Shown: piece by piece, positions 1 through 64,000 of the stretch
Numbering within the stretch: the stretch's first letter is position 1
Layout: each line of letters starts with the position of its first letter
Assembly: GCA_030264375.1 (NCBI GenBank)
Contig: JASCQW010000098.1
Coordinates: 53,919,238 to 53,983,237, forward strand
Direction of reading: 5' to 3'
DNA length: 64,000 bases
DNA from: Carcharhinus longimanus
Taxonomy: Eukaryota
Notes under the pieces: model-generated
Databases searched by the model: none
What the model was told of the DNA's origin: nothing
Seen by the model: the letters and a program-made list of their open reading frames with translations, nothing else
Program-made: the position numbers and the translations under genes

Positions 1-54
1 TATTGATTTTTTAAAAAATGTATATTTTGTGGTTATATATTGTGGTTTATGGGG

Positions 55-520
55 AAGAGCCACACCAAACCCCCTGACTGACAGCTCAATAAACCAATCC
101 GGAAGCACAGCTCCTCACTAAATAGCTCCCGCCCATACCCAATCCCCTGATTGACAGCTCAATAAGCCAATCCTAAGACGATAAGTCACTCCCCGCTCCG
201 CCAATCCAGTACACGGGACCTCACTTAGTGCTGACTGACAGCTGGGTTCACCAATCACAGCACGGCACGTCCACAATCTCCGCCAATCCGAACACGGCTC
301 CTCAGCCCCACTCCGTTAGTGGGATGAACATCTGCGGATGAACATCGGGATTCAGTAGTAGTCATTTTTCAGAAGTGGCGCCTTTTCAAAAATAAATTTT
401 TTTGAGGAAAGAAAATAAATTACCGAGAAAAGAACGGTTGTTTTGAGTGCGATGTGATGATGCCAGACTGTGATGATGTCAGTGTGGGGCGGAGCTTGGA
501 CAGGGTGGGCGGGGATTGAT
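55..520. promoter_or_regulatory. Promoter-like array of PBX/PREP(MEIS) decamers, CCAAT boxes and GC boxes
   Basis: TGACTGACAG 75-84, TGATTGACAG 148-157 and TGACTGACAG 232-241, each followed after 9 nt by CCAAT (94, 167, 251). Extra CCAAT at 139, 201 and 283. GC boxes at ~128, ~486 and ~507. CpG locally retained. Confidence 0.6.
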
Positions 521-559
521 GGAATAGTAATGAGGAGGAAACATGCTAAGGGGAGGATG

Positions 560-1100
560 AGGCATCTATGGCTGTCAAGGGAATTCAAGACAACATAAAA
601 GCAAAAGAAAAAGCATACAAAGTGGCAAGGATTGGGAAGCCTTTAAAAGTGAGCAGAGGACAACTAAAAAAGCAATAAGAGGAGAGAAGATGAAATATGA
701 GTGCAAGCTAGCTAGTAATCTAAAAGAAAATAGGAAGAGGTTTTTTTTCAATATATAAAAGGTAAGAGAGAAGCAAAAATAGCCATTGGACCACTGGAAA
801 ATGAGGCTGGAGAAGTAATAATAGGGAAACAAAGCAATGGCAGAGGAACTGAATAGTTACTTTGCATCAATCTTCATGGTGGAAGACACCAGTGGGATGC
901 CAAAGCTCCAGGAGAATCAGGGGGCACAGTTAAGTGTAGTGGCCATCACTAAGGAGAAGGTTCTGGGAAACTGAAAGGTCTGAAGGTGGATAAATCACCT
1001 GGGCCAGATGGACTACACCCCAAAGTTCTAAAAGAGATAGCTGAGGAAATTGTGGAGGCATTGGTGTTGATCTTTCAGCAATCACTGGAGGCAGGGAGAG
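560..1100 (+). mobile_element. CR1 LINE ORF2 fragment (tether to RT start)
   Basis: Translates with frameshifts to KAKEKAYK...YECKLASNLKENRKRFF...IGPLENEAGE...AEELNSYFASIF...KSPGPDGLHPKVLKE, typical of CR1 ORF2. Confidence 0.9.
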
Positions 1101-1101
1101 T

Positions 1102-1470
1102 GATGTGGAGATGCTGTCGTTGGACTGGGGTAAACATAATAAGAAGTCTTACAACTCCAGGTTAAAGTCCAACAGGTTTATTTTGTAACAAATGCCACTA
1201 GCTTTTGGAACATTTGCTGCTCCTTCGTCAGGTGAGTGGGAGATCTTTTCACAAACAGGGTATATAAAGGCACAAACTCAATTTACAGAATAATGATTGA
1301 AATGCGAGTCTTTACAGCTGATCAAGTCTTAAAGATACAGACAACGTGAGCGGAGAGAGCATTAAGCACAAGTTAAAGAAGTGTGTATTGTCTCCAGACA
1401 GGACAGTTAGTGAGATTTTGCAAGTCATGGGGGTTACAGATAGTCTGAACCCAAGATCTTGGTTGAGGCC
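1102..1470 (-). mobile_element. Penelope-like element terminal fragment with degenerate hammerhead core
   Basis: Reverse strand at ~1200-1232 reads CTGACGAAGGAGCAGC...TTCCAAAAGCTAG (CUGANGA...decayed GAAA). The surrounding sequence resembles shark PLE termini. Confidence 0.65.
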
Positions 1471-1710
1471 ATATGGTCAGGAGGTACTGTGGGTAGGATG
1501 GTTGGTGAGTCGGGTGGTAGGGTAGCAGGTGGATGAGTTGTTGGGGTGGCAAGAAGACAGGGTGGCAGGGTAGCAGTTAGGTGAGTGGGTAGGTAGGTCG
1601 GGGTGGTAGATAGATCAGGTTGGGTGCTGTTAGGTTGGAGAACAGTCAGGTAGGTCATGGAGGGGTCAAGGGGAGTCAAGTGTTGGGGCCTGGTCAGATT
1701 GGGTCAAGAA
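1470..1710. repeat. G/T-rich low-complexity tract
   Basis: Degenerate GGT/GGGT/AGGT repeats; similar tracts at ~63150-63430 and ~63720-63870. Confidence 0.6.
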
Positions 1711-2269
1711 ACTTTGAGTCAATGAAAGTCACACTGCTACTTGAAATATGATAATTGACATGCCTGATAGAGGTTGTTGGTAGGTGAGTGATGCTGGTGT
1801 GACGCATTGAGTAGTTACGGATGTTGAATCAAATAATTTTTGACAGTGTAAAGCTGTGAAGTATGCTCGGTTATGTTAATAGTAAAAGAGGAAAGTTCTA
1901 CTCATCGTTTAAATTAGCTACAAAATTAGTGTTTATTTAAGAGTGCTTTTGGTCTGTTTGTTACAGTGAAGGTTTTAAAATATGAAATCTGATCATGTCA
2001 TCATTTCAGCTATCAACTGGAAGTTCAAGTTTCTTGTTTTAAAGATCATGGTCTCTCTGGAAAATGTACAAATTGGAAGTTCTTGGGGGATTTTGCATCT
2101 CTGGAGTGAGATAGATACAATTGGGATTTGGTACAATTTAAATTAACAATATTTTTCAGTTACTTAAAATGGCTATGGGCAGGATTTTCTGCTTCTCTGT
2201 GCTATGTTTCGCTGTGGCTGAGGCAGCCCGTCTTTGGGAGGTGCCAGGATTTTCCTCACCTCACCTCTG

Positions 2270-3385
2270 GAGTTCAACGCTTTTGTCCATGTTTGAACTA
2301 AGGCTGTAATGAGGTCAGGGGCTGAATGACTCTGGCAAAACCCAAACTAAGCATCAGGGAGCAGCTTATTGCTAAGCATGTGTCACTTGATAGCACTGTC
2401 GATGGTCCATTCTATCACTTTATTGATGATCGAGAGTAAACTGATGGGATAGTATAATGCCTGATTGGATTGTCCAGCATTTTGTGTACAGGACATACCT
2501 GGGCAATTTTCCATTTGCTGTGCAGATGTCAGTGTTGTATCTGTACTGGAACAGCTTGGCTAGGTATGTAGCAATTACTGTAGCACAATTCTTAAGCACG
2601 ATTGTCAGAATATTGTCAAGGTCCATAGCATTTACAGTATCCACAGCATTCAGTCATTTCTTAATATCACTTGGACTGAATCGATTTGGCTGCATATAGG
2701 CATCTTGATACTGGAGTCTTCCAGAGCTGGATCAACAGCTTAGTGATTCCAGATGGAGGTTGTTGTGAATGCTTCAGCCTTGCCTTTTGCACTGATGTGC
2801 TGAGTTCCCCCATAATTGAGGATAGGGATGTTTGTGGAGGCCCCTCCTCCAGTGAGTTGTTTAATTGTCCACAACCATTCATGACTGGATGTGGCAGGAT
2901 TGCTTTAACTTTATTAGTTGTGGAATTGCTTATCTCTGTCCATCACTAGCTGCTTATGCTGTTTAGCACAAAAGTAGTCCTATGTTGTAGCTTCACCAGA
3001 TTGACACCTCATTTTTAGGTATGCCTGATGCTACTCCTGGCATGCTCTCCTGCACTCTCTATTGAACCAGGGTTGATCGTCTGGCTTTGTGGTTATGGTA
3101 GAATGGGGAATATATGGTAAATGAGGTTACAGATTATGGTTGAGTGCCATCCTGCTGCTGCTGATGGTCCACTGTGTCTCATGAATACCCAGTCTTAAGT
3201 TGCTAGATCTGTTCACTTCAAAGTCTATCCCATTTAGTATGGTGGTAGTGCCAGACAACACAATGAAGGATATCCTTAGTGTGAAGATGGAACTTTGTTT
3301 CCACAAGGTCTGTGCGGTGGTCATTCCTACCAATGCTGACATTGACAGATACACCTACAGCAGGCAGATTGGTGAGGACAAAGTC
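2270..3385 (-). mobile_element. L2/CR1-clade LINE ORF2 fragment (endonuclease end to RT)
   Basis: Minus-strand decayed ORF2 (DNILTIVLKNCA..IATYLAKLFQ; ORFs 2420-2644 and 3127-3354). The start of this fragment overlaps the sequence seen at ~55500-55610. Confidence 0.8.
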
Positions 3386-3724
3386 AAGCAGGCAGGCCCC
3401 AGTGCCTGGACAGAGACATTTACAGTTGTTGCATTTGGGTTGCTGGGGCCATTGCTGCCAGCAGCTCCTCCTTGGGTCTTGGAGACTGCAGCTCTAATGG
3501 GAGGCTTCAGGGAAGCCACCTCCATGCAGCTGGCAATCTTCCCACATGACCAGGGGCAACTCTGTCAACAACAAAATGTCAGTGGTGTGGGAAGATATTC
3601 CACCATTGGACCTTTAACTGGTCATTTATCTCTGATGGGTTCCTATTCTGCTGCTGGTACAGTACCATGTTGGGATGGTGGTGGTGATGGGCAAAATCTT
3701 ATCTCATGTTTTTCACTGGGTCAC

Positions 3725-4655
3725 CATCCATGGGCCTAAACACACTTTTCAGATGAAGCGGTGCTTCACATGCACTTCCTTTAATCTGGTGTATTGCATT
3801 CACTGCTCCCAATGCGATCTACTCTACATTGGAGAGACTAAACGCAGACTGGTGATTGCTTTGCAAAATACCTTTGCTCCGTCCATAGGCATGACCCAGA
3901 GCTTCCAGTTGTTTGCCATTTCAACATACCACCCTGTTCTTATGTCCACATGTCTATCCTTGGCCTGTTACAGTGCTCCAGTGAAGCCCAACGCAAACTG
4001 GAGGAACAGCACCTCATCTTCCGATTAGGCACTTTACAGCCTTAACCCTGAGTTCAGCAACTTCAGTCTGTGAACTCTCTCCTCCATCTTAACCCATTCT
4101 TTTTCAATTTATTTTCCTTTGTTCCGCTGATTCATTTTTACATTCCTATTTTTTACCCTGCTTTCCATCTTTTTTTCTGTTACCACCATCTCCCCTCCCC
4201 TCACTCCATTAGAGCCATTTGTTGACCTGTTCCAGGTTGTCCTTTGCACACTATTTATCTTTGTTCAGCCATTTACATATTCTGATCTCTTCATGTGCTA
4301 CTTTCAGCACCCTTCTTAGCCATGATCACCACCATTTACATTCCCTATGTCTTTTTGGCCATGACACCTTTGTATCCCTGGCTTCTCCTATCACTGGCCC
4401 TATAAGCAAACCCATCCAATGCCACCACCACCACCCACTGACCTGCACCCAGCCCTCCCCAGCCCCAATTTACATACACACGCACAGCAGTATAAATTTC
4501 ATCCTATTTCCCATTCTCTTTAGCTCTGATGAAGGATCATCCAGACTTGAAATTCCAGCTCAGTTCTCTCTAAATAGATGCTGTCAGACCCACTGAGATT
4601 TTTCAGCATTTTCTGTTTTGGTTTCAGATTCCAGCATCCATGGTAATTTGCTATT
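3725..4655 (+). mobile_element. Penelope-like element 3' part: GIY-YIG endonuclease plus hammerhead-bearing terminus
   Basis: HGPKHTFQMKRCFTCTSFNLVYCIHCSQCDLLYIGETKRRL (VY...YIG with CxxC). CTGATGA at 4526-4532 and GAAA at 4549-4552. Confidence 0.85.
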
Positions 4656-6654
4656 ATAGCATGTATTTGTGCCTATTTTTTTATTAAAGATCTGTAATTC
4701 AAGCTGAAAGCTATGTGAATATTTGATTACATTGATCAGGGAAAGAATTAGACCCACATATTGCCTCATGTTGTCATTTATTTAATGTCACAAAATATAT
4801 GTGGCCTTTCTACCTCCATCAGAATGACAAGGACACATCTGGGAAAGCATTTTGCAGAGGCCCAGTCTCCTGTTTCACCCTCCAGCAAGGAGAAACACAA
4901 CTTCCCCAAATCAACCACATTTCTTTTAGTCCATTGATTTTGCTGAAAGCTGTTGTGCAGTTTCTCTACCAGTACTGCCCATTACAGGATCCAATGAGTT
5001 GTTGCAATAGCCTTGGAAGATATCAATTCACAACATAAACCTGCCCTAAAAGCTGTTGCAAACTCTTAAACTCCTCCCACAGTCTCAAAAGAAATTTGCT
5101 GGGAAATGTCCAGTGTTAAGAATTACTTTATCATCATTGTTATTTAATCTGATATTGGGGAAACAGAGCTCTAATCCTTCCGCTCTTTATATTTTCATCT
5201 TTATTCTCAGTCCTTCTCCTTACAGCCAGAGACACAGCTTTATATAGCATCACAAATTCAGTTGTGGCATTTCAGATAATCTGAAGGTGATTGATGTTTG
5301 TGAGCCTAACCTTTAACATTGCATACAGTTGCTTATATTTAAGTGGTGCCCTTGTAGCTGACAAGCCCAGTATGTGGAACGAAGGTCTTGTCATGGTGTG
5401 ATCCCTCACCTTCAACCAACCGCAATGATTGATTCTGCACTGAACTGCTTTTGATAAGCAAGAACATGAAACTACTATTATTCTGTGCAGTCAAAAACCA
5501 CTCTTTATGTTACCAAAAGAAGATTTTTAAAATTTAATGTGTGGCTTTCAAAGAATGTAAATGAGAGAGAAAAAAATTATTCATACACTTCTCCAGGATT
5601 TTGTTTTGCCTTATTCGTAACAACTAATAGCTTAGCACAAAAAAAGATATTGCCAAGGGGCGTTGTAAATTTAGTATGATTTATTGAATGATTTTCCTTC
5701 ATCCCTAAGCAACGGCTAAAGGGCAGCTAGCTGTCTGCATTTGGTATTTCTTCTTTGTGATGAATTGCACTGCCAGCGCAGCCATTATTCCACTGTGAAG
5801 CAAATCTATTGTGTACCAATGTTAGACATGCCTTGTCAGAATAGCTCAACAGATAACATACACAAACATTGTTCAGCCATTTCCATCACGTCGACAGAAA
5901 AGGGAAAAAAAAGTAAGATTATAGAATTCCGTGATCAGGACATCAACATTAAAATTAAAATGCAAGCCAGCACATTGGAAAAGATATTGTCATTGCCGAA
6001 TGCACAGCATTAACAGCACAAATAGCTCAGCAACTCAATTTTTCATCCTTAAAAGTCAAAGTATTTATTTCTGTGATTCACATCTTAAACGTACTTATTG
6101 ATAGGTGGATGTATTATCCAATTGGGTAGTTCAGACAAAAAAGGATTTACAGAGGAAGGGTTCATAATTACAGGCATCTCAGACTGCAAGTTGTACTGCC
6201 GAAAGTGGCCTGATTTGCTAATTTAGATGAACATATTTATATAATTTGGGTGTCAGGTGGTGCACCCGGAGCTTGTCCCACATCGATCTGAGTTCACATC
6301 ACTGACAGCAACTGGCGAAAAGATTCATTATCAAACTGGGTAATCCAGTTTAAAATTTCATACGGCATCTTTGTGACAGAAGCAGAGAACAAAGCTGCCT
6401 GCCATACTTAAGTAGCATTAAAAATGAGCTGCTTGGGTAACAGGGATCTCTGCGTGCTTCAAAACATGTGCATGGCTCTTTTGTTGCTCATCCTGTTATT
6501 ACCTGGAGAAATGTGTAGCTAATAATATAACTCCAGTCTGCTGACAGCACATTAGCCTTCACAGATATTAGGCTGAACCAAATAGCTGCAACATAATTGC
6601 AACCTTAGATGATTTGTCAAAGACAAAGAATAAGTAACCCACTAGGATGCATCA

Positions 6655-6973
6655 AATGTATGTCAGCTGTGGTTCAGTGCTAGTTCCCTCATCTCTGAGA
6701 AAGAAGGTTATTGTTTCAAAATCCCATTTCAGAGACTTGAGTACATAATATTCTGATGAAGGGTACCAAGACCTGAAACATGAACTCTGCTTCTCTCCAT
6801 AGATGCTGCCAGACCTGTCGAGTATTACCAGCACATTCTGTTTTGATTTCAGATTTCTAGCAGCTGCAGCATTTTACGTTTGCACCTTATCTAGGTTGGT
6901 GCCTCAGTAGAATTTACTGAGGGAGTGCTACACTCCTGGAGGTGCCATCTTTCAAATGAGATGTTAAACTGAG
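6655..6973 (+). mobile_element. DeuSINE (SacSINE1/AmnSINE1-like) 5' part, interrupted
   Basis: GGAGGTGCCATCTTTCAAATGAGATGTTAAACTGAG matches the start of the recalled Deu domain. tRNA-like head at ~6660-6730. A PLE fragment is inserted at 6751-6885. Confidence 0.7.
6751..6885 (+). mobile_element. Short Penelope-terminus fragment with hammerhead core
   Basis: CTGATGA 6753-6759, AGG...CCT stem, GAAAC 6775-6779. The tail matches 4560-4655. Confidence 0.7.
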
Positions 6974-7437
6974 TGTAGTGGGGAATTCTATTTCAGTGGC
7001 CGGATTACGTTAGAAAGTTCTAGAAAGCAACTTTGCTAAGTAAACTCTTGCAAAGGTAAATGAAACTCAATCTTTAAAGTGTTAAAAAAAACTTTTTAAA
7101 CTAGTTTTATTAAAAAATAGAAAGTACAAAATGAAAACATACAATAGATAGACAAACAAAATCTTCAGCTGAAGCGGGGGATCTAAGAGAGGCTCAATGA
7201 CACAACAGAAACACTGAGCTTTCTCCGCAGATCTCCCCTTTGGCCAAAGTCTTTGTTTGTCTATTTATTGTATGATTTTGTTTTATATTTTCTATGTTTT
7301 AATAAAACTAGTTAAAAAAATTTTTTTTACACTTTAAAGATTGAGTTTCATTTACCTTTGCAAGAGTTTACTTAGCAAAGTTGCTTTTTAGAACTTTCTA
7401 AAGTAATCTGACCACCGAAATAGAATTCCCCACTACA
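6974..7437. mobile_element. Foldback MITE, almost entirely palindromic, TGT...ACA termini
   Basis: TGTAGTGGGGAATTCTATTTC at the left end is the reverse complement of GAAATAGAATTCCCCACTACA at the right end. Arms pair inward to a short loop at ~7200-7212. Flanks are CTGAG/CTGAA. Confidence 0.9.
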
Positions 7438-8443
7438 CTGAAGTAAAAGTTGAAAACATCTGACAGAATCTGCGGAGAGAGAAATGGAGTTCACGTATCC
7501 ATCGGGACCTTTCATCAGATGAATAAATGTGCAAAGAATGCATGTCGAACAATTACATAGTGCTAATATATGCTGTCAAAATACTTCATTTATTTTCACC
7601 CTTTGGTTCCAAATATCCTGTGCATAAATTGCATGGCAAACGTAAATTAGAAGGCGAAATTGAACAAAGAGACATCATGAATGCTGAAAATCTGAAATCG
7701 AAGTAAGAAATGCAGAAGTTAGTCAGAACCTGAAAGAGAATGAGAGATTAACATCCAGCCTTTGTCCAATTATCTGCAGCCCAATTATACTGAAATCAGC
7801 AACTGACTGAGAAACAAAACTATTAGTAAAACCATAAGTGAAGTTTTTAAAAAACCTAATTTGGGTGAACCATTTTATTGAATAAAATTTTTTAAATTAA
7901 TGAATATGGATGCAAATACTGTTGTCAGTGACCAATGAACTGACTCCAGCCGTTCATTAAACTTCCTCACAAACTTTCAAGGAAATCTTGCACTGTAACA
8001 AGTGTGAGTTTTTATAAGATGAATATGTTTTAGGAATGTCTTTCCAATTTAGTGTAAAATGGGGCAATGAAGAGTGACATGCGATCAATTTTGACAACAA
8101 GCCTGGGTGGCTTGGTTTCCATGGGAACGGGGGACCCAAGTCAAGCATTACTAAGAGCAAGGTGCAACGTGTTTGCACCTGAAACAAAGGTGAGAACAGC
8201 TGAAGCTGACTAGGGACAAATATTTTGAGAGAGAGAGGCTGGTCTCACAGAAAGACAGAAGGTTGCAGCTAAGGCCGCTAATAGAGAGGAGAGGGCTGTC
8301 TTTCTGTGGACTACAAGGCAGAATGCGAAAGGGAAGACATTCTCTGGTTAAAAAGTGCATCCTCAAATTCCAACCATTTAAAGAAATTAAATATTTAAAT
8401 AGTAAAATATTTTAGCTAGGCCACAAAGATAGTAAGAAACAAT

Positions 8444-9830
8444 GGGCAGAATTCTCCCATTTCTAAGTGTCATAATGGCAAAAATAATGGAGAAATCCTC
8501 CCACGTACAGTCACTTCTTTGGAGAGTTGGGAATTTTGCCCCAGGTCTGGGAGGAGTGGGGCCTAAACATGCTGGTGAGCCTGGCTTCTGAGCACTTGGA
8601 AACTGTTTTACAAGGCCTCCCCAATCTCGGTGTGCACTGGAAGGCTCTCTTCCCCATTGGACATTGGGACCCTATTCCCCCAACCCCTCCTTGACATGGG
8701 TTGCCAGCATCAGGGCATTGGGACCATCCCGATGGATCCTCTCATCTGACTGCCGACATGTCCCTCATCATGCCCCAATGTGCCCCCCGTCATTACTGCC
8801 TTCATGATCTGCCCCTGTATGACTCCTCTCCATCAAACTCCTGCCGCATAGCCCCCATTATAGCCTCCATGCATTGTGCCCTCATCACAACCCCCATTCA
8901 GGCCCCGTCCTCTTGGCATATCCTTGGCCCACTGGCACTGCTGGAGTGCCTTGTGCCCACTGTCAGGGTGCCTGGTCACCATTGACAAGGTGACTGTGGG
9001 CATTGCTAGTGTGCCAGTTGTTGCAGGCTTTGATGTCAGCCTTTTAATTAATAAAAACTTTACCCTTCAAGTAACCAAACAAGTAAGAGAGATCTCTTAG
9101 ACAACTGTTTTAATACAAGCTATAGCAAGGACTCTAGGAAGCATTCACATCCCTGTAGCCAGCCAGAGTGGTGTATTACAAGATACAAAGGCACTTAAAG
9201 TTTACAGAATTGATTACAAGTAATCAACATAAACCAATCACAATTATTTTACGCTTGCTTAATTATAATATCCAATTAGTGTGAAAACCTCATGGTACAG
9301 CTTGTTTCTGTAACTGTGGATCACTTCCATTTTCCAGTTACAGATGTCTAATTATGTGCTTTGCTGGTCTAATGGCCTTGGTGTCTGTCTGTGAAGACTC
9401 TTATAAGAAGATATTTGTTTTTCAGCCTATGTGATTTTTAAACTTATGTGACTATTAACCCCTTCACCAGGTGGATCCCATCAAGTGGGCACTGCCCAAT
9501 AAGTACTGCCCAGCCAGGGGGCTTCAATGGCCTCTGAGTGCCCCAGCGAAACCATTGCACCAAGTCTCTGCTAGTGGAGACCAGTAATGATTCATGCTGT
9601 TATTGTGCTGGTTAATTCTGTGCGCTGGGATTTGACTGGGCTAAGCATTTTTAAATGCTATTTTAAATATGCTAATGAGACTTGTGCCCTTTCTGGCCAT
9701 AAACTGGTTCATATACCAGTAGAAAGAATGGGATACTCACAAAATGTTTGGTGCCGGGTGCAAAGTGGATTTTTAGCTATTCTCCAGGCGCAATCTACTG
9801 ACGGCACGGCGAGGTTGGAAAATCTCCCTC
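8444..9830. mobile_element. Non-autonomous TIR element (GGGC-type ends, Harbinger-like), interrupted by a solo LTR
   Basis: Starts GGGCAGAATTCTCCC and ends ...GAAAATCTCCCTC. The same end motif recurs across the window. Confidence 0.55.
9019..9466 (-). mobile_element. Solo LTR
   Basis: Minus strand reads TGAAGGGGTTAAT...ATTAAA...CTGCAACA. 5-bp flanks are CCAGT/CCAGG. AT-rich insert in a GC-rich host element. Confidence 0.65.
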
Positions 9831-11059
9831 ATTATTAATGATATATGTAAAAATTTGGTTAGAATTGGTGTTGAACCTAAACTTGTTTTATACATTAAGC
9901 TTTTATTTGAAAATAAATTCACTGCTACGTTACTGCTCTGACATAAAGCAATGGTTGACATTATTAATCAGCTTACTCAACCTGATATAAATTGATCAAA
10001 TTCAGCTATGAAAGAAACTGTGGTTGTCGCTTCTATTATTTTAATATAGCACTGGAATCATAACCTATGGTAATGAAGTATTTCAAAGTAAATAAACTTA
10101 CTCAATAGAAATAAAATGACCTTAATCTAAGAATCTGCAATGAAAGAATAAAAAATATTGGGCCAGGTTTTGCTATAGCAACAATGTTGAGTTATCAGTA
10201 TGCACTGTTACTAAGATTAAATCAGATACCAAAATCTGAGGCAATCTGGGAGCCCAAAGTTTCATCATGGTTCGGTTGGGGGTGGGGTAAAAAATCACCC
10301 GAGTGGATATTTAGGTTGGGAATCCTCTAGAAACTGAAGGAAGTACCTTTTGATGGGCACTGGGCACTATGACTTGGCAAAATGAGTAGAAGTGCACCCA
10401 TCAGAGGCTGAGAGTGATGGTAGACTTGCTCCCATAAAACTCCAATTCTGTGGAGAATGTACAGTGCAACATAGCTGTGGCATGAGATTTTCAGTTATGC
10501 TACAAGTTAAAGGGGCAAAATCTCTTCTGTGGAGCCAGAACTATGGATCCTGTAGTTTGGTGTTTAGTTGATATTGCTTTGCTTGTCGCAGTAAGATGCT
10601 TAAAAGTTTAAATCTTGTCATGTAATTCCTTTAAATTTATCACTGGGAATTCAGTATCTTTTCAAAAGTTATTGGTGTCTATGGGGATTGTAACAGTCTG
10701 AACCAACTGTCAATTAGAATATTTAAAATGTAATGTCAAATCAGATACAGAAAGCAAAATAAAGAACAGGAAATTATGATTAAGAAAGATACATGACAAA
10801 AGGATTTGTTAAAATTGTTTAAATCACTAACAACAATTAAAACATGATGGAGTCATCATGTTGACAAGAGTCCACAGTTGAAAAAGTTCATTTTCAGGGT
10901 CAGGAAGGTGTTAGCAGTAATTAAGACTTACTACACTGTTTAAAAACATATTTGTTGCTGCCCAAACTTTTTCAAGTGAGGTTACTGTACATCTCTCAGA
11001 TCAGTACAGAAACTTTACACTGTCACATGTATTTGATAACTTGCACAATAGAGAGGGAT

Positions 11060-14000
11060 GACCAAAGTTCAGGTAACCAGGGTAGAGACGAAAAATGACA
11101 CAGAAGTTTCTTGTGGGAGTGGTGTACAGGTTAGCTAATAATAAAACAACATGGTAGGATGGAGAAAATAATGGGAGCTTGTCAGAAAGGTGCAGTGATG
11201 ATCATGGGACTTTAATCTACATAGAGACTAGAAAAATCAGATAGGCAGATGTTGGCTGGATGAGGAGTTCATAGAATATTTTTGGGATAGTTTCCTAGAT
11301 CAGCACATTCTGGAACCAACTAGAGAGCAAGCTTTACTAGACCCGGTATTGTACAATGAGTTGGGATTAATTAATGACCTCATACCGACTAAGTAGCAGG
11401 TATCATAATATGACTGAGTTTTACATTCAGTTTGGGGAAGACAAAAGTGGGTCTACGATTAGTATTTTAAACTTACATAAAGGTAATTGTGAGGGCATGA
11501 AAGCAGAGCCAGCTAAATAGAACTGGCAAATTAGGTTAAGAATAGGTCCAAAGAGATGTAGTGACAGACATTTAAGGGGATATTTCTGAACACACAGAAG
11601 AAATACATTCCAATGAGAAAGAAAAACCCCAAGGGCATGACCCATACCCATGGTTATCTAAAAAAGTTATAGTATCAAACGTAACAAACAAAACACATGA
11701 GTAAAGATGAGGATAGATCAGAAGATTGGAATATAAAAACAGCAAAGAATGACTGAGAGATTGATAAAGTAGGAAAATTAGAGAATGAGAGAAAGATGGC
11801 TAGAAATATAAAGATGGATAGTAAGAGTTTCCATAGTTTTTTTTTAATGTTAGCAAAGTGAGTATTGGTCCTAGAGAAAATGATCTGGGAAAGTAATAAA
11901 GAAAAATGGGACGACAGATGAATTGAACAGGTATTACATCAGTCTTTATTGTAGAGAACACAATTAATATCCCAGGAATAGCTATAAATAGGGAAATGGT
12001 AGGAAAAAATTACAATAAGCGGGGAAATGATATTGAGCAAATGGTTGAAGATGTTTGCTGACAAATCCTGAGATCCATGGACTTATGATTTGATTTGATT
12101 TGATTTATTATTGTCACGTGTCAACATACAGCGTAAAGTATTGTTTCTTACGCACTATACAGACAAAACATAATGTTCATAGAGAAGGAAACAAGATAGT
12201 GCAGAATGTAGTGTTACTGTCATAGTTAGGGTGTAGAGAAAGACCAACTTAATTCAAGCTAAGTCCATTCAAAAGTCTGACATCAGTAAGGAAGAAGCTG
12301 GTCTTGTGTCAGTTGGTATGTGACCTCAGACCCAAGGTTGAATGCACTCAGATCCTGCATGAATCAGCTGGCAGGGGTATCCACAGATATCTTCAACCTG
12401 TCTTTACAACAATCTGAGATCCCTACCTGCTTCAAGAAGATTACCATCATCCTGATACCTAAGAAAACCAAGCTGCTTGGGTTTTTTTTAGGTACTGGGA
12501 TGATGGTCGCCTTCTTGAAGTAGGTAGGGATCTCAGATTGTTGCAAAGAGAGATTGAAGATGTCTGTGAATACCCCCACCAGCTGATCCACGCAGGATAT
12601 GAGTGCACGTCCGGGTACCTCATCCAGACCAGTTGCTTTCCATGTGTTGATCTTCAAGAAAGCTGCTCTGACATCTGCAATGGTGACCTCAGATACAGGT
12701 TCATCCAAGGCTTACAGGGTGGAGGACATGCTTTCGCTGACCTCTTACTCAAAACAGGCGTAGAATGCAATGAGCTCATCAGGGAGGGGTGCATTGGAGC
12801 AGGTGATTTACATGCCTTCATCTTGTAGCCTATTATTTCTTGCAGATCTTGCCATAGTCAGCAGGGGTCAGTGTGGCTAGCCTGGGATTCTAGCTTGGTC
12901 CTGTACTGTCTTTTGGCATCTTTGATGGATTTCTTTAGATCATAACTGGCTCTTTTGTATCGGTCAGTGTCACTTAATTTGAATGTCTCAGATCTGGACT
13001 TCAGCAAGCAGTGGATATCGCTGTTCATCCATGGTTTCCAAGTGGGGAACACATGGATTTACTTCTTTGACGCACAGTCTTCTACACACTTACAAATGAA
13101 GTCAGTTACTGTAGTAGCATACTCATTCAGGCTGGTTGCAGAGTTTTTAAATACTAACCAGTCCACTGATTCCAAGCAGCCCCATAGGAGATTATTTGAT
13201 TCCTCAGACCAACATTGCATGACTTTCTTTGATGGATTCTCCCACTTCAGTTTTTGTTTGTCAGCCGGGAGTAGGAACACAGCCTTGTGGTTTGACTTGC
13301 CAAATTGTGGGCAAACGATAGAGCGGTAGGCATGTCTGATATTTGTGCAGCAGTGGTCTAGGATGTTTGGGCCTCCAGTGGAGCAGGAGACGTGTTGGTG
13401 GTAACTTGGTGGTATGCGCTTGAGCTTGGCCTGATTGAAGTCCTGGCCACGATGAACAAGACCTCGGAATGTTTCGTCTCAAGGCTATTCGTAATGGTGT
13501 GTATTTCATCCAGCACAATCTCCACGTCCGCATGGGATGGGATGTAAACTGCCATCAGGATAACGTAGATGAACAGCCTCAGAAGGTAGTAGGGGCAGCA
13601 TTTTAGCATCAGGTATTCTAGGTCTGGGGAGCAGAAAGTTCCAGTTTTGCTATGTCAAGGCACCACGAGGTGTTGATTGGGAAGCAGACCCACCTCCCTT
13701 AGCCTTGCCTGAGGATGCTGTGTGGTCCATTCGATGGACTGAGAAGGCCTCTGGTTGTAGGGCATTGTCCAGTGAAGCATGAGTGAGCCGCATCTCCATG
13801 AAACAGAATACACAGCAGTCCCTCAAGACTTTATCTTCGGGTCTTAAAAGAAGTGATTATTGAGGTAGTTAATGTATTGGCTTTAATTTTCCAAAATTCC
13901 CTAGTTTCTGGAGAGGTCCCATGAGATTGTAACTTCTGTATTCAAAAAGGGACAGGCCAGTTAACTTAACATCTGTCAGTGGGAAAATGTTAGAAGCTGT

Positions 14001-15280
14001 TACTAAAGAGCAGAGTACTTTGAAAATCAGGTACTCAGGCAGGGTCAACAAAATTTTGTGAAAGTGAAATCATGTTTAATCAATTTATTGGAGTTCTATG
14101 AAGAAGTCATATGCTGTGGATAAAGGGGAACCAGTAAATGTACTAAGATTTCCAAAAGGCATTTTATAAGTTGCCACACCAAAGGTTATTGTGAAAATGA
14201 AAGCTCATGGAGTAGGGGGTAATATATTGGCATGGATAGATGACTGGATAGCTAACAGGTAGGCAAGATGTAATGAGTGGTATGCCACAGGGATTAGCGC
14301 TGGGGTCCCAATTTTTCACAATTCATATAAATGACTTGGATGAAATTACAGAAGGTATGATTGCTAAATTTATTAACACAAAGATAGGTATGAAAGTAAG
14401 TTGTGAAAAGGACAATAAGAAGGCTACAAAGGGACACAGATAGAAATTCAACAAATGGAGTATAATGTGAGAAAATGTGAAACTGTCCAATTTGGCAAGA
14501 ACATTCAAAGAACATTTGGCAAGATATTCATATTGTCTAAATGGTGAGTGACTGCAGAGCTTTGAGATGCAGGGGATGTCTGGGTGTCCTGGTGCATGAA
14601 TCACAGAAGGTTAATACACAGATTCAACAAGTAATTAGGAAATCTAACAGAATGTTATCATTTATTGTGAGGGGAATTGAATATGAAAGTAGTGAGGTTA
14701 TGCTTCATTTGTACAGGACATTGGTGAGGCCATGTCAGACCAACTCTTTATTTAACTTTCTTTATAAGGAACAATGTTAATGCATTGGGAACGATTCAGG
14801 GAAGGTTTATTAGACTAATACTTAGAATGGGCAGATTGCCCTATGAATAAAGGCTGGATAGTCTAGGTTTGCATCCACTGGAGTTTAGGAAAATAAGAGT
14901 TGACTTGATTGAAACATGCAAGATCCTGAGGAGTTTTGACAAGGTGGATGTGAAGAAGATGTTTCCCGTTGCAGGAGAATCTAGAACTAAAGGTCACTGT
15001 TTAAAAATATGGCAGCGCCCATTTAAGACAGGGAAGAGGAGAATTTTTTTTCCCTCATAGAGTCATGAATCTTTGGAACTCTCTTCCTCAAAAGGCAGTG
15101 GCAAAGAGCCTTTGTATACTTTTAAAGCAGAACTAGATATATTCTTGATTAATAAGGGAGTGTTAGATTATAGGAGGTAGGTTGGGATGTGGGGTTGAGG
15201 TTACAGTCAGACCAGTTACAATCTTATTGAATGTCAGAGGGTCTGAGTGACCTACTCCTGCTCCTAATTCACATGTTCAA
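11060..15280 (+). mobile_element. CR1 LINE ORF2 (APE, RT, 3' tail), decayed and split by a Rex1 insertion
   Basis: APE/tether at 11060-12085 and RT at 13830-15060 (LGVLVHESQKVNTQIQQVIRKSNRMLSFI...LYRTLVRP). CR1 tail CCTACTCCTGCTCCTAATTC at ~15250-15270. Confidence 0.9.
12086..13826 (-). mobile_element. Rex1/Babar LINE with internal deletion and foldback duplication
   Basis: CCPYYL...VILMAVYIPSHADV (APE), [30 protein letters not shown]. (GATTT)n tail at 12086. Host flanks GACTTAT/GACTTTAT. Confidence 0.9.
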
Positions 15281-16129
15281 AGCTGGGTCCCTCAATGAGA
15301 TATAGGCCTATCTTCTGCATGAGCAACAGGGCTACATGTCCAGTAACTTTCTGATTTCTGTATTTAACTATGCTTGCCAGAAGTTGATAGCTGATTTCTG
15401 GGTACTGAAGAAGTTATATTGGACTTGAAATGTTAATCCCATCTTCACTCCAGAGTGCTGCATTTATCTAGCACTTCTTTATTTTTTTATTTCAGATTTT
15501 CAACATCTGCAGTATTTTTCTTTTATTTTGATATCTGATTTACCCGTGAATAGCTGTAGTAGAGATATATCCTCACCATTATGTCTACAGCAAGATCTGA
15601 CCCAGTAGTTTTTACTCTCCCATTCTAAATTCTTGGATTCAGGTTATTTGAAGATATTTTTCTATTGAGTATGCATATTTAATTTTAAATACTTAATTTA
15701 CAGAGGTTATGGTTCCATGGCTATATTCAAAAAATTACAGTGATAACCAGAGCTTCTCCCACAGCTGAACTTGTCCACTTCATGTCATGTTGAATAAATT
15801 GATTAATAATCTGAGTCATTGCATTAGACTCTGCTACAGCAGTTTCATTTGAGTAGTGGTTTTGTTTTCATATAAAAAATAAGATTTAATACAAGTTTAA
15901 TTTTAAAGCCAATTCTATTTAAAAATTTACATATCTCATTTAGAATTGTTTCTTAGTATCTTTATTAAAATACACCACTATTTAAAATATTAGATTTATG
16001 GCAAAAACTTTGAACTTTTATCCATAACACCTACATCTTGAAAATAGATAATCCAATTACAATCATCCCTGATATATTTGCAATCGGCCTGAGGCTGAGA
16101 CATGGAGAAATAACAAGGCACGTGACTTC

Positions 16130-16270
16130 ATGAAATTGCTGGAATTTTTAAATAGAATTTGCGATAGGACATTTTTAATTAAAAAAACAAAACAGTGCCA
16201 TGGGATCTTTTACATCCACCTGCACATCAGTTTAATGTCTCATCTGAAAGTCAGCACATTCAACAATGTT
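16130..16270 (-). mobile_element. DeuSINE fragment
   Basis: AGTGCCATGGGATCTTTTACATCCACCTG...GTTTAATGTCTCATCTGAAAG is the reverse complement of the Deu domain. Confidence 0.7.
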
Positions 16271-16339
16271 AACCTAGTTTATGGAAGTCTTGGAAATGAA
16301 TCTTGTTACTTGTAGCCAATACTGATACACATAAATATT

Positions 16340-16920
16340 GCCATTAGCACCTGCCTTAGCCTTTACTCTGCCATTAACACTCCTTTTGTCTTCTTCTATA
16401 ATATCTTTGTTAAAACACCCCCTGAGCTCCTAATTGATCTTCTATTTTGCTTCGCCCCTCTCTCCAACAGTATAGAGTCCATACCTCTCTTCAATTCTGA
16501 AGAAATCATAGAACCATAGAATACCTACAGTGCCAAAGGAGGCCATTCATTCCATCGAGCCTGCAACAACAATAATTCCCTCTAGGACCTATCCCCATGG
16601 TCCCATATATTTACCCTGCAAGTCCCCACTAAGTGGCAATTTAGCATGGCCAGTCAATCTAACTTGCAACCTATGAAGTCATACAGACTTGAAAAAATGG
16701 GTGGTATTTCCCAGCCTCACTCATCCCGAAACCATAAAATCCTGCCCGAGGTCAGCGGATCTTTCAATAGTCTGCCCCTTGCCCATTTCAATTCACATGA
16801 TGGGTGGGATGGTGAAATTCCAGCCACTGACCCGGTTTCTCCCTCCACAGACCTGGTCATTTTTTCCAGCATTTTCTGATTCTATTTTAGATTTCCAGCA
16901 TCTGCAGTAATTTGCTTTTG
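16340..16920 (+). mobile_element. Penelope-terminus fragment interrupted by a minus-strand HE1 SINE 3' piece (~16505-16672) and a MITE piece
   Basis: TTCTGAAGAA | HE1 tail | GAAGTCATACAGACTTGAAA. The fragment ends ...AGATTTCCAGCATCTGCAGTAATTTGC like 4625-4650. Confidence 0.65.
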
Positions 16921-17150
16921 TATAAATATTGTCATCAGTTTTCTGTTCAGAGCATCAGTAGTAATCTATTCACTTTAGTGGATTCCTGTCATACTAGGAT
17001 GGACAAGCCTGGACCGTAATAACGAATGTATGGTATGCAAATAAAATGGGNNNNNNNNNNNNNNNNNNNNNNNNNNNNNNNNNNNNNNNNNNNNNNNNNN
17101 NNNNNNNNNNNNNNNNNNNNNNNNNNNNNNNNNNNNNNNNNNNNNNNNNN

Positions 17151-17410
17151 TCTTCATGCCGATGGTTAGCACTGACTTTTTGCCTCTGAGGTCACGGTTC
17201 AAATCCAGTCCAAACTGATGGGATGAAAATCTCATCTCTACGCTGGGTGTTAAAGTTCTGGGCAGCCGAGGTCTTACAGGGATCACAGAATGTTTGGTGT
17301 GAGAAAAATGTCAGACAGGTGCAACAGGGAAGGATTGTTTCATGTCTGCCCTCAGGCTATCTGTAATCCCCCCACGTCCAGGTAATCCATCTCTCAGAAC
17401 AGTGGAAGAT
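17151..17410 (+). mobile_element. tRNA-headed SINE of unassigned family
   Basis: TGGTTAGCAC (A-box-like) and GGTTCAAATCC (B-box) immediately after a gap. Confidence 0.4.
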
Positions 17411-17825
17411 TAAACAAAAATGACAAATTCACTCTAAAAATCCTCATAGTTGCTGTTTCCTAGGATATCAGCCTGGGTTTATCAAGATTAATATGAAGGA
17501 GCTAGTAGGCTAGTGGATAACTTTAAAAAACCACAGCCCTACTGCCACAATTTATAATTTAGATGTTCTACAAAGACAACCTCCTTATGGTGGAATACAT
17601 TATGGTTCCATTTGGCTTACAGTAGAGAAAAACCATCTGTTGCTACCAATCTTAATTAAAATGTTACCATCTGTGGTTGTCAAGCAGATTAAGACAGAAA
17701 GGTGGGGTGGCTGCAGAAAGATATGAAACGACTAGACTAGGCAGTTTGGTCCCATATGGACTTAATTTACACCAGGAGGAGCTGGTATGTACAAACAGCT
17801 CAGGTAAACTGCATTGCAGAAATCA

Positions 17826-18137
17826 GGGCTGGAATTCTCCAATCTTGTACACCCCGTCACAGCAGCTAGCGGGAATGGAGAATTTGGCGCTCGGCCAAAT
17901 TTCCATTCACTGCAGCTGGACCGGAGAATCACAGTGCAGGTGAGGTCGGAGAATTCCAACCCAGATTTGTGACTTTCAAGATAAGGAGTAACAGGCACCG
18001 GAAAAAGCCTGGGCAGAATTTTCCCATCCTGCCTGCCAGGAGAATCATTGCCGGCAGGACATAGACCATGCAAAGATCCTTTGACTTCGAGCAGGATTTT
18101 CCGACCTGGGGTAAGCGTGGCCAGAAAGTCGCACCCC
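17826..18137. mobile_element. Two ~130-bp MITEs with GGGC-type TIRs (17826-17962 and ~18011-18137)
   Basis: GGGCTGGAATTCTCC...GGAGAATTCCAACCC and GGGCAGAATTTTCC...GAAAGTCGCACCC. Relatives at ~44354-44491 and ~58420-58560. Confidence 0.7.
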
Positions 18138-18221
18138 AGAGTGATTTCCATCAGGTGGAAGAGTTAACACATCAGAAGGATGATTAGGACTGTGATCATG
18201 AGAATTTTTATTGCAACTTAG

Positions 18222-18356
18222 TATCAGCGTTTGCATGAAAGGGATTCCAAATTATGGTCTTATGTGAACACTCGGCAAATTCTAGATGAACTCGGGTTGA
18301 CATCCCAGGAAACAGCTGTCAAATTCAAGCATGGTACTTTCCATGCTGAATTTGAT
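18222..18356 (+). CDS. Candidate internal coding exon of an unidentified gene (135 nt, phase 0-0)
   Basis: tttttattgcaacttag | exon | gtaagt. Open frame YQRLHERDSKLWSYVNTRQILDELGLTSQETAVKFKHGTFHAEFD in non-repetitive sequence. Protein not recognised. Confidence 0.45.
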
Positions 18357-19159
18357 GTAAGTAAGCCTATAGACTTGACTACTTGTTAAACACTTCCCTG
18401 ACTACTATAATAGATCAGACTGACACCTGTTTCTTTCTTCTTTCTCTCTGTCTCACACCTCGAATTACATCCAGGTCACTGCACTGAGCCCTCTAATAAA
18501 AGGCAGATTTTATTCACAGCTTCCTATCATTTCAGTATCAGTTCCATCCTCAACCTTCATGCACACAGTCAGCAGTATTAACCTATTGTGTCCCAATAGG
18601 GATAGCGTAAGCTCTTTGTTAAAAATGGAACCGGTGTAATTTCAATCAAAACTGGCACTGCCTGATCAGAAATATGCCAATATATAAAAATATAAGATGA
18701 TAAACCAAGCATCTTTCAATTGATCGTCTGTTTTCTGCAACATCTGCTATAGTTCTCCACACCCCAAACAACTGTTTCAAAAAAGGAAGCATTTTTGTTC
18801 ATGGTGGATTATTTATTGGATACCTTCTTGCCGATCATTGTACATAGGCCTTAAGATTAATTATTGGCTGTTTCCTAAATTGCAGACAGTATATGTTTCA
18901 ATATATATGTCATCTGCACTTGCCCTTTGTTCTTGTGGAACAGCAGATAGTTTAATAAGCTAATATTTACTGAGTGCAGATCTATTAGTGTAATTCACTG
19001 ATCCTGATAGTGTTTGATTAAAAATGGGTGTTCTACATTCACATGTCTCAAACTTCAAAGGATACTTAAGAGAAAGGTACACAGTAAACTGCATTGGGAG
19101 TTAAGGATATAAACAATGACATTTCAATGTTCACTTGTATATTGAGGATGAAATAAAGA

Positions 19160-19470
19160 AAGTCTTATGCACTTATAGTGCTTTACATGTGCACTGAACG
19201 TATCAAATTACTTTACAGCTAATGAAGTACTTTTGAAATGTTGTCCTGTTGCACGGTAGAAATCCAACAAATTTTTACAACATAACCAACTCCCAACATG
19301 ATAAAGAAGGATATCCTAATTCTGTGATGCTGATTGAGGAATAAATATTGGCCAGAGCACTGAGGATAACTCCTCTGCTCTTCATCAAAGTAGCACCACG
19401 GGATCATTTACATCCACCTAAGCAGCCTGATGTGGCCTCAGTTTACCATCTCATCAGAAAGACAGTGCCG
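19160..19470 (-). mobile_element. DeuSINE (Deu domain plus tail)
   Basis: AAATATTGGCCAGAGCAC...CTGCTCTTC...GGGATCATTTACATCCACC...CATCTCATCAGAAAGACAG is the reverse complement of the Deu domain. Confidence 0.8.
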
Positions 19471-19534
19471 TGTGTGAGGACAAGCTTCTGTTGTTTTTCT
19501 GACATTTGGAAAACAACAAAATTTACATGTATAA

Positions 19535-20156
19535 TGGGGGTGATTTTGAGCCTGCATTAGCTGTCAGCGTAAACAATGACACAGACCCAAAATCCCACAA
19601 GAGTCGGGAAATGTGAATCTCTCTAGCGAGATTCCTTTCTCGATTTCTCACATCCCTCACCCATGATGTAACGAGGTTCCCACCATTCAATCAATTTTAA
19701 TGACCTTAAATGTAATTATAAGGCTTCCCTGCAATGCATTCCCCCCTCACTGCACATCATACATGTCGGTGAGGCTTACTACAGGTTTTTAAAAATGTGA
19801 AGCAGCCGAGGAGAACCTGCCAGGGGCAATAAGGTAAGCATAGTCTTTAAAGATGGCACCCCAATCTCTGTGAAGCAGGCAATGCCAGCTTTATCAGGCC
19901 TCGCCCTATCAGAGTGACAGCAAAAAACATGCCTCCAGATTTATTTTTCACACAGAGCACTAAAGTCTGTTTTAATAATTCGGATCCCGTTGATCAACAT
20001 GATCTTTCAGATTCCATGGAGAAATTTTAATGTTTAAAATCCAAAATTTTAAAAGTTTAAGAATTTTTAAGTTTAAAATTTATTTATTTAAAAAACTTGG
20101 ACACCAGTTTTCTCACCTTAGCCAGCACTCTGTGCACTGAGGGAAAGATTCTGCCC
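19535..20156. mobile_element. Non-autonomous TIR element (GGGC-type ends)
   Basis: GGGGGTGATTTT...AGATTCTGCCC. A similar element at ~21215-21940 ends AAAATTCCGCCC. Confidence 0.5.
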
Positions 20157-22423
20157 AATAAGTATATTGCTTGTACTAAGTATTGCTCATTTACAATGTG
20201 GACAGTCTTGTAATTTATAACTTAAGTTAGGGGATCTGATAGAATTTTTATTCTTTCACCAGCTGCACATAAGGAGAATAATGATAATACTTTAAACAGG
20301 CCCATTACTTCAATATTGAACAGGTTTTAAAAAAGACAGCATGGACAAGTTGGGCCGAAGGGCCTGTTTCCATGCTGTAAACCTCTATGACACTAAAGAC
20401 ATTCTCTTTGTTTTATGGGGGACTCCAGTTGCAGCTGTACAAGTAAATAAAAATGTCAAAACATATGAAAATATCTAGAGTGGCAACTTCAAAATGTAAC
20501 AGCTTACTTTAAATTACTTTAAACCAGTATCTGAATGAAATCCTTTGAACATGACAGCAGACACTGGGCTAAATTTCCTTGGAATTATGGATTGTTGGAA
20601 ATGAGAATAAGTAAGGCATTCTTTACAGTTGAATGCACAAGAACATAAGAAACAAGGCTTGGGTGATTTATATAATCATTCGAACGGCAAAGTTTAAGTT
20701 ATAACCTTATTTTCATTCCCTACTATCATTAATAATTTTCTAACGTAGACTGTGCCAAATAAAATGACGACGCATTAATGACAGTTCAAAGATAAGCTCA
20801 AATTACATTATCAAGGATGATGAGAGGCTATCGTTATGTTATCATCCCAGTACAAAGGGCTGGAATTCCCATTTTGGCAATGCAATCACAGCAGCCATAT
20901 ATAGTTTTTGTTGTGCAGTTAATATATCATTTTCTGCAACCTCGCATGGCAATTTACTGTCAATAATAAGTTAAGCCACTCAACAGAACAAAGCAATGCA
21001 AATTTAATAGCTTAATGACAGAGTGTGAATCATTTGACTTTGTCAATGAGCATAGTTCATACTCCACTCATGGTCAATAAAGGAAATGAAAATGGCCTGT
21101 CAAACTATTTAAGTGAAGCCACATTTCAAAGAACAGAATTTCTTAATTAAGTTGTGAAAGGAACATGTAAATAATTTAATGTTTCTTGATGTAAATGGCA
21201 AATATGCCAAATATACATCAGGTCCCCAAATGACAGGATTTCCTGTTCTGATTGTCTCTACCCCCTGCCAATGATGTAATGCGGTTCCTGCCTTGAAAAA
21301 TCGGGAATCCTTTTATCATATATTTACATCTAATTAGCAAGCTTTCACACTCTATCATCCTCCCACATCAGATAACCCCCTGTCAGAGTGGTCTTAACAA
21401 GCTGGGATCCGGTGAAGTGAATCCACCTGGGGAGCACATGTAATTACAGCCCTTGGAGGGAGGAGGTCATGCCCAGGCAGTATCCTGCTAGGGCCCTGGC
21501 ACTTCCCAGGGTCAGTGTCAGGGGGCACTTCCAGGGAGGAGGAGCTTCTGTTGGGGTGCTCTGTGGGGGGGAGGGGAGCGCTTCCCAAAGTCCAAAGGGA
21601 GAGTCCTCTGAGTCTGTGGGAAAGGGAGGGTCTTCCTGTGTCCATGGGAGAATGGGAGTTCCATGTGTCAATGGGGAGGGGTTTCCTGTGACTGTGGGGG
21701 GAAGGATGCTCCCTCAGAGGAGGGAGGTCCATGTCCATGGAAGGATCTTTTGTTTATGTTTTTTTTCTCAGATCAAGAAGTCCTTCAAAGGAAAGCTGAG
21801 GTTGGTTGTGGGGCAAGCCCCTCAACATCACAGACTAAGGGTCAAAAAATATGACAGGAAAAGCCGGCAATGGAGCAGATGGTAGAACCATCACATCTCC
21901 TGTCTGAGTTAACAGTTAGTAAATGATAAAATTCCGCCCCACAATATTTCATCAGCACCCATAGTTGCCAATTTTAAACCAGGACAATATCTTTGTTTAT
22001 ACCCAGTTGTCAGTGACATTGAGGAACTCCTTAGTTTGGGAAGCAACTGTCATTTGGTGATCCAGGTGCCTGCAGTGTTGGGGATCGCCCTGTCTGAGGA
22101 ATATACAAGTGTCACTAAAATTCACAAGCACATAATGTGATCAGGGAAATATTCCGGTGTACCAGCTGCTTTTTTCATGCACTGACTTGTTAGAATCTGC
22201 GCCAACAAATTATAGCCCAAAAATCACCTTTTCCAGATTTCCCAGACATCTAAATATTTGCCCACACACTCATGTCCATTGGTAACAATAATCTGCTAAC
22301 CTTACCTGCTTATATATTAATTGTCCTCTTTTAGAGGAACTATCTCAAATTCTCAACAATGGGATTGGTGATCAGCAATATCTTCCTGTTTAATCTTCTT
22401 TTAAAATGTTATTACTTTCTCAG

Positions 22424-22605
22424 AGTTACAAACTTTATGCACAGAGTGGACAAGGGAAGCCCCTATCCCATCTCCTTGCTTTCTCCACAAAGCAATTCAA
22501 ATTCAAATTGAATCCAATTCATGGTTCCCACAAAAGGGACATACAAGATGCATGCTGACAAGAGCAATCTTTACACCTGATCTGGACTTGATCCTATGCT
22601 TGATC
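22424..22605 (-). mobile_element. U2 snRNA-derived element, 5'-truncated copy
   Basis: Minus strand GCAAGGAGATGGGATAGGGGCTTCCCTTGTCCACTCTGTGCAT versus U2 GCAGGGAGATGGAATAGGAGCTTGCTCCGTCCACTCCACGCAT. It shares GAATTGGATTCAATTTGAATT with the other copies. Confidence 0.75.
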
Positions 22606-22819
22606 GTCTTCAAGATTGCTTTAACTATGTCTACAGTATTTTAGCACTAATTGTCTCTTTTCCTCCAGAGAAGAATTTCCTTCCTAGTTAGGGTTACCAA
22701 CTTATTTGTATCTTTACTTCATCCTGTATGAATGATGAGCACTCACTTTTGTGTTTGCTACTGAAATAATGGCTGTGCTTATTGCCAACACAAGTACAGG
22801 AGGTGAAAACTATGTCCCT

Positions 22820-23080
22820 ATGACAACAACCAGAGGGCATGGATATAAACTAATTGGCAAAAGAACCAGAGGCGAGATGTGGAGATCATTGTTTGTTATA
22901 CTCAGTAAGTGGTGATCTGGACCACACCACCTGAAAGGATGGTGGAAACAGACTCAATAATAACTCGTAAAGATGAATTGGGCGTATATTTGAAAGGACA
23001 AAAATGCAGTCCTTTGGGGAAAGAGCATGGGAGTGGGATTAATTGGACAGCTCTTTCAAAGAGCCATCTCAGGCACTGAA
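22820..23080 (+). mobile_element. CR1 LINE 3' fragment
   Basis: ACCAGAGGGCATGGATATAAAC...TGGAACCACACCACCTGAAAGGATGGTGGAA corresponds to the CR1 C-terminal RGH..K..WN.LP region. Confidence 0.7.
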
Positions 23081-23374
23081 ACAAATCCCTCTTTCTTGAG
23101 AACATTTGCATTTGTTCTCACAGTCTGTAACCAGCTTTAAGTAATATGATTAAACAAGTATCAAAAGACAGGACATTAGGTGATGTAAATGCTATTGTAC
23201 CCCCATCTGTTCATTATGCCTAACAAAATTAAGAGAAGAAATAAGGTTTTAACAACTGGCAACAAATTAGCTACTCATGAAATGTTCGGCTAAGGTTTCC
23301 AAAAATTAAATAATAAAGCTTCTGCTATTGCAAGAAGTCCGCAAAATACACTGCAGCAACTCACCAAGGCATGT

Positions 23375-23515
23375 TCTCCACTACGCTTTCTGAAGTCGAT
23401 GACTATTCTTCCTTTTGTTGACATTAAGGGAGAGATTATTATCGGCGCACCAGTTCACCAGATTCTCTATCTCTTTCCTGTACTCCGTCTCGTCATTGTT
23501 TGAGGTCCAACCTTT
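23375..23515 (-). mobile_element. Rex1/Babar RT fragment
   Basis: Closely similar to 29650-29790 (NNDETEYRKEIENLVNWC). Confidence 0.85.
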
Positions 23516-23622
23516 CTCTCTCNNNNNNNNNNNNNNNNNNNNNNNNNNNNNNNNNNNNNNNNNNNNNNNNNNNNNNNNNNNNNNNNNNNNNNNNNNNNNN
23601 NNNNNNNNNNNNNNNNNNNNNN

Positions 23623-24017
23623 GAGTGTGAAGCAGACCGGGAGGAGTGTGAAGCAGACCGGGAGGAGTGTGAAGCAGAGCGGGAGGAGTGTGAAGCAGAG
23701 CGGGAGGAGTGTGAAGCAGAGCGGGAGGAGTGTGAAGCAGACCGGGAGGAGTGTGAAGCAGACCGGGATGAGTGTGAAGCAGACCGGGAGGAGTGTGAAG
23801 CAGACCGGGATGAGTGTGAAGCAGACCGGGAGGAGGGTGAAGCAGACCGGGAGGAGTGTGAAGCAGACCGGGAGGAGTGTGAAGCAGACCGGGAGGAGGG
23901 TGAAGCAGACCGGGAGGAGTGTGAAGCAGACCGGGATGAGTGTGAAGCAGAGCGGGAGGAGGGTGAAGCAGAGCGGGAGGAGTGTGAAGCAGACCGGGAG
24001 GAGTGTGAAGCAGACCA
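23623..24017. repeat. 21-bp minisatellite, ~19 visible units, next to a gap
   Basis: Unit GAGTGTGAAGCAGACCGGGAG with a few variant positions. Confidence 0.95.
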
Positions 24018-24289
24018 GGAGATTCTGAAGCTGGTCAAGATCACTGAAGTGAAGGAGAAAAAGAACAAACAGTGACATTATATGAAAACCATGAGAGGAT
24101 CGATTGGTGAGTATTCTAGCTTTGCTTCCCTTTTTCCAAAGTTAAGAAGTTAATCTAAGAAACAGGGAAATTACAAATGTGTTTTTTATATATATCAAGG
24201 GTTAAGTGGAGCATTTCAATTAACCTCCCCGTACTTAAGTGAGAACGGAAGAATAGAAGTGAGTAGCTGTTGTGTCTCTTTTCTAAGCA

Positions 24290-27200
24290 ATAAGTTTTAT
24301 AGATAGAGGAATGGCATGGTAGCACAAACCCTGGGAGTGCATTTCCTGTTCCATTTGCGAGATCCAGGACATTTCCTGTGTCCAAGGTAACCAGATGTGC
24401 AGGAAGTCAGGATTGTCAAGCTGCAGGTTTTAGAGTTTGAGCAACATCTGGAGTCACTGTGACACATCCAGAGGTGTTTTATTGACGGCACATTTACAGA
24501 TGTAGTCACACAGTAACGTAAGGAAGAGAGAGAAAATGGGTGACCACTAGGGAGTCAAGAAGAAATAGGCAGGTATTCCATGGCTTCCCTGAGAGCTCCT
24601 CACACTCCAACCAGGATTCAGTTCACAATATTGAGGAGAACGATGGTTTGTCAAGGAGTGCAGCCAGATCCAAGTCCATGGTTGGCTTAGCTGTACAGGA
24701 AGGATATAGGAATAGTGATCGGAAATTTGACAGTGAGGGGAACAGACAAGTGTTTCTGTGTCCATAGGCATGAATCCAGGTTGGTATGCTGCCTTCCTAG
24801 TATCAGGATCCAATATGTCACTGAATAGCGACAGATACCCAAAGCAGTGAGTGTGAACAGCCAGTGGTTATGGTCCACAGCAGTCATGCTCTGCATCAGT
24901 GCCAACAACATAGGTAGAAAGCAGGAAGTCCGGCAATCAGACTTGGAGAGTTAGGTAGGAAATTAGCCAGCAGATCCTTGGAAGTCGTAATCTCCAGATT
25001 ACTCCTGGTACCACGCACATGCGAGTATACAAATAGAAGGATAGAGCAGATTAATTTGTGGCTGGAGGGCTGGTGTGGGATGGAGGGCTTTAAATTCTTG
25101 GGTCATTGGGATCAATACTGGGATAGATGGGACCTATACAGGTCAGAAAGGTTGCACCTAAACAGTCCTTATGGGATGTTTTGCAATGGGGAGAGTTTAA
25201 ACTAACTTGGCAGGGAAAAGGGAACCAGGAGGTAGTATCAGCGAGGGATGCCAAGGTGGAAAGAATATTGGGAGAGACAGCTAGTACTAGAGTAGCAAAT
25301 AGTAAGGTATTAAGTAGGTTCCATATAAGAGGAAAAATAATAAAGTCAAAATTAGGGTTACAGTGCATATATGTGAATGTATATAGTGTGGTAAATAAGA
25401 CTGGTAAGTTGTAGGTGCAAATAGCCATGTGGAAATATGATGTGTTAATAAAAAAAACCTGGCTCCAGGAAGGGCAGGACCGGGTATTAAATATTTCTGG
25501 ATACAAAGTATTCAGGAAAGATATGAAAGTAAGGAAATAATTGTTGGCAGTTTTGGTTAAGGACAACACTGCAATGTAAGAGAGAAAGAATATCCCAGAG
25601 GGAACAAAGACAGAGCCTATTTGGCTAGAGCTAAGGAACAAAAAAGGTACAATTATATTGCTCGGTGGAGTCCATAGACCACCAGCTAGTGGGAAAGAGG
25701 CAGTGAAGCAAATTTGCAAGGAAAATACAAAGAAATGCAAGACTGATAGAATGGTATAATAGGGAATCTTAATTATCCAAATATAGACTGTGATAGTGTG
25801 AGTTCAAAGGACAGAGAGGGATAGGAATTCCGAGTATATTCAGGAGAATTTTCTACAGCAGTATGTCCACAGTCCAGTGAGTGAGAAAGGACACTCTGCT
25901 GGATCTAGCTCATGGAAATGAGACAGGAACACCTAGGGAATAATGATCATTCCATCGTAAAGTTTTGGTTGGCAACAGAAACGGGATATGGTGCAATCCT
26001 GGGAAAAAGTGAACGTTAATGGGGTAAGAATGGATCTGAGCTAAATAAATTGGAATCAAAGATTAGGAAGCAAGACCATAGCTGAACAATGGATTGCCTG
26101 TAAAGAAAAAAATTGTTCAAGTACAGTTAGTGCCTATGAAAGGGACAGATAGGGCGGACAAATGCAGAACTCCCTGGATGATGAAAGAGATAATGATTAA
26201 GGTGAAGCACTCAAACTGTGCTTATAACAGATGTAAAATTGAGAACCAGAGCAAAGATCAGAAGTTTAAAAGGGAATTGAGAAAGCAAGTAAAAGAAGCA
26301 ATGAAAGAGTAAGAGAAGAGAGTGGAAACTAACATATAAGGAAATCCCAAAATCCTCCAAAACATATAAATAGTAAAAGGGTGGTAAAAGGAGGGATGAG
26401 GCTGATTAGAGACCAAAAAGAGAATTTATACATAAAAGTAAGGGAGAGGGCTGAGGAATGAAATGAATGCTTTACATCTGTTTATACCAAGGAAGAAGCA
26501 ACTACCCAGGTCATAGGAAAAGAGAAACAAGTTCAGAGACTTGAAAGACTTAAAATTCACATGAGGAAATATTGGTTAGGCTGCCTGTACTTAAAGTTGA
26601 GAAGACACCAAAACTGGATGAGATGTGTCAAGGAAACTGATGGAAGTAAGAATGGAAATTCAGATGCCGAAAGAGGAAATTCTGGAAAATCTCAGCAGGT
26701 TTGGCAGCATTTGTAGGGAGAGAAAAGAGCTGATGTTTCAAGTCCTGATGACCCTTTGTCAAAGCAGAGGCAATGATCGTAATTTTCCAGTCTTCCTTAG
26801 ACTCTGGGGTGAGGCCAGGGGACTAGAGAATTACAAATGTTACAAAAAATACTAAACCCATGAACTACAGACCAGTTAATTTAACTTCAGCCTTGGGGTA
26901 GCTTTTAGATATTATTATTTGGGACAAAATTTGTAGTCACTTGAGTAAATGCAGGCTAATTAAGGAAAGAAGGCATGAATTTGTTAAGGGCAAATTATGC
27001 TTAATCAGCGTGCAGGGGTAACAGAGAAGATTGATGAGGGTAATACTGTTGATGTGGTATACTTTGACCTCCAAAAAGTATTTAATAGTCTTCCCTACAG
27101 ATTTATGAGCAAAGTTGGAGCTCATGGAGTCAAAGAGACAGTAACAACATGAATGCCAAATTGGCTGAGTGAGTGTAGTGGTTAATGGTTGTCTTTTGGA

Positions 27201-28290
27201 TTGGATGAAGGTTTATAGTGGAGTTTCCAGGGATTTGGTGTCGGGACCCCAGCTTTTCCTGATATATATTAATGACTTAGACCTTGGTGTGCAGGGCAGA
27301 ATTTCAATTTCTAGATGATATGAAACTTGAGTCTAAAGGACATAGGTTGGTGGAATGAACGGACAAGTGGTAGCTGTAATTTAATGCAGAGAAGTGTGAA
27401 GTGATTCATTTTCGTAGGAAAAACAGGGAGAAAAAATAAAACAAAGGGGACAATTCTAAAAGGTGTGCATGAGCAGAAGGACATGGGCATATATGTGCAG
27501 AAAATAATAACTGAAGGCAATAGGACAGATTAAGAGAGTCGTCAATAAAGTAGATAACATTCTGGGCTTTTTCAATCGAGTCATGGAGTCCAAAAGCAAG
27601 GAAGTTATGAGAAATCTGTGTAAAACACTGGCCAGAAGTTTACCGTCCCACCCACCATGAGCTTCGGAGCAGGTGGGGGGGGCTGTCAGATCATGGAAAG
27701 GTCTGTTGACCTTGGGCGGAGTTTTCCGGTTTCGGAAAATGTTACTGGGTTGGCCTCAATGACATTATTGGATCCCATTCTGGGAAGCACACTTAAGGAA
27801 GGATGTGAAGTAATTAGAGAGGGCACAGAAAAGAACCACAAGGATAATTCCAGATACGAGGAACTTCAGTTCTGTAGCTAGATTGGAGAAGTTGAGATTG
27901 TTTTCCTTGGAGAACAGAAGTCCGAGAGAAACTTTAATGGAGGTATCCAAATTCAAGAGGGGTCTTGACAGAGTAGATAGGGAGAAACTCTTCCTATGGG
28001 AGAAGGATTGTGTGCAGATTTAAGGTAAATCCATGAAACAAGCAATGGCAACACAAGGGAAACTTTCTCACAGAGCAGCGAGTGATTAGGATCTGGAATG
28101 CACTGCCTGAGCATGTATTGGAGGCAGATTCAACTAAAGCTTTCAAAAAGCAACTGGCTCATTATCTGAAAAGGATATATTTTCAGGAGAAAAGGCAGGA
28201 GAGTGGGACAAGGCAAATTGCACGCTCAGAGAGCCAGCATAGGTACAATGGATTGAATGGCCTCCTTCTGTACTCTAACCATTCTACATT
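24290..28290 (+). mobile_element. Near full-length decayed CR1 LINE (ORF1 esterase-like domain, ORF2 APE and RT, tail)
   Basis: ORF1 VVISRLLLVPR...RRIEQINLWLEGWCGMEGFKFLGHW...DLY...LHLN. ORF2 start LQCIYVNV.SVVNK. C-terminus IRIWNALP. Tail TGAATGGCCTCCTTCTGTAC. Inserts at ~26650-26765 (PLE terminus) and ~27630-27740 (MITE piece). Confidence 0.92.
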
Positions 28291-28579
28291 GACACTACTG
28301 TGTACTGATTCTTAACCAATGTGGAGCAACTGTAGCTAAAACTAATACAGCCAGAGAGTAGGTAAAGTACAATGCCGAATTGTGGTCTCCCTCATGCTGT
28401 GGCCTTGGATAAGGTTAACAGGACAGCTACATGGATGATTCCATATTGAAAGAACACCAATGACTCACATGGATCCTGGGGCTCTAGTTTATTTATTTTT
28501 GAGCACAGTGGAATGACTAATGGAGTTCCTGTCCTTTTATCATCTCCCTCCCAGCTTCTAGGACCCCAACACTCCGCCT

Positions 28580-28870
28580 TGGTGAAGAGAGGAATTACTT
28601 GCACTCGGTTCAATTTAGTTTACTGTATTCACTGCTAACAATGCAAACTCTTCTACCTTGGAAATACCAAAAGTCAATTTGTGGAACACCTCTGCTTAGT
28701 GGCCCTGAGCTGAGTGGTTATTTACTATTTGAATTCTTTGACCTTTTCCCATTCTTATCTCACTGACCTTGGTCTATTACACTGTTCCAATGAAGCTCAC
28801 AGAAGGCTCGATGTACAACAACTCATCTTTCGATGATGAACATTGAGTTCAACAATTTCAGATCCGAACC
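28580..28870 (+). mobile_element. Penelope GIY-YIG fragment, decayed
   Basis: Homologous to 3750-4070 (TCTRFNLVYCIHC.QCKLFYLG). Confidence 0.7.
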
Positions 28871-28979
28871 TCTTCCCCTCATTTTTCCAAGGAGTGGAAG
28901 CTGGTGCTGATTTTGCATTTGGCTCTACCCGTATCTTATATTTCTTTTATTGTCCCATTTCGTCTTTTGCATCATCATT

Positions 28980-30610
28980 TTAATTTGATTTGATTTGACT
29001 TATTATTATTGCCTCATATATTGATATACAGTGAAAAGTATTGTTTCCTGCACACCACACATTCAAAGCATGCCATTCATAGTGAAGGAAAGGAGAGAAC
29101 GCAGAGTGTAGTGTTACAGTCATAGCTACGGTGTAGAGAAAGACCAACTTAATGTCAGTCTGTTGATAGCAGGGAAGAAGCTGTTCTTGAGTTGGTTGGT
29201 ACGTGTCCTCAGACTTTTGTATCTTTTTCCCAATGGAAGAAGGTGGAAGGGAGAATGTCCTGGGTAAATGGGGTCCTTAATTACGCTGGCTGCTTTTCCA
29301 TTGGGAACAGGAAGTGTAGACAGAGTCAATGGGTGGGAGGTTGGTTTGAATGGGCTTTCTTCACCACTCTTTGTAGTTTCTTACGGTCTTGGACAGAGCA
29401 GGAGCTGTACCAAGTTGTGATACAACCAGAAAGAATGCTTTCTATGGTGCTTCTGTAAAAGTTGGTGAAATTCGTAACGGACATACCAAATTTCCTTAGT
29501 GTCCTGAGAAAATAGAGGTGTTGGTGGGCTTTCTTAACTATAGTGTAGGCATGGGGGAAACCAGGACAGGTTGTTGGTGATCTGGACATCTAAAAACTTG
29601 AAGCTCTCGACCTTTTCTACTTTATCCCCATTGATGTAGACAGGGGCATGTTCTCCACTCCACTTCCTAAAGTTGATGACTATCTCCTTTGTTTTGTTGA
29701 CATTGAGGGAGAGATTATTGTCGTTGCACCAGTTCACAAGATTCTCTATCTCTTTCCTGTACTCCGTCTCGTCATTGTTTGAGATCTGACCCACTACGAT
29801 GGTGTCATCAGCAAACTTGATAGTCGAGTAGGAGAGGAATTTGGCCACACAGTCATATATGTGCAAGGGCTGAGGACACAGCCTTATGGGGCACCAGTGT
29901 TGAGGATGATCATGGAGGAGGTGTTATTGCTTATCCTTACTGATTGCGGTCTGTGGGTTAGGAAGCCTATGATCCAGTTGCAGAGAGAGAAGCTGAGCCC
30001 TAGATTATGGAGCCTGAAGATGAATCTCTTTGGAATAATGGTGTTAAAGGCTGAGCTGTAGTCAACAAATAGAAGTTTGACATAGGAGTCTTTATTAGCT
30101 AGGTGTTCCAGGGTTGAGTGTAGGGCCAGGGAGATCGTATCTGCTGTGCACTTGTTGCGGCGATAGGTGAACTATAGTGGATCCAGGCAATCTGGGAGAC
30201 TGGAATTGATTTGTGCTATGAGTAACCTTTCGAAGCACTTCATAATGACGGATGTCAGAGCCAACAGATGATACTTATTAAGGCATGTTGCCTGACTTTT
30301 CTTTGAAGCAGATAGGGACCTCAGATTGGTATAAAGAGAGGTTGAAGATGTTGGTGAATACCCTTGCCAGTTGGTCCACGCAGGAACTGAATGCTCACCC
30401 AGGTACCCATCCAGGCCAATTGCTTTCTGTGGGTTGACCTTTGAGAAGGCTGCTCTGACGTCGGTGATGGTGACCTCAGATACAGGTTCATCGGAGGCTT
30501 TGGGGTTGGAGGGCATGCTCTCGCTGACCTCTTGCTCAAAATGAGCATAGAATGCATTGAGCTCATTGGGGAGGGGTGCATTTGTTCTGATGATTTTCCA
30601 TGCCTTCATC
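28980..30610 (-). mobile_element. Rex1/Babar LINE, 5'-truncated, with RT domain
   Basis: ALTSVIMKCFERL...LDPL, IKFADDTIVVGQISNNDETEYR, NFYRSTIESILSGCITTWY. (ATTTG)n tail at 28980. Confidence 0.93.
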
Positions 30611-30689
30611 ATGAGTTCGTTACAAAGAGAATTCCCTGTACTCTGTTCCAGCAATATGGCTCATCCCCAACCTCTTGGTTCAAAGATGG

Positions 30690-32175
30690 ACGAAAGAGCT
30701 GAACTCCAGAGGTGATCTGAGAGTGACTGTCCTTGATATCAAAGCAACATTTAACCAAGTATGGCATCAAGAAATCTGAGCAAAACTGGAGTCTATGGGA
30801 ATCAGGTGAAAAGCTGTCCGTTGGTTCGAGTCATACGCTTGGTACAGAGATTAGCACTGCCTCATAGCGTCAGGAACCCAGGTTCAATTCTGGCCTCAGG
30901 TCATTGTCAGTGTTGAATTTGCATGTTCCCCCCATTTCTGCATAGGTTTCCTCTAGATGCTTCAGTTTCCTGCCACTGACCAAAGATGTATGAGTTAGGT
31001 TGACGGGCCATGATAAATTGCACCTTAGTGTCAGAGGATTAGCAGGGTAAATACGTGCAGTTACGGGAATAGGGCCTGAGTGGGATTATTGTCCATGAGG
31101 GCTTGATGGGACAAATGGCCTCCTTCTGCATTGTAAGGATTCTTTGGTACTTTTCACAAAGGAAGATAGTTATTGTGGTTGAAGGTCAATCATCCCAGCT
31201 TCCTGGCATCACTTCAGGAGTTCTTCAGGGAATGTCTTGGCCCAACTATCTTCAGTTGCTTCATCGGGACCTTTCTTCCATTAGAAATTCAGAAGTGGGG
31301 ATGTTCACTGATCATTGCACAATGTTCAGTACCATTTGCAACTCCTGAGATACTGAAGCAGTCCATAACCTGGAAATACACATAACCTGGACAATAATAT
31401 CCAGGCTTGGGCTGACAAGTAGCAAGTAACATTTGTGCCATGTGTGCCAGTTAATGACCATCTGCAACAAAGAAAATTTGACCATCATCTCTAGACATTC
31501 AATTGTATTGGCATCATGAACCCCCAACTATCCAGATCCTGGGGGTTACCATTGACCAGAAACTTAAGTGGAATCGCCGTATAAATACTGTGACTACAAA
31601 AGCAGGTCAGAGACTAGGAATCCTGCAGCAAGTGACTCACCTCCTGACTCCCCAAAATCTGTTCACAAGACAAGGGATAAGTCAGGGGTCTGTGGAATAA
31701 TCTTCACTTGCCTGGATAAGTACAGCTCCAACAACACTGAAGAAGCTTGATACCATCCAAGACAAAACAATCCATTTGATTGGCAGCCATCCACAAACAT
31801 TCATTCCCTCCACTATTAACACACAGTAACAGCAGTGTGTATGATCTACAAGATGCACCATAGGAACTCAAGGCTTCTTTAGCAGCACCTTTCAAACCCA
31901 TGACCAATTCCATCGCGAAGGACATGAGAAGCAGTCACATGGGAACACCTCCCCTGGAGGTTTGCCTCCAAGCCACTCATCATCCTGACTTGGAAATATA
32001 TCGTTATTCCTTCACTGTCCTTGGATCAAAATCCTAGAACTCTCTCCCTATCTGTGAATGAACATAACACCACAATGACTGCAGTGGTTCTAGAAGGCAG
32101 CTCACCACACCCTTCTCGAGGGCATTTAGGAATGTGCAGTAAATGCTGGCGTAGCCATCCATGAATGATAACGAT
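30690..32175 (+). mobile_element. L2/CR1-clade LINE RT and 3' end, interrupted by an HE1 SINE at ~30840-31145
   Basis: GITSGVLQG...EVGMFTDH, ILGVTIDQKLKW...KAGQRLGIL. Tail AAATGCTGGC...CCATGAATGA. Confidence 0.85.
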
Positions 32176-32959
32176 AAAAAATCCTAAGAAACCAATCTGA
32201 TATTTTTCATTCTTTACTCTCGTAACTTTTTTGTGCAATATCACAATTTACTGCTAATTATAACCAAATAAAATTAAGATACAGTAAATTCCCATTTGAA
32301 GTGTACCCTTTTAAAGTGTTATCACTTTAGAAAGGTTTCATTTTGAAGGACATTAATTTTTATGTCCAGGTTCCTTTTAAAGTGCAGTATTCTGCATTTT
32401 AGCAGGTTTAAACAGTGTGCCGACATCATTACATGCCCAAAGTGATGACATTATTAATTCCCTGACATGATTTATTCGTAACCCATTGAGGAACTCTGTG
32501 GTCTTTGTTTTTTGGAGGAATTGTTTGCTGTACTATGCAGCAATGTGCAGTACTGTAGATGTTGTCTCTGCTATTTGTATGGTTTGTACCTGAGAAATTA
32601 CTGTGGATTTCTGTTTTTAAAAGAATTCTTTGCTGTACAGGGATACTGCTCTGAACTGTACAGTACAGTGCCTGCGTTTAAGGAACTTGTTTTAATCTTG
32701 GTGTTTTAAAGAGTTTTGCAATGAGGAAGCCTGCAGGCAAAGCAACAATTTTAAAATCACTTCAGTATTCCAGACTGTATGGTACAGTGTGTCAATTTTT
32801 ACATTGAATTTTCCAGGTGAAACCGGGAACCTAATTCTGGCTTTAAAATTAATTCATATGAGAAACCATGCATCACTTAAAGAGGTTTCACTTAAAGTGG
32901 CAATTTCCGGGAATACAGCCATCACATTAAGTGAGGACTTATTTGGAATTAAAACAAAC

Positions 32960-33600
32960 ATGGTAATTTGGATAGGAAATCAGTCAGAGACAAGAAACAC
33001 AGTGGTTAATGATAGCATTTGGACTAGAGAAATGTAAATAATTGTATCCTCCGGGGTGAGTGAGGAACGATGCTTTCTTCTGGACTTAGGTATTGGCGGC
33101 AGAATATAAAAATTTGTGGATGACACAAAATAGAAAATGTAATTAATCCTGAAGAGGATTGTATTTGGTTTTAGTGAGGTATTGACAGCTTAGTAGATTG
33201 GGCATCAGATGAAATTTAATGCAGAAGAATTAGGGGTGTTACATTTTGAGAAGAGAGAAAATCCGCACTAAATACGAAAACTTTCAAAGAATTCAAAGGC
33301 AAGAAGTTTAATGATTCAGAAACAACAAACGTTTAGAAGTGGAAGTAAATGCTGATATAGCTGAAATTTAAATGCAGAATATTCATTTTTACAAATATGG
33401 ATATCGTGTATAGGAACACAGAAGTAATTCTAAATCTGTACAAATCATTGTTTCAGCCTCAGTCAAAAGATCAATCCAGTTTTGAATAAGCTTATTTTAG
33501 GAAAGGTGTCATGGCCATGGATAAAGTGCAGACGAGACTCACGTGTGATTCCAGAGATCAGGAACTACAAAGACTTGCAACAGCCAAGAGAAGTAGAACT
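32960..33600 (+). mobile_element. Old CR1 RT fragment
   Basis: VIWIGN..., KFVDDTK, MKFNAEE...LHF, LNLYKSL remnants. Confidence 0.65.
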
Positions 33601-34421
33601 TTCACTCTGAGAGTGAATTGGTGCCAGACTGAAGACATTTAAGTTCAATGTCAATCTTACATGTGCACTGGGCATATAGCAGGATCAGGTCCACCATATG
33701 CTTTATATCTATTTGGTTTTACTTTCCATTGACTTCAAAGGTGAGTATAATTAGACAGCTTTTACTATGGGTAGGTTAAATTAAAATCAGAGCCTTATAG
33801 GCAGAGTATCAATTCTGGGGTCAGGATGGTGATACTAGAATCATTGCTGGATCCTGACTGTGTTGACAATGCACATTGTTGCAGTTATGATGCAGAAGTA
33901 AGCTAATTAACCTAAAGTCACATTCATTGCCCAATGTGCAGAGGCTGATAAGACTAAGAGGCTGCACTTAGACAATAAACCCATGTCTTATTATATCCTT
34001 TCTGATCTACCATAATGGACAGTCTTCCTCAGTGCCCCCCTCTCATTAACCCCTGAAGGCCATAAGCTGAGGGATCTTTTAACCTGCCCCTCTTTCCCCA
34101 AAGAGTACCCTTGTCAACAGTGAGGAGCGATGTCAGATAACTCTTTAGACTCTGTGTAATTATTGCTGTTGATTGAGAGTCTTTTCTCAGCCTTCTCTCT
34201 TTGATCAAACCTCATGTTTCTGTCCTGTCACTTTGTACATCTTCCCACAATGATCGCGCCTCCTCCCTTCTATTGTGGTTTGTATTCTGCATGAAGTTGG
34301 TGATTCCAGATAAAAACTCAAGACTGGTCATTAATGAGCTGACAACTTTTTTATGCAGCTTGACTGACTACTCAGTGACCTAGGCAAGTTGGTTCTTCCA
34401 GCCCTTGGTGAAGCTTGGTAA

Positions 34422-34748
34422 GGCGGCACAGTGGTTAGCATTGCTGCCTCACAGTGCCAGAGAATTGGGGTCAATTCTGGCCTTGGATGACTGTGTGGAG
34501 TTTGCATGTTCTCCCTGTGTATGTGTGGGGTTCCTCCAGGTGCTCTGGTTTCCTCCTACAATCTAAAGATGAGCAAGTTAGGTGGGTTGGCCATGCTAAA
34601 TTGCCCCTCAATGTCCAAAGATGTGGGACTCGGAGGATAAGCAGGGTAAACATGTGGGGATTAGGACCTGGGTGAAATGCTCTGTTGGAGAGTTGGTGCA
34701 GACTTGATGGGCCTAATTGCCGCCTTCTGCACTATAGGGATTCTATGA
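34422..34748 (+). mobile_element. HE1-type V-SINE, full length
   Basis: GGCGGCACAGTGGTTAGCA head, V-domain GTGTGGAGTTTGCATGTTCTCCC...GGTTTCCTCC, CR1-type tail CTTCTGCACTATAGGGATTCTATGA. Confidence 0.92.
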
Positions 34749-36551
34749 GCCTTTTAAACTTGAAGTGCATTGGTTCCATATTGAAAAACCAGCACATTGA
34801 TACAAGGGAAGAGCTCACACGCCCACTCATTTCCTAATTTTCCCCCCCCCACCCACTACCCATGCCCCATACACACACCCCCACCCACCCCCATCCTCCC
34901 TGCTTCCTCCAATCCCACAGTGAATTGACGGCGAAGGTAATTATGAATTAGGAAATATCAGAACGTTGTGGGTGATAGGTGGCACTTAGAGTATGGCCTG
35001 TTTATTTAAGGATTCCAATTATCCAAGCCAAGGCTGATTTGTGCCAAGAACCCTTGATCTATCTGGGAAGACAGTATTTAGACACATTAATCATAACTGT
35101 CCTTCTAAATTTGTCGAAAGATGAGGAATGACATTGTAAAAAAATGAGCATCTTTTACTGATGGACATTAATGTTATTTCCATGGTTCTTTACACTGGGA
35201 TTACACGTCAAGTACTGTGCATAACACTTCAATTACTTCACAAGAACAATCAACGAATAGAGGCACACATAACCTCAGGCTATTTTATCCATGACAGGAC
35301 TGGATCTACATATAACATTTAAAAACATTTGTAAATTTAAAAATTTCAATGATGAACAACATTGTGAAATATACTAACATGGTGTTTATGCAAAAAAATT
35401 ACGACTATACTGTGAAATATCTATCATATTAAAATAAATATTTTGGAGAGGTCGATGAGAAATGTTTTAATCTGTAGCAAAAGCAGTGTTTCTCTTAAGG
35501 ATAGTGCTACAACATTTTTCTTCCTACTTGGAGTCTGATCTTGTTTCCCAGGCAACGCAGATATCACAGGATCAATAACGTGTCTGTCATAAAAACAGAG
35601 ATGGGCTGGAGATAAAACTGGCTAAGCTCTCCTCACCACATCACTATATCGTAGCAAAACAATTTATTTCTACTCAAGTAAGTTTTATATTCAGATTGGA
35701 AAGAGTTGTTTTTACTCTTAGATAAGTAACATTCAAGATTTTTTGAGTCTAATTTAGTGAAATGCTTCCAAGCAAAATATCAGAGACAGTTGAAGATATA
35801 TTATCCTGATATTGTGTTGACATATTCACTTTGGAAAAGTATCCCTCAGTACCAGTGTGGCATTTTGAATCTTCAGACCGTTTCCCTCTGATTTTGTTTT
35901 GCATTTAAATTTTACTTCCTGGAATTTAAAGTAAGACTTTGCTCACAATTTCTCGCTTTGATCTTTTCAAGAAAGACTGCCCAGTTATATTGAATCGTGC
36001 CGAAGAAACATGTTTTGCTCATTTGCCAAATACAGGAGACAATTCTTATCGATGTGCTTTATTATAGTACGAATGTGTTGTCGTGGAACCTTAGTACCAT
36101 GTCCTGTGTCCGAAAATGAAGCACAGCTCTGTAAGCTAAACTCCTTCCTCATAAGACAGGCTATGCTACTTTAAGGGCTGCAAGTAATTCCTGGTACCTC
36201 CACAAGGTTGTGAATGACGAGGCACCACAACGCTGCTGAAAAGCATGTTTACCAGTTTGGCTTAAAGTCAAAATGCTTCTCAATCATTGTAACCATCACA
36301 GCTAAAACAGTTCAATCCATTCCTAATGCAAATTGTCCACTCGTTCATCTTAACCCATCAGTGGTACATTGTATTTATGTAAAAGCTCCAAATATAAATC
36401 CTAACTCTGTACATTATTAAATTCCATTTAAATGTGACTGTCCATTTTGCTCAGTTTTCACTGATGTTGTATAAAGTTGTGCTGATTAAAAAGGTGATGC
36501 ATTTGCTTCTCAAGATAGCAAGAGAACATCAAAAGATAAAGGACTTCATTA

Positions 36552-36960
36552 GGTCCTTTGGCTAAGATGCAAATGAGATCAAGCCTTGGAGAAGGTGCAA
36601 TGCCTGCTCCAATCAACTTGTATCATGTAGATCAAGCCCAAGACAGGAAGTGGGTAAGCCTGTCTTGTCAGCTTGGATCTGGAATGTCTCACTTGTGGAC
36701 ACTTTGAATTGGACTTTGTTTGGATTGAATTGGATATTAAAAAAATGTAGAAGAGGGAGATAATTTCTGGCCTTTTGGCTAAGGTCGAGCTTCAGCTCAA
36801 GCCGAAGATGAGGTGCAATGCCTTATCTTATCAGTTTGGATCTTGTTGGTCTCTCATGTGGGGACCATGAGTCAGATTCAATTTGAATTTGGTTTTTGGA
36901 GCAAGCAAGGAATGGGCTTGAGTTTGCCTGATCCACTCTGAGCATTGGCTTTGTAACTTT
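36552..36960 (+). mobile_element. U2 snRNA-derived element, head-to-tail dimer (~36552-36745 and ~36760-36960)
   Basis: TTCTGGCCTTTTGGCTAAGGTCGAG (U2 5' stem), TCTTATCAGTTT (U2 stem IIa), GGTTTTTGGAGCA (Sm-site region), GAGTTTGCCTGATCCACTCTGAGCATTG (stem III). The first unit starts GGTCCTTTGGCTAAGAT. Confidence 0.8.
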
Positions 36961-37842
36961 AATTTTTTTTACTCCATTCTTAAAAAGGGGATGTTCATTC
37001 AGAATTAAGGCTATGGATGTTTGAAGTTACTGATATTGTGGATTTTTATCCACCACTGTAATTATCATTACAAGTCTTAGATTAGTTGTCCTGAGTCAGG
37101 ATTGATAGAAACTGATGGAAGCAAGGCTGTCTGTAAACTTTGAACATTTAATTAACTATGTACATGTGAAGCTGAGCACAAGGTTTCACATAAAGCTATC
37201 TCTCAGCATTTCCTGTTGTCTTGTGATCCTACATCACTGATCTCTTTACACACTTAAATGTAACTCTTTATACTACATTTCCTCAAGTTGCTGACCTGAT
37301 TAAATGCATTATTTACATTTTCTGATATCTCCTTCTGGCACTGCCTTCATCCCAGGTACACAGCGATAAGGTCTGTGAAATTCCCCAATCTCCCATCCTT
37401 ATTTTGGGTGTTGAATGGAATTCAAGTTCTCTCGGTTCTTTCTCGAACTTGGTCAAGGAGAATGTGAATCATCAGAGACTATCAGCTCTCTGTTCAGGCT
37501 GCTTTTCTATTGTTTGGGTAGTTGATCCACTCCATTGATTTTTTTCTTCCTGTAGATACGAATGCACTTCTGTTACTTCTCACTATTTCATTTTCAGTAT
37601 CCATAAGATAACATTGTGTATCTTGTCCAAAACTTGGCCTTTGCAATTTTGGTCATGACTCCATACTGATCCCCTGGCAACCCCTGGTTATCGTTTCTGG
37701 CTTGCTTTGCATGATATAGATCTTCCTTTTCTCTAACTTTCTCTATATTTGCTCCTTTGAGACATGGCATAAGCGTGTTGGAAGAACAGGAAGTTGACTC
37801 CCTGACAGGAAGTCATCTTCCCATTAAAAGTTCAGCTGGAGG

Positions 37843-38148
37843 AATAGAATCCCTACAGGACAGAAGGAGGCCATTCGGCTCAACAAGTCTGTGCTGACCA
37901 CGTTACCACTGAAGCCCTTTTCCAACAATCCCAAACATTTACCCTGCCAAACCCCCTGACACTAGGGTTAATTGAGCACGGCCAGTTAACCTAACCTGCA
38001 CATCTTTGGACTGTGGGAGGAAACCGGAGCCCCTGGAGGAAACCAATGCAGATACGGGGAGAATGTGCAAACTCCATACACACAGTGATCCAAGGCTGGA
38101 ACTGAACCCGGGTCCCTGATGCTAACTACTGTACCACTGTTCCACCCT
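37843..38148 (-). mobile_element. HE1-type V-SINE
   Basis: Reverse complement of the 34422-34748 type. Confidence 0.9.
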
Positions 38149-39334
38149 TATTGCCATAGTGCTGCATTCTGAGGTGGTATGTTTACATACTTAATATTAA
38201 CCCTTTGCATTACATAGCCGACTGCCCATTTCTTACCTGAACAACAGAGGAACATTTGGTGAGCACGTTAGGCAACCGGTCTGCCCAGTTTACTTTGCAG
38301 GCAGGTACTTAAATGGGATCCCGGCACCCCTGCCAAAAACAGTTAGACCACACATGTCACATATTTGTTCGAGATGTACAGGCATTCTGACACCTAGCCA
38401 AGGGTCCTAGAGGCTTTGCTGAAGGTTTAGGAACTGCAGAAGGCTGTTTGACAGGAAAGGGTGAATAACAGCATGTAAATGGATGGGAGCTAGTGGAAAG
38501 AATAGCACAGCAGATGGCTCACCAGTAGGCAAGCTTTCATTGAAACTCTGGTAAAGAGGACAAATGAGCAAATTTTACAGACATGGCCTTTAAAAGAAAG
38601 ATTTTTCAAATACATCAGAATTGTTTGAGGTATTAGATTGTCTACTTAAGAGTTGCCACATTAGGACGAATGTTTTTGGCCCAGGGGTGATGGGTTTGGA
38701 GGTGGGCAGAATGTGTCATGAAGGAACATGAATCGTTTCCGCCACTGACCAAACTTTCCAGAGGTGGTCGAGCTACAGGGTTGAGAGCGCACGTAGCTGT
38801 GGTGAACAAGCAGCCATCTGGGCCACCCACATCAAGGACCCAAACAAAATATCAGCAAATAAGATGTAGAACAGAGCCATAACAGATTCCTAGAGCCTTG
38901 TGAAGCAGATTTACATTGGCCTCACAGTGTCTCTAAGTAGCACATTGTTTCCATGGACCCTGTTTAGTGGTCAGCACAAGCCTTCGCATGCTGAATTATA
39001 TCGAACTGTTGGTGCAAGATTGACAACTGCCTGAAGACAGGAACAGGTATATTATGGTTAATATTTTCTTCATTGGTCACCCAGAAGAGATAGTCACCCA
39101 GGGGCCACTTACACAGTCTGGGGAAACTTTCCACTGAGACTGAATTTTGCACTGAGAGCAGAGCCCCTGACTCACAGCATAAAAGCTGGTGACAAATCCA
39201 CCTTGCCCCACAGCCATTTAGCAATACCAGGCCATTAATTGGCAAGAGGCCAAACTTCTATCCCCCTCGGCAAGGATATTCCATCTCAGAAATCTGCCAC
39301 CCAATCAGATGGCTGACAGCATCATCAGTAAAGG

Positions 39335-39425
39335 TGGCCAGATAGTCCGGAAAGGGACACACAGCGATGGCCAGATAGTCCAGGAAAGGGACACACAGCG
39401 ATGGCCAGATAGTCCAGGAAAGGGA
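39335..39425. repeat. 34-bp minisatellite running into an ~850-nt gap
   Basis: Unit TGGCCAGATAGTCCAGGAAAGGGACACACAGCGA, ~2.7 copies visible. Confidence 0.85.
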
Positions 39426-40276
39426 NNNNNNNNNNNNNNNNNNNNNNNNNNNNNNNNNNNNNNNNNNNNNNNNNNNNNNNNNNNNNNNNNNNNNNNNNNN
39501 NNNNNNNNNNNNNNNNNNNNNNNNNNNNNNNNNNNNNNNNNNNNNNNNNNNNNNNNNNNNNNNNNNNNNNNNNNNNNNNNNNNNNNNNNNNNNNNNNNNN
39601 NNNNNNNNNNNNNNNNNNNNNNNNNNNNNNNNNNNNNNNNNNNNNNNNNNNNNNNNNNNNNNNNNNNNNNNNNNNNNNNNNNNNNNNNNNNNNNNNNNNN
39701 NNNNNNNNNNNNNNNNNNNNNNNNNNNNNNNNNNNNNNNNNNNNNNNNNNNNNNNNNNNNNNNNNNNNNNNNNNNNNNNNNNNNNNNNNNNNNNNNNNNN
39801 NNNNNNNNNNNNNNNNNNNNNNNNNNNNNNNNNNNNNNNNNNNNNNNNNNNNNNNNNNNNNNNNNNNNNNNNNNNNNNNNNNNNNNNNNNNNNNNNNNNN
39901 NNNNNNNNNNNNNNNNNNNNNNNNNNNNNNNNNNNNNNNNNNNNNNNNNNNNNNNNNNNNNNNNNNNNNNNNNNNNNNNNNNNNNNNNNNNNNNNNNNNN
40001 NNNNNNNNNNNNNNNNNNNNNNNNNNNNNNNNNNNNNNNNNNNNNNNNNNNNNNNNNNNNNNNNNNNNNNNNNNNNNNNNNNNNNNNNNNNNNNNNNNNN
40101 NNNNNNNNNNNNNNNNNNNNNNNNNNNNNNNNNNNNNNNNNNNNNNNNNNNNNNNNNNNNNNNNNNNNNNNNNNNNNNNNNNNNNNNNNNNNNNNNNNNN
40201 NNNNNNNNNNNNNNNNNNNNNNNNNNNNNNNNNNNNNNNNNNNNNNNNNNNNNNNNNNNNNNNNNNNNNNNNNNNN

Positions 40277-40480
40277 GTTTCCTCCCACAGTCCAAAGGTG
40301 TGTGGGTTAGGTTGATTGGCCGTGCTAAAATTGCCCCTTAGTGTCCTGAGATGTGTAGGTTAGAGGGACTAGTGGGTAAATGTGTAGAGATATGGGGGTA
40401 GGGATATGGGTGGGAATGTGGTTGGTGCGGACTCAATGGGCCGAATGGCCTCTTTCTGCACTGTAGGGTTTCTGTGATTA
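40277..40480 (+). mobile_element. HE1-type V-SINE 3' half
   Basis: TTTCCTCCCACAGTCCAAAG...GGCCGAATGGCCTCTTTCTGCACTGTAGGG. Confidence 0.9.
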
Positions 40481-41374
40481 TGCCCCCGAATGGCCGTAAA
40501 ATTCCAATCCTGGTATTTATTGATTGTAGGCGAATGTGCTTTGCTGTAAATTTCTCTTACGCAGCTGTTAATTTAGCCGTATTAGCATTTTATTTTGTCA
40601 CAAATGACAGTTTAACTTGAAATAAATTATATATCTTAAAAACAGAAAAAAATTGATCAATTTTATTAATCAATTTCTGTTTTTTCGTAAATTGACCCAG
40701 ATAATGACATCAGTGACTATTTGAAGCAAAACATGCATACTATTATGGAAATAAAAATTGTTGGTTGCTAAGTAACTATTGCTAGGCAAATAGGTTGTTA
40801 GCTGAGTGCTTAAGCATCCTTTTATTGAACAGGCCTTTCCAGTTCTAGAAATTTCTATAAATCCAATGGCCACAGATTTATTTGACTCTAATAAAAATGA
40901 CCCTGCACAAAAAAATGGTCTGGGAAACTATTTTGAATTAGATGTTAAACTGCAAATTTCAATTTCAAAACTGTATTAATTTATGTTATAAATTAAGCAG
41001 CAACTAATTAAATCTAATAAATGAGTGTATGTTAAAGCCCTCATGTATTTCTTAGAATTTGAGACTTAAGTTCACACAAGCAGTTCACCACATGGCACAT
41101 AACTGATCCAAGGGATAGATGTCAGTCAGTCATAGAACATCTGAGAGACTGTGACCCCAGGCTTCCATTGCATGTTTCTGACCAGATGATTAGGGAACTA
41201 CATTGACAGAGCCGTAAGCATAGCCATTACTTTAACCTAATCCAGCTGGTGAGAATGAAGTGAGTTCAGGTCAGATAGTCATTTTACACTGAGTCAGATT
41301 TTACTGACCACAATGTTCAGAAATACCATGCAGCGCACAGAATTCACAATGAGCTTTTTTTTATATTTTTTTTT

Positions 41375-41712
41375 AATTCGTTCATGGGATGTGAGTGTTG
41401 CAGGCAAAGCCAACATTTATTGCCCCCCTCTGAGGACATTTAAGAGTCAACCACATTGCTGTGGCTCTGGAGTCACATATAGGCCAGGCACGGTAAGGAT
41501 GGCAGATTTCCTTCCTTAAAGGACATTGGTGATCCAGATGGGTTTTTTTACAACAATCATCAATGATTTCATGGTCACCTTTGAATTCCATATTTTTATT
41601 GGCTCCAAATTTCAACATCTGCCATGTTGGGATTTGAACCCGGGTCCCCAGACCATTACGCTGGAACTCTGGATCACCAGTATAGCAACAATACCCTATG
41701 TCACTACCTCTC
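41375..41712 (-). mobile_element. tRNA-headed SINE with Meta-like central domain and L2-type tail
   Basis: Minus strand has B-box GGGTTCAAATCCC and GGAAGGAAATCTGCCATCCTTACC...TATATGTGACTCCAGAGCCACAGCAATGTGGTTGACTCTTAA. Its tail resembles the LINE end at 32120-32170. Confidence 0.75.
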
Positions 41713-43207
41713 TGTAGCTAATACATTGTGTCATTGAGTGGTAGGACAGGGGCCTGAACTTTTTGCCCGTCGGGCACAGATAATCACCAGGCTTAGAAGC
41801 AGATGCAAAACACACGTCTGATCACAAGACACCCCAGAACATGATTTTACACAGGCTGGCCAATGAAAGGACAACCATCGTGAAAATATGGCTGGGAAAG
41901 GCTCAGTGTTTTTGAGGAGGGTGGCGAAATGGTGGGCACTGAGTAAAGGGAGGGTNNNNNNNNNNNNNNNNNNNNNNNNNNNNNAGAGCTGTCTCAGGGA
42001 CCTGCTGGCCTGTAAAGAATAAATTACAATGGAAAAACTATGCAACACATGTCTCGGCAGCACATCCAAACACAAACCTCAGTCCCAGATACCACTTTAA
42101 ATTTTATTGACAGTTCATCCCAACCTGGATTAAGCTAAAACATAAAAACCGTTTGGCCAAATGGCTCACCATAAAAGCAGACAGGCTGATTAATAGTATG
42201 TGTTCACAAAAAAAGGGGCCTTTAATATAAATCTCCAGATCAGTCTTGGGTTGCCTGAGATAGTCTCTCTTTTTGTACAACAGGAATAAAGCTTTGAACT
42301 GATTCCCAAATCTCCTCTGATGATGATTCAATTGTTCCACAGTAATTTGGCATAGTTGGCAACATGTCAGTGACCTAATAATGGCAGAGACACCTCATGG
42401 AGAAAACTCTCCAAAGATGTAAACCTTCAGCAGTGTGGTCTCTCAGAACAATGGGGATTGTTTATCCTCGCACTTCCCCCTGCTTCCCCAAAATGTTGAA
42501 CAAGTACTTGACAGCGGGCCTCCTCAGCTTCCACGTCCCCCCCCCCNNNNNNNNNNNNNNNNNNNNNNNNNNNNCCATCAACTGCTAACTTTTATTGCCT
42601 TTTGCTTCTTGCTCATTAGGGAGTTCCATATATGTTCAGTTGTGATTTTTGGCTGAAATGTCATTCATGGAAACAGGAAATCAGGTGCAATTGACACATA
42701 ACATTTAACTGTTTCTCCTCCTTCTGGGCAGTTTAATTTCGCTTTCCAGGCCAAGGGTGTAACAACTGCATATAAATGTTTATTTTCCTCTAAACAAGAA
42801 GTCTCATGATATTTTTCAAACATCCATGTGAATTAGCTTTTGCGGTAATGTCAACAACATCTAGAAGAAGTGGACATCCTGTCCTGATTAGAAAACTGCT
42901 TGCTTCAGGAGCCCTAGTTTAATTGTACATCGCTGATGTGTCAGCCACACAGATTTGTCAGCCAAACCTCCCTAATTAAGGCTAGTGCCAGGAATACTTC
43001 TGAAGGAAATGTTGAGGGATTATGATAACTGTCCTCGCAGCCATGTACTAGATATGGGGAAGTATGTTTCGTCTGAGTTCATTTCTCATTTGAAGGGAGG
43101 TTTAGTAAAATGCTTTCATTTATCAACATTTGACCAAACACAAGAAATGCAATTTTAGTGTCATACAAAGCAATTCATTTCCTATCGTTGACGTGGCTAA
43201 ACATTTG

Positions 43208-43590
43208 TAGAATCCCTACAATGAAGAAGGAGGCNNNNNNNNNNTATTCGGCCCATAGAGTCCACATCGACTCTCCGACTGAGTATCTTATTCAGGCCCT
43301 ATTCCTGTAAACCCACACATTTACTCCGCAATTCCCCTTAACGTGGACAACTCAGAATACTAAGGGGCAATTTACCATGGCTAATCCACCTAACCTGCAC
43401 ATTTTTGGAGTGTGGAAGGAAACTGGATCACCCGGAGGAAACCCACACAGATACAGGGAAAGCGTGCAAACTCCAAAGCTACAGTGACCCGAGGTNNNNN
43501 NNNNNAAACCTGGGTCCCTGGCGTTGTGAGGCAGCAATGCTAACCACTGTGCCACCTTGCCACCCAAACCACTGTGCCACCGTGCTGCCA
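43208..43590 (-). mobile_element. HE1-type V-SINE with duplicated head
   Basis: Standard HE1 reverse complement; AACCACTGTGCCACC occurs twice at 43542-43581. Confidence 0.9.
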
Positions 43591-43979
43591 TGAAATTTCA
43601 CAATTAATGCTACATTAATAGCAGTCAGGCATTTGTCATATTTATATACGGTAGTAGCTTGGACATACAATATCAAAACTTAACACATGGTCTGATAGTC
43701 AAATATTTTTAATTTTGTACACTGTGACAGGACACAGAAAATTTACAAAAATTAGTTTGCAATATAATTGTCTTAATTTGCAAATAAAAACATTCACTTT
43801 GGCACTGTAGGTTTACTGTGTAAAGATTACTGAAGTTATCAGAACGCAGCACCTGTCCCACTTTTTATTAACTTGTAATTAGGTCAATTATCATTTTTTC
43901 ACTCAAAAACATCACTTTTATTTATACTGATGGTCAGGTATGGGGTGGAGGAAACTTGTACTTCAAAGACCCATTGAAC

Positions 43980-44115
43980 AGTAAATTGCCCCATAGTGCC
44001 AAGGGGACTAGCTGGGGTAAATATATGGGTTATAGGGATAGGGCCTGGGTGGGATTGTAATCGGTGCAATCCTGATGGGCTGAATGGCCTCCTTCTGCAT
44101 TGTATGATTCTGTGA
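43980..44115 (+). mobile_element. HE1 SINE 3' fragment
   Basis: TAAATTGCCCCATAGTG...GAATGGCCTCCTTCTGCATTGTATGATTC. Confidence 0.8.
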
Positions 44116-47100
44116 ACTTCCATAAGAATGTAGGATTGCAGCCCTCCTGATCTCAGCAGGAGAAATGCAGAGTACTTACTGAAGCTCCAGTCCCTCAAAG
44201 CACAAACTTTGGATCAGGTGGTCACAGACTCATAGAGTTCCACAACAACCTGTAAATATTTGATTTAGTGCCACAGAATTTCCTGATTAATGCTACGCTA
44301 TTAGCAGTCAGGCACTTCTAATGTTTATATATAGTACAGTAACTTGGTCACAATGGGTGCGATCTTATTGGTTATTCATGCCCTGTGGCCGCTGCAAGCA
44401 AGGACAGAGAATTTGGCACTCAGCCAACTCTTCATTCACTGCAACAGAACCACAAAACCCTGTTGGCATGAAAGGCTGTAAGATTCTGCCCAATATCTAG
44501 ATTTAAAAACATTGCCAAAACTTCACTCATGATCTGGTATTCAAATATTTTTAACTCTGTACACTGCAACACCTTCTCTCCATCTCACCCTCCCACCTCC
44601 CCCAACCTGCCCTCCTTCCCTCCCCAACCTATCCTCCCTCCCAATCCCCCTCCCCATCCTCAATCTGCCTTCCATAGCCCCTTCTCCCCATCCTCAACCT
44701 GCCCTTTCCAACACCCTCTCCTCATCTGCCAGCCTACCCTTCCTCCCCCCAGCCCACCTGCCCCCCAACGCACCCTCCCTCCATCAATCCACAGNNNNNN
44801 NNNNNNNNNNNNNNNNNNNNNNNNNNNNNNNNNNNNNNNNNNNNNNNNNNNNNNNNNNNNNNNNNNNNNNNNNNNNNNNNNNNNNNNNNNCAACCTGTTC
44901 TCCCCCACCCCCTTCCCTTCCCCCACAGCATGTTTTCTAGTGCAGGGGCAACTCAACACTGGCCATGGGATCTTTGGTCTGCCAATGTCTACGCTGTTTT
45001 GCATGGTTCAACCATCCAGCCATTGGAGAACCCGCCACAGGGGAGCACATTCAGTGGAAGCAGAAGATACGGCAGGCAGGAAGGGCGGAAAACCCCATCC
45101 AAGGAGTGAGACAAACAACTACACAATACTGGAGCATAATGTCAGGGCTTGCAAGATAAGGGGCCTCTACTTATGTGAACAATGCCAAAGACATATACTC
45201 ACGGGAAACAATAATTGAGTCTGAGACATAATTATTCACACATGATTGAGGTAACAAGGTTCATAGTATGCGTATGTGACTAAATGTATAGAAAAGGTGA
45301 CTTCAATGTAAATTTTCAAAGTCAGGCTTGAATTGCCTAAGGCAGTCTCTCCCTTCGTACAACAGGAATAAAGCTTTGAAACCTGTCTCTTCCGGGGGGT
45401 GGGGGGTAATTAAATTGTCCCACAGCAGATTGAATAAGAACAATACAACTCAACCTCAGACAGTCAAAAAGTTAAATTGTATGAAAGGATCATTGATAAA
45501 ATAATTAAATTTCAGATAATTGAAGGTTTTGGTGTTTCCACATGATCGCGAATACATTGCAACACACACAACACAATTTCTGTCCCAGGACAGATTGGGA
45601 CTTACTAAAGGGAGGTTCGCTGCATCCAATCTCCAGAAATTTGAATATATTTAATAAAGTCAGCTTGATAAAGTCATAAAGTAAGTTTCATCTTCTTATT
45701 GCTGCAGTATCACCTGCCAGTTGTCAGGAAATAATAGCCAGTTTTTCTTCATTTTATATTTAAAGCTATTTGTCAAATAAACAAATAGTCATTTGATTGC
45801 ACAAAATCTGCCAAACAACTTTTTCTCAGCCGTGAACAAATAATTGAATTTGAGACTTTGAAATAGTTGAGTTCATTTGGTAAGGAGGAAGGAGGAATAA
45901 GGTACAGGCACTGGGAGACAGCCACATTCCTTCTGTCCCTTAGTGACATGACTGGGGATTGAATGGCCTTTACAACCAGTGGCATCGAGAGCAAGTTCAA
46001 AAATCAGCCTGTGCCTTCAAACCTGAGGATTCACCCTGTTCATTGCAAAGGTCAGTGGAGAACTCTCTATTGGTGTGCTCTGGAAAATGATAGTCACCAT
46101 AACAATGTTGACACTGTCAGGAGATGTGATGCAGAGGTGGCCGCCTTTATGAGAAGCTGTGAGCTGACACCGAGATGTGTTCATGGTCAGAGAGAGCATT
46201 ATTGCAACTGGTCTTGTGCTTAGGCACATATAGTGAAGACAGCCATCTCATTCACGGAGACAATTACAGCAAACTTGCCAAGGCTGGTGAGGATACCAAA
46301 CTCCATCGTGTTGTGTTAGGAGTATGGTTCCTAACACATTTTGCAGACACTTCAGTAAAGAGTTTCACACATCTCCCTTGCATAACACAAAGATAGAGTA
46401 ACTGCGCAACACATGAATGTAAGGCTCACAAAGAGAGGCAATCACTGAGTGGGAGCATGGCTCACTCTCACAATAAGAAGGCACAAAGATGGATATGCAC
46501 AATTTCTTTAATGGGGATAATAACACCAGAAATCCGGCGGCTGGAGATGTGTGGAGGCCGTGGTGCCCAGTGGGAAGCCCGTGAAACGACCTCTGCTTGA
46601 GTTTTGCTGTGAGTGCAGAAGGCTTGGAGAGCCCTGCCCCCCCCCCCCCGCCCCCCACCATCACTTTGCCCCAGTGCTCCCATATCTTTATCCAAGAAGA
46701 TTATGATCTGCATTACAAGAAAAATGAAGAATTTTGAATTTCTTACTGGTTGTGAATTTACAACCCACACTTTTCTGTTTACAAATGTGATTGTTGCAAG
46801 GAAAGATTACAACATGTAAAGACACTATGAAGCAAATCATGATGAGAGCCACGATTATTACAGGAAAGTCATGAGAAAATAATTTTTCTGATTTTGTAGT
46901 CTTTTGAAAAGTAGCAATCAATGTTTATCAATGTTGCCATGTAATGGTGTCACTGAAGCATTTAATTGTTTAAATCATAGCCATCTCTGTGAAACCTGTT
47001 TCTGAAAGAGAACGTCTAAAGATCTGTACTACTAAAAGCTGCAGAAGTAGACTCTTCTCAAAACCTCTGGAAGTTATGTCAATTTTCAGCTTAAGTGGTT

Positions 47101-47157
47101 GAGGTTCTTTGGCGCCAAGTGACCAAATTCGTTTTAACAATGCGGTCAAATTCTTAC

Positions 47158-47284
47158 GAATCTTCACACCGATTCAATAAACCATCCATCAGAAGCCCTT
47201 CCTTCTCATTAATCTGATCAATCTCCAACAGAAGACCAGGGTTTCTTGCATTTACCCCTATTTTGAACGGTCCTATATTTATAC
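47158..47284 (-). CDS. Candidate internal coding exon (127 nt, phase 1-2)
   Basis: cacctcgtatttcag | exon | gtaaga. Open frame (G)INIGPFKIGVNARNPGLLLEIDQINEKEGLLMDGLLNRCEDS. Not recognised. Confidence 0.35.
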
Positions 47285-48014
47285 CTGAAATACGAGGTGC
47301 AGCATACCTTTTTGAGCACAATTGAAGAAGCTTCTGGGTTTTGCTTAAAAAGTGACATTTGAAATGCCAATTAACAAGTAGGAGTCAGAGGAGATTTTGA
47401 CTAAGGTACTGTTCAAACACTCAGTAATTTTAACATAACTCTATGTCCAGTGGGCTTCTATTAGATTCATTTTTTAAATAAGTTTTCATTTACTTCCTCT
47501 TAGAATCACCAGATTGCTTTCAATATCCATTAGAACGGATATTGAGACAAATTGAATTTCTTGCCTTTGGAGACATGATTGCTTTATTCTGCTGATAAGG
47601 GATTGCTTGCAGGCTCCATCATGACTAGTGTACTTGCTTTACGTTGACAAGAATATTTCTATTGGCAAAAGTAACTGCAAGTTAAGATTTATCTTTATAT
47701 TAACTGTGTGCTTTCTGTGTTCAGTTGCATTCATTGGAGAATAAGTGGCTTGGTGGTCTAGAACCTGAATGTTGTTGAAAACAGAAGCATGTTGCTGGAC
47801 TTTTCATTTTGCACTCTCAGGATAAACAAAAGAATGCAAACTCTCAATAATGACAACAATTTATACAAAAGGAGAAAATGATCATTGGCAAGTAGTTTCT
47901 GATTGGATGAAGCATTTCTGGGGAGAAAGCATAGGGAACCATCCCCTTCCAATGCATCAGGGTGATTCAAAAAAAGGCTACTAGTCCAGTGACAATATTT
48001 CTACACACCTCCCC

Positions 48015-49870
48015 TGCACTGAGGACAACATCTGGCTAGTGGAAAATACTATTCATGATGCTACTGCATGAAATGCCTTCCTTAACAATTTGTTAAGATT
48101 TTTGAGATACTTTGGATTACTAGGGTAATTCAAGGTCCATAAGTGGGGGCTTTTGACCCACTTGTAAGTCTGTGCAATACACAGTGAATGATCTGATCAG
48201 GATAACCATTGTCCTGCAGGATTGCTTGTGCTCTATTTCTGTATCGAGCCTATAGGGTGAACAAATGGCTAGGACTTTATTGACAAGATTGCTGGGAAAG
48301 TCAATCTTATAGAGTCTGGAATAATAGAAATCCCAATACCAATATTGAATGATGAATGTAGGCTTGCATTAGACAGAAATGGAGAATCCATTAATGGATT
48401 TCTCGACTGGCATGTCAAGTAAAAGGAACAACATCTAACTGCTCCATCTCAAAAGTAAAGTTGAGCATGGAATTGGGTACATCAGAGTGTGCAAGGGAAT
48501 CATTGTACGTGGCAACAGATTCAAATATTGCAAACATGTTACCCATGTGTTGGGAATATGCACGAGGTAGGAGGTTAGGGCTCATTCGATCATAAATGCA
48601 TTTCTTGTGGACACCAACATAAATGTTAGTGAGGGCTTGACTTAGAGAGGATCCTATAACTATACTACNNNNNNNNNNAGTATCATTAAAACTGAACTCA
48701 ACTGTGCAAGTAGTTCATAAGTTTAATGAATACAGATTCACAAAATGGCAGTGCGTCTAGGTTGGCTTGATACGGTGACACAGCACAAAAGTTGATGGCT
48801 GCCTGCAGTGCCATGTTCACAAATAACAGTTTTAAACGAGCATATAGACAAGGCTTTGCTATCAATATGTAGGTCACGTATAGTCTTGGTGAAAGTATTC
48901 TTCACTGCTTATGTGGAAAACTTACTGTTCACTCAATCATTTGGCCAATTTGTGCTGCACAGAACTGGTCACTGATAAAATAAAGCATGATGCCCTTTTG
49001 TACCTCCTTAGGCAGCCCATATATGTAGAGGAGTAGTGAGTCATAATACTGATTCCGATCACGTATGGTGTAAGGCAGCTCGTTATCTGCCTAACAACTG
49101 ACTTTGCAGCTAGTTCATGAGCAAGGCTCTGCAATCATGCTTGCTGCAGATCCAATAGATGTAAATTTGTAACCATCATTAAGAGTATCATACATTTGCC
49201 AAACTAATCATACTTGTTTCCTGTGGTCCCTTTGTCAAGTTTGCAGATATGTTTATCTCAATTGAGCCTGTCAACTCACAATGCTGCCAGACATTAATGC
49301 TACATGTGAAAATCAGACAAGTCATTATGTATTCCAAAATGTATGCATACACCAGTTATTGGGTGCACTTTTACCGATGCAGTGTCTTTTTGGATATTGG
49401 TCTCTTGTGGGATATCTAAGAATAGAGGAGTTCAAGCTCAACTAAAATCTCTTCCTATTTGACGTGGAGATAGGACTACCAAAGTTGCAGCCAGGACAAA
49501 CTCTTTCTTTTCAGAAAGTACATGACCGGATGAATTCACTACATGTTTGGGAGTATCATTAATTGTGCTGCCAAAACCAAAAGCAGAACGACTGTGATTC
49601 CCTGATTGGGCAATGCTTGCTTAACTATCTCAATGTGCTATTAATTACACTTACAAAGAATTTAAGGTAATTTGTTGAACTTATAAGATTTACTCCTCAC
49701 TTATGTCTGTTGGAAGTGATATACATTTATGCACCGGGCCCCATTCCCTGCAAAGAAAATGAATGTGTTCAAGCCTCATGTCTTTTGAGAGTTAGTTCCC
49801 TATTGCTTTCTCCATGATCTTGCCAACAAATCAGCAAGCTTTTCTTCTATAGTATAAACTGTTGTGATTG
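48015..49870 (-). mobile_element. Ancient Penelope-like element RT, heavily decayed
   Basis: Hand translation gives VVNSSGHVLSEKKEFVL, ICKLDKG, KMYDTLNDGYKF, FSFNDT...IGSSLSQALTNIYVG and LDMPVEKSINGFSISV.CKPTF..QY.YWDF: PLE RT motifs in the expected order. Confidence 0.85.
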
Positions 49871-50451
49871 TTTGAAGTGTTCCATTCCTGATGATTGCAA
49901 GACAAAAAACTTCAGCTTTGGAGAATCTTCAGTTCAGTTCTACAAATTACATGACACAACATTTAAAATGACTTTTGTCCTTTTGTGGTTCTTATGTCTT
50001 ATGGCTTAAATAGTCAGTTGTGGTGATGACATTAATGCAACTATTTCCAATAATAACACAATGAAGTTGCTGGTTCCATGTAACAATGCCTATCTGATTC
50101 TGTACACTGGCATGACACTTGAGAATATTGTGACCATATTGTCTAAAGAATGGGCATTATTTCAAATGCAAATAATTTTTGAATTAGCGTTTTTACAGTC
50201 AACAATGATCTTCCTTTCATTGTGTATTTGGTTACATTGGAGTCCTGCCTTTGTGTTTGCTTTCCTAGTCCAGAACTTCCAAATACTTTCAGTAAAGCCA
50301 AACACTTCTATCATATTTATCTTTTTTGTTGCATTGATTGTTTTTATTTCAGTTTATAGAATCAGTAATTTAGCTGATACTTTATACAGTTAACTCCAGG
50401 ACAAGGCAATATCCTTTGTTGCTTTTTCAATTACAATTGACAAAGCACTAA

Positions 50452-50668
50452 TGGGTGGTACAGTGGTTAGCACTGCTGCCTCACAGCGCTAGGGACCTAG
50501 GTTCAATTCCAGCCTTGGGGGACTGTGTGGAGTTTGCTTGTTCTCCTTGTATCTACATGGGGTTGCTCCGGGTGCTCCGGTTTCCTCTCACACTCCAAAG
50601 ATATGCTGGTTCGGTGGATTGGACAGGGTAAATTGTTGCTTAGTGTCAGGGGATTAACTGCATAAATA
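50452..50668 (+). mobile_element. HE1-type V-SINE, 3'-truncated
   Basis: Head and V-domain present, tail absent. Confidence 0.88.
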
Positions 50669-50669
50669 T

Positions 50670-52483
50670 TCCTTTGAACAAAAATCTCCTGTTGTGTTCA
50701 GCCTTCCAATATCACTTGGTTACTGGAATGGGAGGATGGGTATAGCAAGTAATCTTTCTGCTTTGGGCCTTTGCAAAGTACAACTTTCACAAAGTGATAA
50801 CAAAATGACATTTTGATTTTTTAGACATTCATTTTTCATGTCATTTGCCAAGGTCTCAATGGACGATCATTATCAGGGCTGGATATTTACAGCTTTATGT
50901 CTAGTGCCTTAAGATAATTTAAACTAATTACAGATATATCAAAATAACCTGAAGCCTGGCAAAAGGCCAAGCTGTCCTCCATAAAAATATCATCTGGACT
51001 GTTGTTATGGACTAAAATAATTCTGTTAGTGACTTTCTCTTGTATTATAAATTTTGGTTTATGTTTAAATGCCAATCTCAAGAAGCTTGACCTATGTGGA
51101 GATTCATCTGTGACCTTTTCATAGCAGGGAGTGATGTAACAAGCTGTGTGTGTTATGGTAGATTATTTATTGTAGCTATGAGAAATATTAATAGTTCTGG
51201 TAAAAGCAGGTTAGTTGTTCCAGTTACAGAAACAGTGCAGACTGCTACTTTGATTCTTAAAATCTCTTTTTTACCATTTGGAAACCTGTGAAAGATGACA
51301 GCAGTTTTCAAAATTTTCTTCAACATTCTCCTGAAGACTCCAGGCTTGCAGTTCCAAAGGACACACTTAAAAGATAACAATGCTAGCATTAATATACAGC
51401 CGCAGCAAGTGCAAGCTAGTGAGTCACCAGTTGCAACAAAATACAGAAATGGATTGACAGGAAGAAATCAGGTCATGTTTCAAACATGCGATGATCCCTG
51501 AAGAAGCTGCTGAGTTGTACGTGGGTTGTAAGGGTCTAGTAAACAGAAGGGTTTATTCAATAATCTTAGCAGCTCTTACATGTGGCGTGTCTGCCAGTGT
51601 TTGGGAGGATTCCTGTGTTACCAACATGTCACTTCCTCTGTCCATGTCATCCCGATTTGCATGTGACCACCCGGTCTACAATCCCTGAGCAGATCTGACT
51701 TTGAAAACCTGTGATGCAAGACACTATCAGGATTGAAGAATGAAAGAGAGACAGTGGGGTAAACCCAGCAGTCGTAATTAGGTCATGCCTAGCTGGGCAT
51801 TAATAACTTGCAGATTGTTGGAGGGGAAAGAAGCTAAGCTTAAGGATAAGAAGTTAAGGGGTTCTATGTAGGAATTAGTAGCAGATGGTGTGATGAGCCT
51901 GCTGCTGAAACCTTTAGCTATGCTTTTGTTACCTCTAAATATGACAATTGTAAATTCCCTTTCAGACAGCCTTTCATATTCTTCTGTCCTTAAGCTTGAC
52001 ATCATCCTGATTTGTGTCCTGACGTGTGCTGAGTCCCAAGTACTCATCATCCCTTCTGCTCGCTGGCCCACGCTGATTTCTGACTAAGCGACATTATTAA
52101 TGCAAAGTTCTCATCCTTTTTTCCAAATCCCCCAGTGACCTCTCCCTCCCTGCCTCTATAACCTCACATTGCAAAATATCTGTGTTTCTCTGATTCTAAT
52201 CTCTTCAACATCAATGATTTTAATTCTTCCACCATTGCTACCAAAGCCTGAAGCTGTGGAATTGCTTGCCTATATGTCTCCACTTCAATAATTTCCTTTT
52301 CTCCTCCAAGACACTCATTGTTACTGTTGCTGTGAAGTGCCTTACCTTTCATTACACTAAAGATGCTAAATAAATGCCTGTTGTTGTTGATTTTTACAGT
52401 GACCATTCGTCACTACCATAAATGTCAATTACAAATGATATTGGAAGGTTGACCACAACAGGAGGCTTTTGTTCAAAGGAGCC
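50670..52483. mobile_element. Putative old DNA transposon defined by 45-bp inverted repeats
   Basis: Reverse complement of 50670-50714 matches 52436-52480 at 41/45 positions. Confidence 0.55.
51499..51680 (-). mobile_element. 182-bp solo LTR with perfect 5-bp TSD
   Basis: ATCCC | TGAAG...TCTACA | ATCCC. Minus strand reads TGTAGACC...AATAAA...CTTCA. Confidence 0.85.
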
Positions 52484-52567
52484 TAATAGTGGGAAATAGG
52501 GTGGGTGACATACTTTCTCTGTTTAAATGAATTTGCATGTATCCTACCCAATTTTGTTAAATTATTT

Positions 52568-53120
52568 CATGAGACATGGGCATCACTGGTCAGGCCAGCA
52601 TTTATCATCCATCGTTAATTGCCCTTGAGAAGGTGTTGGTGAACTACCTTCTCGAACAGCTGCAGTCCTTTTGCTGAAGATACACCTGGTAGGGAGAGAA
52701 TTCAAGGATATTGATTCAGCAATAATGAAGAAATAGCAGTATTGTTCCAAGTCAGGATGGTATGTGCCTTGGAGAGGAATTTGCAGGTGTTCCCAAGGAG
52801 GTTTTGAGATGAATGGGATCAAAGGTTATAGGAAAAAAGTAGGTTTAGGCTATTGAGTTGGATGATCATCTATGATTGTAGTGAATGGCGGAGCAAGATC
52901 CAACAGCCAAATGGCCTCCTCCTGCTCCTATCTTTTATGTTTCTGTGTTTAGAAAGAGGCTTGTTGAGTGCATCATGTAGATGGTACAGATTGCTGCCAC
53001 TGTGTGTAGGTGGTGGAGGGAGTGAGGGTTTAAGGTGATGGATGGGATGCCAATGAAGAGGGCTGCTTTATCCAGCATAGTGTTATACTTCTTGAGTGTT
53101 GTTGGAGCTGCACTCATCCA
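52568..53120 (-). mobile_element. L2-like LINE 3' fragments with an embedded + strand CR1 tail (~52795-52945)
   Basis: Reverse complement of 31720-32170-type sequence. AATGGCCTCCTCCTGCTCCTATCTTTTATG tail on the + strand. Confidence 0.75.
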
Positions 53121-53463
53121 AGGGGAATTTTGAAAATGACCTCATCTTTCACGTACATTTCTAAATATGAGCTTGTACACATTTGGGTGCTGGACCTGCC
53201 CACCTTGAAATGGGAGTGGGTGAGTGGGGAATAATACAACACATCCCTAGATTAGTGTCCACACACATCCACCTCTGGTGCACCAAAAAAATTGGCAGGA
53301 ACCAAAGTCAAGCACAGCAATTCTTTATGTTAGGATAACCATGGTCGATAACAGATGAAGGGTCTGTCCATTGGTATCTTACAACTACATCAATATGAGT
53401 ATTTCTATAGCCAATTGTTTTGACAGATCAGTTCATAAAGCAGTTAAAAAAACTCTTCCTCAC

Positions 53464-53516
53464 CTACAATCACCATTAAGCAGACTTCACGCAGTTTACT
53501 GTTTTGTCCGGAAAAG
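53464..53516 (-). CDS. Candidate 53-nt exon (phase 2-1), frame-compatible with 47158-47284
   Basis: aattatag | exon | gtgagg. Reads FSGQNSKLREVCLMVIV(G). Weak acceptor. Confidence 0.22.
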
Positions 53517-54204
53517 CTATAATTATTAGCAAACACAAGTTAACGTAAAGATATGGATGCGTCAATCTTGATCAAGAATTGAACTTATCGCTGAACTTGC
53601 AAAATTAATATTTTGGGATATACTTTGCTGTTTCTTTAATATATAAAGAGAACATTTTCTGTTAACTCAAAGTAAAGGGATACCTCATGTTTTGCATTAC
53701 AAGTGATGATGTTGCAGGAAACTAATTGAAAAGCCATTCATGCCTTTATTTATGAACAGCTATGTTGTTACTTTAAATCTTTGGGAATTTCTAATGCTCT
53801 ATCAATATTTTATATCATAGATAAACTTCAAATGACTAAAATCATATTTTCAAGGCTGGCCTATCCCACTATTATTGAAAGAAAAAGAAGGTAATTATAA
53901 TGTCTTAACTATGTGAGGGCTTGTGAGTTTTAACAGAAAAAGAAAATACTTAGTTTGCACGTGTAGATCCAAACAAACACAAATCAGCTTTACTGAAGAG
54001 CTGCTCTCTGCACTACATCAAGTATAAAACTGAAAATAGAACTGCAGCCTGAACACACACCCTATTGACATCATCGTCAAATCATGTGATCAGTTCTTAA
54101 AGCAATCATGCAACTATTTTAATTATATAACACTAATTAATTACTAACTAATTAAGGTGTTCATCTCTATACAAATTCCACCAAATGGCACAAAATGGTT
54201 CATG

Positions 54205-54400
54205 ATGTTCTGGAATGCACTGCCTAGGAGGGTGATGGATGCAGGATGTCTCACATCTTTTAAAAAGTACCTGGATGAGTACTTGGCATGCAATAACATT
54301 CAAGACTATGGGCCAAGTGCTGGCAAGTGGGATTAAGTGGGCAGGTTATGCATCAGTGGGCTGAAGGACCTCTTCTGTACTGTAGTATTCTGTGATTCTA
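54205..54400 (+). mobile_element. CR1 LINE 3' end
   Basis: TGGAATGCACTGCCTAGGAGGGTG...GAAGGACCTCTTCTGTACTGTAGTATTCTGTGATTCTATGA. Confidence 0.8.
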
Positions 54401-55074
54401 TGACGTTCTGATTGTCCACTGAGCATCCTGTTGATGTCATCAAAACCCAGACGCAATATTTACTTGGAGAATGAGGAGGAAATGACAAAGTTTCCTGTCA
54501 AGCCAACCCACCACAAAAAGGACTGGAACCAGGGAGACATGAAAAGGCAAGTTTTAAAACATTTTTGAATGTATTTGTACAATGTAAACTTACAGCATCT
54601 CTTCCTGTCCAGATTAATTGGAAAGACAGCCACAATATAAAAGAGGCCTGGCAAGTTAAAAACTTCAGGCCTTTTATTTGATGAGATGGATGAGTTTTGA
54701 ACTAACAACAAGAACAACCCATTCGAAAGTGACCCCCAAACAATATCTGGGCCGGTAATAGGAAGCTGTTGTAGTAAAAGATTGGAAAAACTCAAGTCTG
54801 TAAGTTGTAGTAATGGAATTTTTTATTCACAAGCTTTATTTGTTCCTACAGGTGTCTGCCTGATACAAAGGCTGCATAACATATTTATATATTTTCCTTA
54901 TCACACTTGCACTATAAAACCCTAATAAGCAGAATTGTACAGGCTTCAGCTGTCTCTTTCATCTAAATGATAGCTTAAGTCCAGACTTCTTACCACATTT
55001 TTGCTTACTCATCCTATGGAGATCATTAAGTTTGTGATTGTTGCTTTCCCACACCATCATGTCAAGAAAGGACT

Positions 55075-55620
55075 CTCTTTTGTTGAATTTGGTCATTGCC
55101 TGACACTTGTGTGGTGTGAATGTTACTTGCTACTTATCAGCCCAAGCCTGAATGTTGCCCAGGTCTTGCTACATATAGACCTGGACTGCTTCAGTCTCTG
55201 AGGAGTTGCGAATTGTGCTGAACATGGTGTAATCATCAGCGAACATCCCTACTTCTGACCTAATGATGGAAGAAAGGTGATTGATGAAGCAGCCGAAGGT
55301 GGTTGGACTTAGGATATTACCATGAGAAACTCCTGCAGTGAAACTGTAGGATTGAACTGATTCAAATCTAACAATCACAGCATTTGTGCAAGTTACAACT
55401 CCAACCAGTGGGGCGATTTCCCCTTATTATCATTGATTCCAGTATTACTCGAGCTCATTAATGCCACACTCAGTCAAATTCTGCCGTCATGCTAAGGGCA
55501 GTCACTCTCACCTCACCTCTTGAGTTCAGTTCTTTAGTCCATGTTTGGACTAAGACTAATGAGATCAGGAGCTAAGTGGCCCTGGAGGAACCCAAACTGA
55601 CATGTTCTTGTCAGGTTATA
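55075..55620 (-). mobile_element. L2/CR1-clade LINE RT fragment
   Basis: TAGVSHGNILSPTTFGCFINHLSSIIRSEVGMFADD; same family as 30690-32175. Confidence 0.85.
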
Positions 55621-55802
55621 TTCAACTGGTGGGCTGGGAATGAAGTAGGGAACCCCCAGGATTGAGGCAACAAACCAACTGGGGAAATCAAAAGTCATTT
55701 TATGCTCTTTCCAATAATGCAATATTTCTTTCCCATCAGCGAACAGATTATGTGTTGCATCAATAGCTCTGCATGTTAGAAAAGATGAATTACAGCAAGA
55801 AC

Positions 55803-56103
55803 CGGTGGCACCGTGGCATAATGATTAGCACTGCTGCCTAACAGCGCCAGGTTCAATTCCAGCTTTGGGTCACGGTTTGTGTGGAGTTTGCACGCTCTTC
55901 CCATGTCTGTATGGGTGCTCTGGTTTCCTCCCATAGTCCAAAGATGTGTGGGTTAGGTTAACTGGACATGCTAAATTGACACTCGTGTCAGGGACTTAGC
56001 AGGGTAAAAATGTGGGGTCACTGGAATATGGTCTGGGTGGGATTGTGACCGATGCAGACTTGATGGACCAAATGGCTTCCTTCTGCACTGTAGGGATTCT
56101 ATG
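55803..56103 (+). mobile_element. HE1-type V-SINE
   Basis: Head, V-domain and CTGCACTGTAGGGATTCTATG tail. Confidence 0.9.
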
Positions 56104-56419
56104 GAAGCCATTGAGGCCCAACACTGAAAGACAATGTAATATGGTAAATGGACTCAGCCATATGGTTAAGTATGAAACAAAACACAACTATTTTCCTTGA
56201 TGGTGGGTTTATTCACAGAATGTAGCCTTTGCATATATGATCCGAGCCCTGAGTAAACCTATGTATCATTAACATAATAACCAAACAGATTCCTCTTTTC
56301 TTTAAACAAAAAAACTTTATAACGTGCTTAAACATACAAAGCAAAGAAAGGAAATAGATTTTCTGCAATTCTTCGCATGCATCATAACACTCATCATCCC
56401 TATTCTATGAATCCAATAA

Positions 56420-57660
56420 TTTATGGAAAAGAGATTTCTTTGTAAAACAGTCTGTTAATTAGTGACTTCCACTGACCAAGTTAATTTTAGAAATCTCTTT
56501 TCTTTCCAAAATCCTCAACCTATTCTCAGTGACACTTTTTGTTGAATGAACATTATCCTAAGAAAAAGATTATCCACATAAAATCCATCAGCAAACTTTT
56601 CTCAGAATGCATCTTGTGTAGGATTTCCTTCAGAATATTAGATAGATACAATACTGTCTGTCCATTCTACTAGTGCCAGTGCTTGTTTCTTTACTTCCCA
56701 GCCAAGGGACAACACTTCCCATTTTTCGCCTGCAAGAATATGATAAACTCAGCCATACTCGAATATTCAGTTCAAAAATTGGCTTGGGAAGCATCATATC
56801 TTTTAGAGTCACCCAAAGATGGAAACTTGAGTGCACATTTCCCCCAATTTAGTTGTTTAAAGGTGTTATTTGGCTTATGAACCTTTTCAACTAGATTGCA
56901 CTTCATCATTGCACTCGGTTCCAAAACGTCATAATTGACATCAGGTCCTGTCAGAGTGTAGCTAGTTTAACTGCCCAAAACTTCTTAACAGGTTTGTTTC
57001 TTCCTTGGACGCAAGATGATCTTTCTGTGAGGAACTGGCCTGATTAGCCAGGATTAAATTAACACTTTCTAAACATGATTGTTGATTTAAAGTTACTCCC
57101 AACCCAGTTTGATTAATGTCTAACTTTGTATTATTAAAAGCCACTAAAGCCTGACTTCCAATCGTATATTCCTATTTCATCATATCTATAACAAATTGCT
57201 CAAATTATACATAGTCTCACCACAGAAAATCATCAATGTGCATCATGAAAATGCCTGTGAATTTCTCTTTGTGATACTAATAGAACATTGCTGGGTCTGC
57301 ATTTGGCTGAGTACAACCGACTTTCAACAAGACAGCCCTAACTGAGAAATACCACACTCGCAACGTGTCATTTAATCCATAAACACATTTGTTTAATTTG
57401 TACAGCTTCCCTTCTACATCACCCTCTTCATTAGATAGTTTCAAAAACATTTCTCTGAAAATTCTCACCCTGCCAAAGTGCGCCTTTTCTCGATTTACAT
57501 TCCCGAGAATTTGTGGCTCAGAGAAATAAGAACATTTCCAAGATCCTTTTTGCTCCAGTGGGGGAGTCAACTCTAACATCTTCATCGAGTCTCTCTTTAA
57601 AACTCCAAGCCATGAGTCTGACTTTAGCCCTATGTCCATCAGGATGTATTTTTTTCCTTA
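56420..57660 (-). mobile_element. Ty1/Copia-type LTR retrotransposon pol remnant (RT and RNase H)
   Basis: GKLYKLNKCVYGLNDTLRVWY...ADPAMFY, GIFMMHIDDFLW, LRSFGQLN, and RNase H-like DNVHSTKSVTENRLRI...LTDCFTK. Confidence 0.85.
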
Positions 57661-58884
57661 CATATCAACCTCTGTGATGAGGCCAGCTGTCCCATGTTAA
57701 GCCCTTTAGAGTGTACCCCAAATTATTTCCAATAATCCAAGTCATTTTGTTTCACAGAGTTCGCTTAGAGTTACCTCCTAAGGCTTCTACCTCTAGTGGC
57801 ATTCTAAGTTCTATAGAATGCTGAACGCAACTTGACTGAGAGACAAGACAGTGATTGGTGTTGAAACAGCTATGCTCCAAGGAAAATATCACTTCGCTGA
57901 CTATTCAGTCAATTTCACAATGTTTACTTGCACAGGATAAAAATATTCCACGGTGTTTGCTTTTTCTGCTGTTGATACTTTAAGGGATATGGATGATTGA
58001 AACTCTCTTTTTTGAGTTGTAGTGAAAGGACTTCTTTGAAGGAGTGGAAATTTAGGAAATAACAGCTTTTTAAATACCTTTTTACAACATTTCACTTTGT
58101 ACTATAGGATAGATAGGTTCTATACCAATTGTATGGTGGGTGAATGGGCATGGCAATGTCATAGCTTAGCTTGGATAGTGGAGCATAGGTTGGCAAAGGG
58201 AGAATGAGATGGCATGGATGGGGCATGCAGAGTGGGTGTGAGGGATTAGGCTGAAGTGTCCTGCTGCTTTTATTATAACTGGGATGAAGTCCCAGAGCAC
58301 CAAGGTGGCCCTTTAAACAGGTTGCCTCAGCACCTGGCAGCTTTTGTGACTGATTCTGCACTCTTTCCAAGGCTGCAGGCTCATACTTATTAGCATGCAG
58401 TTCTCCTCGGAATGAAAACCCTGGCTGGAATCTAATGGCTGTTCGTGCCGGCAGGATTCTCTGGTTCAATTGCAGTGAACGGAGATTTGGCTGGGCTCCA
58501 AATTCTCTGTCCCCGTTGCAACAGGTGGGGGGTGTGAACAGCCCGTAAGATCGCACCCCCTATCTTTCCTGGCACTTCTTCCCGAGGTGGACATATCAAG
58601 CCAGGAAACCTCCCAACACCTGCTACCCACCTTGAGGATGCAAATTCAGCCTTATCTTTGTCAGGGTGTTCGGGTTAATGCTGCCTTTTCATTCACCATC
58701 AACTGAAAAAATCCAGATAAATCCCTCTGAGGCATGGATATCTGAAGATTGTACATTGCCTACATGCAGTGCACACTGCTATACTCACCTGGTTTCCATT
58801 CTTTCCCCCAACAGTTCTCAAAGTGCCTTTTGGTACTCACAAGCTACAATGTCAAAGCAGTCACAGTGACTGCCACCCTGAATA

Positions 58885-59520
58885 TTACACAGTGGTTAAC
58901 ACTGCTGCATCACAGTGCCGGGTTCAATTCCCAGCTTGGGTCACTGTCTGTGTGGATCTTACACCTTCTCCCTGTGTCTGTGNNNNNNNNNNNNNNNNNN
59001 NNNNNNNNNNNNNNNNNNNNNNNNNNNNNNNNNNNNNNNNNNNNNNNNNNNNNNNNNNNNNNNNNNNNNNNNNNNNNNNNNNTCTCACAGCGCCAAGGAC
59101 CTAGGTTCGATTCCTGGTTTGGGTCACTGTCTGTGCAGAGTCTGCACGTTCTCCCCGTGTCTGCGTGGGTTTCCTCCTACACTCCAGAGGTATGCAGGTT
59201 AGGCTGACTGACTTTGCAAAATTGTCCCATAGTGTCCCGAGATATACAGGTTAGAGGGATTAGAGGGGTAAATACATGGGGCTGCGGGGTAAGCCTGGAC
59301 GGGAGTTGGTGCAGACTCAATAGACCAAATAGCCTGCGTGGCTTTCCTCTGGATGCTCTGATTTCCAATCCAAAAGATGTACTGGTTAGGTGCATTGGCT
59401 GTGCTAAATTCTACCTCAGCGTACCCGAACAGGCGCTGGGGTGTGGAGACGAGGGGATTTTCCCAGTAATTTCATTGCAGTGTTAATGTAAGCCTACTTG
59501 TTAAACTAACAAGTAAACTG
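58885..59520 (+). mobile_element. Cluster of HE1-type SINE copies, the last with an alternative tail
   Basis: Two heads flank a gap. From ~59335 a copy ends GAACAGGCGCTGGGGTGTGG...TTCATTGCAGTGTTAATGTAAGCCTACTTG. Confidence 0.85.
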
Positions 59521-59934
59521 AGAGACCTTTGCTGCCTTTGATGTCCCTTCAGCATCTCTTGACAAGATGAGGTCACCAGCTCAGAGCTTCTGGGGCGTCA
59601 GCACACACTTATTCCGAAACCATCCACCTCTGCATTGTCTCAGTAGTGTTAGTGATGGCCGTAAAGCCAAAGACTGTCTTGTACAGTCAACTGGGGTAGC
59701 GACCTCATGGGTGTCCAACTTCTGAAACTCTGCTCATAAACTCAATTTGTAAGTCACCAATCCCTTCCCGCTCAGTGGGAACAGGTTGAGGCTGATCCAC
59801 ATCACAGATTAGGGTTAGAATTATGGATTTTTCCTTGTAATTTGTCTTTCTCCGTTTCCCAAGACCAAGACCAAGGCCTGGAGGCCTACGACTACTTCTA
59901 TTTTCAATGTTTCTATAAATGGGGGGGAGGGAGG

Positions 59935-60130
59935 GTCCAAAAATGTGCAGGTTAGGTGGATTGGCCATGCTAAATTGCCCCTTAGTGTCCAAAAACGTTA
60001 GGTGGATTGGTTATGGTACATGTGAGGGGTTACAGAGATAGAGTAGGGGAAAGCACCTGGATAAGACAGTCCGTCAGAGAGTCGGTGCAGGCTTGATGGG
60101 CTGAATGGCCCCCTCCTGCACTGTAGAGGT
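59935..60130 (+). mobile_element. HE1 SINE 3' half
   Basis: GTCCAAAAATGTGCAGGTTAGGTGGATTGGCCATGCTAAATTGCCC...CTGCACTGTAG. Confidence 0.88.
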
Positions 60131-60774
60131 TTTAGATGATCCCAACAGCGTTTGTATCGAATTCCTCGAGAGCACTAACAAAGGGATTTCATCACGCGAT
60201 TTTTCTTTCAAAAGAGGAGCTTCAAAAATATCGCAAATGGTGTTAGAATTTGCAGGGCACAGGGTAGAACGGAGCAAATTATAAAGTCACAGGAATAACC
60301 TCCCTTTTGTGCATCTCGATTTGAAGAATTAAATCTACACCAGACCCGCAGCTCCAGGCAAGACACGATGCCGCAGTGAGTGGAATACAATGGTAAAGAA
60401 TGTGATTTACGCTTGTGTACAGCTCGCACTGAGCTGAAAGGAATGATGAGGTGCGGGGAAATCCAAGACAAGCTACTAACCTCAGCTTCCGTTTCCAAGA
60501 GTTTTACTCAGTCCGCAGGGAAGAGGAAAGTTAGGGAGGGCTTTACAAACTAGCTGCACTTTACTCCACGGACTGTGTTGATGCTTCACTTTGGCACAGT
60601 GCTGCCCATTTGTAGTCGCTTGGCAGAAGAATTAAGACTATTAAACAGATCGCCTCATACTGCTTTGCCTAACGCCGACTGCAACTGGTGCAGAAGTGAC
60701 ACTTGAAAAGTTGCCAACAGATTCAACGATAGTATGAACACAGACAAATACCATTTCCAAGACTGCAACATGAA

Positions 60775-61040
60775 CGGTGGTACTTTGGTTAGCACTGCTG
60801 CCTCGCAGCACCAGGGACCCGGTTTCGATTCCTGGCCTGGGTCACCGTCTGTGTGGAGTTTGCATGCTCGCCCCGGGTCTGTTTTTGGTTTCCTCCGGGT
60901 GCTCCGGTTTCCTCCCACAATCTGAAAGACGTGCCGGTCAGGTGCATTGACCCAAACAGGCGCTGGAGTGTGGCAACTCGGGGAATTTCACAGTAACTTC
61001 CTTGCAGTGTTAATGAAAGCCTTACTTGTAACTAAAAAAT
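60775..61040 (+). mobile_element. HE1-type V-SINE with alternative tail
   Basis: HE1 head and V-domain, then AACAGGCGCTGGAGTGTGGCAAC...TTGCAGTGTTAATGAAAGCCTTACTTG. Confidence 0.85.
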
Positions 61041-61434
61041 TAACTTTAACATTGAGGACAATTTTAACTGTTCCTGCCAGACAGAAAACAGGGAGCATTG
61101 AGTTGGCTTCACATTTCCCACCTTCCCTTTCCATCCCTTCCCACTGACTTTATTGACTTGGAATATGAGAGAGGAAAGGGTGAATTTGCCTGTCAATACA
61201 AACTGGGCACGGCAAGTAATTCCTGTACCAGAACAGATAGCTGCCTGAAGCACACTCGCTAATTGGCTTCAGGACTCATTTAAATGAGGGCAGTGAGATC
61301 AAGCACCTGCTACTCATCCCCAGGCAGCCCCCCACTAACATGAATTTAAATGTTAAACTATATCATCAGCAGCAGCCCTCATGTAGGCTCTGGATGGGGA
61401 GATGATCAGGAGCTGGGGGAGGGGAACAATCCAG

Positions 61435-62100
61435 ACAGGAGCTAATTAGGGAAACAGCAGCAGGAGTAACCCAGTCAACACCTCCAGCCTCCTCCACCAT
61501 TCAGTTGGATTGTGGCTGATCTGTAACATAACTCCATTGATCCTCCTTCCTTCCGTATACCTTGCCTAACAAAAAGCTATCAATCTCAGATCTGAATTGA
61601 GGAAAAAAGTTTCATATTTCCACTTCCTCTTCTATGATGAAATGCTTCCTGAATGGTTTAGTTCTAATTTTAAAGTCATGGCCAACAGTTCGGAGCACCA
61701 GACAAAATACTTTCCCTCTATCTGCCCTTAATAATTCCTCTAATCATCTTAAAAGTATCAGTTAGAAGACCCCTTAGTCTTCAATATTCAATGAATTAGG
61801 CACTTAGTCCATGTAACCTGACTTTGTAATTTAACCCTTTTAACCCTAATATCATACCTGTGAATGTGTGTTACATCCCCTCCAAGTTCAATATATCCTT
61901 CCAGAGTGTATTGCCCTGAAACAAACACAATCCTTTAAATGAGGTCTCACTGGAGCTTTGTACAAATGGAGCATAAGTTGCACCTTTTTGTATTCAGCCG
62001 CCCTGGACACAAAGGCAGTGTTTTTAAAATATATTTTGGATGTGTCCACTAGCTGTTATTGATGTGTGCACGTGTACCCTTACATCTCCCTGCTCTCCTC
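61435..62100 (-). mobile_element. Old CR1 LINE 3' fragment
   Basis: Reverse complement of the CR1 C-terminus and tail (LYKAPVRPHL...; CAGCAGGAGTAACCCAGTC). Confidence 0.65.
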
Positions 62101-62790
62101 CATAGGACTTAACTTCTCCATTCATTTCAGAGTTTCAAAACTCAGGTTGTCATTTTAGAGGGGACACTGAGCCAGCAATGGGATTAAAGAGGCTTTGTCC
62201 ACCTGTAGGTTTGGCATTATTTGGGCTTCTAAAATCGTTACTCCCCTCACTCCTTCCCCCAACCTCCCCTGCTAGTTTTTTTTAATGTGGGAAGCTATGT
62301 CGGAATGCCTGATGTTAATAAAGCCCACGTCTCAAATTTCCAGCCTCCCCACCCTCACCTCATGTATGGCCAATTGACCAGAGTACTTTGTCGGTCCTTC
62401 ACCCAAAAGTTAAAATCAACCCGACTGTATAAATGTAAGGTGATACTGTTCTACCCATTTTAAAAGCACAGATCCCATTCCTTTAAGGGAGATGAGCAGC
62501 AATTTAAGAATTCAAAACAGAAAATGCTGGAAATACTCAGCTGGTCAAGCAGTATTTGTGGGAAACACAGTTAACAATTAAGGCTGGTAGCTGTTTTTCA
62601 GAACTGTGTCTACCACTTTAAGAGTTAATTGTGGTAGAAATTCTGCCCCCGATCCTGCCATACTTTTAATAGTGTAGATCTTTCACCCAGCAGCAATCAC
62701 CTTCAGACTAACGTTCTGCTCAAACTTTTGTGCCATTCAAAGCTGCTCCACATTTCTTGCTGCATCTTCTGAGCCCAGCTTCTCAAGAAA

Positions 62791-63021
62791 TTATTTTTTA
62801 TTATTAAATTTTATTTCTTTATTAAAGCTACAGAGCCAATGCGCAGAGTGGTCGGGGCGAGCCCTTAAGCTAGCTCCAAAAACCAATTCAAATTCAGATT
62901 GAATCCAATTCATTGTCCCCACAAGAGCAATTCACAAGATCCAAGTTGACAGGAAAAATTATTGCACCTGATCTTGGGCTTAATCCTACTACATTTGATC
63001 TGAGCCAAAAGACTGACAGGA
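62791..63021 (-). mobile_element. U2 snRNA-derived element, most complete copy, with A-rich tail
   Basis: Minus strand GTCTTTTGGCTCAGATCAAATGTAGTA (U2 nt ~12-38, including GUAGUA)...GGGGACAAT...GGTTTTTGGAGC...GGGCTCGCCCCGACCACTCTGCGCATTGGC, then AATAAAGAAATAAAATTTAATAATAAAAAATAA. Confidence 0.82.
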
Positions 63022-63431
63022 ATGCAGAGCGGAGCGCCCCTCCAAGAGTTTAATCGCAGGAACTGTAATATCTTGGCATTTGGGAGGGAGGATAGCACGT
63101 CAACTTTTTATAACACTAGCCACTGTAACTGAATGAGTGAATAAATGAATGTTGGAGAATGAATCCATGGATGTGTGAGTGAATGGGTAGGTTAGAATGA
63201 TGGATATGTGGCTGAGATAGGTAGGCAACTAGATAGAGTTGGTGAGGTAAAGTGGCAGATGGATCAAATAGAAGGTGGGTAGGATGACAGTTTAATGAAA
63301 TGATAGGTGGCTAGAGTGGCAAGTAGGGTGGCAAATGAGTGTGGAAGGTAGGTAGGTGATGTATATAGGTGGGCGAGGTGGGTAGATGGGTCGGATCAAG
63401 GTTAGTCAGGATGGGGTTAGCCAGGCTGAGT

Positions 63432-63720
63432 CTTGCTGCAACTGTACAGGGCACTGGTGAGGCCGCAGCTGGTGTACTGTGTGCAGTTTTGGTCGCCGCA
63501 CTTGCGCAAGGATATTTTGGCCTTGGAGGGAGTGCAGAGGAGGTTCACNNNNNNNNNNNNNNNNNNNNNNNNNNNNNNNNNNNNNNNNNNNNNNNNNNNN
63601 NNNNNNNNNNNNNNNNNNNNNNNNNNNNNNNNNNNNNNNNNNNNNNNNTCTTATTGAATGGCAGGGCAGGCTCGAGGGGCTAGATGGTCTACTCCTGCTC
63701 CTATTTCTTATGTTCTTATG
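63432..63720 (+). mobile_element. CR1 LINE 3' part across a gap
   Basis: [37 protein letters not shown]; tail CTACTCCTGCTCCTATTTCTTATGTTCTTATG. Confidence 0.92.
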
Positions 63721-64000
63721 TCAGGGGGTAGATGGGTGGTGGGATGTAGTCAGGTAGGATTGGGATACAGTCAAGTGATTTGGGGAATAATCAAATCAGA
63801 TAAGAGGTAGTCAAGGGGAAGTCTGAGGTTTAAGGTGTAGTCAGGGTGTCTATGTGAGAAATGAGGGGTCAGCTGTATAGTTAATGAGGAATCAGACTAA
63901 GTTTTAATTTATCTTTTCATGGTAACTGTCCAGGTAAGTATCATAGAATTGTTCAAAGTTGCCAACCGTAACATTTGGAAAGAGTTCTGGGGACAGGGAA

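What the first reader, a model, noticed from the sequence alone, without database searches (positions are those of the whole stretch)
62791..63021. Dispersed U2 snRNA-derived family: candidate shark U2-SINE or divergent U2-like RNA
Seen: three loci (22424-22605 -, 36552-36960 +, 62791-63021 -) are homologous to each other and collinear with U2 snRNA as I recall it. The match covers the 5' stem (CTTTTGGCT.AGATCAA), branch-point helix GTAGTA (this copy), stem IIa (TCTT.TCAG), stem IIb (GGAC.AT), Sm-site region (GGTTTTTGGAGC) and stem III (..CCACTC..GCAT). It is lost around stem IV, and this copy ends in an A-rich tail. The copies share features absent from U2: a ~25-30-nt insert after U2 nt ~38 and an extended GAATTGGATTCAATTTGAATT before the Sm site. 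Known: snRNA-headed SINEU families were described from crocodilians; ordinary U2 retrocopies derive independently from canonical U2. Inference: shared derived characters mean a distinct master sequence, and three loci in 64 kb suggest high copy number. I do not know of a description of this family in cartilaginous fish.
Basis: partly seen in the sequence, partly recalled or inferred. Interest (0 to 1): 0.88.

Follow-up and report, generated by a model that had tools for sequence, protein, structure and literature searches.

The report
Shark jumping genes built from snRNAs
This genome, likely a shark's, holds thousands of short mobile DNA copies stitched together from pieces of the splicing RNAs U2, U1 and probably U4, likely spread by a LINE retrotransposon that can insert into U2 genes; a paper search found this kind of element only in crocodilians.

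Summary
Confirmed and larger than reported. The three window loci hold four copies of a dispersed retroposon superfamily: at least 1,969 sites, likely 5,000-15,000. All 70 monomer copies tested are closer to each other than to the genome's U2 gene. The old monomers (A, B; about 225 nt) are U2 with two internal duplications and loop IV deleted. Composite subfamilies (C1-C3) add a probable internally deleted U4 piece plus either a U1 head (nt 1-97) or a fresh U2 head ending at nt 37-40. Young copies have A-tails and target-site duplications (9 of 29 vs 0.3 shuffled). Of 7 genome sites where an A-tail abuts U2 nt 39, the published Keno/Utopia site, 2 are this element and 3 are an APE-type LINE. 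One locus reads U2(1-40)-element-A tail-U2(39-112). Best reading: a SINEU-type family mobilised by a Keno-like Tx1 LINE, likely borrowing the U2 gene promoter. No master gene or RNA evidence was found, and Repbase/Dfam could not be checked.

The parts
62791..63023 (-). Focal copy: subfamily A monomer, U2-derived, with A-rich tail
   Evidence: nhmmer 62802-63020; 85% identical to the A majority and 63.5% to the U2 gene; Rfam U2 21.5 bits
62987..63023 (-). U2 nt ~5-38 head: stem I; branch-point hexamer present in this copy
   Evidence: hexamer in 2 of 70 monomer copies
62961..62986 (-). Family-specific duplication of the U2 21-36 region; 5' arm of a new long hairpin
   Evidence: alignments; fold of majority
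62876..62911 (-). GAATTGG-type repeat expansion and degenerate Sm site (G in place of the A before the U-run)
62791..62823 (-). A-rich tail; no clear target-site duplication at this old copy
22399..22615 (-). Subfamily A monomer, 5'-truncated
   Evidence: nhmmer 185.6 bits; 82% to the A majority
36550..36745 (+). Subfamily C2 copy, 5'-truncated (lacks the U2 head and U4 module), two 54-nt units, A7 tail
   Evidence: top genome hits 88-92% identical; alignment to the C2 majority; orthologous flank runs into it in two other coded organisms
36764..36985 (+). Subfamily B monomer directly behind the C2 tail (head-to-tail tandem)
   Evidence: 89% to the B majority

Best explanation
The finding is one copy of a multi-subfamily, non-autonomous retroposon built from U2, U1 and probably U4 snRNA pieces, likely copied by the APE endonuclease and reverse transcriptase of a Keno-like Tx1 LINE, and likely transcribed by RNA polymerase II from the U2 gene promoter when a master copy sits at U2 nt 38/39. 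SHOWN: thousands of dispersed copies from distinct masters; A-tails, 5' truncation and target-site duplications (target-primed reverse transcription); repeated addition of U1 and U2 5' heads; element and LINE tails at the same U2 nt 39 junction; LINE tails directly in front of element heads. INFERRED: that this LINE is the partner and belongs to Tx1/Keno; that fresh U2 heads come from insertion into a U2 gene (promoter capture) rather than template switching; that the U1 head came by template switch or another insertion; that masters were selected for folded RNA in which the branch-point pairing region is altered or tied up in a hairpin.
For: Copy number: exact 16-mer at 1,969 sites and U2-head 18-mer at 1,424 sites, reversed controls 0. 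Recapture 4 of 30 gives about 15,000; random density 2 in 713 kb gives about 7,000. Masters: 70 of 70 monomers closer to each other than to U2. TSDs: 9 of 29 young copies vs 0.3 expected. Heads: 30 of 30 sampled U2-head sites lead into the composite element, and U2 identity ends at nt 37-40. The U1 head matches U1 nt 1-97, 0 of 500 shuffles; the U4 5' stem-loop plus Sm region matches, 0 of 5,000 shuffles. LINE link: A-tail joined to U2 nt 39 at 7 distinct sites, 3 LINE tails and 2 element tails; L273 = U2(1-40), element, tail, U2(39-112). PMC4640811 passages put Keno and Utopia 3' flanks at U2 nt 39. The LINE has an APE domain and zf-RVT. LINE-like tails abut element heads in L160, L286, L023 and L030. 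The C1 tail resembles the LINE tail, 4 of 2,000 shuffles. U2 stems keep pairing in masters more than a null (A 30 of 35, P 0.035; B 30 of 34, P 0.005).
Against: No master locus found: no family copy among the loci held had a U1, U2 or U4 gene upstream flank. The LINE is not U2-specific: besides the query, 0 of 19 top 3' ends are followed by U2. Tail similarity to the LINE is absent for A, B and C2 (169-646 of 2,000 shuffles) and for C1 includes a plain AATAAA. TSDs are weak in old monomers (7 of 45 vs 2.8). Rfam support for U4 is weak (8.7 bits, E 3.6). U2 3'-truncation near nt 33-40 is also typical of ordinary template-switch chimeras (recalled), and promoter capture does not explain the U1 head. 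The Tx1 clade call rests on domain architecture and the insertion site, not on a tree.
Confidence: 0.72

Rival explanations
1. Same retroposon family, but heads were added by template switching or RNA ligation during reverse transcription, and masters are transcribed from flanking host or repeat promoters, as proposed for crocodilian SINEU.
For: Explains U1, U2 and U4 additions by one process; LINE tails abutting truncated element heads fit template jumping; no promoter-bearing locus found; PMC4494074 discussion favours it.
Against: Fresh U2 heads end within 1-2 nt of the site where A-tails abut U2 nt 39, and L273 carries both halves of U2 around the element.
Confidence: 0.2
2. The copies are retropseudogenes of one or a few functional variant snRNA genes (a divergent U2-like RNA) rather than a selfish SINE.
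For: Stems IIb and III keep pairing through compensatory changes; K-turn pattern in 12 of 30 and the U1A loop in 9 of 30 U1-headed copies; the genome does make retrocopies of a real U2 gene.
Against: Branch-point hexamer, loop IV and canonical Sm site are altered in the monomers. At least five masters succeed one another with gains of modules, which is SINE-like. No copy held has snRNA-gene flanks.
Confidence: 0.06
3. Independent retrocopies of canonical U2 that decayed, or chance similarity.
For: Weak Rfam score at the focal copy.
Against: 70 of 70 copies closer to each other than to U2; shared indels; pattern controls 0.
Confidence: 0.01

Closest known systems
SINEU-1/-2/-3 of crocodilians (Kojima 2015, PMC4494074; parts 1-4 of 5 of the text read, supplement not available)
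   Same: snRNA-derived heads, repeated 5' addition of U1 or U2 pieces, partial duplications inside heads, poly(A) tails, tandem insertions, internal oligo-T, thousands of copies, probable Tx1 partner. Monomers A/B parallel SINEU-3 (a remodelled U2).
   Different: The paper reports no SINEU outside crocodilians and 0 mentions of U4 snRNA. Here: a probable U4 module, internal duplications instead of SINEU-3's 50-bp deletion, no shared flanking transposon seen in the aligned flanks, and direct insertions at U2 nt 39. Sequence homology to SINEU was not tested; independent origin is assumed.
Keno (Tx1 clade) and Utopia U2-targeting LINEs (PMC4640811, passages only)
   Same: 3' junction at U2 nt 39; the LINE here has an APE endonuclease like Keno.
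   Different: The finding is non-coding and non-autonomous; the LINE here is mostly inserted outside U2 (0 of 19 other top copies).
snRNA retropseudogenes and U6/LINE-1-type chimeras (bioRxiv 10.1101/2025.02.02.635956, passages only)
   Same: snRNA 5' pieces joined in sense to retroelement sequence, with TSDs.
   Different: Those arise one by one; here the junctions are inherited by hundreds to thousands of copies from masters.

Membership tests
SINEU (snRNA-headed SINEs) | 5' region derived from U1 or U2 snRNA | tested here: met
   U2 3-36 34/34 in C2; U1 1-97, 0 of 500 shuffles; monomers about 70% to U2 over 175 nt
SINEU (snRNA-headed SINEs) | Copies derive from master elements, not independent retrocopies | tested here: met
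   70 of 70 closer to each other than to U2; shared indels; subfamilies
SINEU (snRNA-headed SINEs) | Short (<500 bp), poly(A) tail, TSDs | tested here: met
   about 225-430 nt; TSD 9 of 29 vs 0.3 in young copies; weak in old copies
SINEU (snRNA-headed SINEs) | Internal oligo-T, no Pol III promoter | tested here: inconclusive
   T4-T6 runs in all four majorities; box A/B patterns (recalled) gave only scattered one-mismatch hits with no control
SINEU (snRNA-headed SINEs) | Mobilised by a Tx1 LINE (shared targets or heads) | tested here: inconclusive
   shared U2 nt 39 junction and adjacency; no RT tree, no assay
Crocodilian SINEU-1/2/3 lineages (homology) | Sequence homology beyond the snRNA parts; preference for Mariner-N4_AMi | not testable with these tools
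   No Repbase; supplement of PMC4494074 not held
Functional U2 snRNA | Rfam U2 score above cut-off; branch-point hexamer, loop IV and Sm site intact | tested here: not met
   21.5 vs 46 bits; hexamer 2 of 70; loop IV deleted
Functional snRNA gene | PSE upstream and 3' box downstream | tested here: inconclusive
   No family copy among the loci held shared an upstream flank with 12 U1/U2/U4 loci; only a few hundred of thousands of copies were examined
Keno (for the candidate partner LINE) | APE endonuclease | tested here: met
   PF03372, E 7e-8
Keno (for the candidate partner LINE) | Specific insertion at U2 nt 38/39 | tested here: inconclusive
   3 LINE tails at the site and one U2 1-41 5' junction, but 0 of 19 other top copies U2-flanked

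The most novel reading that the evidence does not exclude
An independently evolved shark SINE superfamily with no promoter of its own that renews itself by inserting into U2 genes at the Keno site and taking the snRNA promoter, and that assembles U1, U4 and U2 protein-binding modules (U1A loop, K-turn) into a folded RNA while disabling branch-point pairing. This would be the first U4-containing SINE and would answer how SINEU-type elements are transcribed.
Probability: 0.4. Interest if true: 0.85.

Novelty: new variant of a known kind. Interest (0 to 1): 0.68.

Why it matters
How SINEU-type elements are transcribed without an internal promoter was left as an open question in the paper that described them. 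This family gives a concrete, testable answer: promoter capture at the U2 nt 38/39 site. It also supplies a second, probably independent origin of the class, with young subfamilies shared by several related organisms. It adds a probable U4 module to the known sources of SINE sequence. Practically, such copies inflate snRNA annotations (young copies pass the Rfam U2 cut-off), and presence/absence of young insertions could serve as phylogenetic markers.

Tried and rejected
Whole-window Rfam scan found no U2. About 100,000 copies, as the window density would suggest, was rejected by random sampling. A search for a master locus by flank similarity to U1/U2/U4 gene upstream regions found none. Sequencing runs: no RNA holder listed, which is no evidence either way. 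Contigs laid on the 36-kb locus showed no empty site and no contig spanning the stretch. Rfam on a U1-headed copy gave only 11 bits for U1 and 8.7 bits for U4, so those assignments rest on alignment to the genome's own genes. Pfam found no family in the 125-aa RT-like fragment. The protein atlas gave only generic endonuclease clusters. Tail similarity to the LINE failed for A, B and C2. The antisense-U2 origin of the segment behind the C2/C3 head scored low in pairwise alignment (12-16) and had no control; only the predicted hairpin is reported. The tandem regex gave 12 of 108 loci; I dropped L018, L137 and L154 as false hits and counted L030 as a LINE-like tail, leaving 8. Paper searches that found no shark or cartilaginous-fish report: (listings only, except papers named elsewhere).

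Full report
OBSERVATION. The three stretches are in the window as described. A profile built from genome copies finds 22399-22615 (-), 36547-36962 (+) and 62802-63020 (-), with no hit in reversed controls. Rfam misses them in the whole window and gives U2 21.5 bits, E 0.031, on a 501-bp stretch. The genome (G000, 2.68 Gb) has a canonical U2 (L031, 188 bits), which I used as the reference throughout.

MONOMERS A AND B. Searching with the focal copy gave 1,961 first-look candidates; the 40 scored were 72-90% identical apart from self. Aligned with L031, the copies are U2 from about nt 1 to 180 with a 24-nt duplication of the nt 21-36 region, a GAATTGG-type expansion before the Sm site, an 8-nt deletion of loop IV and an A-rich tail. 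Of 70 near-full-length copies, 35 classed as A, 20 as B and 15 were unclassed. They average 87% to their own majority and 63-66% to U2, and 70 of 70 are closer to other copies than to U2. The focal copy is A (85%), the 22.5-kb copy is A (82%) and 36764-36962 is B (89%). The branch-point hexamer is in 2 of 70 copies.

COPY NUMBER. Exact patterns gave 46 sites (28-mer), 1,969 (16-mer), 80 and 1,424 (U2-head 18-mer); all reversed controls were 0. Four of 30 loci picked by the 28-mer hold the 16-mer, giving about 15,000; 10 of 29 BLAST-picked loci hold it, giving a lower figure near 5,700. Eighty 10-kb stretches at arbitrary positions (713,330 non-N bases) held 2 clusters, about 2.8 per Mb or roughly 7,000 genome-wide with a wide interval; 187 kb beside the window held none. 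The order is 5,000-15,000, and the window is about 17 times denser than average.

COMPOSITE SUBFAMILIES. The first half of the 36.5-kb locus is a different, younger subfamily (C2; top hits 88-92%). Full C copies carry two 54-nt units, end just after the U2 Sm region, and have a shared 5' extension. In C1 the extension is U1 nt 1-97 with an 11-nt deletion (score 108 vs shuffle maximum 44.5, 0 of 500), followed by a module matching U4 nt 23-46 and 116-129 (0 of 5,000 shuffles; single-segment tests 0 of 1,000 and 1 of 500; Rfam only 8.7 bits). A K-turn pattern (definition recalled) survives in 12 of 30 U1-headed copies vs 7 of 300 random pieces, and the U1A loop in 9 of 30. In C2/C3 the head is fresh U2: all of the first 30 U2-head sites on contig C1 lead into the composite element and none is canonical U2. 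U2 identity stops at nt 37 (8), 38 (1), 39 (7) or 40 (14), though the pattern forced at least nt 36. Median identity to majority is 92% for C2 (21 top BLAST hits, so biased high), 94% for C3 (n=6) and 83% for C1 (25 rows, some partial). Eighteen of these 30 sites have assembly gaps inside the element, which I infer reflects near-identical young copies.

RETROTRANSPOSITION. Of 54 young loci, 29 had both ends; 9 of 29 have flanking repeats scoring 8 or more, against 0.3 in 40 shuffles (maximum 2), typically 10-20 bp and often starting in an A-run. Old monomers show only a weak excess (7 of 45 vs 2.8). Head-to-tail tandems occur at 8 of 108 loci after I dropped three false hits and one LINE-like tail, with 0 in 800 kb of random sequence.

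PARTNER. A search for an A-run directly before U2 nt 39-58 gave 29 matches at 7 distinct sites. Three end in the same LINE 3' end (one with about 25 extra nt), two in C3 tails, one in a short C-like tail and one is a bare A-run inside U2. L273 reads U2(1-40), C3 body with a gap, A-tail, U2(39-112). Passages of PMC4640811 state that U2 downstream of Utopia starts at nt 39 and that Keno uses the same flank. The LINE family has 801 first-look candidates, an APE domain and zf-RVT. Its nearest named proteins include a ray (62%) and a horn shark (72-74% over about half the query), which fits but does not prove a cartilaginous-fish host. Against specificity, 0 of 19 other top LINE ends are followed by U2; one has U2 1-41 at its 5' junction. 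LINE-like tails abut element heads in L160, L286, L023 and L030. The C1 tail resembles the LINE tail (4 of 2,000 shuffles) but A, B and C2 tails do not.

STRUCTURE. Of U2 stem IIa-IV pairs, 30 of 35 (A) and 30 of 34 (B) still pair, against null means 25.5 and 23.9 (P 0.035 and 0.005). Majority folds have z of -1.5 (A) and -3.8 (B), and -2.5 (C1), -4.5 (C2) and -5.6 (C3). In C2/C3 the fresh branch-point region is predicted to lie in a long hairpin. Selection on the master RNA is inferred, not shown.

RANGE. A C3 copy is held by 24 listed runs from 15 studies, 11 coded organisms plus unlabelled rows; none is on record as RNA. Four runs laid on the 36-kb locus each gave 4,189-6,826 contigs on the element. 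In two organisms with about 92-93% flank identity the orthologous contig runs 30-40 nt into the C2 copy, so this insertion likely predates their split; one run appears to be the same species.

COMPARISON AND NOVELTY. The family works like crocodilian SINEU (PMC4494074, parts 1-4 of 5 read) and meets the structural definition; homology to those lineages could not be tested, and that paper's supplement was not available. Searches and passages of PMC5381603, PMC7245038, PMC5786205 and bioRxiv 2025.02.02.635956 showed no report in cartilaginous fish and no U4-containing SINE. Repbase and Dfam were not searchable, so an unpublished entry may exist. The scan's own index had nothing on this sequence or genome and one analogous spliced-leader note elsewhere.

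VERDICT. A real, probably undescribed SINEU-type superfamily; new variant of a known kind; interest 0.68. The family and its retrotransposition are shown. The LINE partner and promoter capture are inferred.

Noticed in passing
L035-L039, L041, L042 (source gene L031:1501-1760): A separate young set of canonical U2 retrocopies, 92-95% identical to L031, that carry about 35-60 nt beyond the mature 3' end including the 3'-box-like region, without poly(A); L036 and L037 have clear TSDs. They look like copies of unprocessed pre-U2.
   Followed up: partly
L031, L032, L033, L034: At least four divergent U2 gene types (80-89% identical) with unrelated upstream sequence in one genome; L034 is a tandem unit.
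   Followed up: no
L270:341-1379 (-): Array of U2 pieces and LINE fragments, including a bare poly(A) inserted in U2 between nt 37 and 39.
   Followed up: partly
L045, L046, L058, L069, L124: Several monomer copies are split by 130-500-bp insertions of other sequence.
   Followed up: no
window 12395-12555: Long inverted repeat (about 65-bp arms) that scores against plant miRNA models below cut-off; probably an inverted duplication of a repeat fragment.
   Followed up: no
window 26173-26222 (+): Weak SNORD44-like match (24.9 bits, E 0.87); probably chance.
   Followed up: no
window 34409-34767, 37837-38155, 43205-43589, 50450-50669, 55802-56118, 60767-61074: Copies of a very abundant approximately 320-bp repeat (up to 160 hits in 800 kb of random sequence), likely the main tRNA-derived SINE of this genome.
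   Followed up: no
window 23623-24141: 21-bp-type tandem repeat giving a spurious 173-aa frame.
   Followed up: no
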